A DNA stretch of 64,000 nucleotides from Minisyncoccota bacterium (GTDB lineage Bacteria > Patescibacteriota > Minisyncoccia > Phycocordibacterales > Phycocordibacteraceae), in assembly GCA_018062765.1 (NCBI GenBank), contig JAGORR010000001.1, forward strand, positions 506,485 to 570,484, given 5' to 3'. The notes below the pieces were generated by a model. That model saw only the letters and a list, made by a program, of their open reading frames with translations, searched no databases and was not told the origin of the DNA. Below are positions 1 through 64,000 of the stretch, in pieces. How positions within the stretch are numbered: the stretch's first letter is position 1; each line of letters starts with the position of its first letter. Both the position numbers and the translations under genes were made by a program.

Positions 1-12
1 TATAATGCACCT

Positions 13-1071
13 ATGGACGCACTCACGCTCGGCATCGCAGTTATCGTCATAGTTATCCTGAACCTCGCCGGGATGTGGTACATCGCTACCAGGAAGGGGA
101 AGGACGATGCCGCACCATCTTCTGACGGCATGATGCTCTTGCAGAAGCAGGTACAGGACCTGGCTTCCACCCTCGATCGCAAGGTGACAGACTCCTCGAA
201 GGAGATGAACGACACGATGAGGAGTTCTCTTGGCGAATCTTCGCGCCTCATTAAGGAAATCACGCAGGAGATTACCTCCGTGAAGGAGATCAGCCGGCAG
301 ACCGGGGACTTCGCGAAGCAACTCCAAAACTTGCAGGACATTCTTAAGAACCCGAAGCAGCGCGGAATACTCGGTGAGTATTACCTCGAGACAGTGCTTA
401 AGAACGTGATGAGCCCCGAGGACTACCGCATCCAGTATCCCTTTAAGAACGGCGAGATAGTCGACGCGGTCGTTATCGTTAATAAGAAACTCGTTCCGGT
501 CGACTCCAAATTCTCGCTTGATAACTACAACCGGTACATTCACGCGCCCGAGGGCGAGCGAGCAGCCCTCGAGAAGTCATTCGTGAACGACTTGAAGCTC
601 CGAATCACGGAAACTGCCAAATACATCCGCCCGGAAGAGAACACCATGGACTTCGCGTTCATGTTCATTCCGTCTGAAGGCATTTACTACGACCTTCTCA
701 CCAACCAAGTGGGGGCAGGGGAGGAGGAAAACCTGCTGCAGCGCGCCTTCAGTAAGTACAAGGTTCTAATCGTCTCTCCGTCCACATTCCTCGCGTACCT
801 GCAGACCGTTATGCAGGGGCTCAAAGCGCTCCAAATAGAGGAACGTGCCGCGGAAATTCAAAAGCGAGTAGGGGAATTAGGGAAGCACATCGGCGCATTC
901 GATACGTTTTATAACAAGCTCGGGGCATCCCTTGGCACGACCGTCTCTCACTTCAATAGCGGCTACAAGGAGCTCGCAAAGATAGATAAGGACGTCTACC
1001 GCATCGCGGAAGCGAAGATTGGCATCGAGCCCCTGACCCTCGATAAGCCCTCTATGGAGGCCGAAGGGTAG
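13..1071 (+). CDS. rmuC: DNA recombination protein RmuC
   Basis: 352-aa ORF with an N-terminal TM helix, a long coiled-coil region and a C-terminal RmuC-like domain; family recognised from the sequence. Confidence 0.75.
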   Translation: MDALTLGIAVIVIVILNLAGMWYIATRKGKDDAAPSSDGMMLLQKQVQDLASTLDRKVTDSSKEMNDTMRSSLGESSRLIKEITQEITSVKEISRQTGDFAKQLQNLQDILKNPKQRGILGEYYLETVLKNVMSPEDYRIQYPFKNGEIVDAVVIVNKKLVPVDSKFSLDNYNRYIHAPEGERAALEKSFVNDLKLRITETAKYIRPEENTMDFAFMFIPSEGIYYDLLTNQVGAGEEENLLQRAFSKYKVLIVSPSTFLAYLQTVMQGLKALQIEERAAEIQKRVGELGKHIGAFDTFYNKLGASLGTTVSHFNSGYKELAKIDKDVYRIAEAKIGIEPLTLDKPSMEAEG

Positions 1072-1112
1072 GGGTTGCTTTTGGGGCCTAAAATCGGTAT
1101 ATTTACCCCACT

Positions 1113-1430
1113 ATGGAAATGGCAGTAATCAAGACGGGTGGGAAGCAGTACGTCGTCCGCGAGGGCGATAGCCTCTACATCGAGAAGCTGAAGGACGGGC
1201 TTGTTGCTGGTGATAAGGTCACCTTCGAGGACGTCCTCATGACCGACGACGGCTCTACGGTTGCTGTCGGCACCCCTACTGTCTCCGGGAAGAAGGTCGC
1301 TGCCTCCGTCATCTCGGTTGGCCGCGACAAGAAGATCGATGTCGTGAAGTACAAGGCAAAGAGCCGGTACCACAAGCGCCGCGGTCACAAACAGCCCCAC
1401 GTGAAGGTTTTGATAGAGAAGATTGGCTAA
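1113..1430 (+). CDS. rplU: 50S ribosomal protein L21
   Basis: 105-aa ORF starting MxxVIKTGGKQY..., the canonical L21 N-terminus. Confidence 0.9.
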   Translation: MEMAVIKTGGKQYVVREGDSLYIEKLKDGLVAGDKVTFEDVLMTDDGSTVAVGTPTVSGKKVAASVISVGRDKKIDVVKYKAKSRYHKRRGHKQPHVKVLIEKIG

Positions 1431-1437
1431 TCCCAAA

Positions 1438-1466
1438 AACCCGCCCTCTGGCGGGTTTTTGCTTTG
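1438..1466 (+). terminator. rho-independent terminator after rplU
   Basis: cccgcc-ctct-ggcggg stem-loop followed by tttttgctttgg. Confidence 0.7.
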
Positions 1467-1529
1467 GTAAGGTCATGTGATACGTGCTATTTTCTAAGCT
1501 GCATGAGCACATTGGGGAGTAAGAAGAAG

Positions 1530-1683
1530 TGAGTACGAACTTCGCGAATTGGAAGAACGAATACATCGGCGGGCGCGTGACAAAAGTGTATCTCACAGAA
1601 CAGATACAGGAGTCACGCCCGACTAAAGAGCAGCAACAGCAAACTAAAGACGAAGACAGTAAAACGAAGAAAACAGACACGTA
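1530..1683 (+). CDS. small K/Q/E-rich hypothetical protein (GTG start)
   Basis: 50-codon ORF with GGGGAG SD 9 nt upstream of the GTG; preceded by a TGcTATTTT extended -10; bracketed by two terminators; AT-richer than surrounding DNA. Confidence 0.25.
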
Positions 1684-1692
1684 GGTATCGAA

Positions 1693-1719
1693 GTCCCGCT
1701 CCGGCGGGTCTTTGCTTTA
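1693..1719 (+). terminator. rho-independent terminator
   Basis: cccgc-tccg-gcggg hairpin followed by tctttgcttta. Confidence 0.6.
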
Positions 1720-1884
1720 CTTGATGAGACTTGTTCGATGCTCCGTCTCCGCCTCGTGTCCGCACCAGGGGCAGTACCATGTTGTCTTAGCCGTTGGAGC
1801 GTCCGCAATGGTCCACCAGTGGTCGCACACGCCGCACCTAAAGTGCGAGAGTTTTTCTAGGGAGTGAAGGTGCGGGCGGCTCAC
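1717..1884 (-). CDS. small zinc-ribbon protein (CxxC-x24-CxxC), translationally coupled to recR
   Basis: 55-aa minus-strand ORF VSRPHLHSLEKLSHFRCGVCDHWWTIADAPTAKTTWYCPWCGHEAETEHRTSLIK; its GTG start overlaps the recR TGA as GTGA; absent from the supplied ORF table because it is under 60 aa. Confidence 0.4.
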   Translation of the reverse strand: MSRPHLHSLEKLSHFRCGVCDHWWTIADAPTAKTTWYCPWCGHEAETEHRTSLIK

Positions 1885-2480
1885 GTTTCCTTGCGGTTCT
1901 GGAGCGCAGCGCCAAGCGTTGTCGCGTCCGTGTACTCGAGCTCGGAACCGGTAGAAAGGCCACGGCCGAGCACAGTGAACTTCACGCTGTCGCGGTAAGG
2001 AGTCAGGAGTTCCTTCACCCGGTCGAGCGTGTGCTCACCCTCGCTCGTTGCAGAGAGTGCAAGCACAATTTCCTTAAGCCCGCGCGAAAGCCGCATCTTC
2101 GCCATCGTCACGAGTTCGCGCTCTCGTATCACCCCTTTTCCGGAAAGCGTCAAAACGCCGCCAAGGACGAAGTAGCGTCCGCGATAGGTACCGGCACGCT
2201 CCACCGCAATAAGGTCCTGGTCCTTCTCAACGACCATAAGGAACGCATCGTCCCTCGACCTGTCAGCGCAATAATTACAGAGCCCGTCCGCGACCGCAGA
2301 GAACCGGTAACATTCCTTGCACTGCGCGACATTCTTCGCCAAAGCGAGGATGAGTTCTGAAAGTCGCGCGCGATCAGATTGTGGCGCAGATAGGAGGTGA
2401 TACACAAAGCGACGTGCCTGCCGGGGGCCGATGCCGGGGAAGCGGGCAAATAGCTGCGCGAGTTCCTCAATAGACTCCAT
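1881..2480 (-). CDS. recR: recombination protein RecR
   Basis: 199 aa; N-terminal HhH, C4 zinc finger (CKECYRFS...CNYC) and Toprim region typical of RecR. Confidence 0.9.
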   Translation of the reverse strand: MESIEELAQLFARFPGIGPRQARRFVYHLLSAPQSDRARLSELILALAKNVAQCKECYRFSAVADGLCNYCADRSRDDAFLMVVEKDQDLIAVERAGTYRGRYFVLGGVLTLSGKGVIRERELVTMAKMRLSRGLKEIVLALSATSEGEHTLDRVKELLTPYRDSVKFTVLGRGLSTGSELEYTDATTLGAALQNRKET

Positions 2481-2552
2481 GAGAGTAGCTTATAGCTATT
2501 AGCTGCCAGCTACCAGCTTCCTGATTTCAAGCCTATAGCTCATAGCCCGCAG

Positions 2553-3920
2553 CTAGAATTCCGCGCCGAGGTCTCCGTAGCCGGACTTATCGACCGGCAT
2601 GAAGCTCGTTCGCTTCTCGTCGAAGTAGAGCTCGATTTTGCCGGTAGGGCCGTTACGATGCTTCTCGATAAGAATCTCCGCGATATTAGGGCGGTCGCTC
2701 TCTTTATTCTGCTTGTCCTCGCGATGGATAAACATAACGACGTCCGCGTCCTGCTCGATGGAGCCGGAGTCACGAAGGTCAGAAAGGCGTGGCTTGCCAC
2801 CGCGCTGCTCCACGGCGCGAGAAAGCTGCGAGAGGGCGAGAACCGGCACCTCAAGCTCGCGCGCGAGCCCCTTAAGGGAGCGAGAGATTTCCGTGACCTG
2901 CTGCACCATAGAGTCCGAGTTCCGGGTATTGGTCGGCGCCATAAGCTGCAGGTAGTCGACGATGATGAGTCCGATGCCGCGCTCGCGCTTCAGACGACGA
3001 GCAACCGCGCGCATGGAAAGGATATTGTTGCCCGGCTTATCGTCGATGTAGATAGGCGCCTTGGAAAGGCTTTCAAGCGCATCGCGAATCTTCGCGAAGT
3101 CGTCCTCAGCATGGACCTGGCCCGTACGTATCTTCCAGGAGTTCACGTAGGCCTCTGCCGCGAGCATACGGTCGATAATCTGCTCCGAGCTCATCTCCAA
3201 GGAGAAGATGCCGACAGGTACGTTGTGACGCACTGCCGCGTTACGTGCGATATCAAGCGCAAACGAGGTCTTACCGACCGAAGGACGAGCGGCGAGGATG
3301 ATGAGGTCGGAAGGGTGAAGGCCCGACAGGAGGTTATCAAGATCGGCGTACCCGGTTGGTGTACCGCGTATGCCACCGTCGCGCTTCGAGAGCGCTTCGA
3401 TGCGGTCCCATGCGTCTGCGACCCGGTCGGAGATAGGCACGAACTTGTGTGTCGCGGACGCATTACCAACCGACATGATGGATTTCTCCGCAGTATCAAG
3501 GACCTCGTGCGTGTCGCGAGCCTCGTCATACGCGGACTCGTTGATGTCATACGCCGCACCTATGAGGGAGCGCATCAGGAACTTGCGGCTCACTAATTCT
3601 GCGTAGTGCGCGAAGTTGCCGGGTGAAGGCGCGGCGGAGGCAAGTTCCGCCAAGTACGCCTTACCACCCACACGCTCAATGTGTCCTTTGGCGCCCAAGC
3701 GTTCAGAAAGCGAAAGAAGATCGATAGGCTCTCCCTTCATCGAGAGGTCCTGCATCGCCTCGAATATGAGCTTGTGCTTCTCCGCGTAAAAGGAGTCAGG
3801 AACGATGGAATCGCCGACGTCGTGAATGGCATCAGGCTTCAGCAGAAGTGACCCGAGCAACGCGCGCTCGGATTCAAGACTTTGTGGAGGAATCCGGAGG
3901 GTAGGGTCTTTGGTTGCCAT
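2553..3920 (-). CDS. dnaB: replicative DNA helicase DnaB
   Basis: 455 aa; Walker A ARPSVGKTSFAL, RecA-like C-terminal domain and DnaB N-terminal domain. Confidence 0.9.
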   Translation of the reverse strand: MATKDPTLRIPPQSLESERALLGSLLLKPDAIHDVGDSIVPDSFYAEKHKLIFEAMQDLSMKGEPIDLLSLSERLGAKGHIERVGGKAYLAELASAAPSPGNFAHYAELVSRKFLMRSLIGAAYDINESAYDEARDTHEVLDTAEKSIMSVGNASATHKFVPISDRVADAWDRIEALSKRDGGIRGTPTGYADLDNLLSGLHPSDLIILAARPSVGKTSFALDIARNAAVRHNVPVGIFSLEMSSEQIIDRMLAAEAYVNSWKIRTGQVHAEDDFAKIRDALESLSKAPIYIDDKPGNNILSMRAVARRLKRERGIGLIIVDYLQLMAPTNTRNSDSMVQQVTEISRSLKGLARELEVPVLALSQLSRAVEQRGGKPRLSDLRDSGSIEQDADVVMFIHREDKQNKESDRPNIAEILIEKHRNGPTGKIELYFDEKRTSFMPVDKSGYGDLGAEF

Positions 3921-3935
3921 CGCCCCCTCACTTTA

Positions 3936-5387
3936 TCATCGGGGGTTCCGGGTCAACAGCGTTCCAGAGGCTGAATCTTCCACACGATATCCCCGGGTTG
4001 TAAGAATGTCGCGTATACGGTCGCTTTCCGCGTAGTTTCCGGCCCCACGGGCGAGGTCTCGCTCATAGGCAAGCTTCTGTATATCCTCCGGTATGGCTGC
4101 CTCGGTAGGGGAGGAGAGGGAAGGACCCACGGGTAGCCCCAAGAGGCTCTCGGCGCTCGTGAGAAGCCCCCATTTCTGGCTTGGGGAGTAGTCCTCGCTC
4201 TTCAGGGTGTCCCAAAGAAGGGCCAAGGCTTGCGGTGTTGAGAGGTCATCGCGCATGAAAGTGATGAACTCAATGCGTTTGTCGGAGTCCGCAGCTTTCG
4301 CGCTCGACTCCTTTTCTATCTCGCGCGCGCGACGCAGGAGGCGATCGTAGCCTTCTGCGGAAGCCGCGAGTGCGTCCCAGGTAAAGGAAAGGGGGCGACG
4401 ATAGTGTGCCTGCAAAAAGAAGTAGCGGAGCGCCATAGGGTCGAAACCTTTCTCGACAACATCCGATAGATACACCACATTCCCAGTCGACTTTGCGACC
4501 TTCTCATCGTTAATGTTCACAAACGCTTCGTGGAGCCAGTAGCGCGCCAAGGGCTTTCCGTTTGCTGCTTCTGACTGCGCTATCTCGTTGTTGTGATGCG
4601 TCGGGATGTGGTCGATACCACCGGTATGGATATCAATTTCCGTGCCAAGCACCGCCTTAATCATCGCAGAGCATTCGATGTGCCAACCGGGGTTCCCGAC
4701 ACCCCAAGGAGAGTCCCATTTCTGCAGGTCGTCCTTCTTAGCTTGGCGCCACAGTACGAAGTCGTGAATATTCCGCTTTCCTGGAACTTTCTCAATGCGT
4801 GCACCAGGAAGAATCTCCGCCTCATTCGCGCGCCCGAGCTTTCCGTACTGAGGGAATTTCTTCGTATCGAAATAAACACCGTCATCCGTCTTGTATGCAA
4901 AGCCCTTCGCTTCCAGAACCTCAATCATTTGTATCTGCTCCTGTATATAGTCAGTGGCTTTCGTAACGGTCACATCCGCCATGTCGATATTGAGGAGCGC
5001 GAGGTCCGCGAGGAAGAGATCGGTGTAGCGCTTGGCTACCGCCTCCGGCGTCATCTGTGCCTCTCTTGCGCCCTTCGCCATCTTGTCCTCCCCATGGTCA
5101 CCATCGCCGACCAAGTGACCGACATCAGTTATATTCATCACGCGCGAAAGACGATAGCCCGCTTCCTTAAGGGTGCGCGCTACGAGGTCCGCAAACAGCG
5201 GTGCCTTTAAGTTTCCGATGTGCTGCTTGCTGTAGACCGTGGGTCCGCAGGAGTACATCTTCACGAACCCCTTGGTGAGTGGGGTAAACGGCTCCTTCTT
5301 TCCCGAGAGGGTGTTGGTGAAGAAGGGAATAGCGGAGGATGAGTGGAGCTCGCTCTCACCGGAGAATAGTCTCGAAAGCCATGACAT
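3936..5387 (-). CDS. cysS: cysteinyl-tRNA synthetase
   Basis: HIGN (HIGH) and KMSKS-like motifs and the CysRS zinc-binding Cys; start trimmed to MSWLSRLF...; the longer ORF-table start is upstream read-through. Confidence 0.85.
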   Translation of the reverse strand: MSWLSRLFSGESELHSSSAIPFFTNTLSGKKEPFTPLTKGFVKMYSCGPTVYSKQHIGNLKAPLFADLVARTLKEAGYRLSRVMNITDVGHLVGDGDHGEDKMAKGAREAQMTPEAVAKRYTDLFLADLALLNIDMADVTVTKATDYIQEQIQMIEVLEAKGFAYKTDDGVYFDTKKFPQYGKLGRANEAEILPGARIEKVPGKRNIHDFVLWRQAKKDDLQKWDSPWGVGNPGWHIECSAMIKAVLGTEIDIHTGGIDHIPTHHNNEIAQSEAANGKPLARYWLHEAFVNINDEKVAKSTGNVVYLSDVVEKGFDPMALRYFFLQAHYRRPLSFTWDALAASAEGYDRLLRRAREIEKESSAKAADSDKRIEFITFMRDDLSTPQALALLWDTLKSEDYSPSQKWGLLTSAESLLGLPVGPSLSSPTEAAIPEDIQKLAYERDLARGAGNYAESDRIRDILTTRGYRVEDSASGTLLTRNPR

Positions 5388-5405
5388 ACGCCCTAGTCTA
5401 GCAGT

Positions 5406-5446
5406 TCTATATCCATGCCTTGTTTTTATTGACAATTGGCTAAAAT
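5406..5446. promoter_or_regulatory. divergent promoter region (cysS to the left, membrane-protein operon to the right)
   Basis: minus-strand TTGTCA-18-TATAGA upstream of cysS; plus-strand TTGACA shares the palindromic core TTGACAA; plus-strand -10 (taaaat) spacing is poor. Confidence 0.3.
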
Positions 5447-5502
5447 ACGATACTGTGCGGCCAGGCATAGTTCCCGCCTGATACAGCACCAGGAGGCTCC
5501 AC

Positions 5503-6024
5503 ATGGAGTTGCAGAGAAACCAATGGTACGTGGCGTGGTTCTTCGGAGCCCTCGCCATGTGGGACGAATTCTGCGGAAGGCCGGATACGTCTTACAAGTA
5601 CGAGGAACGCGGCACGAACCTGTGCCACCTCGTCCGCGTGATGACTCTCTATGCGGCCATCGTCATCGTCTCGCACGCAGCTATCGTCGTGGCCGCCATC
5701 TTCACGATTGTCTTCCTGCCGCCGGCACTCTTCGGCACGATGAACTATCTCATGCTTATCGCTGCGCTCGTGTTCGCGGTGATACTGGGATACGGCATCA
5801 AAGTGTTCATCGAGCGCCGCGAAGCAGGTATCACGCCGGCAATGCGCGCAGAAGCCGCGCGTAAGAAGAAGGAGGCGAGGGAGGCTGCTGAAGAGGCACG
5901 AGCGGCCGCAGCGTCGGAGCGCGGACCTGGCTTCTTCGAAATCGTCTGGCGATACGTCGTCGCTGCGAAGCAGAAGACCTGCCCGACGATCACCTTCCAT
6001 ATGCCGAACCGGGGAATTGCTTGA
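5503..6024 (+). CDS. hypothetical membrane protein
   Basis: AGGAGG SD 6 nt upstream; three predicted TM helices; charged K/E/A-rich C-terminal tail. Confidence 0.55.
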   Translation: MELQRNQWYVAWFFGALAMWDEFCGRPDTSYKYEERGTNLCHLVRVMTLYAAIVIVSHAAIVVAAIFTIVFLPPALFGTMNYLMLIAALVFAVILGYGIKVFIERREAGITPAMRAEAARKKKEAREAAEEARAAAASERGPGFFEIVWRYVVAAKQKTCPTITFHMPNRGIA

Positions 6025-6371
6025 TGGAAAACGTCATCCGCACCATCACCCTTCCCTGGAAGGCTCTCGCGGTCCTCGGCGTCTTCATCATATTCCTGAT
6101 GGGGCTCCAGGTCATCATTACGTTCCTGATTCAGGCCGGCACGGTCGTCGAGGAGCGCGCGTCGTGCACGCTCGTCTCGATAGAACCTGTCGAGTCCGCT
6201 ATCGTTGCGAACATCGACTGTTCCGGCCGCAAGATGCGCACAACGAATCCGAAGACCGTGTACGCGCTGATGCAGGACCCGACAAAGCCAATCGTCTGCA
6301 AGCTGATGGCAGCCGATAGCGCGAGTTCCTGTGGGCTCGATGAGCCAGAACAGGTCGCACCCGAAGATTGA
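6024..6371 (+). CDS. hypothetical small membrane-anchored protein
   Basis: ATG overlaps the upstream TGA (TGATG); one N-terminal TM helix; four Cys. Confidence 0.55.
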   Translation: MENVIRTITLPWKALAVLGVFIIFLMGLQVIITFLIQAGTVVEERASCTLVSIEPVESAIVANIDCSGRKMRTTNPKTVYALMQDPTKPIVCKLMAADSASSCGLDEPEQVAPED

Positions 6372-6383
6372 ACCACAAGTAGC

Positions 6384-6427
6384 ATCGCCCGCGACATAGT
6401 CGCGGGCGATTCTTTCTATTTTCTTAT
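6384..6427 (+). terminator. rho-independent terminator
   Basis: atcgcccgcgac-atag-tcgcgggcgat hairpin followed by tctttctattttctt. Confidence 0.8.
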
Positions 6428-6484
6428 TCGTTACGCGAGTTGGGGTTCAGATACGTGCGCCCTGGACCAGATGCGTGCGAAAAA

Positions 6485-7402
6485 TCACAACCACTTCTTG
6501 AAACGGAAGGATATATATACGAACAGAGAAGAGAGCGCCATCAGTATTAATACGATGAAGAATCCATCGGGGCGGCCCACGATAGGTGCGTACTGGCTGT
6601 TCATACCGAATACGCCAGCGATGAGAATAGGAGGAGAAGTAATGAACGCGATGATGGTGAGCGTCTTAATGATCTCGTTCTGGCTCGTCGAGAGCAGGGA
6701 GTCGTTCGTGCTGCGAAGCTCACGGGCGACCGCGCGATAACTTGCGATAAGTCCCGCAGCATGTGACCGCTCCGCCTCGATATGTGCACCATGCTCGCGG
6801 AAGCGCTTACCGAAGAACTCTGGCTTCGAGAGTTCCTGCAGGAAGGAGGAAAGCGGTTCAGCATGCCGAGCCAAGGTCGTATCGAATCGTAAAAGCGTGC
6901 GGCCAACCTCCGATATTGCGCGCACCGTCGCGCGCTCCTTCCCGGAGAAGATATCCGCTTCGATGCGCTCGAGTCGAAGCGCCGCCTGCTCCGCCTCGTT
7001 TCCTAACGCGCCATAGAGGCGACGGAATATACGCTCTAGGAGCACCGGAGCCTTCACATCATCCTTGGAGAACCCGAGGAGCTCCTCGGCCTCGAACACC
7101 TTGTGAAGGTTATGGATGGAGTCGATGACTTCGTACCGGGCAGTGATGATGAACTTAGGCCCGACGATGAAATCCATCTCCTGGTTTTTTGAGCCGCCCC
7201 CGGGGTCTGCGGTAGGGAAGTGGAGCACTGCGTACACGTAGTCCTCAAACGGAATAAAGAGCGGATAGGGCGTCGGACTTACGATTTCGTCCTCGATGCG
7301 TGCATCGATATTAAATTCACGCATCACTTGCCGCAGCTCATCGGCTCCGGGGGATTCAATGTCAATCCACGTCACGCTTCCGCGCGTGTGTCTCACGATC
7401 AT
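6485..7402 (-). CDS. corA: magnesium/cobalt transporter CorA
   Basis: 306 aa from MIVRHTRG...; two C-terminal TM helices with the GMN motif (GVFGMNSQY). Confidence 0.85.
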   Translation of the reverse strand: MIVRHTRGSVTWIDIESPGADELRQVMREFNIDARIEDEIVSPTPYPLFIPFEDYVYAVLHFPTADPGGGSKNQEMDFIVGPKFIITARYEVIDSIHNLHKVFEAEELLGFSKDDVKAPVLLERIFRRLYGALGNEAEQAALRLERIEADIFSGKERATVRAISEVGRTLLRFDTTLARHAEPLSSFLQELSKPEFFGKRFREHGAHIEAERSHAAGLIASYRAVARELRSTNDSLLSTSQNEIIKTLTIIAFITSPPILIAGVFGMNSQYAPIVGRPDGFFIVLILMALSSLFVYISFRFKKWL

Positions 7403-7558
7403 GCAGGTATAAGTATACCGAGCACCTGTCTCGCTTACGTGAGCCTGTAGCTTGGTACGGGGATAGCATGAAATTGATTCTGTATGTGTACCGGTATCGC
7501 GAACGCGGTGCTTGGCAGACCGTCCGCGCATATCGCATATGCTAGAATTTGCACAACT

Positions 7559-8833
7559 ATGACGGAGTACGACTCGGACACTGCGTATCCAACACAAGCA
7601 GGCGCAGGCCTAAAGACGGTGAAGAGTGCTGTGATGCTCGCGCTTGTCGCCGCAGTCTTCTTTGCTGGCGGCGTATATGTCGGCGGAGACGGAAGTCCCG
7701 AAGCGTTCAACAACATCCCACTTCTTGGCGATGGACTTTCAAGCGAACCTGATACTGAAGCGGACCTTTCGGAATTCTGGAAGGCATGGAACGCACTTGA
7801 AGCTGATTTCATCCAGACGCATGCATCTACAACGCTGCCGTCCGCAGAGGAGCGAGTTTGGGGCGCAATTGCCGGCCTCACCTCCTCCTATGGCGACCCA
7901 TACACGGTCTACCTACCGCCATCTGACGCGAAGATTTTCCAGGAAGACATCTCCGGCAACTTCGGCGGCGCTGGTATGGAGATAGGCGTCGGCTCAAACG
8001 GCATACTGACCGTCATCGCGCCTTTGAAGGGGACGCCAGCGGAGCGCGCAGGAATACGTGCGGGCGACGGCATCCTCTCCATCGATGGCAAATCAACGGA
8101 GGGCATGCCTACAGATGAGGCAGTGAAGCTTATTCGAGGAGAAGTCGGTACCCAGGTGGCCTTCGTCCTGCTTCGTGATGGCACCTCCTTCCCGCAAGCA
8201 CTAACGCGCGATGTCATTTCCGTACCTACGCTCGATCACTCGCTCGACAGTGCGACTGGCGTCTACACCATCGCGCTCTACAGCTTCACTGAGAATTCTC
8301 CGGCGTTGTTCGCGAATGCGATAACGGGATTCAAGGCATCCGGAAGCGATAAGCTCATCATCGATCTCAGAGGTAATCCGGGTGGCTACCTCCACGCCGC
8401 AATCGACATGGCGAGCCGGTTCCTTCCAAAGGGCGCGGTCGTCGTAACCGAGGACTACCAGGATAAGAGAGAAGGGGAGTCTCATCGAAGCCTCGGATTC
8501 GGTGGGGTACCGGAGGGGACCAAGGTAGTAGTCCTCATTGATCGCGGCTCAGCGTCCGCAAGCGAAATTCTCGCAGGCGCATTGAAGGATAACGGGGTCG
8601 CAACCCTCATCGGCACCCGCTCGTTTGGTAAGGGTTCTGTTCAAGAGCTCATCGACATCGACGACGGCGCCCTCAAGATCACAGTGGCGCGTTGGCTCAC
8701 TCCGTCCGGAGTGTCCATTTCTGACGGCGGACTTGCAGCTGATATCGAAGTGAACCGCACGCCGGAGGACTATGCTGCAGGAAGAGATCCCCAGAAGGAG
8801 CGTGCTATCGAGTTTCTGACTACCGGGAAGTAA
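7559..8833 (+). CDS. ctpA: carboxyl-terminal processing protease (S41 family)
   Basis: PDZ domain and S41 catalytic region (GSASASEILAG...K); N-terminal TM/signal; start chosen at MTEYDSD. Confidence 0.8.
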   Translation: MTEYDSDTAYPTQAGAGLKTVKSAVMLALVAAVFFAGGVYVGGDGSPEAFNNIPLLGDGLSSEPDTEADLSEFWKAWNALEADFIQTHASTTLPSAEERVWGAIAGLTSSYGDPYTVYLPPSDAKIFQEDISGNFGGAGMEIGVGSNGILTVIAPLKGTPAERAGIRAGDGILSIDGKSTEGMPTDEAVKLIRGEVGTQVAFVLLRDGTSFPQALTRDVISVPTLDHSLDSATGVYTIALYSFTENSPALFANAITGFKASGSDKLIIDLRGNPGGYLHAAIDMASRFLPKGAVVVTEDYQDKREGESHRSLGFGGVPEGTKVVVLIDRGSASASEILAGALKDNGVATLIGTRSFGKGSVQELIDIDDGALKITVARWLTPSGVSISDGGLAADIEVNRTPEDYAAGRDPQKERAIEFLTTGK

Positions 8834-8883
8834 GCAAGAATCCCAGAGGTGTTACCTCTGGGATTAGAAGAGCAGCGTGATGC

Positions 8884-9270
8884 CTAAAGCTCAGGGGTGG
8901 CGAGGTCCGTCAGCTTAATATCGACGAGTCCCTGCAAGATCGCGGACGTAGCGGCGCCGGCGGCGTTTGCTACGCCTAGCTTGGCGTATACCGATTTGCT
9001 GTGAGTGCGCACCGTCTCTACACTGAGCGCAAGCCTTCCCGCGACTGCCGGGACCGTGTGGCCGCAGGCAAGCAGCCGCAGTACCTGTCGCTCGCGTTCG
9101 CTGAGCGCGAGAGCCCGTCGCTTACGCCGCTCCGGTGTAAGTCGCGGCGGAATACGGCTGTCGAAATCAGGCACGTCGACCGAAGTAAAAGAGCTATCAA
9201 AATCTCTCACGACTTGCACCACCCTCTGTTCATTCGATACCCAAACTATACCACGATGCGCCGTCATCAC
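8884..9270 (-). CDS. LuxR-family HTH transcriptional regulator
   Basis: C-terminal LSERERQVLRLLACGHT...VETVRTHSKSVYAKLGV matches the LuxR/GerE HTH signature. Confidence 0.6.
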   Translation of the reverse strand: MMTAHRGIVWVSNEQRVVQVVRDFDSSFTSVDVPDFDSRIPPRLTPERRKRRALALSERERQVLRLLACGHTVPAVAGRLALSVETVRTHSKSVYAKLGVANAAGAATSAILQGLVDIKLTDLATPEL

Positions 9271-9326
9271 AAGCTCTCATGAGAGTAATTGCGGTAATCC
9301 TTTGGAAGCGATAAGGTAGTAACACT

Positions 9327-9752
9327 ATGAAAGTCGTACTTACGAAGGACGTGAAGGACATGGGCCGCGCGCACGAGACCGTTGAGGTTAAGGACGGACA
9401 CGCCCTTAACTTCCTTATTCCTAAGGGCTTTGCTGTTGCAGCGACCTCAGCAGCGCTTAAGGCTGCAGAGCTCCGCCTTAAGACCGTTGCCGATAAGAAA
9501 GCAGTGGGCGTCTCTATGGTGGAGTCGCGCCTACAAGCACTCGCGGAAGAGAAGGTGACCATCACCAAGAAGGCGAACGAGCAGGGTCATTTGTATGACG
9601 CGGTAGATGCAGCAGAGATTGCCGCTGCTGCGAACGTTCCTGAGGACGCCATCAAGCTCCCGAAGCCGTTCAAGGATGTAGGAGTACACGAGGTTCCTGT
9701 TTCTTTTGGGGACTCGATGGGCAAGTTTTCGATAGAAATCGTCGCTGAGTAG
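9327..9752 (+). CDS. rplI: 50S ribosomal protein L9
   Basis: MKVVLTKDVKDMG...FLIPKGFA, the canonical L9 N-domain. Confidence 0.9.
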   Translation: MKVVLTKDVKDMGRAHETVEVKDGHALNFLIPKGFAVAATSAALKAAELRLKTVADKKAVGVSMVESRLQALAEEKVTITKKANEQGHLYDAVDAAEIAAAANVPEDAIKLPKPFKDVGVHEVPVSFGDSMGKFSIEIVAE

Positions 9753-9842
9753 AACGGCGCGTCAGACATTTCGAAGAAAGAGCCGCTCCTGGCCGCTTGG
9801 CCAAGTCTTACTCTCTTTCTTCGCAATATCCTCCGCTAGGAG

Positions 9843-9880
9843 AAAAGTAAAAATCCCGCAAGGCGGGATTTTTACTTTTC
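9843..9880. terminator. bidirectional rho-independent terminator (rplI to the left, rpmA to the right)
   Basis: aaaatcccgc-aagg-gcgggatttt with an A-run before and a T-run after. Confidence 0.8.
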
Positions 9881-9894
9881 TCGCGCTTGCGCGT

Positions 9895-10167
9895 CTAGAT
9901 GACGTCGACGACCTTCTTACGGATGACGCGACCGTCAAAGCCGGTCTTGCGGCGGTCGCGGAACGAGACCGTACCGTTAGTCATTGCAAAAAGGGTGTGG
10001 TCCTTGCCGACCTCAACATTCTTGCCGGCCTCTATTTTCGTACCGCGCTGGCGGACGATGACCATGCCGGTGCGCGCCTGCTGGCCAGCAGCGAGCTTCA
10101 CCCCGAGGTATTTCGGATTCGAAGTATTGAGGTTTTTGGCTGAGCCGCCGGCTTTAGTTGATGCCAT
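9895..10167 (-). CDS. rpmA: 50S ribosomal protein L27 (with C-terminal extension)
   Basis: core VIVRQRGTK...GKDHTLFA matches L27; the protein is about 90 aa with an extended C-terminus; not adjacent to rplU. Confidence 0.9.
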   Translation of the reverse strand: MASTKAGGSAKNLNTSNPKYLGVKLAAGQQARTGMVIVRQRGTKIEAGKNVEVGKDHTLFAMTNGTVSFRDRRKTGFDGRVIRKKVVDVI

Positions 10168-10186
10168 AGTGGTATGCTTTTACCTA

Positions 10187-10576
10187 GTGATTATAGCGAA
10201 AGTTTGGCATTGGTGCAAGGCGCTCTTGGCGCGTGTCCCGACCCACCTTTTGGTCACGGTGGCGGTCATATTAGCTGTCTCCGCGTCGTTCGCCCTAGGC
10301 ATCATTGTGGGTAGCGAGCAGGGGAGGGCGCCGGGTATCGCTGTAAGCCAGGTAGCGACGTCTACCTCGCCCCTACCACTCTCAACGGCCTCAGAGAGCC
10401 CGCCAGCCATCCCCGGGGGAGGGGAGGTTGTCGCCTCCAAAAGCGGGACCAAGTACTACTTCCCGTGGTGCGGGACGGTAAAGCGCATCAAAGAGGAGAA
10501 TAAGGTCTGGTTTGCGTCCCGCGAGGCGGCAGAAGCGGCCGGGTACGAGCCGGCCGCAAACTGCAAAGGGATGTAG
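10187..10576 (+). CDS. membrane-anchored protein with C-terminal Ada-like metal-binding motif
   Basis: C-terminus KYYFPWCGTVKRIKEENKVWFASREAAEAAGYEPAANC resembles the Ada N-terminal Zn-binding domain pattern; one TM helix; start uncertain (GTG 10169 or 10187); the upstream part of the table ORF is antisense to rpmA. Confidence 0.4.
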   Translation: MIIAKVWHWCKALLARVPTHLLVTVAVILAVSASFALGIIVGSEQGRAPGIAVSQVATSTSPLPLSTASESPPAIPGGGEVVASKSGTKYYFPWCGTVKRIKEENKVWFASREAAEAAGYEPAANCKGM

Positions 10577-10584
10577 TATCGATT

Positions 10585-10612
10585 TTGTAATTCTTAAATT
10601 TCGTGTTATAAA
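10585..10612 (+). promoter_or_regulatory. sigma70-like promoter TTGTAA-16-TATAAA
   Basis: lies in an AT-rich intergenic region; GGGAG SD follows before the ATG at 10665. Confidence 0.45.
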
Positions 10613-10664
10613 AGCTTCGGTTGCGTTTCTAACCAAGCACGCATAGTTCAATTGGGAGCTAGAC

Positions 10665-11366
10665 ATGGCAAAAGCCAAGCCTGAATCAGTGATTCCGACG
10701 ACTTCGCTGCTCGCGAAAATCATCGATCAAGTCAACACAAACCCGTTCGGCGATGTTCGTGCGCCAAGCGAGATGATTCCGTCTGGCGTCGAGTCGATTG
10801 GCGTCGCGCCCGACTACATCCGGCGGCTCGTCACCATCGAGGTCGATCTTCAGTTCGTGCACGACAAGGTCGCGGCGGAGCTCAAAGAGCTCAGTGGCCG
10901 GCTCGAAGCGGCCGTCGGCATCAAGAAGGGGCCGATGGATCTCGCGGGGTATGTGCGATCAGTTCTCGAGAGCGACCTCACGGTCGAGGATCTCGACAAT
11001 AAGCTCGAGCTCGAGCGGCAGCACTGGATCATCCATGCCAGGATGAAGATGCTCCGGGAACTCATCAAAGCTGAGCTGATCTTCGCCTTCCCGACGGCGG
11101 TCGACGACTTCGGCAAACCGAGGACGCTCACCGTGTACTCGAACTGGTCGGTGGCGCCGGTGAAAGGACGGCTCGAGAGCCTCCTTGAAGGCCTCACCGA
11201 GGCCGCAATGAATGCCTCCCGCAGCGGCAACGGCTCGGGGCGCCCCGTACCTGAGTTCGACGATACCGACGAGGTGTCTGCTATGTTCGATGGACTCTTC
11301 GGGAGCTCTCCCGGTCTCGGGGACATTCTTCGCCAGGCCGGAGAGGGTGCGCGCTTCGGCGAGTGA
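10665..11366 (+). CDS. hypothetical protein
   Basis: 233 aa, acidic, no recognised domain; own promoter and terminator. Confidence 0.6.
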   Translation: MAKAKPESVIPTTSLLAKIIDQVNTNPFGDVRAPSEMIPSGVESIGVAPDYIRRLVTIEVDLQFVHDKVAAELKELSGRLEAAVGIKKGPMDLAGYVRSVLESDLTVEDLDNKLELERQHWIIHARMKMLRELIKAELIFAFPTAVDDFGKPRTLTVYSNWSVAPVKGRLESLLEGLTEAAMNASRSGNGSGRPVPEFDDTDEVSAMFDGLFGSSPGLGDILRQAGEGARFGE

Positions 11367-11392
11367 TCCTCAGAGCCTGTCGCGACAATCTT

Positions 11393-11429
11393 GTGCCGGA
11401 CCCCCTCGGGTCCGGCACATTCTTTTTAT
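11393..11429 (+). terminator. rho-independent terminator
   Basis: gtgccggaccc-cctc-gggtccggcac followed by attctttttat. Confidence 0.8.
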
Positions 11430-11432
11430 ATT

Positions 11433-12047
11433 ATGATGAGGAGCATGATCGTCCTTGATGTAGAAACCACAGGGCTCTCGGCAGAGAAAAACTCGATACT
11501 ATCTATCGGGGCATTAGACCTAGACGAGCCCACGAATCAGTTCTATGACGAGTGCCGCGCATGGGACGGGGCGGTTATATCGGATGAGGCGCTTGCCGTG
11601 AACGGTTTTACGCGCGAGGAGGCGACGAGCGAGAGTCGGAAGAGCGAAGCGGACCTTATAAAAGCGTTCGTAGCGTGGGGAACGGACCGTCCTAAGGAGA
11701 AGACGCTTGCGAGTCAGAACATCGCGTTCGACCGCGCGTTCGTCGAGGCTGCCTGCGACCGCGCGGATATCGAGTTTCCGTTCGCGCACCGCACCATCGA
11801 TACGCACAGCTTGGTGTGGCTCCACATGATTCAGCGGGGGATAGCGCCACCCCTTAAAAACGGGCATTCAGGCATCAGTCTTACTGCCGCACTCCAGTAT
11901 GTTGGGCTTCCAGAAGAGCCGAAGCCCCATAACGGACTCACGGGCGCACTTTGTCATGCGGAGATAATCGCGCGTGTCGCGTATAATAAGAAACTGTTGG
12001 ACGATTTTTCTAATTACGACATCCCATGGATTCCGAAAGAGATATAA
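11433..12047 (+). CDS. DEDDh 3'-5' exonuclease (DnaQ-like)
   Basis: MIVLDVETTGL exo I motif; start after the terminator (ATG 11433 or 11445); the table ORF start at 11391 spans the terminator. Confidence 0.7.
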   Translation: MMRSMIVLDVETTGLSAEKNSILSIGALDLDEPTNQFYDECRAWDGAVISDEALAVNGFTREEATSESRKSEADLIKAFVAWGTDRPKEKTLASQNIAFDRAFVEAACDRADIEFPFAHRTIDTHSLVWLHMIQRGIAPPLKNGHSGISLTAALQYVGLPEEPKPHNGLTGALCHAEIIARVAYNKKLLDDFSNYDIPWIPKEI

Positions 12048-12208
12048 ATACTGCTTCCGGTGGCAGCCTCGTGCCACGCAAAGGGGGAGGGAAGGATGTC
12101 CATGAATCAGCCCACGCGCTCAAGGCCGCGATTGATGAAGGCAAGCACGAGGTGCCTGCTGGTCCCGCGCCACTAGTATGCAAGCCCCGCGTGCTTGAAC
12201 CATGGCGC

Positions 12209-12811
12209 ATGTTCAAGATTATGGCGGAGTTTACGGAGGGATTCGATCTTTTGACTAAGTACGGACTTGCAGCGACCTTCTTCGGAACGGCTCGGTCCTC
12301 TTTCGATAGTGCCGTCTATAACGATGCCACCGAACTTGCGCAAAGACTTGCAAAGCGCGGTTTTGCCGTCATCACAGGCGGCGCCTCGGGCGTCATGAAG
12401 GCGGCAAATAAAGGCGCGCACGATGCGGGCGGCGCGTCCGTGGGCCTTAACATCGAGCTCGAGCACTCGGAAGGCGAGAATGGATTTTTGACGGACCACA
12501 TTCTGTTCAATCATTTCTTCGTTCGCAAGGTCATGCTGACCTACGCATCTGAGGTATATATCTACTTCCCAGGAGGATTCGGCACGCTGGATGAATTCTT
12601 CGAGATAGTGACGTTGGTTCAGACGGGAAAGATTAAACCCGTTCCTATCGTCCTCTATAATAAGGAGTACTGGACTCCGCTTATCTCGTTTTTTGAGACA
12701 CAGCTCCGGGACAAGTATCACGCGATTGACCCACTCGATATGGATCTTTTCCATCTAACCGACACCGTAGACGAAGCATTTGAGTATATTGTTGCCAATG
12801 TGAAGTGTTAG
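12209..12811 (+). CDS. LOG family (TIGR00730) protein
   Basis: GGGxGxM and PGGFGTLDE motifs; about 200 aa from MFKIMAEF; an in-frame start further upstream is possible. Confidence 0.7.
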   Translation: MFKIMAEFTEGFDLLTKYGLAATFFGTARSSFDSAVYNDATELAQRLAKRGFAVITGGASGVMKAANKGAHDAGGASVGLNIELEHSEGENGFLTDHILFNHFFVRKVMLTYASEVYIYFPGGFGTLDEFFEIVTLVQTGKIKPVPIVLYNKEYWTPLISFFETQLRDKYHAIDPLDMDLFHLTDTVDEAFEYIVANVKC

Positions 12812-12837
12812 TGCCAGTCCCAACCTAACGCGTGTCA

Positions 12838-12872
12838 AAGCCCCGCCAATTATTGGCGGGGCTTTCTCGCTC
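12838..12872. terminator. bidirectional terminator
   Basis: aaagccccgccaat-ta-ttggcggggcttt. Confidence 0.7.
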
Positions 12873-12886
12873 GGGCGCGTATGTCG

Positions 12887-13156
12887 TCAGCGCACACCGC
12901 GCTGAAAGGCGTCATAGGCATGCGCCGGCATGGTTTTCTCGGTGCTCTCGAGTGCGCGGTAGTGCGCGGTCACGTAGTCCGGAATCGTCGCACGCAGACG
13001 ATACCCATTCGTGTCGTCCGTGAATTGCTTCCCGGTGCGCCGCTCCTTCCGGGTCTGAACCCAAATGGATTCAAACAGCGCATAGTGCGTGCACTTGCGC
13101 TTCGCCACATCCTCCTCGATTCGCTCGCGTACTGTCTTCGCCACGTAATCCTCCAT
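12887..13156 (-). CDS. hypothetical protein
   Basis: 89 aa from MEDYVAKTV...; AGGAG SD 10 nt upstream; no recognised domain. Confidence 0.45.
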   Translation of the reverse strand: MEDYVAKTVRERIEEDVAKRKCTHYALFESIWVQTRKERRTGKQFTDDTNGYRLRATIPDYVTAHYRALESTEKTMPAHAYDAFQRGVR

Positions 13157-13227
13157 CGCTATCGAACTCCTGTTTGGGAGTTTACTCCTAGCCGCCGTGC
13201 TGTGAAGGGGAGCGAATGGACAAGATA

Positions 13228-13262
13228 AAACCCCCGGCCGTAAGACCGGGGGTTGCCAGCGA
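13228..13262 (-). terminator. rho-independent terminator of the histidine-phosphatase gene
   Basis: minus-strand cccccggtc-ttacg-gccggggg hairpin then ttttatcttg. Confidence 0.6.
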
Positions 13263-13369
13263 CATCCCGTCACGGGAAGGCCCTCATGGGCAGCTGCAGG
13301 AATGACCTTGTGGGACATTCGCTTCGCCGACGCCAAGAATGTGCCATAGGCGTGTACGCCTGTAAAGCA

Positions 13370-13816
13370 CTAGACGCGCTCGAAGGTCTTCGTGGCGCAA
13401 TCGATGATGACCGCCTGACCTTTATCGATGCTTCCGACCTGGAACCGTGTCTGAAGCTCGTTCTTCCCGAAGTACGACGGGAACTCATCGCAATACTCCT
13501 GATGGGTCACGATGAGGAGCGTATCGACGTCTGCACCGCGATCCTTCACAAGCTTGAGCGCTGCAGGCATGTCGGGGTCCTGCGCCGCATCAGACCGCAA
13601 CAGCGCGTACTGCTCGGGCTCGCTATTGCTCACCAGCGAAAGTATCCCGGCCGACTCAACCGCTCGCTTTGCGGTCGACGTAAGGATGCGAAGCCGACCA
13701 AGTTCACGCAGACATAGCTCGCGCGTGAGCATCTCTATCTTCTCGGTACCAGAGGCCGAAAGGCCCAAGGTGGCCGTATCATAATCGCCGTGGCGCACGA
13801 TGATGAGGTATTTCAT
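13370..13816 (-). CDS. histidine phosphatase family protein (SixA-like)
   Basis: IIVRHGDY (RHG catalytic motif) near the N-terminus; 148 aa. Confidence 0.7.
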   Translation of the reverse strand: MKYLIIVRHGDYDTATLGLSASGTEKIEMLTRELCLRELGRLRILTSTAKRAVESAGILSLVSNSEPEQYALLRSDAAQDPDMPAALKLVKDRGADVDTLLIVTHQEYCDEFPSYFGKNELQTRFQVGSIDKGQAVIIDCATKTFERV

Positions 13817-13935
13817 TTGATTTCTCCAGGAACAAGTTCGAAGGCACTATGCTTTAACTCGCACAGTTTGTGAAGGGCAGATATGTCTTAAAAGGAGAGC
13901 TCCACGTACACAGTCATGGATGCTATGCTGGCCTC

Positions 13936-14322
13936 ATGTCCGTAAATCTCAAAATTTTGCAAGGTCAGGACGAACTAATTGCTAGCGAATCCTTCCTCGT
14001 AATCGAAGACAATCCGGTGGATGTAAAGTTATCTGCTGATGATGGTCCACCACTCGAGTTGCGTTTTCTGTTTGACGAAAAGGATGAAAAAAAGAATGAC
14101 GGTGCACCTGTTACTGAGGTTAAGGATGAGATTCTTACTGTTCAATTAGGACATGTTCCCGATGGCGGGAATGCAAAGCCCTGGGCAATTGGCACAAACG
14201 ATAAGGGAGACGAGGAGATAGTCATGCTCATCAATGTGCAGAGACAAGACCCTTCCGGATCTGTCAGAATCTTGATGGTGACATTCTACAAGAGGAAGCG
14301 CCTAAGTCCTCTAAATGCTTAG
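13936..14322 (+). CDS. hypothetical protein (AT-richer island gene A)
   Basis: 129 aa from MSVNLKIL (alternative GTG 13870); composition differs from flanking genes; no recognised domain. Confidence 0.5.
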   Translation: MSVNLKILQGQDELIASESFLVIEDNPVDVKLSADDGPPLELRFLFDEKDEKKNDGAPVTEVKDEILTVQLGHVPDGGNAKPWAIGTNDKGDEEIVMLINVQRQDPSGSVRILMVTFYKRKRLSPLNA

Positions 14323-14324
14323 GT

Positions 14325-14591
14325 ATGGCAAAGCCTCTATTACCGCACGGAGTTAGACGAGAGAGTAATTGGCAAACTCAAGCCGATAAAACTATAAACA
14401 CCGTTATGCTAATCGTCCGTGCGGGACTTTGGACACTGTTTATCGTTTTCATCTGTCTTCTAGCTTACCTAATTGGATACTACGTGTATCACGGCGATGT
14501 CGACGGGATTAAATCAATCTTATTCAATGGCATGTCAGGTCTTATCGGATTCCTACTCAGCCAGATTAAATTGAACGTAAAAGGGAAGTGA
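14325..14591 (+). CDS. hypothetical 2-TM small membrane protein (island gene B)
   Basis: 88 aa; start 2 nt after the gene A stop (coupled); two hydrophobic helices. Confidence 0.5.
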   Translation: MAKPLLPHGVRRESNWQTQADKTINTVMLIVRAGLWTLFIVFICLLAYLIGYYVYHGDVDGIKSILFNGMSGLIGFLLSQIKLNVKGK

Positions 14592-15140
14592 CATCCCCAA
14601 TTTTGACCGAAATCCGACTTCCCCGGGTCCGGTCGATTTTCGACCAAAGTGCCACTAGGAGAGACTCAGGCAGGCCTATCGACGCGAGTTCTGATACCTA
14701 ATACGAATTGAGAATTCAACGCGCGCGATTCTAGAGCCTCGTATGGGGCAGGGTATGGGCAGAGGGAAGTCCCCCGGCTTACGCTATATGAGTGTCGCAC
14801 AATATATCTTTTGCGACTCTTCCTCCTAGGAAGGGTTGTAAAAGATACGGCGCACATCTACGACGTGCCTTGGCCCCAAGTACGTCATAGATGTGCTTTT
14901 GCGACCGGTTCTGTGGGTAGTCGTAGGCACTTCTCTCTATACCCGGACCGAGAATCGTCAAACGAGATTTAAAATGGCCCACTTCCTAGGCTAGGGGACT
15001 ACTCCCCTCCCCTACAATCTCGGATACCCGAGATTTATGAAGCGAACGTCGCAAATTGGAAATACACTCAGGTATACTCTAACCGTTCGGTTGGATCGGT
15101 CGTGATTACCCCTCCTGCCGATATCGTTCGACTAACTTAA
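14592..15140 (+). ncRNA. candidate large structured noncoding RNA or long structured 3' UTR (unclassified)
   Basis: about 550 nt with no ORF over 67 aa on either strand; several hairpins (14794-14817, 14852-14896, 14994-15010, 15017-15034); repeated cttttgcgac and cctagg motifs; ends in a strong plus-strand terminator. Confidence 0.3.
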
Positions 15141-15191
15141 GCCTGCAGCCCCGGACGTCGCAGACGTCTTGCGCCTGCAGGCTCTTTTTTA
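15141..15191 (+). terminator. strong rho-independent terminator
   Basis: gcctgcag...(inner gacgtc-gca-gacgtc)...ctgcaggc compound hairpin followed by tctttttt. Confidence 0.85.
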
Positions 15192-15437
15192 TACTTCGCC
15201 GTCTAGGTGCCTCGTAAAGTGCTTCTTAATCGTGTTGTCGAGCGCCTTTGAGAAATCAATAGCGTGCTTTGGGGAAAGGACGACTTCGGCAACGAGCTGG
15301 CCGTTGGTTGCTGCTGGTCGCAGGTACGCGAACTGAATAATTACTGAGTCGTCGGAAACGGTGACTTGCGTCGCATTCGAAAACGATGGCGCAGCGCCTG
15401 CGGGCATCGGAATGGTGATGGTTTTCTTTAGAGCCAT
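15189..15437 (-). CDS. DUF3467-like small protein
   Basis: 82 aa; FSNATQVTVSDDSVIIQF...VVLSPKHAIDFSKALDNTIKKH pattern resembles DUF3467. Confidence 0.55.
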   Translation of the reverse strand: MALKKTITIPMPAGAAPSFSNATQVTVSDDSVIIQFAYLRPAATNGQLVAEVVLSPKHAIDFSKALDNTIKKHFTRHLDGEV

Positions 15438-15447
15438 AGAAATCGTC

Positions 15448-15660
15448 TTAGGTGAATATACGAACGACCCATTCTAAGATGCCGCCGAGGAAATGAAATA
15501 TGAAGGCGATGCCGGCCTTTAGAAACCCGAGGACATAGTCGATATTCTCCTGACCGGCAGGAGACTCGACCACGGCCTGTATCGAGATGCCGAAAAAAGA
15601 CATAACGAGGACTGCAATAGCCGTCCACATGAGGATGCGAATCATGAACGTATTATACAA
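15448..15660 (-). CDS. small 2-TM membrane protein
   Basis: 70 aa; two hydrophobic helices; in an operon with the M23 peptidase. Confidence 0.5.
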   Translation of the reverse strand: MYNTFMIRILMWTAIAVLVMSFFGISIQAVVESPAGQENIDYVLGFLKAGIAFIFHFLGGILEWVVRIFT

Positions 15661-15678
15661 CTTTCCAACCTCCCTGCC

Positions 15679-16941
15679 TTACAGGTACGACATCGGGTCG
15701 AGATAGGCGTTAGGCGCCGCGATAGGAATAGTCACGGTGTATCCGCTCTTGCAGGTGTACTGCCTGAAATTAACGGCATCCGCGTAGTAGACGGTGAAGT
15801 GGAGATGGGGTCCGGTCGCGTATCCGGTCATTCCCGCGTAGCCAATGACAGCGCCCGTGCCGACCGCATCTCCCTTCTCGACCGATACGGTTGAAAGGTG
15901 CGCGTAGAGAGTCGCAAGTCCGTTGGCGTGCTTTATGAGAACCCACTTACCGTACTGACAGTTCTGCACAGCGCCGAGATTAATCTCCATGACCGTACCG
16001 GAAAGTGATGCGTAGATTGGCGTCCCAGTCTGCGCGCGCAAATCGATGCCATCGTGGTACCCAGATGTATAGAGACGTCCCGAGTCCGAGGTCTTACCGA
16101 AATTCTGAGTAATAAACGCGTCAGCGACTGGCCAACGAAGCACGCCCTTGCCCGCAACCGGCACCGTGTCTGGATTGATAATGTACTGCAGCTTAGAAGA
16201 AAGGTCGTATAGCGCGTCCTGGAAGGACGCCGCCTCCGCTCGCTTATCAGCGAGGAGCTTCTGATACTGCGCCTCCTCTGCCTGCGTTTGCGTAAGGAGC
16301 TGCGCCTTGCCCTGCCGATTCACATCAAGCGCTTGTTTCTGGCTTGAGAGCTCCTGATTGCTCGCCGAGAGTCCTACACGCGTGTCAGCAACGGCTTCGT
16401 GCTGATCGTGAAGAGCAACCTTAGCCTCGGAGAGCGCAAGCGTATGACTGCGGAGCGTCTCCGAGAGCGCGGCGAGCTGATCGATGGAGGTCCAGGCATC
16501 ACTGAAGTCGCGCGAGCCGACAAGCCGCTCGACTATAGAGTAGTCATCCTCGACCGCCATGGCGCGAAGGGACGCAGCGAGAGCCGCCTGGTCAACAGCG
16601 ATTGACTTCTCCTTATCACTAATCTCAAGCGCGAGCTCATCGAGACGCAGGTTCGCTGCAGATATTTTCTGCTGAATTGACTTGATCTGCGCAGATGTCT
16701 TGCTGCGCGAAACATCAAGGGTCTGTATCGCTGATTGCAAAGTTTGCTTGTTGCCGGAGATGGTCTGCAGTTGTTTCTCGTAGGTGCGAATCTCTTCATC
16801 GAGCTTGGCACGCTCTTCGTTAATCGATTCAATTTGCTCGCGTATCTCTTCAACGGTATCGGCCTGCGTCGCAACCGGAAGGAGACTCGCTACAGAGAGC
16901 AGGGCAATAAGAAGTATGAAAATGCGGCCAAGAACGTTCAT
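15679..16941 (-). CDS. M23 family metallopeptidase with N-terminal coiled coil (EnvC-like)
   Basis: signal peptide; long coiled coil; C-terminal HxxxD...HLHF M23 motifs (GYHDGIDL, GPHLHFTV). Confidence 0.8.
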   Translation of the reverse strand: MNVLGRIFILLIALLSVASLLPVATQADTVEEIREQIESINEERAKLDEEIRTYEKQLQTISGNKQTLQSAIQTLDVSRSKTSAQIKSIQQKISAANLRLDELALEISDKEKSIAVDQAALAASLRAMAVEDDYSIVERLVGSRDFSDAWTSIDQLAALSETLRSHTLALSEAKVALHDQHEAVADTRVGLSASNQELSSQKQALDVNRQGKAQLLTQTQAEEAQYQKLLADKRAEAASFQDALYDLSSKLQYIINPDTVPVAGKGVLRWPVADAFITQNFGKTSDSGRLYTSGYHDGIDLRAQTGTPIYASLSGTVMEINLGAVQNCQYGKWVLIKHANGLATLYAHLSTVSVEKGDAVGTGAVIGYAGMTGYATGPHLHFTVYYADAVNFRQYTCKSGYTVTIPIAAPNAYLDPMSYL

Positions 16942-18362
16942 CGCCCCAGTATAGCAATTGCAGATTTTATACGAGAGAGGGATTCTTCCCTGCCAAGGAT
17001 ATATATGAGGGAAAATGGGTCAGGAGACTTCTCAGCACCGGAAAGCGCGTAGCGAAGCGGCCACAGGACGGCCCCCCTTCCCTCTTTATCGGCATAGACC
17101 ATAAGCTCGGTCTTTATACCCTCAATTGAATCAGGACCCTCGTACGCTTCGATAAGACGAGAAATTTCCGTGAGGTGCGTCGCGGTTACGCCTGGCGTCT
17201 CGGCTGGTTCCTTAGAAACGAGGAGTTTGGAGTCGAGCGTGGACGGTGCCGTAAACACGCAGGCGAGCTCTCCCGCGAGCATCTCGCGTGCTTCCTTAAA
17301 TGTCCGCGCGCGTTCCTTCAAGAGCGAAACCGACTTTCGTAACCGCTCATCGCCGGACAACTCAAACCCACCCTTTAGAACGTACTCCTCATCCGTAAGG
17401 CGGCGCATCCACTCCTGGTTGATATGCAGGAGCTTCTCTTCATCGAGCTTGCCGCCCGACTTCTGTACTTTCTCGATTTCGAACGCGTTAATAAGCTCAT
17501 CGATTGAAAGAATCTCTTCGTCTCCAGCAGGATGCCAGCCCACAAGCGCGAGAAAGTTTACGAACGCGTTTGGCAGGTACCCATCAGCACGGTACTCAAG
17601 GAGATCTTTCGCTCCGTCGCGCTTCGAGAGCTTTTTCTTACCGTCGGGGCCGAGTATCACCGGCATCGTTGCGATGGCGGGTGACGTCTTTCCAAGCGCG
17701 TCGTAGAGCGAAAGGAATTTTGGCGTCGAGGAAATAAACTCCTCTCCACGGATGACGTGCGTGATGCGCATCTCGATGTCATCGACGACGTGCGCGAAGT
17801 TGTAGGTTGGATAGCCATCCGCCTTGATGAGTATGAAGTCGTCGAGCGCCTCCTCGCCGGCAGTAAGCTCGCCGCGCGTAAGGTCGTTCCAGGTAAAACG
17901 CTTAATCTCAGGCGTCTTGAATCTAAGAGACCGAGTACCGTCCCACGTCAGAGTCACTTCCGGGCGATGGTCACGAAAAAGGAAGGGGCGATTCTCCGCT
18001 TCTGCCTGCTTACGGAACGCCTCAAGCTGCTCCTCGGTATAGGGGTCCGGATACGCATGTCCCCTGGCAACAAGCTCATCTGCATACTTTTTGTAGATAT
18101 CGAGGCGAGCAGACTGCACATAAGGACCATACGGCCCATCTTTGTCCGGTCCCTCATCCCAGTCGATGCCAAGCCAACGCAAGCTCTCCATGATGTGGCC
18201 AATGGAACCTTCTACCTCTCGCTCCTTGTCCGTGTCCTCGATGCGCAGAATAAACTGACCGCCGTGCTTTCTGGCATGGAGCCAGGCAAAAAGCGCAGTG
18301 CGCACACCACCCACATGCATCATGCCGGTTGGAGACGGTGCAAATCGGGTACGTACGGTCAT
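16938..18362 (-). CDS. gltX: glutamyl-tRNA synthetase
   Basis: RFAPSPTGMMHVGGVRTALFAW...LRIEDTD class I signature; ATGA overlap with murG. Confidence 0.9.
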   Translation of the reverse strand: MTVRTRFAPSPTGMMHVGGVRTALFAWLHARKHGGQFILRIEDTDKEREVEGSIGHIMESLRWLGIDWDEGPDKDGPYGPYVQSARLDIYKKYADELVARGHAYPDPYTEEQLEAFRKQAEAENRPFLFRDHRPEVTLTWDGTRSLRFKTPEIKRFTWNDLTRGELTAGEEALDDFILIKADGYPTYNFAHVVDDIEMRITHVIRGEEFISSTPKFLSLYDALGKTSPAIATMPVILGPDGKKKLSKRDGAKDLLEYRADGYLPNAFVNFLALVGWHPAGDEEILSIDELINAFEIEKVQKSGGKLDEEKLLHINQEWMRRLTDEEYVLKGGFELSGDERLRKSVSLLKERARTFKEAREMLAGELACVFTAPSTLDSKLLVSKEPAETPGVTATHLTEISRLIEAYEGPDSIEGIKTELMVYADKEGRGAVLWPLRYALSGAEKSPDPFSLIYILGREESLSRIKSAIAILGR

Positions 18363-19510
18363 ACAACAGGCTGAGGCTCGTGAGAAAGACCGATACGTAT
18401 CGCTTCCTCAGCAATAAGATCTGCAGCGTCAGCAGGCATGAATGCAGCCCCTGCTCTGCTCATCGACGCTGAGAGCGCTTGGTCCGCCGCGATGCGCTTC
18501 GCCTCGCTTGCAAGAAGGTGCGGCGTAAGATTCTGCTCTTCAAGCACGACCGCAGCACCCGTGCGCGCGTACGTGTATGCATTCGTGCGCTGGTCATGAC
18601 TTACGCTCTCCGGTATCGGGATGAGTATCGCCGGCTTTTGGAGCATAGAGAGTTCTGCGATAGAACCCGCACCTGCACGAGACACGATAACTGACGCAGC
18701 TGCGCCTGCATTCCTAAGAGATTCTAACGAGAGGAAGTCGAACACGTGGTAGCGACTCGCGTTTGGGTTATCCGCGAGTATCACTTTGGCAGTGCGCTCA
18801 ATCTCCGCAAACTCCGCACGACCTGTCTGATGGATAATGTTCAAGCTGCCTACCATATCAATAAGTCCGGAGAGAACCGCTTCATTAATGCGCGCAGAAC
18901 CCGATGAGCCGCCGAGTATAAGTACGGTGGGCACGGAGGCATCAAGTCCCAATTGAGCGCGAGCCGCATCAGGCGTTCCTCCCTTAAGGCCGCGGCGTAT
19001 CGGAATACCGGTGAGTGCAATTTTTGCCTGCGCTGACTTTGGAAACAGCGCTGCCGCGCCGGGGAACGATATCGCGATGCGGTACGCGTACTTGGCGGCC
19101 ATAAGATTCGCGCGCCCGGGCTTGCTGTCCGACTCATGCACGATGACCGGAATACGCCAGAAGCGTGCCGCCAAGGTGACTGGCACGCTCGCGAATCCAC
19201 CCTTGGAAATCACCACGTCCGGATAAATCTGATAGACAGTGACGAGGGCCTTAAATAGGCCGTAGAGTGTCACAAAAAGGTCTGCGTAGTTCTTCATCGA
19301 GAAATACCTGCGCCACTTCCCTGCCGGTACCGGGATGAATATCATTTCGGCCGCGAATAAGGACTGCTCGTCGTACGGCACTGGCGCAAGATAATAGAGG
19401 CGCGGCGTGATGAGCCTGTGTTCCCTGGCCTTCTCGTGCACACTCTCCGCAATCGCTATGAGCGGGTAGAAGTGCCCGCCCGTTCCCCCGCCGCAGAATA
19501 CGATTTTCAT
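18359..19510 (-). CDS. murG: undecaprenyldiphospho-muramoylpentapeptide beta-N-acetylglucosaminyltransferase MurG
   Basis: MKIVFCGGGTGGHFYP N-terminus and GT28 C-terminal domain. Confidence 0.85.
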   Translation of the reverse strand: MKIVFCGGGTGGHFYPLIAIAESVHEKAREHRLITPRLYYLAPVPYDEQSLFAAEMIFIPVPAGKWRRYFSMKNYADLFVTLYGLFKALVTVYQIYPDVVISKGGFASVPVTLAARFWRIPVIVHESDSKPGRANLMAAKYAYRIAISFPGAAALFPKSAQAKIALTGIPIRRGLKGGTPDAARAQLGLDASVPTVLILGGSSGSARINEAVLSGLIDMVGSLNIIHQTGRAEFAEIERTAKVILADNPNASRYHVFDFLSLESLRNAGAAASVIVSRAGAGSIAELSMLQKPAILIPIPESVSHDQRTNAYTYARTGAAVVLEEQNLTPHLLASEAKRIAADQALSASMSRAGAAFMPADAADLIAEEAIRIGLSHEPQPVV

Positions 19511-19574
19511 GTGGGTTTTGGCCCAATTGTACACCATGCTATCGTTTCCGAGGACCTAAAACAGGGAGGGTCAG

Positions 19575-19868
19575 ATGACCGACAAATCGCCATTTGAACG
19601 CATCCACGAGGTACTACGCAAGCCGCTCGACGCCATCACGTCCGAGGATCGCGCCGCCGTGGCCCGCTTTCTGGAAACGGAGGACCCAAGGGTGCAGAGG
19701 CATCCTGCCGATGCGGCATGCCCGGGCATAATCGACCGCATCGCTGAACCCATGCGGCGATTCGCCGCCGGCAAGGACGTCGACATCGACGATATGGTCG
19801 TCGCCATCGCCTTCTTCGCCCACCGGGCGTACAAGGAAGTGGAGGAACCTCCTCCCACCAAGCACTGA
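19575..19868 (+). CDS. hypothetical small protein
   Basis: GGGAGGG SD before the ATG; 97 aa; no recognised domain. Confidence 0.5.
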   Translation: MTDKSPFERIHEVLRKPLDAITSEDRAAVARFLETEDPRVQRHPADAACPGIIDRIAEPMRRFAAGKDVDIDDMVVAIAFFAHRAYKEVEEPPPTKH

Positions 19869-19903
19869 GCTCTCGGCCCGCGCTACGCGTGGGCCGCTTC
19901 TAT

Positions 19904-20398
19904 TTATCGCGTCACACTTATTTCTTCTTCAAGCTCAGCGGATGGCGCCGCTACGATGTACCGGCCGAATTCATCGACCTCGACGGTATAGCCGGTGTCG
20001 TAGTCCCCGGCATCGGTCCAATGCGCACCAGTCGCCGATGGGTCGAACGGGAGGCGCGCCGGGATATACGTTGGCGTAAGGCAGGACAGGTCTATCGTTG
20101 CGGATCCGTCTGATGCGATACGAAACATTGTACTCGTCGCTATCGACGGACATTCGTACGTTTCTCCTGCCGCAGTAAACTCTCCAGCGAACGTTCCCTT
20201 ATTCTCGGCGACACGTGCGCCTATCGCGTTCAATAGGGCAGTCACATTCGCGGTTCGCTCGGTGTTACGCGCCTGCGCGAATTGCCGTGACGGATTGAGT
20301 GCCACGAGAACCACGCCGGCCAGCACGGCAATAAGCCCGATGACGACAAGAATTTCTATTAACGTGAACCCTGCACGAGAATCTCTTGGATTCCTCAT
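19904..20398 (-). CDS. type IV pilin (prepilin N-terminal cleavage/methylation domain)
   Basis: RAG|FTLIEILVVIGLIAVLAGVV with Glu at +5; 164 aa from MRNPRDS. Confidence 0.75.
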   Translation of the reverse strand: MRNPRDSRAGFTLIEILVVIGLIAVLAGVVLVALNPSRQFAQARNTERTANVTALLNAIGARVAENKGTFAGEFTAAGETYECPSIATSTMFRIASDGSATIDLSCLTPTYIPARLPFDPSATGAHWTDAGDYDTGYTVEVDEFGRYIVAAPSAELEEEISVTR

Positions 20399-20455
20399 GG
20401 CGAGCCAGTTACTGGTATGAGCGCATGCTAGCACCAGATTACTGGAGCAAATCCG

Positions 20456-20857
20456 TCATTGGGCTGCGTTGGGGATTTCTTGCATGGTTACTACCTGTCT
20501 CGACTGACTATCTATAATTACTTCTAGCTCCGTCTGACGGTTCACGTGTGATATGTCGGACGAAACTCTGACTCTGATTCTTTTGGACTCGTCGGCGCTT
20601 TCTACTCGACCTATTCGACAATGTATATTCTCGTTTAGCGTGTAAGTATCGTCCCCAACGTACTTCGGTTCATACAGAAGCTTGAGCTGAACACTCTCTG
20701 CGCACGCACGCGCTGCCGCGCGCGACGCTTCCCTTCCCTCAAACGCAAGCATGCTCGCTCGTGCGTAGAATCCCGCGTAACTTGCGGTCGCAACCGCAGC
20801 AAGCAGAAACCCAGCTATGGTTACAACCGACACAAGCGCGGTAAATCCTCGGGTCAT
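20456..20857 (-). CDS. minor pseudopilin-like protein
   Basis: RG|FTALVSVVTIAGFLLAAV hydrophobic N-terminus lacking E5. Confidence 0.55.
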   Translation of the reverse strand: MTRGFTALVSVVTIAGFLLAAVATASYAGFYARASMLAFEGREASRAAARACAESVQLKLLYEPKYVGDDTYTLNENIHCRIGRVESADESKRIRVRVSSDISHVNRQTELEVIIDSQSRQVVTMQEIPNAAQ

Positions 20858-21276
20858 GGCAAATAGAATGACGTACTGAACTCTCTTCCACCAAGCATGA
20901 AGTACGCATGGAGCACCTCATCCTCATATGCAAACGCAGCCTCCGTTACGGAAAGCGTAGTAAGAGGGACACGCAGTCCTCCTCCCCTTCTTGTGTATAT
21001 GATCTCATCGTCGTGCTCGAACTCCACCGAATCAGAAAAATTCTCGATAGCCTCCAATCGTATTTCACTCACCGTTACCTCCTCGAAACCAGCCGACTGA
21101 TGTACGGCGGCGCGCAACTTAGCTAGCACGAACGCTCCCTCTTCCGCGGTGCGCAGCTCCGACTGATCCGTATCGGTACTTCTGCCAACTCCAAATGCAA
21201 GAGATGCACACCCGAGCATTAGGAGCGACAGTAGAGCGAGGTAGATGACTGCTTCGATGAGAGTGAATCCACGCAT
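20854..21276 (-). CDS. prepilin-type N-terminal cleavage/methylation domain protein
   Basis: MRG|FTLIEAVIYLALLSLL. Confidence 0.7.
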   Translation of the reverse strand: MRGFTLIEAVIYLALLSLLMLGCASLAFGVGRSTDTDQSELRTAEEGAFVLAKLRAAVHQSAGFEEVTVSEIRLEAIENFSDSVEFEHDDEIIYTRRGGGLRVPLTTLSVTEAAFAYEDEVLHAYFMLGGREFSTSFYLP

Positions 21277-21277
21277 A

Positions 21278-22660
21278 TCAATTCGACGGGAGCAAGCGCA
21301 GTATCGGATCTCGCGTCGATACCGCGTATACCCCGCCCGGAGCCACGTCTATCCCCCGAGGAGCAAGCCCCGGAATCGAGCGCGAGTCGATGCGCTCCAT
21401 ACTGCTTGGATTGCTTACATCATAGATTTCGAGCCGTCTTGTTGAGACACCTGAGGGCGTTGCCGCAAGATACGCTCGGTCGCCAACTACCCGTACGCCG
21501 GTAATGGACACCGAAGGTATCTCAGCAGAGCCAAGCTGCGTGAACGACTCGTCGTCTATGCGATAGGTGTACAACTCCGGACCGGCGGTATTCGACGCTC
21601 GCCCGAGATAGAGCATGTCAGCAATGACGGCGATACTTTCACCATCCTGGCTTCCGGGTAAATCGGTGCGGAGCATAGTGAGCTCCGCTAGGGTGCCCGT
21701 ATCCGATATCTGATAGACCGCAATCTCGCCCGTGTCGCGTGCCGTCGCAGCATACAGTCTGTCATCCTGTATCGAAAAATCATTCAACGTTATGTTTATC
21801 GAGTATCCTGCACCTATCTCTGTAGGATGTTCTGGATCTGCAACACTAAATACATGCAGTTCGGGCCCGGCAGTCTCGAGTGTTGAAATAAATACACGAC
21901 CATCGTAGTAGAAGATACGGTGGCCACCAGGCGCGGAACCGCTTGGTACCACACCCGCCAATGTCGATGTCGCGACAAGGAGCGGTTCTGACGCATCTGA
22001 AGCATCAATAACTGCCAGCTGCCCCGTAGAGGTCTCAAGCGCAGCAAAAATGATTGTCCGCATCCCCTCTTCCCCACCGGGGTAGTGAACGACATCGAGT
22101 GCCGCTGGACGTGCATGCAGAGAGAAACCGTTCGTAAATGCTACATACTCGACGTCCTCATGAATACGAAGATACGGCGGCTTATCCGTGCCGATATAAA
22201 TGTGCGAATCGAGTGTGTCTATAGCGCTTCCCTCTTCCCCGGCAACACTCCCGTAGTCATGCGGTATGCCAAGATCCGAATACGACCTGTACAAACAATC
22301 GCCGCCCAGTCGCATACTTTCCTCTACATCCGCCTTGTACACGCGGCGCTCAAACATATAACGTTCGCGGGACACGGACGCTTCGAAACTCGACATGCAT
22401 GCCGTGAGAGCAGACTGAGTCATGGTGGTCACGTACGTCGTGCCGTTCAGTTCGACACGCTCTGCAATATCTGCCTCTGAAGACATCGCTTTAGCGAGCG
22501 CATAATCCGCTATCGCGAGCATGTCCGCATGGCGGAGCGTCGCTTCCGCCGCGTCGTTGACCCCTGCTTCGATGAGAAGGATTGCACCCGCTGAGAGCGC
22601 GAACACGGAGAACGCGATGAGTATCTCCACCGTGATGCTGCCTCGCGACTGGCGCGCCAT
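21278..22660 (-). CDS. large pseudopilin-like protein with beta-propeller (LVIVD-like repeats)
   Basis: N-terminus RGS|ITVEILIAFSVFAL (Glu at +5) then about 400 aa of repeated ...YxxDxxLYxA/...IYDVSNP... blades; start trimmed to MARQSRG. Confidence 0.55.
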   Translation of the reverse strand: MARQSRGSITVEILIAFSVFALSAGAILLIEAGVNDAAEATLRHADMLAIADYALAKAMSSEADIAERVELNGTTYVTTMTQSALTACMSSFEASVSRERYMFERRVYKADVEESMRLGGDCLYRSYSDLGIPHDYGSVAGEEGSAIDTLDSHIYIGTDKPPYLRIHEDVEYVAFTNGFSLHARPAALDVVHYPGGEEGMRTIIFAALETSTGQLAVIDASDASEPLLVATSTLAGVVPSGSAPGGHRIFYYDGRVFISTLETAGPELHVFSVADPEHPTEIGAGYSINITLNDFSIQDDRLYAATARDTGEIAVYQISDTGTLAELTMLRTDLPGSQDGESIAVIADMLYLGRASNTAGPELYTYRIDDESFTQLGSAEIPSVSITGVRVVGDRAYLAATPSGVSTRRLEIYDVSNPSSMERIDSRSIPGLAPRGIDVAPGGVYAVSTRDPILRLLPSN

Positions 22661-22704
22661 TTGCCAGAGTATATCGTGTGGCGCATAGTCATCTCGGATA
22701 AGAA

Positions 22705-23262
22705 ATGGAGGTCGACATGGTCGCGAACATCGCACAGATTGAGCTTTTCCACGTGGGAGGGCAGAAGACGTTCGGAGAGCTCTCGAGGGAGATTCTCGCG
22801 CGCGTACACGAGGACCTTTCGGCCGGCGACTTCGACCGGCCGACATCCATCAAGACCTGCTTCCGGATTTATGACTGGAGCGGCGACATGACCCGCTACG
22901 CTCTGGACCTTGAGTCGATGCCGAGCCTTGTCGACGACTATGAGGCATACACATCGGCCCCGACGCGCCTTGGCCGATGGCTCGCCAGTCGTCGGGAACG
23001 ACGAAATTCGCGCCGGCGCGCGAATCTGAAACAGATGATGACCGCAGACGCGGGCAGGCTGGTGCGAGAAGCCATAGATGCCAGCGATTCTGTTGCCATA
23101 GAAGTCGCTGAGCATCGCTATCGGATGATGCGTCGCGACGAGGCGACCGAAATGCGCTCGCGTGCGACCCATTACTCGCACGCATGGCTCTTTGTCTTCG
23201 AGCCGAATGAGCTCCTTGCAGACCGCAACGAAATCGTCGGTTCGATAGCTCTCGTACTTTAG
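22705..23262 (+). CDS. hypothetical protein
   Basis: 185 aa (alternative start 22717 with GGAGG SD); terminator follows. Confidence 0.5.
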   Translation: MEVDMVANIAQIELFHVGGQKTFGELSREILARVHEDLSAGDFDRPTSIKTCFRIYDWSGDMTRYALDLESMPSLVDDYEAYTSAPTRLGRWLASRRERRNSRRRANLKQMMTADAGRLVREAIDASDSVAIEVAEHRYRMMRRDEATEMRSRATHYSHAWLFVFEPNELLADRNEIVGSIALVL

Positions 23263-23264
23263 CG

Positions 23265-23298
23265 AAGCGGCCCCATCAGGGGCCGCTTTCACTTTCTT
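23265..23298 (+). terminator. rho-independent terminator
   Basis: gcggcccc-atca-ggggccgc then tttcactttctt. Confidence 0.75.
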
Positions 23299-23857
23299 AA
23301 TACTCGATACGTATCGGGAACGACAGGGATCGGTCACGCTCCGGCTCACCGGATGCGTTGCTGTTTTTGATGATAAGGGTTGCGTCGCCAATGAACCCTG
23401 CAGGTATCGTAACGGCCGCAGTGAACGGCACGAATTCCTCCGTCATCCACTCCCCTTCTGCTTCTGCGTATCCGTTCGCTATCACGTTCCCGTCAGCGTC
23501 CTCGACCTCTATCGGAAACGATGCCTCGAAGTACCAAGTGCCGCGTGCCTCACCCTTCACAATGAGCGGCTTCCCGGTAACCGCACCCGGAGTCGGTGTC
23601 GAGACCGTGATGAGGTCCGGCGACGCATTTACGTAGGTCGGCTCGATAACAATTTCCTCTGCAAACGTGCGCCCATCAGGCGTCCGACACTGGCGCGGAT
23701 AACTTTCCATTACGGGATACCCTGCTTCTGCACAGTCGGCAAAGGAGAGGATATCTGCGTCTGGAGTCGCCGGAGGTATCTCCCCCTGCATAAGCCATAT
23801 CCCCGATCCGACAAGAATAAGGATGAGCCCGATCACCCAGAGGTATGAAGTATTCAT
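23297..23857 (-). CDS. membrane-anchored Gmad2-like immunoglobulin-domain protein
   Basis: TM anchor then C-terminal ...WYFEASFPIEVEDADGNVIANGYAEAEGEWMTEEFVPF resembling the Gmad2 Ig-like domain. Confidence 0.5.
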   Translation of the reverse strand: MNTSYLWVIGLILILVGSGIWLMQGEIPPATPDADILSFADCAEAGYPVMESYPRQCRTPDGRTFAEEIVIEPTYVNASPDLITVSTPTPGAVTGKPLIVKGEARGTWYFEASFPIEVEDADGNVIANGYAEAEGEWMTEEFVPFTAAVTIPAGFIGDATLIIKNSNASGEPERDRSLSFPIRIEY

Positions 23858-23895
23858 ACTGATAATCGTACGCCCGGGATTCGCATATGGGAAGG

Positions 23896-25182
23896 CTAGC
23901 GCCGTTTCCACTCCTTGTCCTGACGAACGAGGTGCTTCACGTCCTCCGGATTCTCAAGAAGACCCTCAATAAGGCGTTCGAGGCGGATATTGTTCTGCGA
24001 GCCCTTGGCGAGCACGACATCGCCCTTCTCGAGCATCGGCAGTATCGCTTCCGCGGCATCCTTTGCGGTTGCGCATGAGGTAAGACGATCTTCGGTCATA
24101 CCGCCTTCCTTCGCGCCATCAAGCAAGGTACGGGCTCGTATGCCAACTGCAAACAAATGATCGACTACTTTTGCCGCGAGCCTCCCGACGCGCTCATGCT
24201 CGGCAAGCGAGTAGCGACCAAGTTCGAGCATGTCGCCTAAGACCGCAATACGTCTCTTGGCTGGCATGTGGGAAAGTGTCGAGAGCGCTTCTTCTGCCGC
24301 GACCGGCGAAGAGTTATAGGAATCATCTATCAAAGTCGATCCATTTTTCCCGAGGAAGAGACGCGCACGGCCTGGTGGCGGCGTGTAAGAGGCGAGCCCT
24401 TTTAGGGCTTCAGCAGGTGCGATATCGAGCGCGCGTGCGGTTAAGAGCGCTGCGGCGGCGGCAAGCAGTGCCGGCTTCCCCACTACGCCAAGAACTCGAA
24501 GCTCGTGGCTTACACCGTCCATACGTATCGCCGCGCGCATCCCCGTCGGCACGCCTTTCTCGATAAGAATTTCCGCATCCTCGATGCGCGCGTCCGCGCG
24601 TTCTGCGAAACCGAACGTCATCACTCGTGCCTGTAGTCGCTTTGCATACGCAATCGCATACGGATCCTCGGCGTTAATGATGAGCGGACTCCCGGGCGCG
24701 AGTCCATAAGCCGGAACGAATTCCTCTTCTCGCACCGCCTCAGGGCTCGGATACGCTTCGACATGGACGGGAATCTCCGGAAGCTTAGTGACCACAACCG
24801 CGTCCGGCGTCGCTATCTTCAGTATCTTCGCGAGGTCGCCTGGACGGTCCGCGCCAACCTCAAGCACGAGCACCTTCGGGTAGTGATTGGGTAAAAGGAG
24901 TAGCGTGATGCCCTCAAGGATGACCTTTCCCCAGGACAGCGTATTAGACCAAGGATTCTCTGCACCGATGACCGTAAGCGGTACACCAAACTCGGTGTTA
25001 TAGCTCTTTTCGCTCGCGCGCGCGTACGTCTTGGTGGAGAACGCGGAGCGAAGCGCATCCTTGGTCGACGTCTTTCCAACGCTTCCGGTGACCATAATGA
25101 TGGTCGGGCGATATTTGTGAATGATGAGACGCGCGAGCTGCGCAATGGAGAAGGTGACGATACGCTTGAGAAAATTTTTCAT
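23896..25182 (-). CDS. murF: UDP-N-acetylmuramoyl-tripeptide--D-alanyl-D-alanine ligase MurF
   Basis: Mur ligase motifs GSVGKTSTK, DDSYNSSP; 428 aa. Confidence 0.85.
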   Translation of the reverse strand: MKNFLKRIVTFSIAQLARLIIHKYRPTIIMVTGSVGKTSTKDALRSAFSTKTYARASEKSYNTEFGVPLTVIGAENPWSNTLSWGKVILEGITLLLLPNHYPKVLVLEVGADRPGDLAKILKIATPDAVVVTKLPEIPVHVEAYPSPEAVREEEFVPAYGLAPGSPLIINAEDPYAIAYAKRLQARVMTFGFAERADARIEDAEILIEKGVPTGMRAAIRMDGVSHELRVLGVVGKPALLAAAAALLTARALDIAPAEALKGLASYTPPPGRARLFLGKNGSTLIDDSYNSSPVAAEEALSTLSHMPAKRRIAVLGDMLELGRYSLAEHERVGRLAAKVVDHLFAVGIRARTLLDGAKEGGMTEDRLTSCATAKDAAEAILPMLEKGDVVLAKGSQNNIRLERLIEGLLENPEDVKHLVRQDKEWKRR

Positions 25183-25208
25183 ACACTACATGCCGAGCAC
25201 TTGTACCA

Positions 25209-26948
25209 TCATACCGGTTCATCACTCACTGCAACCGGGTCGCGATCGGGCGGAACTGCATAATAATTTGCAAGGAACTTCGTGAGTTCGATAAATGATG
25301 AGGTCAACGTTTCTGACGCGTACTGCACACCCTTAGGTTCTCGAGTATAAAGAAGAATGATAAAGCGCGGTTCGTATGCCGGGAAATATCCAAAGAACGA
25401 GTGGAAATATTTGTCGGCGTAATACCCGCCCTCGGGGTTCGCTATCTGCGCGGTGCCGGTCTTCGCGGCGACACTCATCTCAGGAATAGAGGCGTCACCG
25501 TTAAGGAGTGCGGTATCGACCACGTGAGCCAGCATCGCTGAGACGGTGGCGGTCGAAGCACTCTTCATAACAGGCTGCGGCGACCCCCAGGATAGCTCCT
25601 TTTCTATCCCGCTCTCGAGCTTTACCGCGGTCACCAAATGCGGCGTAACAATCATGCCATCGTTCGCGAGTACTCCTAAGGCGCGAATCATCTCCATAGG
25701 CGTCTGCGCGATACCCTGGCCGAATGAGGCGGTTGCAAAGTTGATGTCTCTATCGACCGAGAGATTCGCAAGCGTACCGCGAATCTCGACGGGCAGGTCT
25801 ATGCCGGTCTCGGTATCCATTCCGAGCCTCGTAAAGTAATCCTTCATGCGTCCGTGGCCGAGCTCTCCTGCAATGAACGCGGCACCCATGTTCAAAGACT
25901 GTGACAGAACCTCCTGCATGGGGACCGAGCCACGCGCCTTAAGGTCAAAGTTACAAAAGGTCTTCGTGTTGAGAGTCATGCATCCCTGGTCGTTGTAGTA
26001 CGTGCCGGGAGTAATGACACCCGAGTCGATACCAGATGCCATCGTGAGTGCCTTTACGATAGAGCCGAACTCGTAGCGTTTCTCCACCAATGGATTTCCG
26101 AATACTGACGCGTCAGCATCCTTAAAGTCGTTAGGGTCAAACGAGGGGACGACGTCGAGCGCTATGATTTCCCCGGTCTTGGGGTCCATGATGATGCCTC
26201 CGGTTTCTGCGGAGGAGTACCGCGTATTGATGTCGATAAGCATCTCATCGAGCTTCTGGAGAACCACTGGCTCGATAGAGGTCACGAGATCCCCAGCTCG
26301 AGCGTCGCGTGCGTCTGCGACAACATCACCAACATTCGCGAACAGTTCTGCGAAGAAGTTCCCGAAGAGACCTGATCCTTGTCTTGAAAGTGAATCTTCG
26401 TAGTAACGCTCGAGTCCGTACCTGCCAACGACAGCATCGCTCTCATCGTGTCCGATGAAGCCGATGGTTTGCGCTGCAGCGTTCGCAGCCGGATACGTTC
26501 GCCATCGACTTCGTATAACCAAGACTCCATCCATTTCCGCTTCTGCAATCGCCGCTCCCGCCTCCTCTGGCACCTCCTCGACGATGACCTCATACGGGTC
26601 ATCCAACTTCGCTGCTTTCCGCATGAAATCCTCGCGATCGACTTCTACGTGACCGGCGACTAGCGCATACGCCGCCTCAGGGTCCTCAAGGACCTTGGGA
26701 TTTAGTGCCACGATGAAGCCGGTTGTAAGCGTCGCGGCTGAGATAAGGGTCCCATCTTTGCGGGTGAAGTAAATTGTGCCGCGATCGTAGAGCTGACTAT
26801 TGGCATTCGCAAACTGGCGCTCAGCGCGTAGCGCATACTCTTCGCCCTTGAGAATCTGAACAAAGTAGAGCCGTACGATAAGGAGCAACGCGAACGCGGC
26901 GAGTATGAAAAAGACGAGACGTAGACGGGACCGGAGGGCGTGCCGCAT
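25209..26948 (-). CDS. ftsI: peptidoglycan D,D-transpeptidase FtsI (class B PBP)
   Basis: N-terminal TM, PBP dimerisation domain and transpeptidase domain (SIVK, SSN, KTGT motifs). Confidence 0.85.
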   Translation of the reverse strand: MRHALRSRLRLVFFILAAFALLLIVRLYFVQILKGEEYALRAERQFANANSQLYDRGTIYFTRKDGTLISAATLTTGFIVALNPKVLEDPEAAYALVAGHVEVDREDFMRKAAKLDDPYEVIVEEVPEEAGAAIAEAEMDGVLVIRSRWRTYPAANAAAQTIGFIGHDESDAVVGRYGLERYYEDSLSRQGSGLFGNFFAELFANVGDVVADARDARAGDLVTSIEPVVLQKLDEMLIDINTRYSSAETGGIIMDPKTGEIIALDVVPSFDPNDFKDADASVFGNPLVEKRYEFGSIVKALTMASGIDSGVITPGTYYNDQGCMTLNTKTFCNFDLKARGSVPMQEVLSQSLNMGAAFIAGELGHGRMKDYFTRLGMDTETGIDLPVEIRGTLANLSVDRDINFATASFGQGIAQTPMEMIRALGVLANDGMIVTPHLVTAVKLESGIEKELSWGSPQPVMKSASTATVSAMLAHVVDTALLNGDASIPEMSVAAKTGTAQIANPEGGYYADKYFHSFFGYFPAYEPRFIILLYTREPKGVQYASETLTSSFIELTKFLANYYAVPPDRDPVAVSDEPV

Positions 26949-26961
26949 ACGATACTTGTAG

Positions 26962-27246
26962 CTACGGCGCCAGAAGCGTCACAGACGGCGCCGGCAACTC
27001 CTTGGCGTACCGCTTTGCCGCAGGATGCGTGAGTCCGTGAGCGGATGGATCGGACTTTGCGACCGCATCCACGGCAGAGAAGTACTTCACCTCAAGCGCA
27101 GCTATAGACGCCTCCGTATCGTGTATCGCTTCGCGCAGGTCGGATTCGAGTGCGGCGAAGTAGACGGTTGAAATAATGAGCGCAATGTACACCGCAACGA
27201 GCGCGAAAAATGATCCCCGCAGCATTGGTACCAATCGACTAGGCAT
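26962..27246 (-). CDS. ftsL: FtsL-like cell division protein
   Basis: small single-TM protein with coiled coil between rsmH and ftsI; start taken at MPSRLVPM. Confidence 0.5.
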   Translation of the reverse strand: MPSRLVPMLRGSFFALVAVYIALIISTVYFAALESDLREAIHDTEASIAALEVKYFSAVDAVAKSDPSAHGLTHPAAKRYAKELPAPSVTLLAP

Positions 27247-28207
27247 GGTTGGTGTCGAGCTTCGCGAACACGCGCAACTTCGCACTTCGCGCGCGCGGGT
27301 TTGCGGCTATTTCCTCGTCTGAGGGCGTCAGCACTTTCTTCGTAAGCACGATGCCTGCTCCCGCCTGCTCAAGGTCACGGAACAAATTCTTAACGACACG
27401 GTCCTCAATACTATGAAAAGTAATAACCGAGATCCGACCACCCGGGGCAAGGAGCGCAGCGGCCGCACGCAATCCCTCATCTATAGCGCCGAGTTCATCG
27501 TTGACCGCTATCCGGAGCGCCTGGAAGGTGCGCGTCGCCGGATGTAGGCGGCCCTTCTTATAAGCAGCCGGCACACTCTCCTCTATTACGCGCACTAAGT
27601 CGCCGGTCGTGAGTATGCGCTCCCTCGCGCGCGCAAGAACGATGCCTTTGGCGATGCGCCGCGCGTAGCGCTCTTCTCCGTACAGGAAGATGAGTTCAGA
27701 AAGCTCCTCCTCGCTCGCGCTTCCCACCAATTCTGCGGCGCTCTTCCCTGCCTCCGGTTCCCCGTACGTCATTAAAAGAGGTTCATCCGCACGGAAGGAG
27801 AAGCCTTTACCGCTTTCTAACTGATACCCGCTCCAGCCAAGATCGAAGACCGCGCGGTCTATAGAAGTGACCTCGAGGCGCGCAGCAACGCGCGCGAGAT
27901 TACGGAAATTATCGGCGACCAGATGTACGCGCGGCCGATCAGGGCGCTTATCAGCAGCAACGGTCTCTCGTGCCCTCTCAAGCGCATCCGCGTCGAGGTC
28001 GATACCAATAAGGACGCCATCGCTCCCAAGCATGGCGAGCAGTCGTTCGAAGTGCCCTGCGCCGCCCACGGTTCCATCGACGACCGTGTCGCCGGTGCGC
28101 ACCTCTAGCATGTCGACGGCCTCCGATAGGAGGACCGTCGTGTGTTTCGCGCCTGGCGCCCCTGTAGACGCGCTCGCATATGCCGGATTCATCACAGTCG
28201 TTTCCAT
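27239..28207 (-). CDS. rsmH: 16S rRNA (cytosine1402-N4)-methyltransferase RsmH
   Basis: SAM-binding motifs DGTVGGAGH; conserved position after mraZ. Confidence 0.9.
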   Translation of the reverse strand: METTVMNPAYASASTGAPGAKHTTVLLSEAVDMLEVRTGDTVVDGTVGGAGHFERLLAMLGSDGVLIGIDLDADALERARETVAADKRPDRPRVHLVADNFRNLARVAARLEVTSIDRAVFDLGWSGYQLESGKGFSFRADEPLLMTYGEPEAGKSAAELVGSASEEELSELIFLYGEERYARRIAKGIVLARARERILTTGDLVRVIEESVPAAYKKGRLHPATRTFQALRIAVNDELGAIDEGLRAAAALLAPGGRISVITFHSIEDRVVKNLFRDLEQAGAGIVLTKKVLTPSDEEIAANPRARSAKLRVFAKLDTNHA

Positions 28208-28213
28208 ATCTCT

Positions 28214-28648
28214 CTAGAGCGCACCTCGCTCGCCCAAGGTCTCGGCGAACCGGTCCGCCTCCTTCTCGATGGTCGCGGTGTACTTCTCCCATGCGCTTTC
28301 GTCCCATACCTCGATGCGTGCCGACACGCCGGCCACCACAGCGCGCGTGTCGAGCGATGCGAACTTCTTAAGGTAATCGGGAACAAGGATGCGTCCGGTC
28401 GAATCTACTTCCGCTTCAGATGCTCCTGCGAGCATGAGGCGCGAAAGACCGCGTCCCGCCGCGCCTCCGGTCGCGTGCGCTGCAATCTTCCTGGCCTCTG
28501 CTTCCCATGTCTTCTTGGGGTAAACGAACAGACATGAGTCGAGTCCACGCGTCACTACAACTGCCCGTCCGAGTTCCTTGCGGAACTTAGCAGGAAGCGA
28601 GATGCGATTCTTCGCATCGAACGTGTGACGGTACTCTCCGATGAACAT
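28214..28648 (-). CDS. mraZ: transcriptional regulator MraZ
   Basis: two SpoVT/AbrB-like repeats (FDAKNRISLPAKFR...; TGRILVPDYL...). Confidence 0.9.
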   Translation of the reverse strand: MFIGEYRHTFDAKNRISLPAKFRKELGRAVVVTRGLDSCLFVYPKKTWEAEARKIAAHATGGAAGRGLSRLMLAGASEAEVDSTGRILVPDYLKKFASLDTRAVVAGVSARIEVWDESAWEKYTATIEKEADRFAETLGERGAL

Positions 28649-28694
28649 AGTGAAAAGATGGGTCGGGAGGATGAAGCGGGCTCATGAAACCGTG

Positions 28695-28745
28695 CTTACC
28701 ACTTCATCCCACCTATATGGCAGTATATGCCACAGTTTCCCACTC
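28695..28745 (-). promoter_or_regulatory. putative MraZ operator (GTGGG direct repeats at 10-nt spacing)
   Basis: minus strand reads GTGGGAAACT GTGGCATATA ... GTGGGATGAA GTGGTAAGCA upstream of mraZ. Confidence 0.4.
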
Positions 28746-28849
28746 CCCTCCCCTTATCCACACGCGGATTTGACCGCGATAAGCCCGTTCCGGTAGGATG
28801 GCGGTATGAGCAACGCGGGACGCCTTACTTGGTTTTATGCCTATGCTTG

Positions 28850-28950
28850 GGCCTTCTTTAGGAAGGTCGGGGTCCCGCTTGAGATTTCTCTCCGCCAATA
28901 GGCATCGATAGAGATCTGACGCAGGCCCCCGACCAAATCGGGGGCCGTTC
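28850..28950 (+). promoter_or_regulatory. structured RNA leader, copy 1 (candidate riboswitch/attenuator)
   Basis: P1 CCTTC/GAAGG hairpin; GGTCGGGG (28865-72) complementary to CCCCGACC (28927-34), which is also the 5' arm of terminator-style hairpin GGCCCCCGA-ccaaa-TCGGGGGCC; CU-rich/AG-rich internal hairpin. Confidence 0.5.
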
Positions 28951-29010
28951 GCTTGTAGCGATGCAACGTTCTTTCAACCGCGGCAGGAGCCGCACGAATA
29001 GGAGTTACCG

Positions 29011-29469
29011 ATGATCCAGATGGCATACCAGTATCGCTTCGTGACGAACGCGAGACACCGCCACACTGCAGCCGTGATGACGTATCTTGCGACCCTCACT
29101 GGCTGCCAGGTCGTTACCCTGACCGATTCGAGCGAGCTGCCGCGCACCTCAGATATCGCCATCGTCTTCGGCACACTCGGGATGAAACCCGGCGTCGAGG
29201 TACTCTATGGAGAACCGACCGAGCTGCGACAGCTTGGCTGCCACGACATTACGGGAGACGACCGGTCTGCGGGACAAGTCATCCTCATCCGTTCACGCAT
29301 GACTGACTTCAGTCCGTACGGGAGTTTCGAAGCGTGGATGACACACCTCCGCAAAGAGCTCGAAGTGGCCGTCCGCACAATTGGCACCAAGAAGCCAAAA
29401 CCTTCGGCCCGTTCCGGCCTTCCGCCGGATGATGGCGAGTACCGTCGTCATGCATCGACTGCCTGGTAA
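29011..29469 (+). CDS. hypothetical protein (paralog A, leader-regulated)
   Basis: 152 aa; AGGAG SD; weak similarity to the 29753 gene (FGTLGMKPGVEVLYG~FSSSTGIFKGTYLRHG; KKPKPSARSG~KKPEKPAIEWKSG). Confidence 0.55.
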   Translation: MIQMAYQYRFVTNARHRHTAAVMTYLATLTGCQVVTLTDSSELPRTSDIAIVFGTLGMKPGVEVLYGEPTELRQLGCHDITGDDRSAGQVILIRSRMTDFSPYGSFEAWMTHLRKELEVAVRTIGTKKPKPSARSGLPPDDGEYRRHASTAW

Positions 29470-29603
29470 TCTAATAGACTCTCACTGCAGCCCCTATGGG
29501 GCTGCTTTTCTTTTCCCCAGCCCGCCCAGTTGACCGGATATGCGCGAATAGGTAGGCTCTATAAGCAATGAATCAAGCGAAGATTATCGTCGTCACCCGC
29601 ATC

Positions 29604-29705
29604 GGCCTTCTTAGGAAGGTCGGGGCTTCGCTTGAGCTTTCTTTCCAGGGACACTAAAAGGAAAAGAAAGTTCACGGGAACCCCCGACCGAAAGGCCGGG
29701 GGTTC
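29604..29705 (+). promoter_or_regulatory. structured RNA leader, copy 2 (candidate riboswitch/attenuator)
   Basis: same architecture as copy 1: CCTTC-ttag-GAAGG, GGTCGGGG (29618-25), CTTTCTTTCC/GGAAAAGAAAG hairpin, CCCCCGACC-gaaa-GGCCGGGGG. Confidence 0.5.
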
Positions 29706-29752
29706 CGCTCGTTATGCAGAGTGCAAACGGGCAATCATAAAGGGAGCGAGTC

Positions 29753-30190
29753 ATGTTCTTTGTATTTAAGAGTGATGAGGTTGCGAACCTCGCAGGAAAG
29801 GCGCTCGAGAGAATGACGGTGCCCGTCGCCGTCCTTTCCGGAGCTCTTGAACGGTGTCCGCAGGCAGGCATCCCGATATTCTCGAGCTCGACCGGCATCT
29901 TCAAGGGGACCTACTTGAGGCACGGAACGATAGAAAGCCTCAGGAGCCGAGGTATCCGTATACCAGCATGGGCCGAGGGCGCGAAGTACGGTATCGCACT
30001 CAAACGTCTGGAGCCGGTGGTCTGTCAGCATGACCGCCGCTTCAGTCGCGCAGTCCTATCGGTAGACTGCGTCAGGCTCATGACCCCGCATGCGAAGAAA
30101 CCGGAGAAGCCGGCCATCGAATGGAAAAGCGGCTACTTCGCACGCATGCGCCAGGGCCGGCTCTCACGCCTCGAAACGATGGGGCTCTAA
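29753..30190 (+). CDS. hypothetical protein (paralog B, leader-regulated)
   Basis: 145 aa; AGGGAG SD; see paralog A. Confidence 0.55.
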   Translation: MFFVFKSDEVANLAGKALERMTVPVAVLSGALERCPQAGIPIFSSSTGIFKGTYLRHGTIESLRSRGIRIPAWAEGAKYGIALKRLEPVVCQHDRRFSRAVLSVDCVRLMTPHAKKPEKPAIEWKSGYFARMRQGRLSRLETMGL

Positions 30191-30196
30191 ATTGCC

Positions 30197-30229
30197 AAAG
30201 GCGACCGTAAGGTCGCCTTTTCGCTTTTA
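30197..30229. terminator. bidirectional terminator
   Basis: aaaggcgacc-gtaa-ggtcgccttt then tcgctttta. Confidence 0.8.
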
Positions 30230-31789
30230 CGCGCTCGCCTCTTTAAGGCGCGCCGAGACCATCTCAGGCGGCAGCACTGATAGAAACCATCCTGCCTTAG
30301 GCCCTGAATCACGGTTAAGGAATATGCGGTAAATCGCTGAGAAAAGCGCCTTGGGCTCTATCGGCACCTCATTCCGGAGCTCAAACAGTTTCGCTTGCAC
30401 TTCCTCCCCCGTATGCGGCGTCTGCATGAAGTCTGCAAGCGCGGAGAGCGCCTTCTTCTGCTCATCCGAGAATGTAAGCCCCTCAGGAACCGTGTTTTGC
30501 AGAACGTACTTGTGACTATCGGGCGCATACGTAGAGAGCCAGAAACGCGCGTACGCGGCGCGCTCACCGAGCACCCGCTTCTCTTCTTCCGTAAGTGGGC
30601 TTTCCTTCACGCGCTCGGCCTCTGCTTCAAGCGAGAGGTGCGGCATCTGCACTATGAATGCGACCTGAGAAAAGCGCAGCTGCCAGGGAGCGGCGTATCC
30701 GGTTCCAGGAAGTTGCGAAACCGCGTAGATGCGTGCAAAGTCATCCGCCTTCCCGTCCCGCACACCGTCCGCAAGGTCGTCGTACCAGTCGAAGGTGCGC
30801 GGTACCGAGTCACCAGAAGGGTCGATGTCTATCTGTTGATTGATATCTTTCCCGAGCATGACGAGGCGGAACACCGTGGGCGGGAAGAGCTCGCTCATCT
30901 CCTTAGCGCTTGATCCACGACCCTTCGACGAAGACATCTTCTTACCGCCCACCAAGAAGAACTCGTACGGGATGTCGTAGGGCGACGGTAAATCAAACAG
31001 CTCCTTAGCGATGTGATTTGAGACATCGCGTGCGCCGCCTTTGGTGGAGTGGTCCTTTCCTGCGCCCTCGATATCAACGCCGCGCGCCGCCCACTTCGCC
31101 GCCCAGTCAACTTTCCAAAATAGTTTTGCAGCGCCTTTCCACGGCGCAACGCGTCCCTTGGCGCCGCACGGCACCGACCCATCGGGACCTTTGTCGCACG
31201 TGTAGCCGACCGTCTCACCATCAAAATCATAGGCGCGCGTTGTCATCACCTTCCCGCAGGTCTCACAAATAACAGATATCGGAAGCCACGAATCATCCTT
31301 CGTCGAACCGGAGACTTCTTTCATAATGCGTCTGACGTCAGCAGCGCGCGTAAGCGCGATACGGATGTACTTATCCATGGCGCCGGAGCGGTAGAGCTCG
31401 GTCGCGCGATAGTAGGTTGGTTTAAAACCGGCCTTCTCGTGCACCGATACGAACTCGGCAGCGAAGTATTCAGCATAGCTATCAAATCCTGGCTCAGGAG
31501 ACGGGACCGCGTACAACGGCTTTCCGAGATGCTCTCGGAACACTGCCTCATCGAGGTATCCGGGAACCGTGTCGAACGGATCGATATCGTTGAGTTCGTA
31601 CTGATACTCATTCGCAATACCTTTCGCGGTAAGAATCTCCGAGACGAGACCGTGTATCGCAACCCCGCGCATGGAACCAATATGGACCCTGCCGGACATC
31701 GTTTTCTCGTCGCGAATAACGAACTTCTTACCGTCTCGCGGGGTAAGGTCGGCAATCTCCTTGGCTATCCTGTCTGCCCAAAACATCAC
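30227..31789 (-). CDS. lysK: class I-type lysyl-tRNA synthetase (LysK-like)
   Basis: 520 aa; SGRVHIGSMRG (HIGH-like) and GGKKMSSSKG (KMSKS) in a class I LysRS-like arrangement; ArgRS-like alternatives not excluded. Confidence 0.55.
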   Translation of the reverse strand: MMFWADRIAKEIADLTPRDGKKFVIRDEKTMSGRVHIGSMRGVAIHGLVSEILTAKGIANEYQYELNDIDPFDTVPGYLDEAVFREHLGKPLYAVPSPEPGFDSYAEYFAAEFVSVHEKAGFKPTYYRATELYRSGAMDKYIRIALTRAADVRRIMKEVSGSTKDDSWLPISVICETCGKVMTTRAYDFDGETVGYTCDKGPDGSVPCGAKGRVAPWKGAAKLFWKVDWAAKWAARGVDIEGAGKDHSTKGGARDVSNHIAKELFDLPSPYDIPYEFFLVGGKKMSSSKGRGSSAKEMSELFPPTVFRLVMLGKDINQQIDIDPSGDSVPRTFDWYDDLADGVRDGKADDFARIYAVSQLPGTGYAAPWQLRFSQVAFIVQMPHLSLEAEAERVKESPLTEEEKRVLGERAAYARFWLSTYAPDSHKYVLQNTVPEGLTFSDEQKKALSALADFMQTPHTGEEVQAKLFELRNEVPIEPKALFSAIYRIFLNRDSGPKAGWFLSVLPPEMVSARLKEASA

Positions 31790-31970
31790 TAAAATCTACC
31801 ACAGTGCACTCAGAAGGAGCGAGAGGAACGGATTTTCGGGACTCTCGGAGGCAAAGCAGCACGGTAATTTTGCCGCCGATAGGCAGCTGCGGCGAAATTC
31901 GCGAGCCGAGAGAGAGCGCGACCTCCGGCTGGGGAGGTCGACACGTGCCCGAAAAGATGTTCCTCGAGCG

Positions 31971-32441
31971 TTAGACTACCTTCTCTATCGTATAGGTCTG
32001 TTTACCGTTAGGAGTCTCAAACGTGAAGGTCTCCCCCTTCTTCTTTCCCATAAGTGCGGCGCCAAGTGGCGATACATGGGAGAGCTTCCTCTCGCGCATA
32101 TCAGCTTCCTCGCTACCGACAATCATGTACTCATGCGCGTCAGGCGCACCCTCTTTCTTGATGTGGACCTTCGAGCCAAAACCTACTACGTCCTTCTTCT
32201 TGTTATCGCTCTGTATCTTCGCGTGCTTCACCACATCCTCGAGCTTTCTGATGCGCTCTTCAGTTGCAGCTTGGAGTTCCCGCGCTTCTTGGTATTCAGC
32301 GTTCTCAGAAAGGTCTCCGAGTGAACGGGCATACTCAAGATTCTTCGCGATCTCGGTGCGTCGTACGGTCTTGAGGTTCTCGAGCTCCTTGACTATCTCG
32401 TCGAATTTTTCCTGCGAGACTATCGTTTCCGTTTCGGTCAT
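31971..32441 (-). CDS. greA: transcription elongation factor GreA
   Basis: 156 aa from MTETETIVSQEKFDEIVKELE; coiled-coil N-domain and FKBP-like C-domain; AAGGAA SD. Confidence 0.85.
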   Translation of the reverse strand: MTETETIVSQEKFDEIVKELENLKTVRRTEIAKNLEYARSLGDLSENAEYQEARELQAATEERIRKLEDVVKHAKIQSDNKKKDVVGFGSKVHIKKEGAPDAHEYMIVGSEEADMRERKLSHVSPLGAALMGKKKGETFTFETPNGKQTYTIEKVV

Positions 32442-32496
32442 TTCCTTTGCGCTGATGATATGGAGGCATTGTACGGGAAGCGTTCGCAAGCGCAAG

Positions 32497-32537
32497 GAAA
32501 AACCGCGCCCGTGAGGGGCGCGGCCTTGGTTTGTTTG
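32497..32537. terminator. bidirectional terminator
   Basis: ccgcgccc-gtgag-gggcgcgg flanked by an A-run and a T-run. Confidence 0.75.
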
Positions 32538-32545
32538 AAATCGCA

Positions 32546-32881
32546 TCAACGATTCTTCGATTCCTGGCCGTCTGTGATGCGCGACCCCAGATGAGAACCG
32601 CTCTGCTTCCCGGTAGGAACACAGCTCTGAATGAGCTTGTGCTTCGCTCGCACGAACGCATCTGGATACGCTTTTGCCATAGTGTCGAGCTCGGCAGTAG
32701 TGACTCCGAGCCTTAACATCGCATCGGGTACGTCTAAGCCTAGACGTTTATCATGCATGAGCATGAAAGCGAGCAAGGCATCAGATCGCCGCTCGTCATC
32801 AGCGGATGAACTGCGCAGGACGAGCAGATGCAAGGCGCAGGCTGAGATCCACTCCTCTGCATTGGGCATTGCTTCCGTCAT
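32546..32881 (-). CDS. hypothetical protein
   Basis: 111 aa; no recognised domain. Confidence 0.45.
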   Translation of the reverse strand: MTEAMPNAEEWISACALHLLVLRSSSADDERRSDALLAFMLMHDKRLGLDVPDAMLRLGVTTAELDTMAKAYPDAFVRAKHKLIQSCVPTGKQSGSHLGSRITDGQESKNR

Positions 32882-32958
32882 GATCTTCAGATCTCCTATC
32901 CATTCCGAGAAATATCATACTACATATTTAACAATGTTGCAACCCAGACACATGCACG

Positions 32959-34638
32959 CTACTGGGATTCTTCAATGCCGAAGTACTCCGGAGCGGTCTC
33001 TCGAAGCTCTCTTAATATCTGATGCATTACATAAATGCCGCCGGTCGCAGTTCCCGCGGGCCCTCGCTCCATCACGACGACGTATACGTACTTCGGATTG
33101 TCGTATGGCCAGAAGCCGACCGCCCACATGTTGTAGTACTCGTTATTTGCACCAAGCTGTGCGGTTCCCGTCTTTCCTGCAGCGCGCACATATGAAAGAT
33201 CGTTAAGACCGATCGACGTTCCTTCCGTAACGCCAAGGCGCATACCCTCGCGCGCGATTTTGAGCCCTTCCGCCGATATATTCATACTCTCTCCAATTGG
33301 CGACTGCCCCGCCACCACAGTGGGTCGCAATAACTTTCCTCCGTTTGCGATAGCTGCTACCGCACGCGCCGCTTCAAGCGGGGTTATTTGCATCGAGTAC
33401 TGCCCTATAGCGGTGTGGAAGGTGTTGCCGATATTCCATGCCTCACCAAACGTCTCCTGCTTCCACTCAGGGTCCGGTATGAATCCACTCGCCTCGGCGC
33501 CAAGATCCACCTTGGTTGCAGTATCAAATCCAAACGTATGGAACCAGTGCTTTAGGCGCTCGATACCAAGTCCCTTTTGGCCTGCGAACCCGCCGCCAAC
33601 CGTGTAGAAATACACGTCTCCCGAATGCGCTATGGCGCCGCGCATATCCAAGGCGCCATGCGCCTTCCAGTCCTTGAATATCGTCGGATGCTCTGGGTCG
33701 TACGGGTTCGGGTATTCCAAGGCGCCATCCGAGTAGATAGTCTTGTACTCGCTAATAATGCCGTCTGTGATAGCACCTGCCGCGACCATCGGCTTTACGA
33801 TGGAACCTGGCGTATAGAGACCTGAAACTGCGCGATCGACATACGGACGGCGCGCGTCGGTCGCGTATCCTGCAATGACATCGGCCGGCTCTCCCTTTGA
33901 GAGCACGTTTGGGTCGTACTCTGGGTAAGAAACGAGTGCGTGTATCTCCCCAGTAGTAGCATCCATGAGTACTCCGGACCCGCCTTCAAATGGCGTGCGA
34001 CCGGCAAGGTCTGCAATAGCGCGATAGAACGCGCTCTGCACGCGCTTGTCTATGGAAAGAGTCAACGTCTCTCCCGGAATCGCGGGCTCCGTCATTCCCT
34101 GCGATATCACCTCTCCGAGCGCGTCTTCCTCCACTAGGAGGCGGCCATTCTTTCCGGCAAGCTCCGCGTCGTGCGCGCTCTCTACACCCGCCATACCCTG
34201 TATCTCTGTCTCGTAGTAATTTCCGGAGGAATCCTTCTTCGGGTAGGAAACGTATCCCAATAGATGCGCGAAGCCCGGAGAGGCATACACGCGTCGTGTG
34301 AATCCTTCCTCCGTCGCTTCGTTTGATACGAGAGGTTCACCACGCCGGTCTGTGATGGCGCCGCGTGGCGCAAAGATAACTTCAGGCGAAAGCGTGTTCC
34401 GCTCGCTTTGCGCGGCGTACGCCTTCCCCTTCATGACCTGCAAATGCATTGATTGGCCCGCAAGAATAAGGAGCATGACCGTAACGAGACCACCGAGGCC
34501 CCAGAACGCGCGAGCCGACAACGGCTCTTCGAGTCTCCCTTCCATGCGTTCGCGATCGAACGCAGGGATGTTGGAAGCGTCGAGAAATATCTCGTCCGGT
34601 GCTATTTCTCGCTCCCTATACCGACGAAATGGACGCAT
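32959..34638 (-). CDS. mrdA: peptidoglycan D,D-transpeptidase MrdA (PBP2)
   Basis: class B PBP with SIVKP, SGD, KTGTA motifs; follows mreBCD. Confidence 0.8.
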   Translation of the reverse strand: MRPFRRYREREIAPDEIFLDASNIPAFDRERMEGRLEEPLSARAFWGLGGLVTVMLLILAGQSMHLQVMKGKAYAAQSERNTLSPEVIFAPRGAITDRRGEPLVSNEATEEGFTRRVYASPGFAHLLGYVSYPKKDSSGNYYETEIQGMAGVESAHDAELAGKNGRLLVEEDALGEVISQGMTEPAIPGETLTLSIDKRVQSAFYRAIADLAGRTPFEGGSGVLMDATTGEIHALVSYPEYDPNVLSKGEPADVIAGYATDARRPYVDRAVSGLYTPGSIVKPMVAAGAITDGIISEYKTIYSDGALEYPNPYDPEHPTIFKDWKAHGALDMRGAIAHSGDVYFYTVGGGFAGQKGLGIERLKHWFHTFGFDTATKVDLGAEASGFIPDPEWKQETFGEAWNIGNTFHTAIGQYSMQITPLEAARAVAAIANGGKLLRPTVVAGQSPIGESMNISAEGLKIAREGMRLGVTEGTSIGLNDLSYVRAAGKTGTAQLGANNEYYNMWAVGFWPYDNPKYVYVVVMERGPAGTATGGIYVMHQILRELRETAPEYFGIEESQ

Positions 34639-34665
34639 CTCTCCATTCTATCAAAATCGTCCTTG

Positions 34666-34926
34666 CTACGCCCCGAAACCCGCGACGCGAGTCGAAAAAA
34701 AGCGCGAAATAAGAAAACCTGCGAGCGTTGCGGCTGTTCCGTAAATGATGCCCTGGGGCACACTTGCCGCACCCGGCGCGAAATAAAGCGCGTCCGCAAG
34801 GACGCCATAGAGTATGCCTGCAGGAGGAAACGCGATAGACGCGATACACGTAAGTAGCATGAAAAATGGCGCCGGAAACATGAGGAGTGCGGGCAACGGA
34901 GCAGCAATGAGTATCGCGCGAATCAT
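34666..34926 (-). CDS. mreD: MreD-like small membrane protein
   Basis: 86-aa hydrophobic protein in the mreD position between mreC and mrdA; unusually short. Confidence 0.45.
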   Translation of the reverse strand: MIRAILIAAPLPALLMFPAPFFMLLTCIASIAFPPAGILYGVLADALYFAPGAASVPQGIIYGTAATLAGFLISRFFSTRVAGFGA

Positions 34927-35720
34927 GGAAGTGCTACGGGCGGATACACGATGACCGAGGAAATTGAGAAGGGATTCGTGATGGGATCTATGTATACCGT
35001 TTTCGAAGGATCTGCCGGGTCCGTATCGACTCGACGTATTACCCCTATCGGCAGGGAGCCCGCCGCTGCTACATATATAGAGTCGCCCTCGAGGACTGTT
35101 GCCTCGCGCGGCGCGTTTGCGGTAAAGGCGCCTGCCCCTGCTCCAGTCAAAGCGAGCGCGATGCGTGCCTCCCCTGCCCAGGCCTCCGTGAGGACGCCTG
35201 GCGCAGACAGAAGCAAGACGCGAGCCGACGCACGGGTCACGGAGGCAACACGACCGAGCGGGATACCTCCTGCTCCCGTTACAAGTCCCCCAACACCAAC
35301 TCCCGCATCACTGCCCTGGTCTATCACCAAGGCATCATAGGGGCTTTGTGGTGGGCGGGCGATAACATATGCGACAACACCTTTTGCCGGTTCCGTACGC
35401 GAGCCAAGGAGCGTTTCGAGGTCAGCGACACGCGACGCAAGCACCCTGTTCTGCTCCTCCATCGCCGTTGCGTACCGCTTGGCTTCCGTGAGCTTTCGCG
35501 AGAGCTCTGCAGGGCCCGTAACCGCTGCGCCTCCAGCAGCGATGCCAGCAATCGCCATATCGGAAACATAGGCGACGGGTGCCAAGACACCAGAGACGGC
35601 ACCCGGAACGACAAGCCGCACACCTATGATGGCAACGACGAGCACGACGAGCACGACGCCCGTGCGCGAAATCTTCGACGGCAGAATGGCGTTACGCCTC
35701 CCGAAGACTGACTTCTTCAT
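34923..35720 (-). CDS. mreC: rod shape-determining protein MreC
   Basis: N-terminal TM, coiled coil and beta-rich C-domain; conserved context. Confidence 0.8.
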   Translation of the reverse strand: MKKSVFGRRNAILPSKISRTGVVLVVLVVAIIGVRLVVPGAVSGVLAPVAYVSDMAIAGIAAGGAAVTGPAELSRKLTEAKRYATAMEEQNRVLASRVADLETLLGSRTEPAKGVVAYVIARPPQSPYDALVIDQGSDAGVGVGGLVTGAGGIPLGRVASVTRASARVLLLSAPGVLTEAWAGEARIALALTGAGAGAFTANAPREATVLEGDSIYVAAAGSLPIGVIRRVDTDPADPSKTVYIDPITNPFSISSVIVYPPVALP

Positions 35721-36747
35721 CGATGAATGTGTTCGCCCACGGCCGCGGGTCCTCGGTCACGATGCCTGTCCCACGGACGACCGCCGTGAGAGGTTCTGGT
35801 GCCACGTGCACCGGAACGCCGAGCATCTTCGAGAGCAGTTGCGGTAAGCCCCGCAAAAGCGCTCCGCCACCGAATACCACCACCCCGCGCTCAAGCACAT
35901 CCGAAAGCAATTCCGGCGGCGTTTTCTCGATAACTTCCTTCATGGCTTCCATCAAGGTATCAAGAGATGGTTCCAAGGCCTCGCGCACATGCGCGTCTGT
36001 CAACGTAATCTCGCGCGGCAATCCAGTCGCAAGGTCTCGTCCACGCACCGCCTTCTCAAGCGCGTCGTTCATCGGCAATACCGCTCCAATGCCTATCTTC
36101 ACCTCTTCTGCAGTGCGTTCGCCAATCAAGAGTTGAAATTCGCTCCGTACGAAATCAATGATGTTCTCGTTGAAACGATCGCCCGCGACCTGAGAGCTCT
36201 TGGAGGAAACGGTGCCGCCTAGCGCCAAGACCGCAATATCGGTCGTGCCGCCCCCGATGTCGAGCACCATGGTGCCCACCGCTTCCTGTATGGGAAGCTT
36301 CACGCCTATCGCGCCCGCCACCGGCTCCTCCATGATGTACACCTCTCGCGCGCCTGCGGTCAATGCCGCATCCCGTACCGCGCGACTCTCCACGTTCGTG
36401 ACGCCGGTAGGTACACCAACAACAACGCGCGGTCCAAAAAGGCGCGAACGCCCGCCCTGCGCCTTATTGATGAGGTACGCAAGCAACTCCTCGGTAACCT
36501 CAAAGTCAGAAATGACACCGTGCGATAACGGCCGTACCGCCCGTATATGCGACGGCGTCTTCCCGAGCATGCGTTTCGCTTCAGTACCTACAGCGACCAC
36601 CTGCCCCGTTTTGTCGTTCACGGCGACGACCGAAGGTTCCGCTATAACAATGCCTCGACCGCGCACGTAGACGAGCGTATTTGCGGTACCCAGGTCTATT
36701 CCGATATCACTCGAGAAAAGTGAGCTCTTTGAGAAACGCCGTACCAT
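35692..36747 (-). CDS. mreB: rod shape-determining protein MreB
   Basis: actin-fold motifs DLGTANTLVY, DIGGGTTD. Confidence 0.9.
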   Translation of the reverse strand: MVRRFSKSSLFSSDIGIDLGTANTLVYVRGRGIVIAEPSVVAVNDKTGQVVAVGTEAKRMLGKTPSHIRAVRPLSHGVISDFEVTEELLAYLINKAQGGRSRLFGPRVVVGVPTGVTNVESRAVRDAALTAGAREVYIMEEPVAGAIGVKLPIQEAVGTMVLDIGGGTTDIAVLALGGTVSSKSSQVAGDRFNENIIDFVRSEFQLLIGERTAEEVKIGIGAVLPMNDALEKAVRGRDLATGLPREITLTDAHVREALEPSLDTLMEAMKEVIEKTPPELLSDVLERGVVVFGGGALLRGLPQLLSKMLGVPVHVAPEPLTAVVRGTGIVTEDPRPWANTFIDEEVSLREA

Positions 36748-36765
36748 AACAGAAGCTGATGACTC

Positions 36766-38049
36766 TTAGCTCGTGGCTGTTGGAGCGGAAGGCTTGGCGA
36801 AAAGATCATCGAGCGCAATGGTTTTCATCTGCCCCGTCCTGCGGTACGTCATCTCTATCTTTCCGGAAGCGAGCGCCTCCTTCCCCACGACGATGCGATA
36901 CGGGATGCCGTAGAGGTCTGCATCCGCGAATTTCTCTCCGGCGCGCGCATCCCTATCGTCGTACAGAACCGATGCTCCACCCTGCATCAGGCGCTGGTGC
37001 ACATCTTCCGCGAACTTTTTCGCATCTTCATTGTCCGGCATAAGGTTCAGCACATGGAACATGCAGGGTGCGACTGCCTCAGGCCACACCATTCCCTTCT
37101 CGTCTGCCAGCGCCTCGACGATAACGCCCATGAGGCGAGTCGTGCCAATGCCGTAGCAGCCCATAATCGGGTACTTGTCGGTTCCATCCTCTGCCTTGTA
37201 CGCAAAGCCAAATGCCTTAGGGTAGCGGTCTCCCAGATCAAATACATTTCCGACCTCGCTTGCAACTCCCTTCTGCATGACGCCCTTCTCGCACTTTTTA
37301 CAGCTATCACCTTCCTTGAGGTGATCGGCCACTTCTTCATTCACACAGTGTTCGCAGGAATCACAGTAGAAAATCGCATCCTCGCCCGCATTCGTAAGCA
37401 CCATGAACTCGTAGGAGATTTTCGTTGAGAACGCACCGCCGGAAGCTTCCGTCACCTTTGCCGTCAGTCCGCACGCCTTATATATGCGTAAGTACGCTTG
37501 CTTCACCTTCTCGTAAAACGCATCGAAGTCCTCCTGTGAGGTATGGAAGCTGTACATATCCTTCATGCCAAACTCGCGCCCGCGCATGATGCCGGACTTC
37601 GCGCGGAGCTCGTCACGATACTTCTGCCCAATCTGATATATCGCTTTCGGGAAGTCGCGATACGAAGGAAGATACTCGGACGCGATTGGCGTCACAATTT
37701 CTTCCTCGCTCTGGCCGAGCGCATATTCCTTATCGGTGCGGCTCTGAATCTTAAATAGCACGTCGATGGAATCCCATCCGCCGGTAGTCTTCCAAGGCTC
37801 CGCAGGGTGGAGCGTTGCCATGCGTATCTCCTGCGCGCCGAGGCTATTCATCTCGTAGCGCACGAGGGCCTCGATGTTCTCGAGGACGCGAAGCCCCAAG
37901 GGCAGGTACGAATAGGAACCCGCCATTTCCTTGTGAACGAACCCGGCACGTACTAAAAGCTCCGCGTTCTTCGCGGTCTCATCCTTAGGGGCGTCCTTGC
38001 GGGTTTTTGTGAATAGGTGCGACTGCCTCATAAATGGAGTATACGACAT
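36766..38049 (-). CDS. proS: prolyl-tRNA synthetase (short form without editing insertion)
   Basis: class II motifs and RQSHLFTKTRKDAP...LLVRAGF N-terminus; 427 aa. Confidence 0.85.
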   Translation of the reverse strand: MSYTPFMRQSHLFTKTRKDAPKDETAKNAELLVRAGFVHKEMAGSYSYLPLGLRVLENIEALVRYEMNSLGAQEIRMATLHPAEPWKTTGGWDSIDVLFKIQSRTDKEYALGQSEEEIVTPIASEYLPSYRDFPKAIYQIGQKYRDELRAKSGIMRGREFGMKDMYSFHTSQEDFDAFYEKVKQAYLRIYKACGLTAKVTEASGGAFSTKISYEFMVLTNAGEDAIFYCDSCEHCVNEEVADHLKEGDSCKKCEKGVMQKGVASEVGNVFDLGDRYPKAFGFAYKAEDGTDKYPIMGCYGIGTTRLMGVIVEALADEKGMVWPEAVAPCMFHVLNLMPDNEDAKKFAEDVHQRLMQGGASVLYDDRDARAGEKFADADLYGIPYRIVVGKEALASGKIEMTYRRTGQMKTIALDDLFAKPSAPTATS

Positions 38050-38269
38050 TGGCCTGTTAGGAGCGAAAGCGAGTCAGAGGCCAAGAAGTGCCCTTGTGGT
38101 GCGACATTGCCTTGTCGGGAGCGACATTTCCTTTTTGGACTAGTGAAAGCCTCTCAAAATCGATGCTACGCAAGGCGCGGAGCTAAGGCATTGCGAGGCG
38201 TATCGAGTATACGATGAGCGATGCCGGGAGGCTCCGCAACGATGCAGAGCGCGATTTGGAGAGGCTTGC

Positions 38270-39382
38270 TTAGATCAGCTTACCAATATCGGAGATAGTC
38301 ACGGCAACCATGAGGAGGATCAGGAATGCAAAACCAAGGGCGTTCACGGCGCCTGCTACCTTCGTCGGGATTTTGCGACGCGTAATCGCCTCGATGATAA
38401 CGAACAGGAGGCGGCCGCCATCGAGCGCCGGCACCGGAAGCAAGTTGATGATGGCGAGGTTAATGGAAATCACCGCGGCAAGCGTGATTAAGGAAGTAGC
38501 GCCGATATTTGTAGCGTCCCCGACCGCAGTTGCAATACCGACAGGGCCCGCGACCTGCGTAAGGTCCGCAGACAAGTCGAAGATGCTTATAAAGAATACG
38601 GAAAGACCAATGGCTGTCTGCTTCGTTATCTCCCACGTGTAGCGTGCTCCCTCAATCGGTGCACGAGTAAGAGACATAGGCACCGTTCCGATCACCGCAA
38701 CCGAAACGCCAAGCGCGCGGCGCTCAGGTTCAGACTCGATGACACCAGCTTTAGGGAGCGCCGACACGAGAATCTCTTCGCTGCCGCGTGTGAGCTTGAA
38801 CGTCACGGGACTTCCCGCCGGAGTTTCAGCAACAAATGCGGTGAAATCTTTAGGATCATTCCCTGCGAATATGCGCGTGCCTGCGTTCGAGGATACTTCG
38901 CGCACCGTGTCTCCCGCCATGAGCCCATTTGTTTCCGCCGGAGAACCTGGGGCAACGTACGCAAAGACTATAGACGCGTCCGGCGCGCTCGCGATTTCGC
39001 TATCCTCAAGAGCGCGCGGCGTGCCGACCAGTAAGCTTCCCGTAATTAAAAGCCACGCGAATACGATATTCATCGCGACGCCAGCGACGAGAACTACGGC
39101 CTGCAGTGCACGGTTCTTTGAAGAGAATGCTCGGGAGCTATCTATCGATTCTGACTCCTTCCCTTCAGGATCATCCTCTCCGTATATCTTCACGAAGCCT
39201 CCGAACGGCAGCCAGTTAAGACTGTATACCGTCTCGCCAAATTTCCATCCCTTCGCGCGTGGCGGATACCCGACACCAAATTCATCGACCCGCATCCCTG
39301 AAAGTTTTGCTGCGAAAAAATGACCGAGCTCATGTACGACGATGAGCGCGACGAGGACAATGATGAGCAGAATGACTGACAT
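38270..39382 (-). CDS. rseP: site-2 protease RseP family zinc metalloprotease
   Basis: HELGHFFAAK HExxH motif in TM1, PDZ domain and C-terminal TM helices. Confidence 0.8.
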   Translation of the reverse strand: MSVILLIIVLVALIVVHELGHFFAAKLSGMRVDEFGVGYPPRAKGWKFGETVYSLNWLPFGGFVKIYGEDDPEGKESESIDSSRAFSSKNRALQAVVLVAGVAMNIVFAWLLITGSLLVGTPRALEDSEIASAPDASIVFAYVAPGSPAETNGLMAGDTVREVSSNAGTRIFAGNDPKDFTAFVAETPAGSPVTFKLTRGSEEILVSALPKAGVIESEPERRALGVSVAVIGTVPMSLTRAPIEGARYTWEITKQTAIGLSVFFISIFDLSADLTQVAGPVGIATAVGDATNIGATSLITLAAVISINLAIINLLPVPALDGGRLLFVIIEAITRRKIPTKVAGAVNALGFAFLILLMVAVTISDIGKLI

Positions 39383-39388
39383 GCAAGA

Positions 39389-39940
39389 TTACTGCGCTAT
39401 TTCCTCTTCTTTCTTCTTCTCGAGAAGCATCAATGCCTCGACGCCGGCGTCGATGAGCTTCTGCACCTCCGCCTTATAGCGTGCGACTTCGTCTTTACCC
39501 ACACCGCCACCTTTTTCCATCTCGTCGAGTTCCTTAATGGAATCTGTACGGTGCCCGCGAAGGGTGACTTTCGCCGTCTCGTGTTTCTCTCCTGCGAGCT
39601 TCGTGAGCATGATGCGGCGTTCGGCAGTAAGCATCGGAAAGGAGACGCGAAGTCCCGAGTCGTCGGAAGCGACCGACACACCGAGATCAGCCTCGATAAT
39701 CGCCCTCTCAATGTCTTTTGTTACTGACTTATCCCATGGCGAGACACGTAGTGTTCGCGCGTCCTCGATGCCAACAGCAGCGACCTGGTTCAATGGGGTA
39801 CGCGCGCCGTATACCTCGGGCTTTATGGAGTCGAGAAGCGCGGGCGATGCGCGACCAGTGCGCACACCAGCGAGCTCGCGCTGAAGCCACTCCTCAGTCT
39901 CCTTTATCTTCGCTTTGAGCGGATTGAAGTCGTAAGCCAT
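39389..39940 (-). CDS. frr: ribosome recycling factor
   Basis: 183 aa; RRF signature along the whole length. Confidence 0.9.
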   Translation of the reverse strand: MAYDFNPLKAKIKETEEWLQRELAGVRTGRASPALLDSIKPEVYGARTPLNQVAAVGIEDARTLRVSPWDKSVTKDIERAIIEADLGVSVASDDSGLRVSFPMLTAERRIMLTKLAGEKHETAKVTLRGHRTDSIKELDEMEKGGGVGKDEVARYKAEVQKLIDAGVEALMLLEKKKEEEIAQ

Positions 39941-40021
39941 TAGGATTCAGCGTACAGCGTTTAGCGTACAGGTGACAGTAATAACAACAGTATAGCAAAA
40001 GAGCATCTGCCGACCATGTTG

Positions 40022-40705
40022 CTAGGCTTTCGGAGCAGTAATGAGGAGGTGCTCGAGAATCGGTTTTAAGGGCGCGGCGCGGTCGGTAAGAACCGGGATG
40101 AGACGGTTAAGGTCTTGAAGAAACGGGATTAGTTTTCCGTCATCCGCTTTCTGCCACTTTTGGTGCGCAAGTACTGCGAGTCCCTCCGCAAGCTTTCGCG
40201 CACGTGCGCGCGCTTCGAGTTTATCTTCCTCATCGTCCGATTTTGCGTCCTTCAGTATCGACTCGACTACCTTTCCGCGCGCACCAGCGCTTCCCTTCCA
40301 AAACTCCTCGGCGTCTTCCGTCACCTTCGGCTTCGCGCTCTGACGTACCGGAAGCGGCAAGAGTCGGGAGCGAGTAGTCTCTAGGAGATCTCCCTCGGAC
40401 GGAACGATGACTATGATCGTCGTTCCTTCAGGTGGTTCCTCAAGCGTTTTCAGAAGCGCGTTCTGCGCTTCATGGAAGATGCGTCCGGCAGCGATGACGA
40501 GCGCTTTCTCGCTTCCGGAAACCGAACGGAGGCTCGCCTTGTCGTTAATGCGACGCGCGTCATCCACTTTCAAAAGCCCGTGCCGCTCGACGATGACGTT
40601 CGGATTACCACCGCCTTCTAACCCGCGCTCACGGGAAAGAAACTCTAGTGCAGCGACTATCCCCTCCTCCTGTTCGCCAGTAACGAAATACGCATGATGC
40701 GCCAT
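40022..40705 (-). CDS. holB: DNA polymerase III delta' subunit
   Basis: AAA+-like fold with ALLKTLEEPP motif; start taken at MAHHAYF. Confidence 0.7.
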   Translation of the reverse strand: MAHHAYFVTGEQEEGIVAALEFLSRERGLEGGGNPNVIVERHGLLKVDDARRINDKASLRSVSGSEKALVIAAGRIFHEAQNALLKTLEEPPEGTTIIVIVPSEGDLLETTRSRLLPLPVRQSAKPKVTEDAEEFWKGSAGARGKVVESILKDAKSDDEEDKLEARARARKLAEGLAVLAHQKWQKADDGKLIPFLQDLNRLIPVLTDRAAPLKPILEHLLITAPKA

Positions 40706-40900
40706 TGAAGCAATCATAGCGCACTGTCTTCATGTACGTTTGATGAACGAAATATGGCTTATTTACTCGATATTTCTGTAATGTCCGTTTCCTTCGTCCG
40801 TCTTCCAAGAAGTACCCGATGAACTGCTTCGTGCGGTTCTGTCGAAACGGGGAGCCGCCCCTCGGGCGGCATTGCAAGCAAGGCTAATCATCCACTTACT

Positions 40901-42172
40901 ATGATGAGTACATTTGCAGCTAAGGCAGGAGCAGTCGCGCTCGCGCCATTCTTGGCGTTCGGTGCGCATGGAGGCGCAACCGCTGACATGAATGCGCACC
41001 ACGGGAACGCAAACGCGAACGCTAAGTTCACTGCGGCAGCCTCCGTGAAGGCAGCTGAAACAGATGAGAATGAATCGGACCTCGCGTGTACTGAGCTTGA
41101 ACGAACCCTCTACTGGGGTAGCCGTGACCGCGGCACGGAAGGCGAAGTAACCGAGCTCCAGGCATTTCTTAATGCCTCGGGGTATCTATCCGCTGAGCCA
41201 TCCGGATTCTTCGGTATGTCTACCTATCGCGCCGTACGCGCGTTCCAGGCAGATGCTGATATCCGTGCAACCGGATTCGTGGGCTCACAGACCCGCGAAG
41301 CAATAGAAGACGCGAGCTGTGAGGACATGAACGAGGACCTAGCCATCACGTCGATTGATGCGCCAACGACGCTTGCGCTTGACGCTGAAGGAACCTGGAC
41401 CGTTAACGTCAACACTGACCCGGATGCGGGCTCTCTCCGTTACGCCGTAAAGTGGGGTGACGAAAACATGTTCGCGCGCATGGCGGGCATGGACGAGGAC
41501 GTGCAGACGTCCGCTACCTTCACCCACACCTACTCAAGCGAAGGAACGTACACGCCTGAGTTCACTGTCACCGACGAGGACGGTAACACCGTGACGAAAT
41601 CTGCCGCCTCTGTCGTGGTCTCAAATGACATGGACGAGGCGCCGGTAATCACCGCCATTAGCAAGTCTGAGGCGACCATCGGTACTGAGCTTACCCTTAC
41701 GGGAACGGGCTTCACCGAGGACAGCGTGGTCCATCTCGGCTCGACTGAGGTAGACGCAACATTCGTAAGCGACACATCGCTCACGTTTGTCGCTCCTGAT
41801 ATCGCGCTTGGCGCGTACAGCGTCACCGTGCATGACGGGGACGATACGAGTAACGCGATAGATCTGAAGCTCATCGAGAAGACCAAGGCACGTGTCTCAA
41901 TCTCGGGCGTCGATGCTCCGGTATCCCTCTCGATTGACGAGGAAGGTACGTGGACCGTCCACGCTGACACGAACGCTGAGAATCTCTCCTACTCCGTAGA
42001 GTGGGGCGATGAAGGATTCATGGCGCGCATGATGGACTCGACCACTGTACAGACGTCTTCGACGTTCACCCACACCTATACGGACGCGGGTACGTACACG
42101 CCGAAGTTCACCGTGTCGGATGCTAACGGCGTTAGCTCGTCGGTCTCTACAACCGTGGTCGTGACCGAGTAA
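40901..42172 (+). CDS. secreted protein with peptidoglycan-binding, PKD and IPT/TIG domains
   Basis: signal peptide; PG_binding_1-like segment (TLYWGSRDRG...VRAFQ); two WGDE...FTHTY PKD-like repeats flanking an IPT-like segment. Confidence 0.7.
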   Translation: MMSTFAAKAGAVALAPFLAFGAHGGATADMNAHHGNANANAKFTAAASVKAAETDENESDLACTELERTLYWGSRDRGTEGEVTELQAFLNASGYLSAEPSGFFGMSTYRAVRAFQADADIRATGFVGSQTREAIEDASCEDMNEDLAITSIDAPTTLALDAEGTWTVNVNTDPDAGSLRYAVKWGDENMFARMAGMDEDVQTSATFTHTYSSEGTYTPEFTVTDEDGNTVTKSAASVVVSNDMDEAPVITAISKSEATIGTELTLTGTGFTEDSVVHLGSTEVDATFVSDTSLTFVAPDIALGAYSVTVHDGDDTSNAIDLKLIEKTKARVSISGVDAPVSLSIDEEGTWTVHADTNAENLSYSVEWGDEGFMARMMDSTTVQTSSTFTHTYTDAGTYTPKFTVSDANGVSSSVSTTVVVTE

Positions 42173-42236
42173 CACACCAAGCCACTCCAGGACACCAAGA
42201 AGTTGAGTAAAGGTGTACTTCCTGACAGCCCCACTA

Positions 42237-42277
42237 CAACACCACAGGCCGCCCGAAGGGCGGCCTGTGGTGTTGTA
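42237..42277 (+). terminator. long hairpin terminator
   Basis: acaacaccacaggccgcc-cgaa-gggcggcctgtggtgttgt (18-bp stem); weak U-tract. Confidence 0.6.
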
Positions 42278-42353
42278 CAACGCATCTCATTGACCACGTA
42301 GCGAGACAGGCATAGGGTTCCTGACAGGAGTTCAGCGCACCAAGGAGAGTCAT

Positions 42354-42851
42354 ATGCGTGTACCAGTGTTCGTCTCGACAATCGTCGCGCTATGCACGGG
42401 AGCATTCATCGCGTCCGCGGAGCCGGCCCTTAAAACCAAGGACGGAGAGGACCTCGCCTTCGTCATCGCAATCGGCGCGTTGTGCGATAGCCAACGGGCG
42501 ATGCAGGAGTATCTCGACGCTCATCTCGCACTCGACGCGAACGCCGACGACTTGCCTGCCCGCGCGCGAATCGAACAGCTCGCCGCAAGCCGCGAGTGCA
42601 CTATCGTCTCGCAGGAGGAAGATGTCGTCGTTAAGACGGTGGTGCTTAAGGTGACTGGAGAAGTTGCGCGCATTACCGCGAGCGGCCACAGAATTGTCAT
42701 CCTCAAGGGTGAGCCGGTTCGAGTCGTGACGCACGGCGCGATTGGCGACGCGATAAAGCCCGGCACCATTTACTATGCACTCGCATCCGCTGATGCATTC
42801 GACTTAAAAACTCGAGGCGAAGCGATGAAGCCTGACGGCACTCCGATATGA
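42354..42851 (+). CDS. secreted hypothetical protein
   Basis: AAGGAG SD; signal peptide; 165 aa. Confidence 0.55.
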   Translation: MRVPVFVSTIVALCTGAFIASAEPALKTKDGEDLAFVIAIGALCDSQRAMQEYLDAHLALDANADDLPARARIEQLAASRECTIVSQEEDVVVKTVVLKVTGEVARITASGHRIVILKGEPVRVVTHGAIGDAIKPGTIYYALASADAFDLKTRGEAMKPDGTPI

Positions 42852-42858
42852 CAACACA

Positions 42859-42897
42859 CGGCGCAGACATTTCATGTCTGCGCCGTCTTCACATTCC
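42859..42897 (+). terminator. rho-independent terminator
   Basis: cggcgcagacat-ttc-atgtctgcgccg. Confidence 0.7.
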
Positions 42898-42924
42898 GCA
42901 TGAAGGGGAGAATGTTTTGCGCTG

Positions 42925-43938
42925 CTATTTCCGAGCGATGATGCTTTTCTTGTACACGTCGAGATGCTTGAGAGCGATTCCCGTTCCCCGCGCCACACAG
43001 TAGTAGGCGTCTGGAGCAAGCTTTGCCGAGACACCAGTGCGTCGCAGCACCAATTCCGGCATCATCCGGAGTTGCGACGAGCCACCTGTAAGGATGATGC
43101 CGTTATCGATGATGTCGGAGGCCAACTCCGGTGGCGTGTCCTGAAGAACCTTACGTACTGCACCCATCATTTCGCGCAACTCCCGGTTCATCGCCTGCAC
43201 CAACTCGTTCGATTTGATGTCGACGGTACGCGGAAGCCCCGAGACAAGGTCGCGTCCTTTGACGCCAAGCGTTAATTCCTCCGTAAGCGGCACGGCGGCA
43301 CCCACCGTTATCTTCACTTCCTCCGCAGTCTTATCGCCTATCGCGAGGTTGTACTGCTTTTTTATGTAATCAGCGACTGCTTGGTCGAGTCGGTTACCTG
43401 CGCACTTCACGGATGTCGCTGCGACAATCCCGCCAAGAGAAATCACCGCAACGTCAGTCGTCCCTCCCCCGATATCAACGACCATGCGACCCATCGGCTC
43501 ATGAATCGGGATGCCCGCACCTATCGCCGCGAGGATGGGCTCTTTGACGACGAACGCGTCCCTGGCGCCTGCCTTTATCGCTGCTTCGATGACGGCGCGT
43601 TTCTCGGTCGAAGTCACACCCGCAGGAACGGAGACTAGGACGGTCGGACGAAATGGATTCCACCTTCCCACCGCTTTACGTATGAAATAGCGAAGCATCG
43701 CTTCCGTCACGCGGTAGTCCGCGATAACCCCATCCTTCATCGGTCGGTACGCAACGATGGAATCTGGGGTGCGGCCCACCATTTGCTTCGCTTCCGCGCC
43801 AATGGCGAGCACTTTATTGGTCTCCTTGGAGACCGCCACCACAGACGGCTCGTTAATGACGACGCCTTTTCCTGGCAAAAAAACGAGCACGTTCGTGGTC
43901 CCGAGATCGATGCCAAGCCGTGGAGAGAAAAACGACAT
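42925..43938 (-). CDS. MreB/Mbl-family actin homolog (second copy)
   Basis: MSFFSPRLGIDLGTTNVLVF..., DIGGGTTD; start trimmed to MSFFS; the upstream 500 nt of the table ORF is antisense to murA. Confidence 0.8.
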   Translation of the reverse strand: MSFFSPRLGIDLGTTNVLVFLPGKGVVINEPSVVAVSKETNKVLAIGAEAKQMVGRTPDSIVAYRPMKDGVIADYRVTEAMLRYFIRKAVGRWNPFRPTVLVSVPAGVTSTEKRAVIEAAIKAGARDAFVVKEPILAAIGAGIPIHEPMGRMVVDIGGGTTDVAVISLGGIVAATSVKCAGNRLDQAVADYIKKQYNLAIGDKTAEEVKITVGAAVPLTEELTLGVKGRDLVSGLPRTVDIKSNELVQAMNRELREMMGAVRKVLQDTPPELASDIIDNGIILTGGSSQLRMMPELVLRRTGVSAKLAPDAYYCVARGTGIALKHLDVYKKSIIARK

Positions 43939-43984
43939 GTCCCCATGATACGCGCGCGGCTTCGCTGACGCAAAAAATGGTAAG

Positions 43985-45316
43985 ATGTTCGCCATGACGG
44001 AATCCGACGGGCTCTCATTCGTCGTAGATGGCGGCCACCCGCTCTCAGGCTCCATCACGACGAACCGTTCAAAAAACGGTGCGGTCGCGCTCCTTGCTGC
44101 TTCACTCTTGAATCGCGGCACTTCGACCTTCAAGGAGATGCCAAAGATTGAAGAGGTGCATCGCCTCGTTGAAGTGTTGCGCTCCATAGGGGTCAAGGCC
44201 GAATGGATGGACCACGACCTTATCGTGACTCCTCCCGAGAAGCTCACGCTCGAGACCATTGATGTGGCGGCCGCGATGAAGACGCGGAGCATCTTGACCT
44301 TTATCGGCTCCTTGGTGCACCACTTCCCCTCCTTCGATATCCCGCAATCAGGCGGGTGCGACTTCGGCGTACGCACGGCGCGCCCACACCTGTGGGCTCT
44401 CGAGCGTTTCGGCGTCACCATCGAAACCAAGAGTGACAAATACCGCGTCTCTCATGAAGGCCTGAAGCCTGCGGAGATAGTCCTCTACGAGTCGAGCGAC
44501 ACCGCGACGATAAGCGCGCTCCTAACCGCCTCGCACGTCCCGGGTGTCTCGATTGTCAAATATGCTTCTGCCAACTACCAGGTGCAGGAAGTGTGCGGCT
44601 ATCTGCGCGACTTGGGCGTGAAGATAGAGGGTATTGGGACGACGACGCTAAAGGTCATGGGAGTCGCAGATATACGAAAAGATATTTCTTACACGGTTGC
44701 GGAAGACCCTACCGACGCGATGTGCTTCATCGCTGCAGCGGCGGTCACACACTCAGGCATCGAGATACGGCGAGCCCCTATCGAATTTTTAGAGGTCGAG
44801 CTCGCCGTCCTTGAGAAGATGGGTCTTAAGTTCTCATTCAGGAATCCACAGCTTTCTGAAAACGGCATCACGCGTCTCGCGGACGTCGTCATCGAGCCAT
44901 CGGACTTAGTCGCCTTCCCAGAGAAAATACATCCGCGACCATATCCAGGTCTCAACATCGATACGCTCCCCTTCTTTGCAGCGATAGCTACCCAGGCCAG
45001 AGGCACCACGATGATTCACGATTGGGTCTTCGATAAGCGCGCGGTTTATTACACCGAGCTCGATCGTCTTGGAGCAAAGACACTGCTACTTGATCCGCAC
45101 CGCATCCAGATAGAGGGACCAACGAAACTCAAGGCAGCCGATATCACCGCACCCCCGGCCTTGCGCCCTGCAGCAGTCATCCTTATCGCTATGCTTGCCG
45201 CCGAAGGAACCTCGAAACTCTCGAACGTGTACAGCATCAACAGGGGCTATGAGGACCTCGCGTCCCGGCTCGCTTCACTTGGTGCTCACATAGAAAGCGT
45301 ACACTCGACGGTGTAA
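43985..45316 (+). CDS. murA: UDP-N-acetylglucosamine 1-carboxyvinyltransferase MurA
   Basis: EPSP-synthase fold; active-site Cys region; 443 aa. Confidence 0.9.
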   Translation: MFAMTESDGLSFVVDGGHPLSGSITTNRSKNGAVALLAASLLNRGTSTFKEMPKIEEVHRLVEVLRSIGVKAEWMDHDLIVTPPEKLTLETIDVAAAMKTRSILTFIGSLVHHFPSFDIPQSGGCDFGVRTARPHLWALERFGVTIETKSDKYRVSHEGLKPAEIVLYESSDTATISALLTASHVPGVSIVKYASANYQVQEVCGYLRDLGVKIEGIGTTTLKVMGVADIRKDISYTVAEDPTDAMCFIAAAAVTHSGIEIRRAPIEFLEVELAVLEKMGLKFSFRNPQLSENGITRLADVVIEPSDLVAFPEKIHPRPYPGLNIDTLPFFAAIATQARGTTMIHDWVFDKRAVYYTELDRLGAKTLLLDPHRIQIEGPTKLKAADITAPPALRPAAVILIAMLAAEGTSKLSNVYSINRGYEDLASRLASLGAHIESVHSTV

Positions 45317-45359
45317 GGGTATTGGCAGCCTTTCGTCATTCCTGATACGCTACTGCGAC

Positions 45360-46157
45360 ATGACCGACCCTAGACCTTTTTCTCTCTCCCGACACCTCCG
45401 CCGGTACGGCATCTGGTGGGCCGTCCTCTTATTTGTCGCCATACTCGCAGGTGGCTTTGCGCTAGGCTACCGAGTCGGCCCTGGCCTCTCTATTGTGAAA
45501 GCAGGCACCCTCGTCCTCACTGACCTACCGGAATCGACCTCTATCTACGTTGACACGAAGCTGCGCGCCACCGTCAAGAGTGGCGGCGAATATCGCACGC
45601 GTCTCGTACCTGGCGTCCACACCATCATCGTCGATTCTGAAGGACGCACCCCCTGGCAAGACGCAGTCGTGATTGTCGGTAGCGAGGAGACGGTTAAGGA
45701 GCCTTTGCTGCTTGCCACGCGGCCTGACGGCGCAGTGCTTCGCGCTGAGGAGCGCGCGAGGGCGATACAGGCGATTGATGCGCAGCGCATCCCGACCATA
45801 GCAACCGCGCTCACGGTTGGCTGCACCGATATCTACGTCGCTCAGAATCGCATCATGGGACGCGCGGTCCCGGGCTGCGAGAATACTCCTGACTATCTGT
45901 GCGAGGCCGGCGACTGCACGGCACCTACCATGCTCCTTGCACCTATCGAAACCATAACCTCCCTTATTGCGTACCCAGGACGCAACGACACCCTCCTCTT
46001 CACCATCGGTGATTTCGTCTACGCGCTTGATATCGATCCACGAGACCCTCGTTTCTTCGCGCCTTTCATCCGTACTTCGATGCCGAGAGTTGGACTTGGG
46101 GAAGAAGGTACGCTCCTTCTTAAGGACGAAGACAACGCCTACTCCTTCACGCTCTAG
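45360..46157 (+). CDS. membrane-anchored PEGA-domain protein
   Basis: TM helix then SIYVDTKLRATVKSGGEYRTRLVPGVHTIIVDSEGRTPWQDAVVI (PEGA-like). Confidence 0.55.
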   Translation: MTDPRPFSLSRHLRRYGIWWAVLLFVAILAGGFALGYRVGPGLSIVKAGTLVLTDLPESTSIYVDTKLRATVKSGGEYRTRLVPGVHTIIVDSEGRTPWQDAVVIVGSEETVKEPLLLATRPDGAVLRAEERARAIQAIDAQRIPTIATALTVGCTDIYVAQNRIMGRAVPGCENTPDYLCEAGDCTAPTMLLAPIETITSLIAYPGRNDTLLFTIGDFVYALDIDPRDPRFFAPFIRTSMPRVGLGEEGTLLLKDEDNAYSFTL

Positions 46158-46189
46158 AGCGTAGAGCGTCCAGTGCTACAGTGGGGGCG

Positions 46190-48007
46190 ATGTACGTCCT
46201 CGAAGTCCTCCCGCTCGCTAAGGGCCCTGCACTCGGTACCCTTTCGTATCGCTCCGCGAGCGACGCGCCCACCGGAACACTTCTCAAGATACCTATTCGC
46301 AAGCGCGAGACACTTGGCGTCGTTCTCTCGTCTGTGCCAGTCGCAGAGGCGAAGGCGACCCTAAAGCGCGCAACGTTCGCTCTTAAGGGCGCGCATATTC
46401 ATGATGTGGGACGCGTCCCAGATGCGTACATGCGCGCCGCGCGCGAGCTCGCACTTCTTCACGCGACCCATGAGGGTGCCGTACTCCTCGCCCTTTGCGG
46501 TGAATATCTCTTGCAGGGTATGAAGTCGTTTCTGCCACCAACTGGTTTCAGCGATACGCGTATTGAAAATGCGTACGGGAAGCGCATCCGTGCGTACGAA
46601 GCGGCAATACGCGCAGCAGGTCATCGTGGAGAGTCAACGCTCCTGCTTGTGCCAACACGCATCGAGGCGAAACGTTTCGCTGCCATGTTCGCCGAAATCC
46701 ATCCTGTTGTCCTTACAGGTGAAGAGCCGACGAAGCGCCGAGAGAACCTACTTAAGAAGGCGCTCGATTCATCGCTCGTTATCGCGACCCCTGGATTTGC
46801 GTGGCTCCCACTGCCCTCGCTCGGCCTCATCATCGTCGAGCGAATTGGCGCCGGTACCTACATGCGCGAGCGACATCCATATCTTGATATGCGCTTTGCC
46901 GCATACGCGTACGCGAAGGCACGTAGCATCGCATTTCTTACCGGCGATTTCCCGCTTCCAGTTTCCTGGCGACCCGACCCTGCGCTTCCTATTCAGAGCG
47001 AGCTTCCCGGCAGCATCCACCTCATCGACGCACGCCCCAAGGAAGACCAGGAACACGCGCGAGAACCCTTCCGCGCGCTTCCAGAGGATGCTCTGACACG
47101 TGTCAGAAAGGCACTCGCAGCCTCCGGACGGGTTGCTATTCTCGCAACGCGTCGCGGGTACTCACCCTCAGTGGTGTGCCGCGATTGCGGCACAAGCGTG
47201 AAGGATGCGGAAGGTCGTACGCTTTCTTTTGCAAAAGCTGGCGGTCTTCCTGTATTCCGTTCCGCAGACGGTAAGACCATTCGCACGGCGGATATTCACT
47301 GCACACAGTGCGGCGGCTGGAACCTGCTTCCGCTAGGAATCGGCATCGAACGAGTAGCTGAAGAGATCGCCACCGCCTTTCCAGACGCACCCCAGGCCCT
47401 ATTCGACGCTGCGGTGTTGCGCAAGAAAGGCGCTGCCGAAAGGCTCATGAAGCGCGCTATGGAGCCCGGAACCGTACTTATTGGCACCGAGTCGATGCTC
47501 GCCTACCTCGATCCACTGAAGCCGGTTTATGAGGGCGTCATCGCGTCCTCAGATAGCTTGCTGTCGCTCCCTTTCTGGAACGCGCGCGAACGATTGGTAC
47601 GACTCGGGCTCGCGTTCCGCGAGCGAGCCACCCACCTTACGGTGCTGACGCGGAATCCGGATGACGCAGCGTTCGCAGCGATTGAGCGGGCGAAGGATGC
47701 TGCGTTCTGGCAGGAAGAAACGGTGCTCCGAAAACGCTTCCTGTACCCGCCCTTTGGACGTCTTCTCGTCATGCGTGCCGAAGGCACACCTCGCGCGCTT
47801 GAAACTGTGCTTCCGCTTATTCGCAAGGCCTTTGGCACACAGGCGGTTACAGAGCTCCCGCTCCGTGCCGTCACACAGACTCGACGCGCACTCTCGGTCG
47901 TCGCGAAGATTGAAGCAACTAAGTGGCCAGACGAGTCGCTCGCTGAGCGCATCGCAGCACTTCCGCCATCAGTACGCACCTACGTTGACCCAGAGAGCCT
48001 TTGGTGA
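46190..48007 (+). CDS. priA: primosomal protein N' (PriA)-like, helicase motifs degenerate
   Basis: PriA-like N-terminus and C-terminal CxxC...CxxC zinc-binding region (CRDCGTS...CTQCGG); no canonical Walker A GxGKT. Confidence 0.5.
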   Translation: MYVLEVLPLAKGPALGTLSYRSASDAPTGTLLKIPIRKRETLGVVLSSVPVAEAKATLKRATFALKGAHIHDVGRVPDAYMRAARELALLHATHEGAVLLALCGEYLLQGMKSFLPPTGFSDTRIENAYGKRIRAYEAAIRAAGHRGESTLLLVPTRIEAKRFAAMFAEIHPVVLTGEEPTKRRENLLKKALDSSLVIATPGFAWLPLPSLGLIIVERIGAGTYMRERHPYLDMRFAAYAYAKARSIAFLTGDFPLPVSWRPDPALPIQSELPGSIHLIDARPKEDQEHAREPFRALPEDALTRVRKALAASGRVAILATRRGYSPSVVCRDCGTSVKDAEGRTLSFAKAGGLPVFRSADGKTIRTADIHCTQCGGWNLLPLGIGIERVAEEIATAFPDAPQALFDAAVLRKKGAAERLMKRAMEPGTVLIGTESMLAYLDPLKPVYEGVIASSDSLLSLPFWNARERLVRLGLAFRERATHLTVLTRNPDDAAFAAIERAKDAAFWQEETVLRKRFLYPPFGRLLVMRAEGTPRALETVLPLIRKAFGTQAVTELPLRAVTQTRRALSVVAKIEATKWPDESLAERIAALPPSVRTYVDPESLW

Positions 48008-48204
48008 GATAAGAGGCATGGGTTGCGGGCGCTCTGATGCTGCCCCTTGGGTTCGACAAGCGAGCGCGTCCTTCCCTCAAAGGAGCTTCCACCACGTAGG
48101 ACCTTGTCCACCCTCGTGAACGGAAGCGGAGCGTCCGCAACCCGCTACTCTCAAGTCCCGACCTGGTCGGGACTTCTTCTTTTTCCTGCGCTATATTCGA
48201 CTAC

Positions 48205-48753
48205 ATGGTGCTTCCTATACTTCAGGACGGGGCGGATACGCTCCGCACCCCTTCGGACCCGCTTCCTGAGCGGCTATTTGGCACGCCCGAGCTCCGTAAG
48301 ATGATTACGGACATGGCCGAGACTGTTGCGAAAGAGCCAGACGGTGTGGCAATAGCGGCGCCCCAGGTGGGCATCCCCTATCAAATATTCCTCGTGCGGT
48401 ATGACCGAATGGAACCATTAGGTGAGGGAGAGCGTATCGAAGAACGCGCACCGGATGTGGGTGTCTTCATAAACCCCAAGCTCTCCAAGCTCTCGCGTAA
48501 ATCATCCGAAGTCGATGAGGGATGTCTCTCCGTGCGTGGAGTCTATGGTTCAACCGTGCGCAAGGACCGCGCGACCATCGAGGCGCGCGACGAGGAAGGA
48601 GTTCATTTCACGCGTGGCGCGGGCGGCCTTCTCGCGCAAGCATTCCAGCACGAGGTCGATCACCTCAACGGCATCCTGTTTGTCGATCATGCGGTAAAGA
48701 TATGGAAGCCGCGCGCGAAGAAGGGAGACTCGGATGACATTCATGCAGCCTAA
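48205..48753 (+). CDS. def: peptide deformylase
   Basis: GVAIAAPQVG, EGCLS, HEVDHLNG motifs. Confidence 0.9.
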   Translation: MVLPILQDGADTLRTPSDPLPERLFGTPELRKMITDMAETVAKEPDGVAIAAPQVGIPYQIFLVRYDRMEPLGEGERIEERAPDVGVFINPKLSKLSRKSSEVDEGCLSVRGVYGSTVRKDRATIEARDEEGVHFTRGAGGLLAQAFQHEVDHLNGILFVDHAVKIWKPRAKKGDSDDIHAA

Positions 48754-49576
48754 GTTCGTATTCTTCGGAACGCCTCTCGTTGCGAGCCGCACACTTGAAA
48801 GGCTGCTCGAAGCCGGCTATACGCCGTCGCTTGTGGTTACGAGCCCCGACGCACCCCAGGGTCGCGGCATGACGCTTACCCCTTCGCCCGTTAAGGCACT
48901 CGCAGAATCGCGCGGCATCAAGATCGCAACGCCTGAGAAAGCACGCAACACAATCGACGAGGTGCGAGCGACAGGTGCCGAGTATGCGCTCGTAGTCGCG
49001 TATGGAAAGATTCTCCCGCAGACGTTAATCGACGCATTCCCGCTCGGTGTACTAAACGTCCACTATTCCCTCTTACCCAAGTACCGCGGCGCCTCCCCCG
49101 TTGAAGCCGCGCTTCTAAACGGGGACACGGTAACCGGGGTCGCAGTCCAGCGTATGGTGCTCGCGCTTGACGCAGGCGACATACTCGCCGTGAAAGAGGA
49201 GCCGATAGCCTCCGATGATACCGCGCTCACGCTCCGCCCAAGACTCATCGAGCTCGGAGCCGACACACTCATCGAGGCGCTACCCGCGTTCGTGGCAGGC
49301 ACAGCACTGTTTACTCCTCAGGACGAAACGCTCGCGACGCATTGCGGGAAGATATCCAAGGAAGCGCGCGAGCTGGACCTTTCAGCGGACGCGAAGGAGA
49401 ACTGGAACAAGTACCGCGCATACGCAGAGGGCCCGGGTACGCACTTTTTCATGGAAAGGGACGGCAAGCGCATCCGCGTAAAGATAAAAAAAGCATCCCT
49501 CAGGAACGGGCAATTCGTTGTCGAGCGGGTCGTACCCGAAGGCAAGAACGAGATGGATTTCTCGGCTCTCCACTGA
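48734..49576 (+). CDS. fmt: methionyl-tRNA formyltransferase
   Basis: FVFFGTP N-terminus, HxSLLPxxRG motif; overlaps the def stop (possible start at 48743). Confidence 0.9.
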   Translation: MTFMQPKFVFFGTPLVASRTLERLLEAGYTPSLVVTSPDAPQGRGMTLTPSPVKALAESRGIKIATPEKARNTIDEVRATGAEYALVVAYGKILPQTLIDAFPLGVLNVHYSLLPKYRGASPVEAALLNGDTVTGVAVQRMVLALDAGDILAVKEEPIASDDTALTLRPRLIELGADTLIEALPAFVAGTALFTPQDETLATHCGKISKEARELDLSADAKENWNKYRAYAEGPGTHFFMERDGKRIRVKIKKASLRNGQFVVERVVPEGKNEMDFSALH

Positions 49577-49582
49577 CAAAAA

Positions 49583-49948
49583 CTATCCCCTTCCGAACCG
49601 GAGCCAGGATTTCATCCTTGCGCCCGTCGCACGAATGAGACGCTTCGTGCGTCCGCGTGCCTTCTTCACTTCCCGTGATAGCTCACCCGCCGCCTTATCT
49701 ATCGCCGCCTCTATGGCATCCCCCTCCGCCTCCACACGATAGAGCTTCCCGCCTACATCCAGGTTCGCCTCGGCCCGGTATATCTGGCCAGACTTATGGT
49801 GTTCGGTCGAACGGCCGAGCTCTATTTCGAGGAGCGCCGTGGCCCGGTCATTTCCGAGTAACCGCTCGACCGAACCGAATCGCTCTTTCGCGAACTCAAG
49901 AGCCTTGTCCGACGCTTCGTAATTCGGGGTCTTGGTGGTGATGTTCAT
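49583..49948 (-). CDS. hpf: ribosome hibernation promoting factor (HPF/RaiA)
   Basis: 121 aa; sigma-54 modulation protein/YfiA-fold pattern. Confidence 0.75.
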   Translation of the reverse strand: MNITTKTPNYEASDKALEFAKERFGSVERLLGNDRATALLEIELGRSTEHHKSGQIYRAEANLDVGGKLYRVEAEGDAIEAAIDKAAGELSREVKKARGRTKRLIRATGARMKSWLRFGRG

Positions 49949-49957
49949 GGAAGTGCG

Positions 49958-50179
49958 TTAGCGATCAATACTCACCATCTTAGAACGCGAACGGTGACCA
50001 GTCAGGATGCGCACGCCGGCGAGCGGCACGCGGTACCTGCGAGCGAGCAGTGTCCGGATGCGCTCGTTCGCGAGGTTTTGCTTTGCCGGCTCCCGCACCG
50101 CAATCGAAAGCGTATCGCTTGCGACCTCGGTTACGAGCTCCCTTCTGCTCCCAGGTGCCGCGATAACCTTGATATACAT
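49958..50179 (-). CDS. DUF167 (YggU-like) protein
   Basis: 73 aa; ...LARRYRVPLAGVRILTGHRSRSKMVSI resembles DUF167. Confidence 0.6.
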   Translation of the reverse strand: MYIKVIAAPGSRRELVTEVASDTLSIAVREPAKQNLANERIRTLLARRYRVPLAGVRILTGHRSRSKMVSIDR

Positions 50180-50189
50180 GCCTTACGCA

Positions 50190-50456
50190 TCAATCTCGCT
50201 TCGGATACTGCTCGCCAAGGTACTTGATGATGTCTTCGGACTCGTACATGGCGACACCCCTGGTGGAATCGATCAGGTACGGCATCTGCCGCTTGCCGCC
50301 GTGCGCGATAAGCTCCTCGGCAACACCAGGATCGTTGATGTTCTTACGCGCATACTCGACACCGAGCTCATCCGCAACTTCGCACACGTGCTCGCAGTAC
50401 GGGCATCCGGGCTTCACAAATAGGGTGAGCATCTGCCGGGTATTAGGGGTATGCAT
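50190..50456 (-). CDS. glutaredoxin-like protein
   Basis: CPYC active site in a thioredoxin-fold context. Confidence 0.75.
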   Translation of the reverse strand: MHTPNTRQMLTLFVKPGCPYCEHVCEVADELGVEYARKNINDPGVAEELIAHGGKRQMPYLIDSTRGVAMYESEDIIKYLGEQYPKRD

Positions 50457-50488
50457 CTAGTATAGGCCACCCCCGCATGAGCGTGGGA

Positions 50489-50526
50489 TGAATAACAAAT
50501 GCCCCGCAGCTGGTGCTGCGGGGCGG
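50489..50526 (-). terminator. rho-independent terminator
   Basis: gccccgcagc-acca-gctgcggggc then atttgttatt on the minus strand. Confidence 0.75.
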
Positions 50527-50538
50527 GTGTTCTTGACG

Positions 50539-51267
50539 CTAATGTACGGTCAGATGGGTCAGTACCTCCGGAAGGTCCGCATCCCGCTCGGGAATGAAGC
50601 GCGGACCCTCGTAGGGCTCGCCAGCCTTCGTGGTGCGGTCGCGGATAGGATCGAAGAACCCGTCGCCGTTCCAATAGAACGGGCGCAGGATGAGGTTCCC
50701 TGCGTGCGGCGGATACAGGGGGACATAGAGAGTCGAGAGTTTCTCGCTTCCCTTCCCGCCTGAAAGGCGACCGGTGCCGAGTATCGCATAGCGATTGCTC
50801 GGATCCTTCCAGAGCTTCGCGTATCCCGGCTGGATGCCGGTTCCGGTCGCAAGCTCTTCAAGCATGTCGAGAGGGCGGCAGGGCCGGCGCATGATGTACC
50901 GGATGCCGAGCTTCTGCGTGAGCCCGATGCTCGAGTTGACCGGCGCGAGGAATTCGGAAAGCAGGATGCAGGTCGCTGCGAATCCGGCACGCGGCAAGAC
51001 TGCATAGAACTCGCGGGTCTCCACGTTCTGGGCGACGCCGAGCACCTTGCATTCGTTGCCGTCGTAGTCCTCGTACACGCCGCACGGCGCGAACCCGCGG
51101 ATGACCCTCTCGAATTCGCGGATTTCTTCATCGCTGTAGTGCCGGCTTTTGCCGACCAGAGGCATCTCATGCGCGAGGCGATGCGATGCGATGGTCTGCA
51201 GCTGCGGCGTAACGTGTTCCCTCCAAAGCGCGACCGACGGTTTCGGCTGCGAATCAAGTATCAGCAT
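50539..51267 (-). CDS. hypothetical protein
   Basis: 242 aa; no confidently recognised domain; the alternative-frame table ORF 50559-51257 is an Arg/Ser-rich artefact. Confidence 0.55.
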   Translation of the reverse strand: MLILDSQPKPSVALWREHVTPQLQTIASHRLAHEMPLVGKSRHYSDEEIREFERVIRGFAPCGVYEDYDGNECKVLGVAQNVETREFYAVLPRAGFAATCILLSEFLAPVNSSIGLTQKLGIRYIMRRPCRPLDMLEELATGTGIQPGYAKLWKDPSNRYAILGTGRLSGGKGSEKLSTLYVPLYPPHAGNLILRPFYWNGDGFFDPIRDRTTKAGEPYEGPRFIPERDADLPEVLTHLTVH

Positions 51268-51347
51268 TGCGTTTGACTCCCGTAAAGAGCAGCGGGCCTA
51301 CTCGCCCACAGCTGCCGATACTAGCGCCATTCGCTCCTTTTATCCAG

Positions 51348-51376
51348 TTGGCATCAGGGTCGTTTTTGGGTACACT
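51348..51376 (+). promoter_or_regulatory. sigma70-like promoter TTGGCA-17-TACACT for the tRNA
   Basis: lies 32 nt upstream of the tRNA 5' end. Confidence 0.45.
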
Positions 51377-51408
51377 CGCCTATGACCGTCCTCGGACGGT
51401 CATGACAT

Positions 51409-51480
51409 TCCGCGATAGCTCAATGGTAGAGCAGCGCCCTGTTAAGGCGTTGGTTGTAGGTTCGAGTCCTACTCGCGGAG
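51409..51480 (+). tRNA. tRNA-Asn (anticodon GTT)
   Basis: manual cloverleaf: acceptor tccgcga/tcgcgga, D arm gctc-aatggta-gagc, anticodon stem gcgcc/ggcgt with loop cTGTTaa, T arm gtagg-ttcgagt-cctac; CCA not encoded. Confidence 0.85.
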
Positions 51481-51488
51481 CAAAGACG

Positions 51489-51512
51489 AAAGGCGCCTTA
51501 GGGCGCTTTTCG
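51489..51512 (+). terminator. rho-independent terminator after the tRNA
   Basis: aggcgcc-ttag-ggcgct then tttt. Confidence 0.65.
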
Positions 51513-51620
51513 CGTTGCTCCGCGAAACAGAAGCGAGGCGGTTGCGAGGAAGCTCTGCTTTCCGCACCCTCCTCGCAAGGGCTTCGATCTTATTATCCGA
51601 GACCTCTTCTTGCCGGTACA

Positions 51621-52943
51621 ATGGGTCAAATGTCCCGCGTCTCCTCCTTCACGTTTGGTACTTACAAAGTAGACACGGCGACTTCTACGCTCTCCTTCAC
51701 CTACAAGATCGGTTTTAAAAGCGGAAGGGTAAAAACATACACAGACCAGCTCTTTCTTCATGGCGTACCGCCGGAGGCGTGGGAGAAGATACCTAAGTCC
51801 GTACTCGAGCCGACCTTACAGAGCCTGCTCCTCATGCTCGGTATCAACTACTGGACCGTCTACCCGACGAGAAACATGCGTATCGAGGGATTTACGCTGA
51901 CGCGCGAACAGGCCGAGTTCTGGAACTCCCTTTACCTTAACGGCCTCGCGGAGTTCTTCTACCTCATGAAGATGGATTTTCATGACCTCATCGCGTTTCC
52001 CTTTGATGAATCTGCGATAGCGTCCGTGCCGACCGCCTTTAAGCGCCCTACACGCTCCTTGCTTCTTAACGGCGCCGGCAAGGACTCCATCCTTTCCGCG
52101 GAGATGCTGAAGGAATCCGGTACCCCGTTCGACTTTTTTGCATTCTCGCCGACGCTCGCGCATGAACGAATCGCGAAATTAGTCGGTGCGAATACCGTAC
52201 ACGTCACTCGTCGCAGGGACCCATGGATTAAGTTTCCGGTGACCTTTGGCGCCGTATCAACCGCATACCCCTCCGTCTCCACATTCACCTTCATAGCGGT
52301 ACTCGTCGCGGAGCTTCTTGGGTATGACTCAATCGTATTCTCTAACGAACGGAGCGCGGATATCGGCAACCTCACGTACCATGGACTCCCCGTCAATCAC
52401 CAATGGTGCAAGTCTTCCGAGGCAGAGAAGATGACCAATGACTACATCCAGCGCTACATCACGCCGGACATCAGGACGAGTTCTCTATTGCGAAAGTTCA
52501 GCGAGCTCGAGATAGTCCGCCGCTTCGTTACGTACCCGCAGTACCTGTATGCGGTCACAAGCTGCAATAGTTACTTCTGTTTTTCGCGCTTCGAACAGCG
52601 CTTTCTGCGAACGCCCTATTGGTGTCGGTCATGCCCAAAATGCGTGTTCCTTTTCTCCTGCTTTGCTGCTTTCCTTCCGAAAGATGAAGTGGTCGCCATG
52701 TTCGGCGCAAATCTATACGCGCGTAGACGCCATCTGCGCCTCATCAGAAGGATACTCGGACTGGAAGGATTCAAACCGCTCGATTGCGTTGGCGAGCCCG
52801 AAGAAATGATTCTCGCAATGCATTACGCTGCCGAAGGTAAGGAATACGAGGGTACTCCCGCGATGCGAGTCTTTAGTGAGCGCTTTCCGTCGACGTACGA
52901 TTTCGCGGAGGCCGAGCGAAAGGTATTTGCAACCGGTTCGTAG
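51621..52943 (+). CDS. PP-loop-like (adenine nucleotide alpha-hydrolase superfamily) protein with CxxCxxC motif, function unknown
   Basis: NGAGKDS (variant SGGxDS) and downstream WCRSCPKC cluster; 440 aa from MGQMSRV; the upstream part of the table ORF spans the tRNA and terminator. Confidence 0.5.
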   Translation: MGQMSRVSSFTFGTYKVDTATSTLSFTYKIGFKSGRVKTYTDQLFLHGVPPEAWEKIPKSVLEPTLQSLLLMLGINYWTVYPTRNMRIEGFTLTREQAEFWNSLYLNGLAEFFYLMKMDFHDLIAFPFDESAIASVPTAFKRPTRSLLLNGAGKDSILSAEMLKESGTPFDFFAFSPTLAHERIAKLVGANTVHVTRRRDPWIKFPVTFGAVSTAYPSVSTFTFIAVLVAELLGYDSIVFSNERSADIGNLTYHGLPVNHQWCKSSEAEKMTNDYIQRYITPDIRTSSLLRKFSELEIVRRFVTYPQYLYAVTSCNSYFCFSRFEQRFLRTPYWCRSCPKCVFLFSCFAAFLPKDEVVAMFGANLYARRRHLRLIRRILGLEGFKPLDCVGEPEEMILAMHYAAEGKEYEGTPAMRVFSERFPSTYDFAEAERKVFATGS

Positions 52944-52947
52944 CGTT

Positions 52948-53262
52948 TTACTGCTTTGATTTAGTCATCCTGCCGAGTACCCATTTCTGGGTTTTGCTTA
53001 CCGCCTTATCCTTGCGATGTGGGCATCCCATCCAGCAGCAAGGACGACGCTTCCCTTCCCGCAATTCTTCAACTGCACGCGTGATGTGCTCTCTCCTTGT
53101 TTCCGCAGTCTTCACGGTTATCGTCCAGCAGATCCACTCATTACGCGCGAGCGGCGTAATGTCTTCCCATGCTAGGAGCGCCTTCGGCGAAGCGCTGAGC
53201 GCTTTGCGCATATCATCCGGCAACTTATGAGCAGTCCCGCTCGAGATTCCCTTGGTAGCCAT
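52948..53262 (-). CDS. YdeI/OmpD-associated family protein
   Basis: WICWTITVKTAETRREHITRAVEELREGKRR pattern of the YdeI/OmdA family. Confidence 0.5.
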   Translation of the reverse strand: MATKGISSGTAHKLPDDMRKALSASPKALLAWEDITPLARNEWICWTITVKTAETRREHITRAVEELREGKRRPCCWMGCPHRKDKAVSKTQKWVLGRMTKSKQ

Positions 53263-53319
53263 GAGGCTATCCTAGCAAAGTTATGCGAGCGGACAGATTG
53301 TCATACCGCAACCATATGG

Positions 53320-53356
53320 AAAGCGCCCGACCGAAAAGGTCGGGCGCTTGTCTTTA
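53320..53356. terminator. terminator hairpin
   Basis: agcgcccgacc-gaaaa-ggtcgggcgct then tgtcttt. Confidence 0.7.
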
Positions 53357-53381
53357 GGAAGACACTTTCGTGCCAAGGGGA

Positions 53382-54149
53382 TTACACCATCTCCAAGATA
53401 ACGTAATCCGGAAGCAGTTCGCCCGGCAAGGGCGGGCCGGCGGAGAGAAACTTATCGATGACCTCGTCGTATCGATAGTCATCCTTAAGGTGCGTATACA
53501 GGATGTCGAATCCGCCCTCAGCTTCGCGCCAGCGTACCGTCGCATCATCCGTACCGGTCCATATACGCTTGCTGACGGAGGTCGGCTTCGTACCCGCCAC
53601 CAGATTCTCATACACGCTTACGAAGCCGTTTCGCAGGCACCGTGCATGCGATGAGTCGTCGGACAACCAGCCCGGCATGCGAGCGACGCAGTCGGAGACG
53701 AGCGCGCGAGCGATTGCTGCTTTTATCTGCCTACTTGTCATCGGCTCGCTCGCTCCGAACGCTTTCTGTTCAGGCACCTTCGCAGGTGGATTCAGTAGCG
53801 GCTCGATTATCCCGAGCGTCGTCACGACCCTCGTGCGCCCGATGCTCTTCAGATTCGAGTCGAGCAGGTCGAACGTAAAGCCGACGAGTTGTCTGCTTCG
53901 GGAGCTTTCGTAGGGTGTCGTGACAAACGCACTCTTCACGAGGTGAAGAGTGCCGCCTTCGACCCACGCGAGGGTCCAGGGATCTGTCTGTCTCCCTTCC
54001 GTCCATTTGATGCGAAGATCTGCCACCGGCACACCGTAGCGAGTACGGAGGTGGCTCACGATGTCCCCCACCATTCCCTCGATGGTTCCGGTACGCTCTC
54101 GGAGCCCCTTTTCCCGATCAATCTCGAACATACTCCATCTCCTTTCCAC
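53382..54149 (-). CDS. hypothetical protein
   Basis: 255 aa; no recognised domain. Confidence 0.5.
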   Translation of the reverse strand: MERRWSMFEIDREKGLRERTGTIEGMVGDIVSHLRTRYGVPVADLRIKWTEGRQTDPWTLAWVEGGTLHLVKSAFVTTPYESSRSRQLVGFTFDLLDSNLKSIGRTRVVTTLGIIEPLLNPPAKVPEQKAFGASEPMTSRQIKAAIARALVSDCVARMPGWLSDDSSHARCLRNGFVSVYENLVAGTKPTSVSKRIWTGTDDATVRWREAEGGFDILYTHLKDDYRYDEVIDKFLSAGPPLPGELLPDYVILEMV

Positions 54150-54325
54150 TCTTGAAGGCGTTCGTCAAAGAACTGTTGCGGGTATTCTGCGCCGCATCCT
54201 TTGTTTCCGCAATCGCCGAGCGAGCGCATCATTCCACAGGTGGTCTGAGCCTGCCTATCACTTCTGTTTACCCTACCTCGTTCACGTGGTATCAAATGTA
54301 CGGACCAGCAGAGGAGTGTCCGATG

Positions 54326-54493
54326 AATGCTTTTAGCGACCGGCGAGTTGATCTGCCGGACACCAACATGTTCCGCTATATGCGGGACGACGTCGCGCGA
54401 ATATCGCAAGGATGGAGCGTCATCGTCGATTTTCGCACGGCCTCTGAGATAGAGACCGAGCGCAATGCCGCGAAGGCGAAATCCGGAAGTTGA
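54326..54493 (+). CDS. small hypothetical protein (55 aa)
   Basis: GAGGAG SD 7 nt before the ATG; terminator 25 nt downstream. Confidence 0.35.
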   Translation, partial: NAFSDRRVDLPDTNMFRYMRDDVARISQGWSVIVDFRTASEIETERNAAKAKSGS

Positions 54494-54516
54494 AGAGCGA
54501 TCTTCCCGACCCTTAC

Positions 54517-54551
54517 CGGTCGCCGCACTCCGCGGCGACCACTTCTTTTAT
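54517..54551 (+). terminator. rho-independent terminator
   Basis: ggtcgccgc-actcc-gcggcgacc then acttcttttatt. Confidence 0.75.
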
Positions 54552-54611
54552 TGCTCCCTATCCCGTGGTATCGTCCGACCCGGCTGCACCCTAACAGAAA
54601 GGTTCCTACTG

Positions 54612-55019
54612 ATGTTCCAAATGATTAAGGATCCCGAGACCGCATCAGAACGGCTCGTGAACCGACTCCTCGCATCCATCGAGGGCAAGGCCATGATCTA
54701 TCCTTTCGAGGCCTTCGCGGAGCTCGCCTCCGGCATGATCGCAGTGCTCGATGCACAGGACGAGATCGACGTCGTCTTCGACCTGTCGCTCTGGGCATAC
54801 AAGCACCCGGATGCATGGCTCAAGAACGGTGCGTTCCCGCACCTGCGGCCTGAACTCGGGTTTGGCGTACTGCCTGGGGTCGGTACCGTTCCGAAGCCGA
54901 GGACGTTTGATGACGCCCTCACCTACGCGCATATGGCACTCGAGATGCTTCCCTTGCCCGCATGGTGCTCGGCGCCGAAAGCGATACTGATTCGTCCGGC
55001 GAAGCCACTCGCAGCCTGA
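54612..55019 (+). CDS. hypothetical protein
   Basis: 135 aa from MFQMIKDPE; AAAGG SD; hairpin terminator 55021-55055. Confidence 0.5.
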   Translation: MFQMIKDPETASERLVNRLLASIEGKAMIYPFEAFAELASGMIAVLDAQDEIDVVFDLSLWAYKHPDAWLKNGAFPHLRPELGFGVLPGVGTVPKPRTFDDALTYAHMALEMLPLPAWCSAPKAILIRPAKPLAA

Positions 55020-55065
55020 CGCCAAACGCCCCCGACAAAGTCGGGGGCGTTCTACGTCTACACTA

Positions 55066-55100
55066 GTGCAAAAGAAAGGCCGCCAGCATTGCTGGCGGCC
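55066..55100 (-). terminator. rho-independent terminator of the flotillin gene
   Basis: ggccgccagc-aat-gctggcggcc then tttcttttgc on the minus strand. Confidence 0.75.
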
Positions 55101-55133
55101 TGAGTTCGTCTTGAAAGACAGTATCCAGAAACG

Positions 55134-56534
55134 CTATGCGGTGCGCGGAGCGGGATCTGCGCCGGCGCCGTTTGTCGCGATTGCGACAGGCGGTGTTGCG
55201 GGCGCTTCTTCCTTCGCTTCCGACTCACCCACACCCATCGTGTTCAGCACTGCTGCACCCGTGGGCGTATTCTTGAGGCCCTCGAGCAAACTGCCGAGCG
55301 CAGTACCGCCCGCCGACGACAACAAGCTGCCGATCGACGTGAGGCCTGTGTCCATGGCGCCGGCGTTCGCGATCACCTTGATGTCGGCCGCCTTCAGCGC
55401 TTCCGCCTGGGCGACACCGACGACCTGGTTGGCCTTCACCAGCTCGACACGGACCAGATAGTCCTGGTACCCGTTGTTGTTGCCGATCTCCTTCGCGAGC
55501 GTCATCTGGGCAGTGACCGGAGCCATGAACTTGGCGGTGTCGGCGGCGCCGACTGCCTCGCCCTCGACCTTCACGCCTTCGGCGTGCAGCTTCGCGGCGT
55601 CCAAGTTGCCCTGAGCCGTGATGACCGTCGTCTGCTTGGTCTGGTCTGCTGCCACGACGGCGGAGTCTCGCGTGATCTCGGCCTGTTTTACTTGGCCGAC
55701 GCGAATGACCTCCATCTCCTTCTCGCGAGTGATCGCTTCTTGTGCGGTCACTGCCTGCTTTGCCTCTTGGTTGGCGATGCCGACGAGCTTGTCCTTCTCG
55801 GCGGTACGCGTGCCGACGAACTGCTCGGCCTCCTGAGTGCGAACATCGACCGCCTGCTTGGCTTCGATTTCCGCAGTCTGAGCTGCCTGGCCATTCTTCG
55901 CCACTTCAACACGGGATTCCATGTTGATGTGCGAGGACTTCTTCGCCATGATGTTGGCGATGACCTGGCTGCCATCCGCATCGCGGATGTCCATCAGCTC
56001 GATATTCTTCACGGGCTCTACGCCCCAGTTCTCGAGCTCCTTCTTCACCTCGTCGGTGAATTGTTGGCCGAAGGTAGCGCGGTCCACCATGATCTGGTGA
56101 ATGTCGTTCGACGCCAGAATCTTTCTGACGGCGCCCTGCACCACCGACATCAGCTGGTGATGCAGGCTCTTGAAGTCAGCGACCCGTTCCGCAGCCTGAT
56201 TGGTGTCCTTGATGCGGAAGAATGCGGTCACGTCGATCTCGAACGGCAGACGATCCTTGTCATACGACTTGTACTGCGTGAGATGCAGGTCGAAGTTCGA
56301 CACAGGAAAGTGCGTGCTGGTGACGCCGATAAGCGGCACCCAACGCGGCCAGCGGTAGTAGACGTTGCCGGCGCTTTGGGTCGCCCCGTACGAGACGGTC
56401 TTGCGACGGCGCTGGACGATGTGGACCATGTTCGTATCGACGACCGATCTGAACATGATCGAGAGCAGGAGCACGAGAGCAAGGACCGCGAGGCCGCCGA
56501 CCACGTACAGTGCCCAAACTGGAAGTTCTTCCAT
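55134..56534 (-). CDS. flotillin-like SPFH/band 7 protein
   Basis: N-terminal TM, SPFH domain and long Ala/Glu/Gln-rich flotillin repeat region; start at MEELPVW. Confidence 0.8.
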   Translation of the reverse strand: MEELPVWALYVVGGLAVLALVLLLSIMFRSVVDTNMVHIVQRRRKTVSYGATQSAGNVYYRWPRWVPLIGVTSTHFPVSNFDLHLTQYKSYDKDRLPFEIDVTAFFRIKDTNQAAERVADFKSLHHQLMSVVQGAVRKILASNDIHQIMVDRATFGQQFTDEVKKELENWGVEPVKNIELMDIRDADGSQVIANIMAKKSSHINMESRVEVAKNGQAAQTAEIEAKQAVDVRTQEAEQFVGTRTAEKDKLVGIANQEAKQAVTAQEAITREKEMEVIRVGQVKQAEITRDSAVVAADQTKQTTVITAQGNLDAAKLHAEGVKVEGEAVGAADTAKFMAPVTAQMTLAKEIGNNNGYQDYLVRVELVKANQVVGVAQAEALKAADIKVIANAGAMDTGLTSIGSLLSSAGGTALGSLLEGLKNTPTGAAVLNTMGVGESEAKEEAPATPPVAIATNGAGADPAPRTA

Positions 56535-56775
56535 AGGTAGTACCCTCGAGTGCAGTCCCGGAATGGGCGCTGCGCGGAGTCGCTCTTGGCGAACCGCGGT
56601 CAAGGCTCTCTAAAGCCCTTACTGCGATTCACCAAGACGCTCCCGAGGTGTTTCTGGATATGCGTCTTTCAAGCAAGCTGCTTCTGGATTTGATAATGGG
56701 ACTTATAAGAGATTTGTCAATAGGCTACAGGAAACGCCTCCCGAGCTAGGTCGGGAGGCGTTTCCGCGTCAGAGG

Positions 56776-57876
56776 CTAGTATCCGAACATCCAGGTGGTT
56801 CCCTTCACCGGGAGATTCGCACGTACCTTTCCGTTCGTCTCAACTCCTGTCACATCAATCATCAAGGAGCTGCCTGCGTAGACAGCAACTGAGGAGCCTA
56901 CCTGTGCCTTTATAGTGAAGAGTTTCGTTTCGCCAGGCAGCAAGGTGCCGTTTGCCGGCGCTGTTGCAACACCCTTCGAAAACGGACGCGTGCCGGTCGA
57001 TGCTGCGCGAGAGAGCCCCTTATCGTCTACCGTCGAGAGCTGGATAATTCCATCAGTAGACGCGCGACCGTTCTGCTTCAACATAAAGCCCGTGACGGTC
57101 GCTGGCTTGTTGCCGATGTTCGATACCTGAAGGTACGAGAGTGGGATAGAGGCATTCGCACGTGCGACACCACCCGAGAGAAGCGGCACAGCTGATACCA
57201 CAAGCGTCGTGTCGACCGATGCGGTCTTCTTGTCTCCAATCACGAGCGTGCTGTCTGCAAGATCGCGACTCCCTAGCTTCTTAGGTCCAATGAGGGTCAA
57301 ATCGTACGCACCTTCTGAAAGTTTTTTTGATACCTTTACGCGCCATTTTCCATTCTTCACCTTGGTCTCCTTAGTCGTGTACGTCTTCCCCTCCCCATCA
57401 GCTGGGGTAATGACTACACGCACAGCAGTAACACCCTCCGCAGTCCCGGAGAGGTACGGCTTCTTGTTTGCCTTAGACTCGTACAAATCCTCCGAGAAAC
57501 TCGCGTCAACGATATTCACGTCGACAGAGCAGGTAGCTTTTCGGCTACCTGAGCGGAACTCGTATGAGTAGGTCTCGGAAGTCGAGGCAGTGAATGTGGT
57601 AGAGCCGGTAAGTTCAATATCCTCTCCGCGAGGACCTTCCGCAGTCTTCGCATTCTTTCCCTCCCATGCGATGTCTACTTTCTCTCCAACGTCGACAAGC
57701 ATGACGCCCTCGTCCCGGATGGTAAGGCGGTCATCCTCCGAGGTGGTCACTCTAAGCTCGCATGAAGGACGCGTCGACGCGGCTCCTGCAGCAAACGGTG
57801 TAAAGAGGAGCATGCCACCGACTGTCGTTACAAGGGTGGTGCGCAGGAGTGTGAAAGTAGTCATGAATAGGTGCAT
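56776..57876 (-). CDS. secreted hypothetical protein (beta-rich)
   Basis: signal peptide (MHLFMTTFTLL...AAGAAS); T/S/V/K-rich beta-strand-like repeats. Confidence 0.5.
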   Translation of the reverse strand: MHLFMTTFTLLRTTLVTTVGGMLLFTPFAAGAASTRPSCELRVTTSEDDRLTIRDEGVMLVDVGEKVDIAWEGKNAKTAEGPRGEDIELTGSTTFTASTSETYSYEFRSGSRKATCSVDVNIVDASFSEDLYESKANKKPYLSGTAEGVTAVRVVITPADGEGKTYTTKETKVKNGKWRVKVSKKLSEGAYDLTLIGPKKLGSRDLADSTLVIGDKKTASVDTTLVVSAVPLLSGGVARANASIPLSYLQVSNIGNKPATVTGFMLKQNGRASTDGIIQLSTVDDKGLSRAASTGTRPFSKGVATAPANGTLLPGETKLFTIKAQVGSSVAVYAGSSLMIDVTGVETNGKVRANLPVKGTTWMFGY

Positions 57877-57981
57877 TACGCGTATAGAGCTGTAGACGGC
57901 AGAGCGTAGCATTTCTTGCATGAAGACAAGGACACCCGGCGTTTAAGGCGCCGGGTGTCCTTGTCTTCTGCATAATTGGTC

Positions 57982-58251
57982 CTAGATGCCCGAGACGTCG
58001 TTGCCGACGATATCATCTGAAGGGCTGGTGATGATGATTACGCCGCTTCTTGCGTGGATGCTGGGAGCTGTCGCAATCGCTGACTGCCAGTCGTTTGCGA
58101 CAACAGTACGAACCTCGCCCGAGGTGTTGACGTAGGCGTAGGTTGCTGCGGATGCGAAGACCGGGAGCGCAAGCGCCGCGGCGACGCCTACGAGTGCCGC
58201 GCTGCGCACGAGCGTACGCGTAAGACCGTTCTTAGAGGTGGAATGAGTCAT
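57982..58251 (-). CDS. small secreted hypothetical protein
   Basis: signal peptide ...PVFASAAT; 89 aa. Confidence 0.45.
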   Translation of the reverse strand: MTHSTSKNGLTRTLVRSAALVGVAAALALPVFASAATYAYVNTSGEVRTVVANDWQSAIATAPSIHARSGVIIITSPSDDIVGNDVSGI

Positions 58252-58401
58252 GGCTTTTTTGATTTCAGGAATAATGACAACGCTCAGGTGCGTGGAGGTA
58301 GGCGCGTTGTGCGCTACCGAAGTCGAGTATGCCTCTTCATGAATGAAGGTGGGGTTAAGCTGCGAGTCTGCAGCTTCCGCCTATTTTCATCGCAAACCTA
58401 C

Positions 58402-58429
58402 TTGCTGCGTGTAGACTAGGCACTATTAC
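58402..58429 (+). promoter_or_regulatory. sigma70-like promoter TTGCTG-16-TATTAC
   Basis: upstream of the 58446 gene. Confidence 0.35.
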
Positions 58430-58445
58430 CGATAGCGACATACGT

Positions 58446-58796
58446 ATGGCTCGATTCCTGGTTCTCTACACCGCCCCTGCCGCCACCCTAGATGAATGGA
58501 TGAAGACGCCGGAGGAGGAGCGCAAAGCACTCGAGGCAAAGATGAAAGCCAATTGGGATGCATGGATGGCTTCGCACGGCTCCATGATTAAGGAAACCGC
58601 GGGTGCAGGTTCGACAAAACGCGTAACCTCGGACGGTGTCGCAAACGTACGGAACGACATCATGCTCTACTCCTTCGCCGAAGCGGAATCCGCGGAGGTC
58701 GTTGCCGATGCATTCAAAGGCCACCCTCATTTTGGGATACCGGGCGCTGCAATTGACGTGATGCCCGCCAATCCGCTACCGGGTATAGGCGCGTAG
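58446..58796 (+). CDS. hypothetical protein (possible dimeric alpha/beta-barrel, YciI-like)
   Basis: MARFLVLY... N-terminus typical of YciI/Dabb-type proteins; 116 aa. Confidence 0.45.
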   Translation: MARFLVLYTAPAATLDEWMKTPEEERKALEAKMKANWDAWMASHGSMIKETAGAGSTKRVTSDGVANVRNDIMLYSFAEAESAEVVADAFKGHPHFGIPGAAIDVMPANPLPGIGA

Positions 58797-58824
58797 CGCT
58801 GCTTCGATGCTACAATACGCGCGC

Positions 58825-59745
58825 ATGAAGCGCGTTATCACTCTTTCAGTCCTCGTTGCGCTCGCATTCGTCACACCTTACGCCAGCGTCGAGGCCGCAA
58901 CCAAGAAATCGATTGTAACGGGCCCCATCGCGGACGCGACCGTGAACCTCTACTGTCGCATTAAGTCCGGCCGGAAAACCTACGCAACCTCCGGAAGCGG
59001 GGTCTTTATCGACGCGCGAGGCGTTATCCTCACGAACGCGCACGTCGCTAAAAACAACATTATTGCTGAGGAGGATGGGAAAGTAGAAGGGCGCTGCACA
59101 GTGCGCATGGGTACGCCGGCCAAAGATCGATACGAAGCAGAAATTCTTTACTTCCCTTCTACCTGGATTAGCGAGAATGCGTCAGAGCTTACGAAGCGCA
59201 TGCCAAAGGGTACCGGGGAGAACGACTTTGCGCTTCTATATGTCACAAAGGCAAAGAAGGGCTCACTTCCCTCAGCGTTTCCCTTCCTCGCTCCAGATGT
59301 CCTGGGAGGCGTCTCTGAGGGAGATGCCATCACGGTCGCGGGATATCCTACCGAGGGATTTAGCTTTGCGAAGCTAGAGAAGAAGCTTCCCTTGGTTGCC
59401 GCAAGCTCCACCATAACCGCTTCGCAATACTTTAGCGCAGCACGCCTACAGGACTCCGTGACCATCGCAGAGTCTAAGGCGGGAAGTCCTGGAATTTCCG
59501 GTGGCCCCGTCATAAACGCATCGAATGAGGTGATTGGTATCGCGGCCGTTAAGGGTGCAGCAAAAGATAATCACACGCTGCGCGCTATCACGCTCCCCTA
59601 CATTAACCGCATCATATTTAGTGAGACCGGGATTTCCTTGCCCGCACTCCTTTCAAGCGAATATGGAGCACTCGCATCGCTCAGCCGTGCCAAAATCAGT
59701 GAGTCGGCAGTGAAAACACTTGAGAACGGACTACTCGCAAATTGA
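58825..59745 (+). CDS. secreted trypsin-like serine protease (S1 family)
   Basis: signal peptide; catalytic His (ILTNAHV), Asp region, Ser (GSPGISGGPV). Confidence 0.7.
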   Translation: MKRVITLSVLVALAFVTPYASVEAATKKSIVTGPIADATVNLYCRIKSGRKTYATSGSGVFIDARGVILTNAHVAKNNIIAEEDGKVEGRCTVRMGTPAKDRYEAEILYFPSTWISENASELTKRMPKGTGENDFALLYVTKAKKGSLPSAFPFLAPDVLGGVSEGDAITVAGYPTEGFSFAKLEKKLPLVAASSTITASQYFSAARLQDSVTIAESKAGSPGISGGPVINASNEVIGIAAVKGAAKDNHTLRAITLPYINRIIFSETGISLPALLSSEYGALASLSRAKISESAVKTLENGLLAN

Positions 59746-59758
59746 ATTGCAACACTAT

Positions 59759-59786
59759 TTGATTTATATGTTTAGCGTGGTATAAA
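59759..59786 (+). promoter_or_regulatory. sigma70-like promoter TTGATT-16-TATAAA with TGG extended -10
   Basis: tggtataaact element shared with the 60137 promoter. Confidence 0.5.
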
Positions 59787-59826
59787 CTGCTTCATACGCA
59801 GTGTTTGTTCTTCACAGGAGGACGTA

Positions 59827-60075
59827 ATGAAAACCGCCGCAGACGCATACCACAATCGACTTGCGGAACTGGGGAGTTCAGACGAAGTAGTGACGCTCCA
59901 TCGCAAGGACGCTACGAACGTTTCCGGGAAGGTCACGTCAACTACCGCTGACGGGGTAACGATGAGCTTTTCGCATCCGACCAACGCGGAAGCGAGGACT
60001 GACGTGTTTGTTGCCTACGGAGACATCCGCGGCATCGAAACGACGGACTGGGATTACAACGTCATCAGCAACTGA
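59827..60075 (+). CDS. hypothetical small protein
   Basis: AGGAGG SD; 82 aa. Confidence 0.55.
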   Translation: MKTAADAYHNRLAELGSSDEVVTLHRKDATNVSGKVTSTTADGVTMSFSHPTNAEARTDVFVAYGDIRGIETTDWDYNVISN

Positions 60076-60113
60076 CACGAGCAAACGGGCGACCCCTTGG
60101 GTCGCCCGCACTA

Positions 60114-60142
60114 TTTGCACATATCCGCTTTATATGGTATAA
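60114..60142 (+). promoter_or_regulatory. sigma70-like promoter TTGCAC-17-TATAAA with TGG extended -10
   Basis: tatatggtataaact nearly identical to the 59781 promoter. Confidence 0.5.
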
Positions 60143-60187
60143 ACTACATCGTCCGAACGGGACGTGATCTTTTATTGGAGATTCAGC

Positions 60188-60814
60188 ATGGCATTCGACC
60201 GAGCCGCGGCATACACCGCCGATGTACTCGAATTCATCGCGGGGCGCGTGAGTGAAATCGAAGCGAGCGGCAACTTCGCGAATCCTGCGCAGGACGTCCC
60301 CGAGGGCATCAGTGTCATCGCTGTCGTCCTCACGGACCGCCACAAGGCGCTCAATACGCTCATCATCGAACTCGAGGATGAACATCGGGCAGCCCACATC
60401 GAGATGACCGCGGTCGCCAAGTCCGCCAAGAGCGAGCTCGAGACGATGCTGGCGTCCCAGGTCGACCAGGACCACGTGAAGAAGTTGGCCGACGACGTCC
60501 TCACCGTCGATCGCAAGCACGCCCGCATCAAGGAGATCGGCAAGATCTCGGCCCTCATGCTCATCGAGAGCATGAAGCGTGAGTTTCCGCTTCTCCTGAA
60601 GAGCAACCGCTTCGCCATCGCCAAGAATTGGCAGGTGTACGAGAAGCCGTCACGCACGTCCGTGCTGCTGCGCGAGCTGGTCAGCGCGTTCGGCGACATG
60701 CCGGGCTTTGCCGGCGCTGCCTACGTCGGCAAGGACGGACTCGAATTTGCAGGCTCCGATGACGAGCCGCGCCCCGGCTTCTTCAATCGCATTCGCCGGC
60801 GCATGGGCGGATAA
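60188..60814 (+). CDS. hypothetical protein
   Basis: 208 aa from MAFDRAAAY; GGAG SD. Confidence 0.55.
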   Translation: MAFDRAAAYTADVLEFIAGRVSEIEASGNFANPAQDVPEGISVIAVVLTDRHKALNTLIIELEDEHRAAHIEMTAVAKSAKSELETMLASQVDQDHVKKLADDVLTVDRKHARIKEIGKISALMLIESMKREFPLLLKSNRFAIAKNWQVYEKPSRTSVLLRELVSAFGDMPGFAGAAYVGKDGLEFAGSDDEPRPGFFNRIRRRMGG

Positions 60815-60820
60815 GCGCCA

Positions 60821-60865
60821 AAGCCCCATTCGCACACCACGTGCGAACGGGGCTTCTCTTTGTAT
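60821..60865 (+). terminator. rho-independent terminator
   Basis: gccccattcgcac-acca-gtgcgaacggggc then ttctctttgtat. Confidence 0.75.
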
Positions 60866-60887
60866 ACCAGCGACCCCGGGCAGCAGG

Positions 60888-60916
60888 TTGAAATAACGCC
60901 AATCATGTGGCATAAA
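60888..60916 (+). promoter_or_regulatory. sigma70-like promoter TTGAAA-17-CATAAA with TGG extended -10
   Basis: upstream of the 60954 gene. Confidence 0.45.
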
Positions 60917-60953
60917 TAGCCGGTCCATTCTGGACTGTTCTTTGGAGGAATAC

Positions 60954-61442
60954 ATGGCGCGTGCCACCAGCGTTCTTGCCCTGATTACGAGCCGGCTCGC
61001 GGCTCTCGATCCGGCAAACTTCGTCGAACCGGACTATGTTCCGGACGAAAGCGACCACAAGGTCGAAGGGGTGTTCCCCGACGATCTGAAGCGGCTCTTC
61101 ACGCTCCGCGAGCATCTACGCGAAGAGTACAACGCACTCGTCCAGAAGGCGCAGGCATTCGCCAAGTCGGATGCGCCTGACGCGACAGAGAAGGAAGCGC
61201 TTCTCGGCTCGCTTGAACGCGGCAAGAAGCTCTATGAGCTCGTCACTGCAATGTTCTGGGAAGATGTGAATCGTACCTTCCCAGAAGTCGCGCCGAAGAA
61301 TGCAATCGCCATCGGCGTCGGCTGGACCGTTCACTGGAGCGACCCGAAGCCGACAAGCGATCTTGGCTCTCTCTTGAGCCGGCTCGTCGGGGGCGCAGTC
61401 GAAGTTGTCGTCGTCGGCCCCGGCAAGCGCCCGTTTGGCTAA
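60954..61442 (+). CDS. hypothetical protein
   Basis: 162 aa from MARATSVL; GGAGG SD. Confidence 0.55.
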   Translation: MARATSVLALITSRLAALDPANFVEPDYVPDESDHKVEGVFPDDLKRLFTLREHLREEYNALVQKAQAFAKSDAPDATEKEALLGSLERGKKLYELVTAMFWEDVNRTFPEVAPKNAIAIGVGWTVHWSDPKPTSDLGSLLSRLVGGAVEVVVVGPGKRPFG

Positions 61443-61449
61443 CGTATCT

Positions 61450-61482
61450 AGGCCCGCCGCTTGCGGTGGGCCTTCTGTTTAT
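61450..61482 (+). terminator. rho-independent terminator
   Basis: ggcccgccgc-tt-gcggtgggcc then ttctgtttat. Confidence 0.75.
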
Positions 61483-61494
61483 ACTCGGTGCTGT

Positions 61495-61523
61495 TTGACA
61501 TCCGGCCCTGAGGGCCGTAAAAC
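61495..61523 (+). promoter_or_regulatory. sigma70-like promoter TTGACA-17-TAAAAC
   Basis: upstream of the 61560 gene. Confidence 0.5.
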
Positions 61524-61559
61524 CGGATAAGACTCCAAGGACCAGCGGAAGGATATCGG

Positions 61560-61817
61560 ATGCTCGCTATCGAATTCTCTACCTTCGATACGGATGAAGC
61601 GATCGAGTACCTCAATAAAATCAAGCGGCGCATGAAGGGCAAGAAAGTCTCGCCCGAATACCGCGAACAAATTGAAGCGTGCCTTGCGGGCGTCAAGAAC
61701 GCCGAGGGATTCATCACCCGCTTCCGACTTGTCGACATTGGGATGATGCGCGAAGTCGAACGCCTCGCCACAGTCGAGGATGAACGCGAAGCTCGTAGTA
61801 AACCGACCGTGCACTAA
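61560..61817 (+). CDS. hypothetical small protein
   Basis: 85 aa; GGAAGGA SD. Confidence 0.55.
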   Translation: MLAIEFSTFDTDEAIEYLNKIKRRMKGKKVSPEYREQIEACLAGVKNAEGFITRFRLVDIGMMREVERLATVEDEREARSKPTVH

Positions 61818-61820
61818 CCC

Positions 61821-61858
61821 AGGCCGCCCGACTTTGCTCGGGCGGCACTTCATATACT
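61821..61858 (+). terminator. terminator hairpin
   Basis: gccgcccga-ctttgc-tcgggcggc. Confidence 0.65.
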
Positions 61859-61927
61859 GCACGTAGTAATTGACAAATACTATTTTTTAGGTATGTTATA
61901 TTTAAACGTCCTTTACAGGAGGCATGA

Positions 61928-62560
61928 GTGCGAACAGAAGAGATTCGGAACTGGCTTGAGAGTCTGACACGCTCCTACGGGAACCCCCGGCGAAGCGTGG
62001 AAGAGGCTCCGCTCCGGGCGCTCTATGACGCAAAGGACTGGCCTGGGCTCGTCTCGCGCATTAAGACAACGCTACTGCTGGGTCCGCTTCGCGTGAAGCT
62101 ACGCCTCGTCGCAGAGTCTAAGGAGACGGCGCCGATGTGGATCAATGGACTTTCGGACATGCCGATGTTCGGCACGAAGGAGTTCAACGGCCACACCGTC
62201 ACGCTGAGCGCGAAGAGCGCGTTCCTCAGGGAGCGAAGCTTCGAGACCATCGTGCTCGGCTTCGCGCACGAACTCTGTCACGCAGTCGCTGACGCCGTAA
62301 GACAGGAGTACTTCAACATCGAGGAGACCATCGACCTCACGGCGATGTTCCTCGGCTTCTCGAACTTCTACCTCAAAGGCGCGAAGGTCAGGGTATTCAG
62401 GACCGCGCCCGGATACGAAGAAAGCCTTGCGGTACTCAAGGACCTCAGCCCACGTGCTCACGCAGCGATGCTTAAGGAGCTCGAAGTCAGCGCAGACCAG
62501 CTAGTCGGATACCTCAGTATCGAGGAAATCCGCTACGCACGCGCACTCATGCGTTGCTAG
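61928..62560 (+). CDS. hypothetical protein with HExxH motif (putative ImmA/IrrE-like metallopeptidase)
   Basis: GTG start after an AGGAGG SD; HELCH motif in FAHELCHAVAD; TTGACA -35 at 61870. Confidence 0.5.
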   Translation: MRTEEIRNWLESLTRSYGNPRRSVEEAPLRALYDAKDWPGLVSRIKTTLLLGPLRVKLRLVAESKETAPMWINGLSDMPMFGTKEFNGHTVTLSAKSAFLRERSFETIVLGFAHELCHAVADAVRQEYFNIEETIDLTAMFLGFSNFYLKGAKVRVFRTAPGYEESLAVLKDLSPRAHAAMLKELEVSADQLVGYLSIEEIRYARALMRC

Positions 62561-62570
62561 TCATTACGCC

Positions 62571-62606
62571 ATACGGCGCGGAATATTCCGCGCCGTATTT
62601 GTTTTA
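62571..62606. terminator. bidirectional terminator
   Basis: tacggcgcgg-aatatt-ccgcgccgta then tttgtttt. Confidence 0.8.
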
Positions 62607-63380
62607 TGACTGCTCCTCGCTTCCCTTCTCGAACGATTCGTACAAGCGCCTGGCGAGCTCCGTTCCATCTCTTCGTGCTTCGTTAATCTGCTCCTGGGTT
62701 ATCGGGCCCTCTCGCGCGTCCCACGGCGTCCATGCGAATTCCTGTCCCACGGAAGGCATTGCGAGCGTGCTACCTGTCTTCTTGGCTACCCCGCTCACGC
62801 GACGATTTGAAAACACGCTTGTCGGCATCTCTTCCATTCCGAAATACACTGATCCGCCGAAACGTTCCTCAAGCTCATCAACTGACGACGCGTTACCATC
62901 GTGTCTGCGCAAATGTCCGATAGCTGCGATATCAAACGAAACGTTTTTATCTTTCAAAATGGGTGTCACGTTCGCGAGCGTAGCGCCGCTCGCGATAATG
63001 TCGGTTATAAAGAGGGCGCGTGCGCTCTTGTCGCCCGCGAGCGCGTCAAGGTGAGGCGAGAAGCGCTGTGCTATCTCTGTGCGCTCGGTATCAGGTTGTG
63101 CGCCCCGGTTGCCGGCGAAATAAAGAGTGAGCGGGTGCGGGAAGCCTCGCTTGTCATACGCGGATTTAATAACGCGCGACAGGATGTGGGTCGGTATACG
63201 GCCCGACGCATCATCGCCGATAAGCACTCGGTATTCCCCGCGTTCGATATGCGGCCGGATACTCTCCAAGATACGCTCCATCGGCTCCTGAAGCTCCTCG
63301 AACCGGTTTCCCTCCGGCTCCGGTGGTGCAAGCTCATCCTTGGATTCGCCTTTTAGATAATTCGTCAGTCGTTCGTTCAT
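62604..63380 (-). CDS. phosphoribosyltransferase-domain protein (type I PRTase fold)
   Basis: PRPP-binding motif ALFITDIIASGATL. Confidence 0.55.
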   Translation of the reverse strand: MNERLTNYLKGESKDELAPPEPEGNRFEELQEPMERILESIRPHIERGEYRVLIGDDASGRIPTHILSRVIKSAYDKRGFPHPLTLYFAGNRGAQPDTERTEIAQRFSPHLDALAGDKSARALFITDIIASGATLANVTPILKDKNVSFDIAAIGHLRRHDGNASSVDELEERFGGSVYFGMEEMPTSVFSNRRVSGVAKKTGSTLAMPSVGQEFAWTPWDAREGPITQEQINEARRDGTELARRLYESFEKGSEEQS

Positions 63381-63472
63381 GCGGGCCAGTATAGCAACCG
63401 GAAATCCCTGTCGCTGCCGTATAGAGCGAAAGACCGCCCCGGTTCAGACTCATGAACTCCGGGGTAGCAGGG

Positions 63473-63508
63473 TAAAAAGACACCGGCCGAGTGGCCGGTG
63501 TCTTTTGG
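63473..63508. terminator. bidirectional terminator
   Basis: aaaagacaccggcc-gagt-ggccggtgtctttt. Confidence 0.8.
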
Positions 63509-63705
63509 CTTATGCAGCCTCTCCTTCTGCTGGCTCAGCGGCTGGAGCGACTTCCCCCTCGGGGACGACGACATCTCCTTCAGCTGGAACCGGATTCTCG
63601 TCTTGCATGACGATGTAGTTAGCTTGCAAACGCACCTCGAGGGTATGGTAGCACGGGTCAGTAAGAAGCGCGCAAGCCCCTCGTCTATGGTATCGTAGCC
63701 CCACC

Positions 63706-64000
63706 ATGGATACTAAGAAACGCGTCATCGTGCTTGCGGTACTCGCCCTACTCGCTATAGGGGGTCTTACGTACGTAAACAGAGGGGTCGTCTTCTCTCC
63801 TCGCACTGACGCCCCCGTGGCTACCGCACCCGATAGCCGAGAGCTCGTCGGAGGTGTGCCGGAAGGTGGCCGTGATATCGATGAGTACGCAATTGTCACC
63901 GACGATTTCATCTACTTCCGCTCCATCACGAGCTCGTCTACCCTTAAGATTCCAAACGGCGACCCCGCTACATTCGAACGCCTGACTGGCTTTATGGAAT
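63706..64000 (+). CDS. hypothetical membrane-anchored protein (partial, continues past window end)
   Basis: ATG at 63706 then one TM helix (RVIVLAVLALLAIGGL); open to the end of the window; not in the ORF table because it has no stop. Confidence 0.4.
   Translation, partial: MDTKKRVIVLAVLALLAIGGLTYVNRGVVFSPRTDAPVATAPDSRELVGGVPEGGRDIDEYAIVTDDFIYFRSITSSSTLKIPNGDPATFERLTGFME

Follow-up and report, generated by a model that had tools for sequence, protein, structure and literature searches.

A foreign two-gene cassette beside a candidate dif site at the putative replication terminus of a Minisyncoccota bacterium

Our analysis revealed that a segment of about 0.8 kb (about 13,820-14,600) in the genome of a Minisyncoccota bacterium is recently acquired foreign DNA carrying one small operon. 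All positions refer to the window, i.e. the whole stretch of 64,000 nucleotides that was analysed. The operon consists of two genes, ORF1 and ORF2, and lies to the left of a 28-bp sequence (14792-14819) that we propose as a candidate for the chromosome's dimer-resolution (dif) site at the replication terminus. We consider a foreign cassette beside dif, together with the route of arrival and the mechanism proposed below, to be a fairly probable explanation overall.

A foreign segment carrying one small operon

The GC content of the two ORFs is 0.438 as compared to a window mean of 0.564 (z = -4.6), a value as low as this is reached by 0.02% of equal-sized windows, and all 19 of the 19 lowest-GC 650-nt windows fall at 13.5-14.5 kb. 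GC3 is 0.45 in ORF1 and in ORF2 versus 0.547-0.788 in the 27 other genes, and the tetranucleotide distance at the cassette ranks first out of 633 windows (z = 4.3). An AT-richer insertion had been claimed at this place in an earlier note made from the sequence alone, with windowed GC and tetranucleotide deviation proposed as a check, and the cassette is indeed the most deviant stretch of the window in this respect. The low-GC stretch extends over approximately 13,820-14,600, and the noncoding sequence that follows (14592-15188) is close to the host norm (GC 0.52, z = -1.5). The features of the segment are as follows.

13817..13935, no strand assigned: low-GC intergenic leader (GC 0.46) between the divergent left gene and ORF1
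13936..14322, plus strand: ORF1, ATG start, 128 aa, acidic (pI 4.6), cytosolic all-beta protein, divergent member of DUF6864
14325..14591, plus strand: ORF2, 88 aa, basic (pI 9.7), small membrane protein, starting 2 nt past the ORF1 stop

The foreign segment begins with this leader, in which the promoter presumably lies; it shows no excess structure (z ~ +0.4) and no dif-like site above background. Both ORFs are encoded on the same strand with the intergenic junction TAG-gt-ATG, so that the coupling across a 2-nt gap described in the earlier note holds, while the length of ORF1 had to be corrected from 129 to 128 aa. It is also true that neither gene has a canonical Shine-Dalgarno motif, but this is not distinctive for the cassette, since the absence is genome-wide (6 of 30 genes have the motif).

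ORF1 and ORF2 are missing in 12 relatives (GltX 56-69% identical) that retain the flanking genes murG-gltX-M23-DUF3467 and LOG-RNaseT around the equivalent spot. They are likewise missing in 142 further contigs bearing the conserved 28-bp site, and in one relative (L013) merely ~580 nt separate LOG from this site. Because GC, GC3 and tetranucleotide usage are all outliers and the ORFs are absent from relatives, we regard the segment as foreign. No same-species strain lacking the cassette was found; every informative contig carries it, and presence/absence polymorphism was therefore not observed. Relatives also lack the left neighbours (148 aa and 89 aa), although the GC of these is host-like, so that lineage-specific genes occur in this stretch anyway. 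For the left neighbour that had been described as SixA-like, a resemblance to histidine phosphatases exists, but it is weak and below the cut-off (E = 0.004). A search for att-like direct repeats around the low-GC segment, which had also been suggested, yielded short pairs at chance level only.

The two proteins and the conservation of their pairing

ORF1 had been thought to lack a recognisable domain, which proved wrong: it matched the Pfam family DUF6864 (PF21732) with 27.9 bits against a gathering threshold of 27 bits, and the alignment covers nearly the whole model (positions 4-113 of 114). The assignment is borderline, and a score at the gathering threshold suggests a divergent branch of DUF6864. 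The two relatives described below scored 29.5 bits (P0004) and, below the cut-off, 23.1 bits (P0003). What sets these proteins apart from DUF6864 as modelled is a conserved membrane partner of ~90 aa that lies outside any family model. No function has been described for DUF6864, and no mention of the family was found in the literature searched.

The AlphaFold2 model of ORF1 comprises eight strands (pLDDT 73.6). Its sole significant fold match was an uncharacterised metagenomic siphovirus protein (TM 0.77); a Foldseek search against the PDB gave no match, nor was there any similarity to solved phage ssDNA-binding proteins. ORF2, which is called with 88 aa by NCBI and with 61 aa by some pipelines, has, judged by hydropathy and charge, a basic tail at the N terminus that is followed by a strong transmembrane helix and, after a short H-G-D turn, by another hydrophobic helix, which is weaker. 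The protein was modelled by AlphaFold2 as a helical hairpin (H12-56 and H59-86, pLDDT 81) and had no fold match in BFVD. The structure prediction called for in the earlier note thus gave an all-beta protein and a hairpin, of which the former alone had a significant match, to a protein that is itself uncharacterised. The two transmembrane segments proposed there for ORF2 agree with the two-helix model, but only the first hydrophobic segment passes the standard hydropathy threshold.

Homologues are exceedingly scarce. An exhaustive phmmer search of 1.8 billion representatives returned only two relatives of ORF1 with 36-39% identity, and word-indexed searches with ORF1, ORF2 and a three-sequence ORF1 profile gave nothing beyond the query and these two. 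Neither the ORF1 profile, run on genome, metagenome and viral contigs, nor the ORF2 profile, run on viral contigs, gave a match, and tblastn against phage and plasmid collections was negative as well. Local profile searches of all ORFs of ~225 loci likewise found no cassette homologue; a match to the ORF2 profile obtained there was an unrelated small membrane protein downstream of M23 and was discarded.

In both relatives (loci L003 and L004), however rare the family, the DUF6864 protein is followed 4 nt on by a membrane gene of 92 or 90 aa, whose product starts with 'MA' and has the same layout as in ORF1-ORF2. The coupled two-gene module that had been read from the window alone is in this way recovered in each relative found, and on these sequence comparisons we take ORF1-ORF2 to be a real module, with its pairing conserved wherever the family is seen. 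The L003 module has a GC of 0.40-0.41 versus 0.48-0.49 in its flanks, and the two L004 genes (0.40 and 0.30) lie below the 5′ flank (0.49) only, the 3′ flank being lower still (0.29).

A candidate dif site at the putative terminus

The noncoding region to the right of the cassette contains the following features.

14582, plus strand: AGGGAAG, third copy, over the last ORF2 codons and just upstream of the spacer
14592..14791, plus strand: host-like spacer between cassette and dif, with plus-strand G-rich polar motifs pointing toward dif
14746, plus strand: GGGCAGGG, polar motif pointing to dif
14763, plus strand: AGGGAAG, polar motif pointing to dif
14792..14819, plus strand: candidate chromosomal dif (Xer) site, GTGTCGCACAA-TATATC-TTTTGCGACTC, two inverted arms and a 6-bp centre
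14805..14905, no strand assigned: inverted repeats abutting dif, hairpins and partial dif copies with excess folding energy
14805-14824/14828-14847, no strand assigned: hairpin 1, dif centre and right arm with an inverted partial copy
14833-14860, minus strand: inverted dif half-site, partner in hairpin 1
14852-14873/14875-14896, no strand assigned: hairpin 2, beside dif
14897-14905, no strand assigned: second direct copy of the right arm TTTTGCGAC, beside dif
15005..15012, minus strand: GGGNAGGG, first minus-strand motif right of dif, pointing back toward dif
15141..15190, no strand assigned: GC-rich hairpin (GCCTGCAG...CTGCAGGC) followed by a T run (z = -4.8 plus strand, -5.6 minus strand)

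Definitions of dif sites and of integrative mobile elements exploiting Xer recombination (IMEX) were used as published (PMC5357621, PMC3025954). A dif site was accordingly expected to have two partially palindromic arms of ~9-11 bp around a central region of 6-8 bp, and the 28-bp site shows this layout (GTCGCACAA-TATATC-TTTTGCGAC). It is present as a single copy in the window (PWM score 40 versus 9 for the next-best) and is kept at the syntenic place in relatives. It occurs once per stretch in >120 metagenome contigs and 22 IMG/VR contigs; altogether there is one site per stretch in >140 contigs, with the exception of IMEX-type duplicates, and 137 copies give the consensus RYGTCGCACAATATATCTTTTRCGACAT. 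Neighbours such as murG, gltX, M23, LOG or RNaseT are common to 67 of 142 site-bearing loci. No report of the sequence was found in the literature searched.

Within the window, the maximum of the cumulative GC skew forms a plateau at 14-17 kb, where the genes converge, and in 35 of 45 other site-bearing loci the left side has the higher GC skew. Polar motifs flip their strand at the site. The octamer GGGNAGGG, the E. coli KOPS consensus, occurs +7/-1 to the left and +0/-9 to the right of the site (Fisher p = 4e-4), and [AG]GGGAAG occurs +8/-2 and +1/-25 (Fisher p = 1e-5). Pooled over ~140 other site contigs, the counts are +89/-8 left and +3/-51 right for GGGNAGGG, and +169/-27 left and +13/-124 right for [AG]GGGAAG. 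Gene-strand bias is a partial confounder of the polar-motif skew, which is seen with other G-rich words as well. The polar motifs nearest to the 28-bp site bracket it, so that KOPS-type motifs converge here. The site is read as dif since it is single-copy in the window, lies at the skew turn and at the convergence of genes, and is the point where the polar motifs flip. A promoter or an RNA 5′ end was also considered for the 28-bp motif and was dropped because of the palindromic layout of arms and centre, the single copy and the polarity flip.

Resemblance to characterised dif sites does not contribute to this reading. Identities of 16-19/28 to E. coli dif looked striking at first and proved to be at chance level: the site shares 15-19 of 28 positions with dif of E. 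coli or B. subtilis, which is the chance level here, and 27 other 28-mers of the window match E. coli dif at 16 or more positions. No Xer tyrosine recombinase was detected among the ten ORFs of 250-400 aa in the window.

XerCD-dif is the system of E. coli, and variants with a single recombinase are XerH, XerS, XerA and XerL. With sites of the XerCD-dif type, the candidate shares two inverted arms, an AT-rich centre of 6 bp and its single copy in the window. It further resembles dif/Xer sites in that the GC skew turns where it lies and polar G-rich motifs, GGGNAGGG among them, converge on it, and in its exploitation by integrating elements, whose insertion leaves a hybrid site besides the full one. 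It differs from them in having no significant similarity to dif of E. coli, B. subtilis or Frankia and in its nearly perfectly palindromic arms (GTCGCAcAA / GTCGCAaAA), which may hint at a single recombinase.

The remainder of the noncoding region is made up of structures around the site. The excess folding energy of 14592-15195 (z = -6.8, plus strand), the region adjacent to the cassette that the earlier note had called structured, is real but limited to a block of 120 nt (14790-14910, z = -7.8) and to the terminator (15135-15195), and the spacer next to ORF2 is near the host norm in GC and unstructured (z = +0.4). The hairpin at 15141..15190 is likely to be a bidirectional terminator serving plus-strand transcription and the convergent DUF3467 operon. 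The noncoding region thus consists of the candidate dif site, inverted repeats derived in part from dif half-sites, converging motifs and a terminator, and holds no RNA partner.

Mobile elements at the site in related genomes

In eight related loci (L098, L100, L103, L105, L106, L107, L179 and L006) a second direct copy of the site is present 2.2-5.9 kb leftward, with left arm and centre conserved and the right arm divergent. The elements in these loci are bounded by one dif and one hybrid site as described for IMEXs, and between the two copies in L098 lie a G2P-type replication protein and a Zot-family ATPase homologue. Filamentous-phage-like IMEXs in related genomes occupy the same side of dif as the cassette, and so does a DUF3800 cassette that has a hybrid site at its flank. 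A half-site consisting of centre and right arm was furthermore found 137 nt upstream of the ORF1 relative in L003 (score 21.3 versus a 99.99th percentile of 9.1). Judged by this sequence signature, the putative dif site is exploited by mobile elements in related contigs.

For the cassette itself such boundaries were not found. A PWM scan of 12,800-14,790 detected neither another full site nor a half site that rose above background; a degenerate site at ~13,859 (CTCGCACAGTTTGTG) comprised seven bases of the left arm, failed the PWM thresholds and was dropped. None of the 142 other site-bearing loci has the cassette next to the site, and in the window the two are separated by 200 nt of host-like DNA. 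Given this spacer and the lack of a second site, arrival of the cassette by Xer recombination is conjectural. Described IMEXs include CTX-phi, VGJ-phi, TLC-phi, the gonococcal genetic island and Legionella LME-1 (PMC5357621, PMC9765430). The cassette is like them in having no integrase of its own and in lying on the side of dif that inovirus-like elements occupy in related genomes. It is unlike them in that the low-GC segment comprises ORF1 and ORF2 only, with no replication or morphogenesis genes and no second dif-like site, and in its distance of 200 nt from dif; it is therefore at most a remnant or cargo and not an intact IMEX. A further comparison is offered by the pdif/xrs modules of Acinetobacter, in which small sets of adaptive genes lie between Xer sites, often inverted, on plasmids (PMC11705084). 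The association of a small one- or two-gene module with Xer-type sites is common to both, and the half-site in L003 lies upstream of the module in an orientation opposite to that of the downstream site in the window. In contrast to the two recognisable sites in Acinetobacter, however, there is one site per contig here and never both, and the setting is chromosomal.

Possible function and alternative explanations

According to the explanation that we favour, the segment lies in a variable stretch directly left of dif at the presumed replication terminus, and the cassette would have arrived either as cargo or remnant of a dif-targeting element or via recombination in a terminus hot spot. The acidic cytosolic ORF1 protein, translationally coupled to ORF2, would dock on the basic cytoplasmic N-terminal tail of the predicted inner-membrane hairpin and control a membrane-acting function. 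Exclusion of phages or of superinfection would be the most plausible function of this kind, or else an addiction-type activity such as is typical of the morons of mobile elements. Class II holins and superinfection-exclusion proteins, which are small two-helix membrane effectors of phages, offer a parallel in that ORF2 is ~90 aa long, is predicted to form a helical hairpin and has basic termini that fit an N-in/C-in topology. ORF2 differs from them in having neither a sequence nor a fold match and a weakly hydrophobic second helix, and no endolysin adjoins it within the cassette.

Alternatively, the two genes might form a self-contained toxin-antitoxin, abortive-infection or phage-defence pair, with ORF2 as membrane-disrupting effector and ORF1 as cytosolic sensor or neutraliser. 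Their place near dif would then reflect no more than the build-up of accessory genes at the terminus; we regard this as possible, though doubtful. A small coupled pair of soluble and membrane protein on foreign DNA, the conserved pairing and the recurrence of the ORF1 fold in a phage or prophage protein are all consistent with it, as is the sole hint from genomic context, a DUF3800 protein at the equivalent position in relative L012 that matches the PADLOC candidate PDC-M04A (E = 6e-22). On the other hand, neither protein shows homology to catalogued defence or toxin-antitoxin systems (no PADLOC match at E up to 1, no PHROG or NCBIfam assignment), and no other defence genes adjoin the cassette within the window. 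The family is moreover so rare, a single-sequence search of 1.8 billion representatives having yielded three members, that co-occurrence statistics are impossible.

It is unlikely that the segment is a decayed filamentous-phage-like IMEX at dif in which ORF1 (e.g. a small DNA-binding or accessory beta protein) and ORF2 (e.g. a coat or morphogenesis membrane protein) are surviving phage genes and not a stand-alone system. Inovirus-like elements with Zot, G2P Rep and small transmembrane proteins do integrate at this site and on this side in related hosts, in these phages a small soluble protein is followed by a series of small membrane proteins, and the C-terminal half of ORF2, a hydrophobic helix with a basic tail, is coat-protein-like in layout only; the half-site near the L003 module would fit as well. 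Yet the profiles of ORF1 and ORF2 matched neither the 22 IMG/VR contigs nor any other of the loci, Zot, Rep and adsorption genes as well as a hybrid site are lacking in the window, and the ORF1 fold is unlike that of solved phage ssDNA-binding proteins. Moreover, the joint conservation of these two genes, and of no others, across three different contexts speaks in favour of a unit that is complete in itself.

A more speculative reading, to which we assign little probability, is that the pair constitutes an unrecognised Xer-mobilised 'dif cassette', which would move among CPR termini via dif-like half-sites as the one in L003 and guard its host against the filamentous phages integrating there, e.g. 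by blocking their membrane-based entry or assembly.

Native, fast-evolving and lineage-specific genes, whose composition would result from amino-acid content or expression level instead of transfer, are very unlikely. The host-like left neighbours that are absent from relatives, and the presence of the cassette in all same-species contigs, could be taken in this sense, but GC3, a synonymous-position measure, lies below that of all 27 other genes in both ORFs, the tetranucleotide usage is the most deviant of the window, and the homologues have a similarly low GC (0.30-0.41) in two unrelated contexts.

The three-part protein-protein-RNA system that had been suggested, in which the downstream region of 600 nt would encode a structured RNA working with both proteins, is highly improbable: strong excess folding and a plus-strand terminator closing the region would suit it, but no Rfam family matches, the structure is limited to 120 nt around dif and the terminator and leaves out the part adjoining ORF2, both strands fold about equally, as inverted repeats in DNA would, the sole segment conserved in relatives is the 28-bp site, which behaves like dif and is present in genomes without the cassette, and the sequence downstream of ORF2 in L003 has no obvious similarity as judged by eye.

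Implications

The cassette itself is a rare accessory module, and its interest will stay modest as long as it has no demonstrated phenotype. It is outweighed by what emerged as a by-product, namely a candidate dif site, KOPS-like motifs (GGGNAGGG and RGGGAAG) and a putative terminus for a large group of Patescibacteria/CPR, together with filamentous-phage-like elements that appear to be integrated at the site with classic IMEX junctions in CPR genomes. The site may be of use to mark the terminus and replichore structure in fragmentary CPR genome bins, and inovirus-like contigs might be assigned to CPR hosts by a match of their att sites. The dif-proximal segment would furthermore be a place to seek recently acquired cargo in these reduced genomes.

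A foreign two-gene cassette

An AT-richer two-gene stretch was confirmed, with small corrections, where the earlier note had seen it. The two genes, ORF1 and ORF2, form the cassette and are listed here with their neighbours.

Genes at and around the cassette (window positions)
12887-13156, minus strand: second gene to the left, 89 aa
13370-13816, minus strand: left neighbour, 148 aa, with a weak histidine-phosphatase resemblance
13936-14322, plus strand: ORF1, 128 aa from its ATG
14325-14591, plus strand: ORF2, 88 aa, joined to ORF1 by TAG-gt-ATG
Right side, convergent with the cassette: DUF3467, small membrane protein, M23 peptidase, gltX, murG

The two ORFs have a GC content of 0.438, the window averaging 0.564 (z = -4.6); a value this low is reached by just 0.02% of windows of their size. 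GC3 is 0.45 in ORF1 and ORF2 and higher in all 27 other genes examined (0.547-0.788), and the tetranucleotide profile of the cassette is the most deviant among 633 windows. The noncoding stretch at 14592-15188 has a GC content of 0.52, near the host norm. To check for an insertion, loci around gltX were taken from species-representative genomes. The order murG-gltX-M23 is kept in 12 relatives (GltX 56-69% identical), most of which retain DUF3467 and the small membrane protein as well, and several carry LOG-RNaseT on the far side. ORF1, ORF2 and the two genes left of them were found in none of these 12. What lies between DUF3467 and LOG differs from relative to relative: essentially nothing in locus L013, secreted proteins in L016, and DUF3800 proteins and others in L012 and L006. 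Because deviant composition and absence from relatives, on which the earlier note had made foreign origin depend, come together here, we regard the cassette as a genuine, recently acquired foreign two-gene unit. All same-species contigs seen carry it, hence there is no presence/absence polymorphism among them, and an identical ORF1 sequence is present in NCBI assembly GCA_017991435.1.

The 89-aa and 148-aa genes to the left have host-like GC and a GC3 of 0.73-0.74, yet none of the 12 relatives has them. In this shared variable segment they could be either genes acquired at an earlier time or orphans that evolve fast.

The earlier note had recognised no domain in either protein, but ORF1 matches Pfam DUF6864 just above threshold (27.9 bits, cut-off 27). 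Its AlphaFold2 model is all-beta with eight strands (pLDDT 73.6), and that of ORF2 is a helical hairpin (H12-56 and H59-86, pLDDT 81); ORF1 is acidic (pI 4.6) and ORF2 basic (pI 9.7). Two gene-calling pipelines start ORF2 at an internal Met (61 aa) and NCBI uses 88 aa, a form supported by two homologues in which the N-terminal 27 residues are conserved. It is true that neither ORF has a canonical Shine-Dalgarno sequence, yet this is uninformative, because such a motif lies upstream of only 6 of 30 window genes, suggesting that initiation in this genome is largely independent of it.

Among 1.84 billion representative proteins, ORF1 has only two relatives, P0003 and P0004 (36-39% identity), both matching DUF6864 and each on a metagenomic contig of about 1 kb (L003 and L004). 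Both precede an ORF of 92 or 90 aa laid out like ORF2, which begins 4 nt past their stop codon, and the module is thus conserved as a pair in three contexts. The common ORF2-type layout comprises an 'MA' start, a basic N-terminal tail and a strong hydrophobic helix with an aromatic/His cluster at its end; a short acidic turn then leads to another helix of weaker hydrophobicity. The GC content of the module is below both flanks in L003 and below the 5′ flank only in L004.

The noncoding region beside the cassette

About 600 nt without credible ORFs separate ORF2 from DUF3467. The earlier note had described this region as structured, and 14592-15195 indeed folds far better than shuffles (z = -6.8), the opposite strand doing nearly as well (z = -5.3). 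The excess is confined to 14790-14910 (z = -7.8) and a terminator hairpin at 15135-15195 (z = -4.8), and the sole piece conserved in comparison with relatives is a motif of about 28 nt. The 'structured RNA' is a candidate dif site, the target type of Xer recombination, with associated repeats.

Features of the noncoding region (window positions)
14792-14819, plus strand: candidate dif, GTGTCGCACAA-TATATC-TTTTGCGACTC
14805-14847: hairpin, dif centre and right arm paired with an inverted partial copy
Following this hairpin: second hairpin with 22-nt arms
14833-14860: inverted half-site, score 14 (99.99th percentile: 9)
14897: direct second copy of the right-arm repeat TTTTGCGAC
15141-15190: GC-rich hairpin and T run, likely a bidirectional terminator

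The hairpins and repeats at 14805-14905 may have been left as scars by earlier Xer events or may serve as accessory binding sites. L135 and L203 have similar inverted half-sites on the right-hand side of the site.

A candidate dif-type site

The 28-bp site, a 6-bp centre between two nearly perfect inverted arms, behaves as the centre of chromosome polarity and as the candidate dif-type site of a large CPR/Patescibacteria group. We read it as such because of four independent lines, namely GC skew, polar motifs in the window, polar motifs elsewhere and mobile-element junctions. These properties are those used to define or predict dif and IMEXs, integrative mobile elements exploiting Xer (PMC5357621, PMC3025954, PMC9765430). 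Cumulative GC skew climbs to a plateau at 14-17 kb, on which long genes converge, and then falls steadily over 47 kb. Left of the site (the cassette side) the E. coli KOPS consensus GGGNAGGG occurs 7 times on the plus and once on the minus strand, and right of it (the gltX side) 0 and 9 times; the counts for RGGGAAG are 8 and 2, and 1 and 25. This flip (Fisher p = 4e-4 for GGGNAGGG and 1e-5 for RGGGAAG) is to be read with the skew of G-rich words being partly tied to gene-strand bias. The nearest copies bracket the site at 14746 (plus) and 15012 (minus).

The site is unique in the window (PWM score 40, next-best 9). It recurs in L006, L012, L013, L016, L017, L018, L021 and L025, all cassette-free, and its orientation with respect to gltX is the same there. 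In an exact-pattern scan, more than 120 metagenome contigs, many of them as large as CPR genomes (0.3-0.9 Mb), and 22 IMG/VR contigs each had a single copy per stretch, with the consensus RYGTCGCACAATATATCTTTTRCGACAT; 67 of 142 site-bearing loci share the neighbouring genes of the window. When contigs were oriented by the site and pooled (flanks of L086-L227), plus- and minus-strand counts were 169 and 27 on the left and 13 and 124 on the right for RGGGAAG, and 89 and 8, and 3 and 51, for GGGNAGGG; GC skew was higher left of the site in 35 of 45 loci. Both motifs, flipping strand exactly at the site, are candidate KOPS-like (FtsK-orienting) motifs of the lineage. Identity to the dif sites of E. 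coli and B. subtilis is 15-19/28, which is chance level in the window. There was no Xer gene among ten window ORFs checked, and the literature searched held no earlier report of the site.

Several further patterns were seen around the site. AGGGAAG occurs 0 times on the plus and 17 times on the minus strand across the 49 kb to its right. Motifs of the GGGAAGT / ACTTCCC type cluster near it (14583-14623, 14764-14780 and 14978-14986) and also flank dif in L012, L013, L016 and L003, sometimes as inverted pairs (e.g. GGGGAAGTGGTC in relatives); most fit the polar pattern and some have the opposite orientation. Downstream of gltX, a string of M23 peptidase, the small membrane protein (about 65-70 aa) and DUF3467 (15189-16941, minus strand) is conserved across the lineage and ends near dif in many contigs.

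Mobile elements at the site

Loci L098, L100, L103, L105, L106 and L107 (all IMG/VR), L179 and L006 have another direct copy, 2.2-5.9 kb to the left, in which left arm and centre are intact and the right arm is divergent. The way these elements use the site, leaving one full and one hybrid copy, is exactly the way IMEXs use dif. Encoded within the L098 interval are a rolling-circle replication protein of G2P type and a protein homologous (57% identity) to a Zot-family ATPase, and L088 and L094 carry Zot and typical small inovirus membrane proteins beside the site; these inovirus-like elements look like filamentous prophages of CPR-type hosts. Five site-bearing IMG/VR loci (L098, L100, L103, L105 and L106) also contain a murG homologue. 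DUF3800 proteins fill the dif-proximal variable segment in L006 (13465-16057, bounded by dif and a hybrid site) and L012 (7226-10400). The L012 protein, at the cassette-equivalent position, has a match (E = 6e-22) to PDC-M04A, a PADLOC candidate defence family, which weakly hints at defence-like cargo collecting at this spot.

Origin and possible function of the cassette

The cassette lies 200 nt left of dif, the side on which all IMEX-type insertions were found. In L003, the ORF1 relative is preceded at 137 nt by a strong centre-plus-right-arm half-site (score 21.3), and three RGGGAAG motifs, one before and two after the pair, all share the plus strand, matching the window. We do not class the cassette as an IMEX or as a pdif-type cassette, the Xer-site-flanked comparison system (PMC11705084), because no second dif-like site was found in the window, the intervening 200 nt look host-like, and the cassette occurs in 0 of 142 other site-bearing loci. 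It most likely arrived via the hot spot next to dif and may be cargo or a remnant of an Xer-exploiting element.

A stand-alone defence or toxin-antitoxin pair is the strongest competing explanation, though a rather improbable one; the coupled layout is conserved, and PADLOC, PHROGs and NCBIfam gave no match for either protein. PDB sequence and fold searches gave nothing, and the sole significant fold match of ORF1 is an uncharacterised protein of a metagenomic siphovirus (E = 1e-6, TM 0.77). A leftover of a filamentous phage, a kind of element that occurs at the site, is less probable still. Native orphan genes, as the neighbours to the left might be, are very improbable here given the composition of the two ORFs. 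The three-part protein-protein-RNA system envisaged by the earlier note is effectively excluded, with no Rfam match for 14592-15195 and the 200 nt adjoining ORF2 unstructured (z = +0.4).

In the working model, the acidic ORF1 protein would bind ORF2, a membrane hairpin, at its basic cytoplasmic tail and would gate an activity at the membrane, of the exclusion, abortive-infection or addiction type. The cassette, at a terminus hot spot, combines a divergent member of DUF6864 with its conserved membrane partner. In itself it is of modest interest; the dif/KOPS/IMEX picture now emerging for CPR bacteria is the more useful result.

What the first reader, a model, noticed from the sequence alone, without database searches (positions are those of the whole stretch)
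19904..22660. Four-gene type IV pilin/pseudopilin operon ending in a 461-aa pilin-like protein fused to a beta-propeller
Four consecutive minus-strand genes carry class III signal/prepilin N-termini (G|FTLIE...). The first and largest (21278-22660) has a degenerate prepilin N-terminus, RGS|ITVEILIAF, with Ser at +1 and Glu at +5. It is followed by about 400 aa of repeated LVIVD-like beta-propeller blades (...IYDVSNPSS...). Pilin-anchored propellers are candidate tip adhesins, functionally analogous to PilY1. No assembly ATPase, platform or prepilin peptidase is in the window, so the cluster is a pilin cassette separated from the machinery. In streamlined or episymbiotic bacteria such pili mediate host attachment and DNA uptake, so the propeller protein is a candidate host-recognition determinant.
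Basis: partly seen in the sequence, partly recalled or inferred. Interest (0 to 1): 0.55.

Follow-up and report, generated by a model that had tools for sequence, protein, structure and literature searches.

The report
Pilus-tip gene cassette with propeller pilin
Four adjacent genes in an ultrasmall Paceibacterota (CPR) bacterium encode type IV pilus subunits, one carrying a seven-bladed propeller that probably sits at the pilus tip as an adhesin; this is a further example of a known design, not a new kind of system.

Summary
Window 19904-22660 (minus strand) carries four tightly packed pilin genes:
- g1, 460 aa, G|SITVE;
- g2, 140 aa, G|FTLIE;
- g3, 133 aa, G|FTALV, no Glu5;
- g4, 164 aa, G|FTLIE.

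AlphaFold models g1 (pLDDT 84) as a 52-residue pilin helix, a 4-strand pilin sheet and a 7-bladed LVIVD propeller. It models g3 (pLDDT 93) as a pilin lollipop. Gly-1 and Glu+5 of g1 are invariant in 81 diverse relatives.

The g1 family is large, with at least 464 50%-identity clusters at E<=1e-30. In four more distant relatives the g1 gene follows an ATPase, a platform protein and a pilin, and one to three pilin genes follow it. In the window's clade (five genomes) g1-g4 sit without machinery between murF and murG in the cell-division cluster. The window holds no ATPase, platform protein or prepilin peptidase.

g4 is as conserved as housekeeping genes, so it is the likely major pilin. g1-g3 diverge fast, so they are the likely tip complex.

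The closest precedents are the modular pilins of Streptococcus sanguinis (PilA/B/C) and the propeller pilin PilX2 of Saccharibacteria TM7x. A 2021 survey already lists pilin+IPR013211 architectures. Adhesion is inferred, not shown. The acidic proteins argue against DNA capture.

Verdict: a new member of a known kind, of moderate interest.

The parts
21278..22660 (-). g1: modular minor pilin, 460 aa. Leader M1-G7, mature N-terminus SITVE with Glu5. NCBI MBP6860532.1, 'hypothetical protein KBC38_03170'.
   Evidence: ORF and sequence. AF2 model pLDDT 84, pTM 0.82. Gly-1 and Glu+5 are invariant in 81 relatives. The family has at least 464 representative clusters at E<=1e-30. NCBI name.
22286..22639 (-). 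g1 pilin module, residues 8-125. It comprises the hydrophobic alpha1N, a long alpha1 helix (residues 9-60) and a 4-strand antiparallel sheet (residues 66-110). The pair Cys88-Cys122 closes the module.
   Evidence: DSSP of the AF2 model. C88 and C122 are invariant in alignment A5. The N-terminus gives a weak ComGE match of 19 bits against a cut-off of 49.
21281..22285 (-). g1 C-terminal seven-bladed LVIVD-type beta-propeller, residues ~126-460. It is strongly acidic (net charge -26).
   Evidence: The AF2 model shows 7 x 4 strands. The best Foldseek PDB matches are 7-bladed WD40 propellers (E 3e-9, TM 0.64). Pfam LVIVD scores 20.8 bits here and matches 62 of 81 relatives. Charge.
20854..21276 (-). 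g2: minor pilin, 140 aa, MRG|FTLIE. It is weakly ComGF/GspJ-like. NCBI MBP6860533.1.
   Evidence: N_methyl 25.2 bits. ComGF 23.8 bits over positions 2-108 of the 139-position model, below the cut-off of 80; GspJ 16 bits. An ortholog follows g1 in the eight relatives whose downstream genes were seen.
20456..20857 (-). g3: minor pilin without Glu5, 133 aa, MTRG|FTALV. It is the candidate first-in, tip-most subunit. The deposited NCBI record does not annotate it.
   Evidence: AF2 pLDDT 93, with a helix at residues 3-62 and a beta-sheet. 331 homologs were found. In an alignment of 63 of them Gly-1, C52 and C80 are invariant; the consensus at +5 is Ile, and none of the five sequences read directly has Glu there. 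The top Foldseek hit is S. sanguinis minor pilin PilA, 7o5y, at E 0.21, which is not significant. Annotation gap.
19904..20398 (-). g4: candidate major pilin, 164 aa, RAG|FTLIE. NCBI MBP6860534.1, 'type II secretion system protein'.
   Evidence: N_methyl 30 bits. Identity to orthologs is 59-70%, against 25-47% for g1-g3 and 60-66% for MurF, MurG, FtsI and GltX. The top PDB profile hits are major pilins: Geobacter pilin 6e-7, S. sanguinis PilE1 8e-4, PpdD, Thermus PilA.
19874..19896 (.). GC-rich hairpin immediately after the g4 stop codon. It is the probable bidirectional terminator closing the cassette.
   Evidence: Terminator scan: 10-pair stem with 9 GC pairs. Sequence.

Best explanation
The four genes encode the filament subunits of a type IV pilus of a Paceibacterota (CPR) bacterium. 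They form a cassette of three fast-evolving minor pilins (g1, g2, g3) and one slowly evolving pilin (g4, the likely major subunit).

Proposed mechanism, inferred by homology with the tip complexes of type IV filaments:
1. A prepilin peptidase encoded elsewhere cleaves each leader after the conserved Gly.
2. g3 lacks Glu5, so it needs no partner above it. It enters first and ends up outermost.
3. g1 and g2 pack beneath g3 through their alpha1 helices. Together the three prime assembly.
4. g4 then polymerises under them, driven by an ATPase and platform protein encoded elsewhere in the genome.
5. This places the seven-bladed LVIVD propeller of g1, joined to its small pilin module, at the pilus tip.
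6. The propeller most likely binds a surface ligand on a host cell or substrate, probably a glycan or a protein. It would act as an adhesin rather than as a DNA receptor.

In more distant relatives the g1 homologue sits directly behind the ATPase, platform and one further pilin gene. One to three pilin genes follow it, the full g2-g4 set in two of the four contexts seen. In the window's clade the subunit cassette sits alone between murF and murG.

What is shown: the gene structure, the prepilin motifs and their conservation, the predicted folds, the family size, and the synteny in relatives.

What is inferred: processing, the order of assembly, tip location, the identity of g4 as major pilin, and the ligand.
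For: Prepilin motifs:
- N_methyl hits for g2 and g4.
- Gly-1 and Glu+5 of g1 are invariant in 81 relatives that share only ~29% mean column identity.
- The only three such motifs in 64 kb lie in this cassette.

Predicted folds:
- g1 is a 52-residue helix, a 4-strand sheet and a 7-bladed propeller (pLDDT 84).
- g3 is a pilin lollipop (pLDDT 93).
- The g3 family (63 sequences aligned) has an invariant Gly-1 and a consensus Ile at +5; none of the five sequences read directly has Glu there. The cap subunits GspK and S. sanguinis PilA also lack Glu5 (PMC9934059).

Link to machinery in relatives:
- Four independent contexts were found. In all four the g1 homologue directly follows T2SSE ATPase - T2SSF platform - pilin and is followed by a g2-sized pilin gene. 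The full g2-g3-g4 set follows in two of them (L005 and the P0050 contig).
- Two further contigs, identified only by matching contig lengths in the two hit tables, seem to carry both an ATPase and a g3 homolog.

Rates of change:
- g4 is 59-70% identical to its orthologs, the same as housekeeping proteins.
- g1-g3 are 25-47% identical.
- The best PDB profile matches of g4 are major pilins.

Precedents for a modular pilin at the tip acting as an adhesin:
- S. sanguinis PilB and PilC (PMC8179133 and PMC9934059).
- TM7x PilX2, a minor pilin with a heptabladed propeller. It is encoded in a pilin-only locus away from its machinery, and it is required for host binding but not for filament formation or competence (PMC11623550).

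Charge: the proteins are acidic. g1 has net charge -31, its propeller -26, and g2 -12. This argues against electrostatic DNA capture.
Against: - No assembly ATPase, platform protein or prepilin peptidase is in the window. I could not search the rest of the 638-kb contig. A look for a co-located ATPase among the top 120 hits found none.
- Matches of g1, g2 and g3 to named minor-pilin families are all below the curated cut-offs.
- No ligand is known for LVIVD propellers. No solved structure is related in sequence.
- The propeller blades are more conserved than the pilin module. A variable host-specificity determinant would not behave this way. Part of that conservation is simply the repeat motif itself.
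- The conserved position inside the cell-division cluster is not explained by an adhesion role.
Confidence: 0.6

Rival explanations
1. The cassette forms the tip of a competence (Com-like) pilus. Its main job would be to capture extracellular DNA for a bacterium that cannot make its own nucleotides. The propeller would assist or regulate DNA capture.
For: - In relatives the operon is minimal and comG-like in order: a short ~400-aa ATPase, a platform protein and then a run of pilins. No PilT, PilM, PilN or PilO lies nearby.
- The weak family matches follow the comG order. The g1 N-terminus matches ComGE and g2 matches ComGF. g3 resembles ComGG in size and position.
- Patescibacteria are naturally competent and lack nucleotide synthesis (PMC11623550).
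Against: - All ComG scores are far below the cut-offs: 19 against 49, and 24 against 80.
- The relatives' ATPases score higher on GspE and PilB (471 and 438 bits) than on ComGA (243 bits, cut-off 300).
- g1, g2 and g4 are strongly acidic, and the window's g3 is neutral. DNA capture in S. sanguinis relies on electropositive patches on ComGD and ComGF.
- In TM7x the pilus that carries the propeller pilin is dispensable for transformation.
Confidence: 0.2
2. The prepilin-type N-termini serve only as membrane anchors or build a short non-filamentous surface assembly, like the archaeal bindosome or a pseudopilus. In that case the complex acts in cell-envelope growth or division, as its conserved place between murF and murG might suggest.
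For: - The cassette lies between murF and murG in five genomes whose g1 proteins are only 36-47% identical where measured.
- It occupies the slot where mraY-murD-ftsW usually sit, and no mraY is in the window.
- No machinery genes are nearby.
- The ATPases of relatives give a very weak match to the bindosome ATPase model.
Against: - More distant family members sit in pilus operons far from murF and murG. The dcw position is therefore probably secondary.
- The invariance of Glu5 points to filament-type packing of alpha1 helices.
- g4 looks like a standard shaft pilin.
- The cassette is bounded by a hairpin and by opposite-strand genes. This suggests it is a separate transcription unit from murG and, in this genome, from murF.
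- No precedent is known to me.
Confidence: 0.07
3. The genes encode a type II secretion-like pseudopilus that pushes proteins through the cell wall. g1 would act as the substrate-contacting tip.
For: - NCBI names g4 'type II secretion system protein'.
- The best, though sub-threshold, matches are to GspH/GspG for g4, GspJ for g2, and GspE/GspF for the relatives' machinery.
Against: - These names reflect only the shared N-terminal helix and the generic ATPase and platform folds. All scores are below the curated cut-offs.
- No secretin or outer-membrane component was seen in any context.
- To my knowledge CPR bacteria of this group have no outer membrane.
- A 335-aa propeller on the tip is not a T2SS feature.
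Confidence: 0.05

Closest known systems
PilX2 of the thin type IV pilus (T4P-2) of Nanosynbacter lyticus TM7x (Saccharibacteria, CPR); PMC11623550
   Same: [quoted passage not shown]
- Its signal peptide is non-canonical.
- It is encoded with the major pilin and small minor pilins in a pilin-only locus, away from the ATPase and platform locus.
- The organism is an ultrasmall CPR episymbiont.
- It is shown to be needed for host binding but not for filament extrusion or competence.
   Different: - The PilX2 propeller is described as RCC1-repeat, whereas g1 is LVIVD-type.
- The organisms belong to different CPR classes.
- PilX2 was not predicted to have a PilD-type signal. g1 has a conserved Gly-1 and Glu+5.
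- I could not obtain the PilX2 sequence, so homology is untested.
Modular type IV pilins PilB (vWA module) and PilC (lectin module), with the Glu5-less partner PilA, of Streptococcus sanguinis; PMC8179133 and PMC9934059
   Same: - A small pilin module is joined by a short linker to a bulky functional module.
- The genes lie in one operon with a small pilin that lacks Glu5.
- Together the proteins are modelled as a tip complex that primes assembly and presents adhesive modules.
- The best Foldseek PDB hit of g3 is PilA.
- Dataset S1 of the 2021 survey already lists N_methyl (IPR012902) + IPR013211 architectures, including CPR proteins. From memory, IPR013211 is the LVIVD repeat.
   Different: - The grafted module here is a beta-propeller of unknown ligand, not a vWA or lectin domain.
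- The g3-PilA match is not statistically significant (E 0.21).
- There is no sequence homology outside alpha1.
- The LVIVD pilins have never been studied experimentally.
PilY1/PilC tip adhesin of type IVa pili (Pseudomonas, Neisseria, Myxococcus)
   Same: A seven-bladed beta-propeller is presented at the pilus tip by a complex of minor pilins and serves in adhesion. This is a functional analogy (PMC8179133 discussion).
   Different: - PilY1 is not a pilin. It docks non-covalently onto the minor-pilin complex, whereas g1 carries its own pilin module.
- No PilY1-family Pfam match was found for g1, and none appears among the five families matched by its relatives.
- The propeller belongs to a different sequence family.
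Com pilus (T4dP) operon comGA-GB-GC-GD-GE-GF-GG of monoderm bacteria; PMC12153270
   Same: - In relatives of g1 the order is ATPase - platform - pilin - g1, followed by one to three further pilin genes (the full g2-g3-g4 set in two of four contexts).
- The sub-threshold matches of g1 and g2 to ComGE and ComGF follow the comG order.
- One subunit lacks Glu5.
- The minor pilins cap the filament.
   Different: - All ComG model scores are below their cut-offs.
- The ATPases are closer to GspE and PilB.
- No Com minor pilin carries a propeller.
- The proteins here are acidic, whereas DNA capture uses electropositive ComGD and ComGF surfaces.

Membership tests
Type IV pilins (type 4 filament subunits with a class III signal peptide) | Short charged leader ending in Gly(-1), followed by a hydrophobic segment of about 20 residues | tested here: met
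   All four proteins have it. Gly-1 is invariant in 81 g1 relatives and 63 g3 relatives. N_methyl is above its cut-off for g2 and g4.
Type IV pilins (type 4 filament subunits with a class III signal peptide) | Glu at position +5 of the mature protein | tested here: met
   g1, g2 and g4 have Glu5, and it is invariant in the g1 family. g3 lacks it: the family consensus at +5 is Ile and none of the five sequences read directly has Glu. The known cap subunits GspK and S. sanguinis PilA also lack it.
Type IV pilins (type 4 filament subunits with a class III signal peptide) | Lollipop fold: an alpha1 helix of about 50 residues packed on an antiparallel beta-sheet | tested here: met
   AF2 of g1 gives a helix at 9-60 and a 4-strand sheet at 66-110. 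AF2 of g3 gives a helix at 3-62 and a sheet. g2 and g4 were not modelled.
Type IV pilins (type 4 filament subunits with a class III signal peptide) | Cleavage and N-methylation by a prepilin peptidase, and assembly by an ATPase and platform encoded in the same genome | not testable with these tools
   None of these genes is in the 64-kb window. The rest of the 637,994-bp contig could not be read. Relatives have the ATPase and platform adjacent.
Modular pilins (Raynaud et al. 2021) | An N-terminal pilin module joined to an extra, non-pilin domain | tested here: met
   The AF2 model shows a pilin module at residues 8-125 and a propeller at ~126-460. At family level, N_methyl matches 19 of 81 relatives and LVIVD 62 of 81. 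The IPR012902-IPR013211 architecture is listed in Dataset S1.
LVIVD-repeat beta-propellers (Pfam PF08309) | Score above the Pfam gathering threshold, and a propeller fold | tested here: met
   The window protein scores 20.8 bits against a cut-off of 20.2, which is marginal, with one repeat. 62 of 81 relatives match, best E 3.5e-20. The AF2 propeller has 7 blades, and the Foldseek hits are 7-bladed propellers.
PilY1/PilC tip adhesins | A PilY1-type C-terminal propeller domain in a non-pilin protein | tested here: not met
   g1 gives no PilY1-family Pfam match, and none is among the five families its relatives match. g1 has a bona fide pilin module. The resemblance is functional only.
Com pilus minor pilins ComGE / ComGF / ComGG (NCBIfam equivalogs) | Score above the curated cut-off of the equivalog model | tested here: not met
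   g1 scores 19.2 on ComGE against a cut-off of 49. g2 scores 23.8 on ComGF against 80. g3 has no hit. Relatives' ATPases score 243 on ComGA against 300, and score higher on GspE and PilB.
Core HIJK minor-pilin set of type 4 filaments | Four co-encoded minor pilins, one of them (K) lacking Glu5, with recognisable H, I and J folds | tested here: inconclusive
   The co-encoded set and the Glu5-less subunit are present. The matches to GspJ (g2) and to GspH (g4 and the relatives' upstream pilin) are sub-threshold. PDB profile searches for g2 and g3 were empty or non-significant.
TM7x PilX2-type propeller pilins | Sequence or structure homology to PilX2 | not tested
Only the published description could be compared: a heptabladed propeller with RCC1 repeats, encoded in a pilin-only locus.

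The most novel reading that the evidence does not exclude
In this Paceibacterota clade the pilus-subunit cassette has replaced mraY-murD-ftsW between murF and murG and has stayed there across deep divergence. The position may be functional. The pilin complex could be built at the division site together with the wall-synthesis machinery. It might act as a wall-spanning device that positions new poles on the host, or it might take part in envelope growth itself. This would be a use of type IV pilins not described so far.
Probability: 0.06. Interest if true: 0.75.

Novelty: new member of a known kind. Interest (0 to 1): 0.4.

Why it matters
CPR/Patescibacteria are a large part of bacterial diversity. 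All cultivated members live attached to host cells, yet how they recognise hosts is largely unknown. Only one propeller-bearing pilin, TM7x PilX2, has been tied to host binding.

This analysis defines a large, unnamed family of pilins that carry an LVIVD propeller. At least 464 50%-identity clusters were found. The members checked were mostly annotated 'hypothetical', and no related structure has been solved. The analysis also defines the family's usual operon partners. This gives a concrete candidate for the adhesive tip of Paceibacterota pili and a set of constructs for binding studies.

It also shows two annotation traps. The Glu5-less subunit g3 is missing from the deposited record, and one gene caller trimmed the g1 leader.

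Tried and rejected
- Profile searches of PDB sequences were empty for g1 and g3, and for g2 matched only the shared N-terminal helix.
- The broad family alignment A5 was too diverse for the locus finder. The narrow alignment A1 found only two species-representative genomes, one of them already known. The window's own genome is not in that collection.
- I tried to show machinery in the same genome. I searched with a relative's ATPase and looked for hits whose longest contig is 637,994 bp. None was among the 120 hits listed out of about 8,000. This is inconclusive, not negative.
- I first read the conserved polar residues of the propeller (Q214, E267, E312, E362, R408) as a possible ligand site. 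I rejected that reading. They occupy the same position just before strand C in successive blades, so they are the repeat signature itself.
- The longer ORF start of g1 at 22846 is rejected. Its extension is Arg-rich and absent in homologs, and that exact product is not in the protein collection.
- The GTG start at V11 used by one gene caller (P0001) is rejected, because the leader and Gly-1 are conserved.
- A literature search found no paper that studies LVIVD repeats in pilins.


Full report
**1. What is in the sequence**

Window 19904-22660 carries four consecutive ORFs on the minus strand.

| Gene | Coordinates | Length | N-terminus |
|---|---|---|---|
| g1 | 21278-22660 | 460 aa | MARQSRG\|SITVEILIAF |
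| g2 | 20854-21276 | 140 aa | MRG\|FTLIE |
| g3 | 20456-20857 | 133 aa | MTRG\|FTALV |
| g4 | 19904-20398 | 164 aa | MRNPRDSRAG\|FTLIE |

- For g4, the ATG at 20398 is the most likely start. Orthologs are 162-175 aa.
- The g1 stop and the g2 start are 1 nt apart. g2 and g3 overlap in ATGA. g3 and g4 are 57 nt apart.
- A 10-pair GC-rich hairpin at 19874-19896 follows g4.
- Pfam N_methyl is above its threshold for g2 (25.2 bits) and g4 (30 bits).
- A six-frame scan of the whole window for a Gly-x4-Glu prepilin motif followed by a hydrophobic stretch found three sites. All three are in this cassette.

**2. The large protein g1**

An alignment of g1 with 11 close homologs gave an AlphaFold2 model with mean pLDDT 84 and pTM 0.82. 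The model has three parts:
- an uninterrupted helix at residues 9-60;
- a four-strand antiparallel sheet at residues 66-110;
- 28 strands arranged as seven four-stranded blades, from about residue 130 to 456.

The first two parts form the classical pilin lollipop. Foldseek against the PDB returns only generic seven-bladed WD40 or Kelch-type propellers (best E 3e-9, target TM 0.64). No solved structure is related by sequence.

Pfam LVIVD is marginal on this protein (20.8 bits against 20.2). It matches 62 of 81 family members, best E 3.5e-20. N_methyl matches 19 of the 81.

The 'degenerate' N-terminus is a derived form of a canonical one. Most relatives begin G|FSTLE(L/I)LIA. Across 81 sequences with only 29% mean column identity, the invariant positions are Met1, Gly-1, Glu+5, Cys88, Cys122 and Gly353. 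[quoted passage not shown] I read this pair as the usual C-terminal pilin disulfide; that is an inference.

Invariance of Gly-1 and Glu+5 is what selection for prepilin-peptidase cleavage and filament packing would produce.

**3. Size and taxonomy of the family**

The word-indexed search found only 13 relatives, all from Minisyncoccia or Paceibacterota MAGs. An exhaustive profile search of 1.84 billion cluster representatives found far more:
- 7,325 hits at E<=1e-3. These include unrelated LVIVD proteins.
- 464 hits at E<=1e-30. Among the 150 hits listed (all with E<=1e-54), most are 450-520 aa long and align from the prepilin segment to the C-terminus.

Of the 14 family members whose source names were looked up, seven carry no name. 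Six are named 'hypothetical protein', 'Tfp pilus assembly protein PilE' or 'prepilin-type N-terminal cleavage/methylation domain-containing protein'.

The window's own proteins belong to a Ca. Paceibacterota MAG with a 637,994-bp contig:
- g1 is MBP6860532.1, 'hypothetical protein KBC38_03170'.
- g2 is MBP6860533.1.
- g4 is MBP6860534.1, 'type II secretion system protein'.
- g3 has no accession, so the deposited annotation missed it.

**4. Genomic context**

In the window the cassette lies inside the division and cell-wall cluster. The order is:
- rsmH/mraW (27239-28207);
- ftsI (25209-26948);
- murF (23896-25182);
- a Gmad2 Ig-like protein (23297-23911);
- an opposite-strand 185-aa ORF;
- g1-g4;
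- an opposite-strand 97-aa ORF;
- murG (18359-19537);
- gltX;
- an M23 peptidase.

The order murF-(Gmad2)-g1-g2-g3-g4-murG-gltX recurs in four other genomes. Their g1 proteins are 36-47% identical to the window's where I measured it: L001/L006, L003, L007 and the P0012 contig.

No ATPase, platform protein or prepilin peptidase is in the window. Pfam on all ORFs of at least 150 aa found none. tblastn with relatives' machinery gave E>0.3.

More distant family members, 27-33% identical in g1 where measured, sit in a different and informative context.

| Context | Gene order (sizes in aa) |
|---|---|
| L005 | T2SSE ATPase (430) - T2SSF platform (365) - pilin (147) - g1 homolog (475) - 151 - 132 - 162 |
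| P0050 contig | 395 - 361 - 157 - 488 - 142 - 142 - 164 |
| L004 | same head of the operon, g1 homolog, then a g2-like gene |
| L008 | same head of the operon, g1 homolog, then a g2-like gene |

Two further contigs seem to carry both an ATPase and a g3 homolog. I infer this only from matching contig lengths in the two hit tables.

In these four contexts g1 is thus part of a pilus operon, with the full g2-g3-g4 set behind it in two of them. I infer that in the window's clade the subunit cassette was separated from its motor.

The relatives' ATPases match GspE and PilB best (471 and 438 bits, covering only the C-terminal part of those models). They match ComGA less well (243 bits against a cut-off of 300). 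The pilin upstream of g1 in relatives is weakly GspH-like. The window has no counterpart of that pilin.

**5. The three smaller proteins**

g4:
- It is 59-70% identical to its orthologs in L001, L003, L004, L005 and L007.
- That equals the 60-66% seen for MurF, MurG, FtsI and GltX between the window and L007.
- g1-g3 are only 25-47% identical.
- The best PDB profile matches of g4 are major pilins: Geobacter pilin 6e-7, S. sanguinis PilE1 8e-4, PpdD and Thermus PilA. The match runs through the alpha1 helix.
- I therefore take g4 as the shaft subunit. This is an inference.

g2:
- It gives sub-threshold matches to ComGF (23.8 bits over most of the model) and GspJ.

g3:
- It has 331 detectable homologs.
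- In an alignment of 63 of them, Gly-1, Cys52 and Cys80 are invariant. The consensus at +5 is Ile, and none of the five sequences I read directly has Glu there.
- Its AlphaFold2 model is very confident (pLDDT 93). It shows a helix at 3-62 and a beta-sheet.
- Its top Foldseek PDB hit is the S. sanguinis minor pilin PilA (7o5y). At E 0.21 this is only a hint.

A pilin without Glu5 is the hallmark of the subunit that enters first and caps the tip. GspK and S. sanguinis PilA are the known examples (PMC9934059).

**6. Mechanism proposed**

By analogy with the HIJK, ComGD-G and PilABC tip complexes (PMC9934059, PMC12153270), I propose this sequence:
1. g3, g1 and g2 assemble in the membrane through their alpha1 helices and prime polymerisation.
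2. g4 then polymerises beneath them.
3. The g1 propeller ends up exposed at the tip.

Bulky modular pilins can be accommodated only at the tip (PMC8179133).

The nearest experimental case is TM7x PilX2 (PMC11623550):
- It is a minor pilin with a heptabladed propeller and a non-canonical signal peptide.
- It is encoded with the major pilin PilA2 in a pilin-only locus, separate from its PilB2/PilC2 locus.
- Deleting it halves host binding but leaves filaments and competence intact.

For the window's cassette, adhesion is favoured over DNA capture by charge. Net charges are -31 for g1 (pI 4.5), -26 for its propeller, -12 for g2, 0 for g3 and -8 for g4. Com pili bind DNA through electropositive patches.

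One result tempers the 'host-specificity determinant' idea. Blades 2-5 of the propeller (residues 211-358) are more conserved than the globular pilin module, both within the clade and across the family. Much of that conservation is the repeat signature before strand C of each blade. I therefore do not read it as a ligand site.

**7. Comparison with known systems and novelty**

The cassette passes the sequence and fold tests for type IV pilins and for modular pilins. It fails the curated thresholds for ComGE, ComGF and ComGG. It is not a PilY1 homolog.

The architecture N_methyl + IPR013211 is already tabulated in Dataset S1 of Raynaud et al. 2021, where the motif is called 'of unknown function'. 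One entry is an 860-aa Falkowbacteria protein with 12 copies. The equation IPR013211 = LVIVD rests on my memory. No paper in the library studies LVIVD repeats in pilins.

The finding is therefore a new, uncharacterised member of a known kind. What I found no description of is the size and coherence of this ~480-aa family, its fixed operon partners, and the relocation of the cassette into the dcw cluster in one Paceibacterota clade.

**8. Limits**

- I could not read the rest of the source genome, so the presence of the motor and the peptidase is unverified.
- Only two structures could be predicted, and multimers could not be modelled.
- Two structure libraries were unavailable.
- Function is inferred entirely from architecture and analogy.

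Noticed in passing
window 20456-20857 (-): g3, the Glu5-less pilin, has no protein accession in the deposited MAG. g2 and g4 carry consecutive accessions (MBP6860533.1 and MBP6860534.1). Yet g3 has 331 homologs and a pLDDT-93 pilin model. It is a missed gene in the public annotation.
   Followed up: yes
window 22705-23262 (+), with hairpin 23264-23289: A 185-aa ORF on the opposite strand (NCBI KBC38_03165, hypothetical, no Pfam family) sits between the Gmad2 gene and g1. Its start is only 44 nt from the g1 start. An 11-pair hairpin separates it from the Gmad2 gene. In relative L003 the Gmad2 gene and g1 are 30 nt apart, with nothing between them, so this looks like a lineage-specific insertion.
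   Followed up: partly
window 19575-19868 (+): A 97-aa ORF on the opposite strand (hypothetical, accession MBP6860535.1) lies between g4 and murG. Relative L001 has a 100-aa Usg-family gene on the opposite strand at the same spot. L003 and the P0012 contig have nothing there.
   Followed up: partly
window 18359-28207: The dcw cluster here runs rsmH - (small ORF) - ftsI - murF - ... - murG, without mraY, murD or ftsW between murF and murG. No MraY-like sequence exists anywhere in the 64 kb (tblastn). In relative L005 mraY-ftsW lie about 8 kb downstream of the pilus operon. That hints at a rearrangement that exchanged the two segments.
   Followed up: partly
window 23297-23911 (-): A 204-aa protein has an N-terminal membrane segment and a Gmad2 Ig-like domain (E 1.8e-12). 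Its ORF overlaps the end of murF and lies directly upstream of the cassette. It is also present in L003, and a Gmad2 gene lies next to the pilus operon on the P0050 contig. This may be a recurring neighbour of the pilin genes.
   Followed up: no
window 21278-22660 (-); protein P0001: One public gene call for g1 (P0001, 450 aa) starts at the GTG of Val11. That removes the leader and Gly-1. Such truncated calls hide the prepilin signal from domain searches.
   Followed up: yes
window 35692-36747 (-) and 42925-44439 (-): There are two MreB paralogs. The ORF of the second is listed from a TTG start and runs about 170 residues upstream of the actin-like domain. MreC and a PBP2-type transpeptidase lie nearby.
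   Followed up: no
window 46181-48007 (+), 51267-52943 (+), 45360-46157 (+), 53382-54149 (-): These large ORFs (608, 558, 265 and 255 aa) have no Pfam family. They lie next to surface-type proteins with PKD, TIG, PG-binding and Big_13 domains (40901-42172 and 56776-57921). They may be further cell-surface proteins of unknown function.
   Followed up: no

Follow-up and report, generated by a model that had tools for sequence, protein, structure and literature searches.

The two RNA leaders of the window (the whole 64-kb stretch of DNA analyzed here) each combine, as judged from their sequences and those of their homologues, a predicted promoter with an unannotated candidate short ORF (sORF) of ~30 codons for a hydrophobic peptide, which appears to be under coding constraint. 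The predicted RNA contains four segments with the alternative pairings 1:2, 2:3 and 3:4, each of which has covariation support. We propose, with about even confidence, that the element is an uncatalogued leader-peptide attenuator of the trp/ilv type in CPR bacteria, in which the ribosome would be sensed on a leaderless mRNA. What the comparison of homologues yielded is coding constraint on the sORF, conserved placement of the putative promoter and covariation of all three helices.

A duplicated structured RNA at one syntenic locus

The original prediction described two segments with a shared architecture, and all of the sequence features that it listed are present in both, at the positions that it gave: the 5' hairpin is CCTTC-TTTA-GGAAGG at 28852-28866 in the first copy (unit 1) and CCTTC-TTA-GGAAGG at 29606-29619 in the second (unit 2), and GGTCGGGG is found at 28865-28872 and 29618-29625. 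The unit is indeed duplicated, and across ~240 aligned columns, which take in the promoter, the two copies share 74% identity. Compared with shuffled versions, the two copies folded more stably, with z scores of -3.6 and -5.6, and 0 of 200 shuffles were as stable; together with the covariation among 57 distinct homologous sequences from Paceibacteria genomes and metagenomes, this supports a conserved structured RNA on the + strand. The 5' hairpin itself is weakly conserved in the family, and its form in unit 1 is as follows.

28850..28868, + strand: hairpin H1 of unit 1, GGCCUUCU-UUA-GGAAGGUC, the 5' hairpin of the original prediction; lies inside sORF1 (below) and is predicted to sequester GGUC of the core

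An Rfam search of the window at the gathering threshold matched no family except one tRNA, and the leader thus has no family match. At permissive thresholds, the sub-threshold matches were microRNA hairpin models merely fitting a long hairpin, and these were rejected. The element shares no features with Rfam families, and literature searches turned up no account of it in CPR bacteria.

Two occurrences of a GC-rich palindrome within 800 bp could also represent a dispersed repeat of the REP or MITE type, or a chance palindrome without specific function, and the element profile does match both strands because of hairpin symmetry. However, the profile scan of the 64-kb window found two copies only, the many G.U pairs fix the strand, and among the 185,579 genomes searched the element occupied a single locus per genome, in the order mraZ - element - lysS/greA and in constant orientation. 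The element is always beside mraZ and not dispersed, a point that the original prediction had marked for checking, and we consider the repeat reading refuted, with next to no probability left to it.

Predicted promoters and candidate leaderless sORFs

Each unit begins with a promoter-like sequence placed directly before an ORF.

28770..28799, + strand: promoter of unit 1; -35 TTGACC (28770-28775), 18-nt spacer, -10 TAGGAT (28794-28799), 6 nt from the -10 element to the ATG
28806..28901, + strand: candidate sORF1, 31 codons and TAG, MSNAGRLTWFYAYAWAFFRKVGVPLEISLRQ; leaderless or nearly so, unannotated
29530..29558, + strand: promoter of unit 2; -35 TTGACC (29530-29535), 17-nt spacer, -10 TAGGCT (29553-29558), 9 nt from the -10 element to the ATG
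29568..29657, + strand: candidate sORF2, 29 codons and TAA, MNQAKIIVVTRIGLLRKVGASLELSFQGH; unannotated

The original prediction contained neither the promoter nor the ORF, which makes up the 5' two-thirds of each 'leader'. The promoter layout, TTGACA-N16-18-TAnnnT, is kept in all 56 homologues with enough upstream sequence, with TTGACN as the -35 element in 43 of the 56 and TAnnnT as the -10 element. The gap between the -10 element and the start codon is 6-11 nt, leaving no room for a Shine-Dalgarno (SD) sequence; given where the promoter lies, the mRNA would be leaderless or nearly so, with its 5' end at the start codon. A consensus scan of 28500-30400 found no promoter-like site besides those of the two units, which favors a link of the downstream genes to these promoters, and none on the opposite strand, although a scan of this kind misses atypical promoters.

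All 57 sequences have an in-frame ATG or GTG, located 17-25 codons upstream of the core, and an open frame of 26-36 codons. Stops are absent from frame 0 but occur in frame 1 in 49 sequences and in frame 2 in 57. The variable part of the sORF shows strong codon periodicity (T at 56% of second positions; C at 51% and A at 8% of third positions), and outside the helices pN/pS is 0.30. The sORF includes the 5' hairpin and GGTCGGGG, continues along the 5' arm of P2, the internal hairpin, and stops in the P2 loop; across the family the stop codon lies 9-17 codons past the core, always in the P2 loop.

The predicted peptide contains a stretch of 16-20 Leu, Phe, Val, Ile, Tyr and Trp residues and has a general bias toward Leu (17%), Phe (13%), Val (11%) and Ile (10%). 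In the hydrophobic stretch, Asp, Glu and Pro each account for ~0.3%. This stretch is rich in aromatic residues in unit 1 (WFYAYAWAFF) and in Ile, Val and Leu in unit 2 (IIVVTRIGLL). No runs of identical, potentially regulatory codons were found in the sORF, which shows a general hydrophobic bias only, and neither Pfam nor NCBIfam yielded an informative match to the peptides. The composition of the stretch resembles that of a membrane helix and, combined with purifying selection, fits a function of the peptide itself; the peptide may have such a function.

Alternative pairings among four segments

The segments and hairpins of the two units are given below.

28815..28821, + strand: segment 1 of unit 1 (GCGGGAC); pairs with GUCCCGC at 28872-28878 as helix P0 (1:2)
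29573..29582, + strand: segment 1 of unit 2 (UCAAGCGAAG); pairs with CUUCGCUUGA at 29626-29635 as P0
28865..28889, + strand: segment 2 of unit 1, GGTCGGGG TCC CGCTTGAG ATTTCT; 5' strand of the long 2:3 hairpin, encodes VGVPLEIS
29618..29644, + strand: segment 2 of unit 2, GGTCGGGG CTT CGCTTGAG CTTTCTTT
28882..28917, + strand: internal hairpin P2 of unit 1, with the sORF1 stop codon (28899-28901) in the loop
29633..29674, + strand: internal hairpin P2 of unit 2, with the sORF2 stop codon (29655-29657) in the loop
28918..28934, + strand: segment 3 of unit 1 (GACGCAGGCCCCCGACC), whose partner is segment 2 or segment 4
28924..28946, + strand: 3' hairpin P3 (3:4) of unit 1, -19 kcal/mol; followed by GUUCGCUUGUAG, no U-tract
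29677..29706, + strand: 3' hairpin P3 of unit 2, -24 kcal/mol; segment 3 is the 5' arm and includes CCCCGACC at 29682-29689
28949..28977, + strand: in unit 1, small hairpin P4, UCGC-UUGUA-GCGA (28949-28961), and the conserved UCUUUCAA motif (28970-28977)

In the family, segment 1 comprises codons 2-5 and a GGCC stretch directly before the core; segment 2, within the ORF, reads GGUCGGGG-NNN-CGCUUGAG-NUUUCU; segment 3, located 3' of the stop codon, reads ...UUGAA-NCGAG-CCCCCGACC; and segment 4, GGNCGGGGG..., is a near copy of segment 2. The motif YCUUUCA had 10 matches in the window against 6.4 expected; this lack of enrichment led us to reject it as a general genomic signal.

The original prediction set an upstream pairing of GGUCGGGG with CCCCGACC against the 3' hairpin, and CCCCGACC in the 5' arm of that hairpin is indeed the exact complement of GGTCGGGG. 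Both of these mutually exclusive pairings covary across the 57 homologues. The long 2:3 hairpin is 93% paired, with 49 cells changed on both sides compared with 11.3 in shuffles (reached by 0 of 500), and sliding the partner columns lowered its covariation score from 0.187 to 0.05-0.10; for the 3:4 hairpin, the corresponding values are 75 versus 24.9 cells and a score of 0.343 versus 0.07-0.16. These shuffle statistics, and those given below for the 1:2 helix, overstate the significance because the sequences are related. An additional 1:2 helix, in which the 5' end CUCAAGCG pairs with CGCUUGAG within the core, had been missed. Since the spacer varies in length, MAFFT misaligned this 5' helix on full-length leaders, and we therefore used a synthetic alignment, for which resemblance to the consensus 5' motif and not complementarity served as the anchor. 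In this alignment, 27 cells of the 1:2 helix changed on both sides compared with 12.9 in shuffles (0 of 500). In a separate comparison, the duplex energy of a sequence's own partner segments was better than that of segments swapped between sequences, with 0 of 2000 permutations as good.

Selection on the RNA can be separated from selection on the peptide at some positions. Three-way covariation occurs at columns 95/177/197 and 100/171/202, an example being GGUCGAGG / CCUCGACC / CGAGG in the homologues L075, L076 and L085; these changes replace Gly of the peptide with Glu or Arg, implying selection on the RNA at these positions. In L030 and L053, the segment 1 motif UCAAGCG falls in a different reading frame. 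The pairings are not universal: a clear 1:2 helix is absent in ~15 of the 57 members, synonymous GGA and GGT variants break one 2:3 pair in L042, L116 and L090, and the 2:3 pairing is lost in L078.

On the attenuator reading, each unit would be one transcription unit, and transcription from a sigma-70-type promoter would begin on, or no more than a few bases away from, the AUG that opens a 29-31 codon ORF for the hydrophobic peptide. The naked RNA would prefer 1:2 plus 3:4 and so form the strong 3' hairpin, and a ribosome at the stop codon in the P2 loop would cover segment 2 and lead to 3:4 again. A ribosome held early in the ORF would instead mask segment 1, leaving segment 2 free to capture segment 3 before segment 4 is made, and the 3' hairpin would not form. 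The position of the ribosome would in this way select the fold, the 3' hairpin would switch the downstream gene off, and the cell would be sensing the availability of some component required for translating the hydrophobic stretch.

Predicted minimum-energy folds are consistent with this scheme. Unmasked RNA folded as 1:2 plus 3:4 in 38 of the 57 sequences, a ribosome modeled at the stop codon gave 3:4 in 46 of 57, and masking mid-ORF raised 2:3 from 15 to 28 of 57. Equilibrium folding with the ORF masked still usually favored 3:4, which counts against the attenuator, as do the absence of identical-codon runs, the rarity of U-tracts after the 3' hairpin, the membrane-helix-like composition of the hydrophobic stretch and the exceptions to the 1:2 and 2:3 pairings noted above.

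Mutually exclusive covarying helices are also what a metabolite- or ion-sensing riboswitch would show, if a ligand stabilized the 2:3 hairpin or the 1:2 helix and thereby decided whether the 3' hairpin forms. In the long hairpin, where CUUGAG faces UUGAAN, three kinds of mismatch (U.C, C.U and G.G) are conserved and could make a pocket, and without an Rfam match the element could be a new class. However, coding together with two or three pairing partners accounts for almost all of the conserved nucleotides; there is no multi-helix junction and no pocket beyond the three conserved mismatches; the supposed aptamer would lie inside a candidate translated ORF that begins at the 5' end of the RNA; and the downstream genes give no hint of a metabolite. 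Since the conserved 'leader' is largely sORF coding sequence, the sensor is most likely the translating ribosome rather than a ligand, and we consider a riboswitch improbable. Of the expression platform of a riboswitch or attenuator proposed in the original prediction, the alternative pairing holds; nothing points to a metabolite-binding aptamer.

The 3' hairpin and its possible output

Returning to the attenuator, the 3' hairpin would limit expression of the ~150-aa downstream gene, either because transcription terminates or because the leader farther downstream stays closed, and 2:3 would relieve this. The 3:4 stem averages -25.8 kcal/mol in the family, but the hairpins in the window are followed by GUUCGCUUGUAG and GCUCGUUAUGCA, in which the longest run is UU, and a run of at least four U within 12 nt occurs in 13 of the 57 members and in neither window copy. 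The hairpin had been described as being in the typical intrinsic-terminator style of this genome; this description did not hold, as T-tracts follow the genuine terminators after ORF1 and ORF2 and not the hairpins of the element. Since both window copies and roughly three in four homologues lack the U-tract, termination is a putative output.

Two loci that carry the sORF without the downstream gene (L059 and L094) have lost the complementarity of segments 2 and 3 and have canonical U-tract terminators instead. That the 2:3 pairing covaries and is lost exactly where the downstream gene is lost points to a role in read-through. The predicted unpaired probability of the SD sequence was 0.29 in free RNA and 0.41 with the ORF masked, a weak trend in the folding model that weakly suggests SD occlusion and to which we give no weight.

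Downstream genes

Each element is followed by an SD sequence and a gene, which we refer to as cargo.

29000..29469, + strand: SD AGGAG (29000-29004) and ORF1 (29011-29469, 152 aa), a divergent member of the cargo family
29740..30190, + strand: SD AAGGGAG (29740-29746) and ORF2 (29753-30190, 145 aa), a member of the cargo family

The two proteins had been called distant paralogs. BLASTP did not detect a relation between ORF1 and ORF2 (E = 0.66), whereas a family profile built without ORF1 recovered it (hmmsearch E = 1.2e-6; hhalign probability 94.8%), and the claim thus holds. Among 5.8 billion proteins, and among 1.8 billion representatives, searches with ORF1, ORF2 and the family profile found only 3, 1, 6 and 6 proteins, respectively, and ORF1 is 71-80% identical between genomes whose MraZ proteins are 95-96% identical, suggesting a very narrow and fast-evolving family. 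Pfam, PADLOC and PHROGs gave nothing usable for the cargo and no transferable function, and an AlphaFold2 model of ORF2 from 7 sequences was unusable (pLDDT 35.6).

The cargo proteins carry Lys/Arg-rich C-terminal tails, and their C-terminal half, including the basic tail, aligns weakly to ArfB (profile versus PDB, E ~0.1). These features, along with the conserved internal-loop sequence in the RNA, raise the question of whether the cargo or a conserved RNA-binding factor binds the hairpin, with feedback on expression as in ribosomal-protein leaders or, in the manner of a type-V-like toxin-antitoxin pair, through an effect of the protein on the peptide mRNA. Identification of the cargo as ArfB was rejected, however, because hhalign against E. 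coli ArfB gave a probability of 4%, no member of the family has the GGQ motif and there was no Pfam RF-1 match. The RNA is highly conserved whereas the cargo diverges very fast and is replaceable, which argues against specific recognition by the cargo, and a protein-binding leader therefore seems unlikely to us.

A different division of roles is possible, if less probable than not by a wide measure: the sORF could be a small membrane-protein gene, possibly type-I-toxin-like, with the 3' hairpin as a terminator or 3' stabilizer, alternative folds that govern translation of the peptide or the lifetime of its mRNA (compare hok, tisB and aapA1), and the downstream gene as separate, exchangeable cargo. 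Besides the hydrophobic stretch, the near absence of Asp, Glu and Pro and the pN/pS value described above, the variation among loci fits this reading. The cassette is found in only 34 of the 80 mraZ-anchored loci and is tandemly duplicated in the window. At the sORF-only loci L059 and L094 the ORF survives by itself, and L059 keeps the motif GLIK..GV..EVS through synonymous changes; five further loci (L043, L048, L065, L074 and L080) have cargo only. The fast-evolving cargo is of at least two unrelated kinds, as an unrelated short protein can replace the family. On the other hand, the consensus scan of 28500-30400 gave no opposite-strand promoter-like site for an antisense antitoxin RNA, the 2:3 pairing covaries and vanishes exactly where the cargo vanishes, and one copy per genome at a fixed syntenic site is unlike most type I systems. 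A single ORF can serve both as membrane peptide and as attenuator leader, and the two readings are compatible.

Comparison with known systems

The four-segment scheme of 1:2, 2:3 and 3:4 is shared with the amino-acid attenuators of Enterobacteria (trp, his, leu, thr, pheA, ilvGMEDA and ilvBN), as are a short ORF (14-32 codons) overlapping segments 1 and 2 and a default of 1:2 plus 3:4 in untranslated RNA. Hydrophobic residues are likewise abundant in the leader peptides of ilv and pheA, and the length of ilvL matches the ~30 residues here. In contrast to these attenuators, the ORF here would be leaderless or nearly so, with a start that adjoins segment 1, and its stop codon sits within the 2:3 hairpin loop instead of ahead of segment 2. 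Identical regulatory codons do not occur in a row, a U-tract is missing after most of the 3:4 hairpins, and the putatively regulated genes are not biosynthetic. The host lineage is generally reported to lack amino-acid biosynthesis.

Type I toxin mRNAs (hok, tisB, zorO and aapA1) likewise encode a small hydrophobic peptide, and their long-range 5' pairing that hides the start region, alternative folds and tandem duplication resemble the element. They differ in that the consensus scan found no site for an antisense RNA promoter here, the syntenic position is fixed, and a protein gene follows the element in 57 of the 57 cases with the full structure.

Mycobacteria provide a precedent in their leaderless polycysteine sORF attenuators (Canestrari et al., bioRxiv 10.1101/834739), where the position of the ribosome on the sORF is reported to remodel the downstream mRNA structure and set the expression of the next gene. 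The first cistron would be an unannotated leaderless short ORF in both systems, and control by ribosome position would be shared. The mycobacterial signal is an obvious one, a series of Cys codons in succession, and a sequestered ribosome-binding site is set free as the output, whereas here no codon run is evident and SD occlusion is weakly suggested.

Implications for CPR bacteria

Patescibacteria are mostly uncultured and have very small genomes, and, to our knowledge, almost nothing is known of gene regulation in this group (CPR), from which few regulatory RNAs have been reported. As a speculation to which we attach little probability, the element might be a CPR-specific sensor of translation status, in which a leaderless hydrophobic mini-ORF, aromatic-tuned in unit 1 and branched-chain-tuned in unit 2, would gate lineage-specific, fast-evolving, basic-tailed proteins that act on ribosomes or RNA during starvation of host-dependent cells, the peptide being both sensor and membrane product.

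The finding adds two missing genes to the annotation of the window and a new family of RNA and sORF, a well-supported structured RNA without an Rfam match that is conserved in the clade together with its unannotated candidate sORF. The fast-evolving cargo family at a hot spot adjoining the cell-division cluster deserves attention. As a concrete system that can be cloned, the element lends itself to asking whether CPR bacteria use ribosome-mediated attenuation and initiate translation on leaderless mRNAs. The logic of classical attenuation is apparently reused here on a leaderless mRNA.

Location and distribution of the element

The original prediction described a duplicated RNA leader, and all of the sequence features that it listed were found at their positions in the window. 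The two copies share 74% identity across ~240 aligned columns and fold far more stably than shuffled sequence (z = -3.6 and -5.6). Each belongs to a larger unit comprising a promoter, a small ORF (sORF1 or sORF2), an alternatively folding RNA and a downstream "cargo" gene (ORF1 or ORF2), arranged as follows (window positions).

28214-28648, minus strand, mraZ, left flank of the element pair
28806-28901, plus strand, sORF1, peptide MSNAGRLTWFYAYAWAFFRKVGVPLEISLRQ
29011-29469, ORF1, 152 aa (NCBI KBC38_03130)
29568-29657, plus strand, sORF2, peptide MNQAKIIVVTRIGLLRKVGASLELSFQGH
29753-30190, ORF2, 145 aa
30227-31789, minus strand, class I-type lysS-like (lysyl-tRNA synthetase) gene, right flank, convergent to the cassette
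31971-32549, greA, beyond the lysS-like gene, convergent to the cassette

The profile HMM of the element has only two matches within the 64 kb window, units 1 and 2. In the Rfam search of the window, which the original prediction had proposed, no family matched the element, placing it in no known Rfam class; sub-threshold matches to it were generic long-hairpin microRNA models and were rejected. The sole match to reach the gathering score was a tRNA at 51409-51480.

A search for the conserved core GGTCGGGGNNNCNNTTGAGNTNTCT in 185,579 genomes, one for each species, yielded 33 loci. The architecture is complete in ~27 of these, from Paceibacterota, Kaiserbacteria or Parcubacteria MAGs, and at the complete loci the element is always flanked by a divergent mraZ on one side and a convergent lysS and/or greA on the other, with lysS missing between the cassette and greA in some related genomes. 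To avoid a sample biased by this pattern, we collected 80 metagenomic loci via MraZ. A core profile located the element upstream of mraZ at 34 of these loci; most of those without it have a terminator and lysS or greA immediately after the mraZ promoter region. Both RNA elements are present on each of the contigs that carry relatives of ORF1/ORF2 (L001-L003). The fixed mraZ-lysS/greA locus rules out a dispersed repeat found at many loci, an alternative raised with the original prediction; since the element occupies one site and only a part of the loci, it is an accessory cassette, and its site a fixed hot spot.

Two other features were seen at this locus. A perfect DnaA-box consensus, TTATCCACA, lies at 28752-28760, with the mraZ promoter region on one side and the unit-1 promoter on the other, and TTATCCACA or TTATCCCCA occupies the equivalent site in nearly all mraZ-anchored loci, cassette present or absent. 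Upstream of mraZ (~28700-28750), GTGGG-type direct repeats on the mraZ strand (plus strand CCACTTCATCCCAC...ATATGCCAC...TTTCCCAC) are conserved at every related locus and resemble operator boxes for MraZ.

A promoter and a small coding ORF in each unit

A predicted promoter precedes each element copy, with a -35 of TTGACN in 43 of 56 sequences, a -10 of TAnnnT and a spacer of 16-18 nt. The ATG or GTG follows the -10 by only 6-11 nt (mode 9), leaving no space for a Shine-Dalgarno sequence, which suggests a leaderless or nearly leaderless mRNA. The ORF that begins there has 26-36 codons and spans the predicted 5' hairpin, GGTCGGGG, CGCTTGAG and the 5' arm of the internal hairpin, with its stop codon in the hairpin loop. 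Frame 0 is open in all 57 distinct cassette sequences; stops occur in frame 1 in 49 and in frame 2 in 57. The start-to-core distances are 51, 54, 57, 60, 63 and 75 nt and no others, but the starts were picked in frame, so these distances are divisible by three by construction, and the telling point is the start 6-11 nt past the -10 in every sequence.

In the variable middle of the sORF, T makes up 56% of codon position 2, and C and A make up 51% and 8% of position 3. Outside the helices, pN/pS is 0.30 (18 close pairs), and Leu, Phe, Val, Ile, Tyr and Trp together account for 63% of residues, with Asp, Glu and Pro at ~0.3% each. The original prediction had overlooked both the promoter and the sORF; the open frame, the codon bias and the pN/pS indicate that the sORF is coding. 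Public annotations call a few homologous sORFs as unnamed genes, and leave sORF1 and sORF2 uncalled; the peptides match no Pfam or NCBIfam family. The stops (n = 57, including 28899-28901 and 29655-29657 of the window) are TAA in 34, TAG in 23 and never TGA.

Covariation of three alternative helices

Four pairing stretches (segments 1-4) can form helices 1:2, 2:3 and 3:4. Helix 2:3 pairs GGUCGGGG-UUUCG-CUUGAG-GUUUCU with AGAAAC-UUGAA-UCGAG-CCCCCGACC, a long hairpin that comprises the predicted anti-terminator and the internal hairpin. When 58 rows were aligned with MAFFT (57 cassette sequences and one false row, L106), 93.2% of its cells are paired and 9 of its 22 pairs vary on both sides; such two-sided changes occur in 49 cells, compared with 11.3 in shuffles (0/500 as high), and the covariation score is 0.187, against 0.05-0.10 with slid partner columns. 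For 3:4, the 3' hairpin, both-side changes occur at 10 of 13 pairs, in 75 cells (24.9 in shuffles), with a score of 0.343 against 0.07-0.16. Because the sequences are related, the shuffle significance is overstated and the slid-column controls are the fairer comparison. Covariation across homologues, whose absence would have counted against the original prediction, is found among 57 cassette sequences, and the mutually exclusive anti-terminator and terminator pairings of that prediction are both supported. Numerous G.U pairs show which strand is transcribed.

Helix 1:2, unseen in the original prediction, pairs CUCAAGCGA at codons 2-5 with UCGCUUGAG of the core (unit 1, GCGGGAC/GUCCCGC; unit 2, UCAAGCGAAG/CUUCGCUUGA). 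Compensated variants are AUCAAGC/GCUUGAU (L037, L060, L097, L098), CAGGCG/CGCCUG (L039), UUAAGCG/CGCUUAA (L053) and CUCACGCG/CGCGUGAG (L095). On an alignment anchored via similarity to the consensus 5' motif, with complementarity not used, 27 cells are changed on both sides compared with 12.9 (0/500 shuffles as high), and the duplex energy is -11.5 kcal/mol with own and -10.1 kcal/mol with swapped partners (0/2000 permutations as good). This helix is missing in ~15 of the 57 members and is the weakest-supported of the three.

The shared strand covaries three ways, with core GGUCGAGG, middle CCUCGACC and 3' arm CGAGG in L075, L076 and L085, and GGUCAGGG with CCCUGACC in L077. These changes turn Gly of the peptide into Glu or Arg, suggesting that selection acts on the RNA at these positions; the segment 1 motif UCAAGCG, kept in another reading frame in L030 and L053, likewise points to RNA-level selection. 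As counter-examples, synonymous GGA/GGT codons break one 2:3 pair in L042, L116 and L090, and that pairing is lost in L078.

A candidate attenuator

The order of segment 1, segment 2, a stop codon in the loop, segment 3 and segment 4 is that of a leader-peptide attenuator. Unmasked minimum-energy folds contain 1:2 and 3:4 in 38 of 57 sequences, both window copies among them, and pair segment 2 with segment 3 in 15; masking the middle of the ORF to mimic a stalled ribosome raises the latter to 28, and a ribosome modeled at the stop codon gives 3:4 in 46. At equilibrium, 3:4 wins in most cases. In the trp attenuator 3:4 is likewise favoured at equilibrium, and the outcome is set by the order of synthesis.

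Two findings connect the switch with the gene downstream. A promoter scan of 28500-30400 found no further candidate site separating the 3' hairpin from either downstream gene, and L059 (sORF start ~2829, minus strand) and L094, which have a diverged sORF and no downstream gene, have lost the 2:3 complementarity and end in canonical U-tract terminators instead. The peptide motif GLIK..GV..EVS of L059 is preserved via synonymous changes despite the lost pairing.

The 3' hairpin (mean energy -25.8 kcal/mol) had been taken for a terminator typical of this genome. However, at least four consecutive U come after it in just 13 of 57 members, with no such run in either window copy, unlike the real terminators 3' of ORF1 and ORF2, which have T-tracts. 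Because U runs are mostly absent, weak termination or closure of the downstream leader may account for the off state. Models leave the SD of the downstream gene largely paired (unpaired probability 0.29, or 0.41 with the sORF masked, a weak trend). The sORFs contain no run of identical codons. The unit 1 peptide has an aromatic cluster, WFYAYAWAFF, conserved in orthologues, and that of unit 2 an Ile/Val/Leu cluster; such clusters recall the pheA and ilv leaders and would equally fit a membrane helix. We consider the chances of an attenuator mechanism to be about even. The earlier reading as a switch is supported by the covarying alternative helices, but the element is probably not a riboswitch.

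Downstream genes

A search of 5.8 billion proteins found three relatives for ORF1 and one for ORF2. BLAST links the proteins that follow the cassettes, ORF2 included, into a single, very divergent family (110-170 aa); ORF1 enters it by profile only (hmmsearch E = 1.2e-6; hhalign 94.8%, profile built without ORF1). This agrees with the proposal of distant paralogues and a duplicated unit, and suggests that the unit as a whole is tandemly duplicated in the window. A member of the family is detectable in 33 of 57 cassettes. In ~14 it is replaced by a second kind of cargo, a short acidic ORF of 48-86 aa with a C-terminal W..R motif. These ORFs are of low complexity and start with M(T/P)D/E (L001 at 5198-5383, after the second element; L004, L010, L018, L019, L037, L056, L064, L066, L070, L076, L088, L092).

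Structure prediction and homology searches, suggested earlier as a route to the ligand, gave no function and no ligand hint: the cargo has no match in Pfam, PADLOC or PHROGs, two large protein searches returned six matches each, and the AlphaFold model of ORF2 is unusable (pLDDT 35.6). A profile search of PDB sequences retrieved ArfB only (E ~0.1, over a C-terminal strand, helix and basic tail), a relationship that we rejected given an hhalign probability of 4% and no GGQ motif.

A conserved YCUUUCA(C/A) motif lies 20-50 nt past the 3' hairpin, before the cargo SD (28970-28977; same site in L004-L116), and also directly 3' of the -10 of the cargo-only loci L048 and L080. Unit 2 lacks it, and the window shows no enrichment of it.

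Comparison with known systems

Literature searches found no description of the element. Type I toxin mRNAs share a hydrophobic peptide and 5' pairing that conceals the start, but the scan of 28500-30400 found no antisense-RNA promoter and the locus of the element is fixed. Closest in logic are the enterobacterial leader-peptide attenuators. Also close, through the leaderless first cistron, are the mycobacterial polycysteine sORF attenuators, for which the preprint describes stalled ribosomes that block structures hiding the ribosome-binding site belonging to the next gene (bioRxiv 10.1101/834739). The element differs from known attenuators in lacking a codon run, in having its stop codon within the 2:3 loop, in a 3:4 hairpin that is mostly U-less and in its non-biosynthetic cargo. 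The sORF peptide may have a function of its own besides attenuation, and we consider a new family of leaderless sORF attenuator in Paceibacteria to be the best description of the element.
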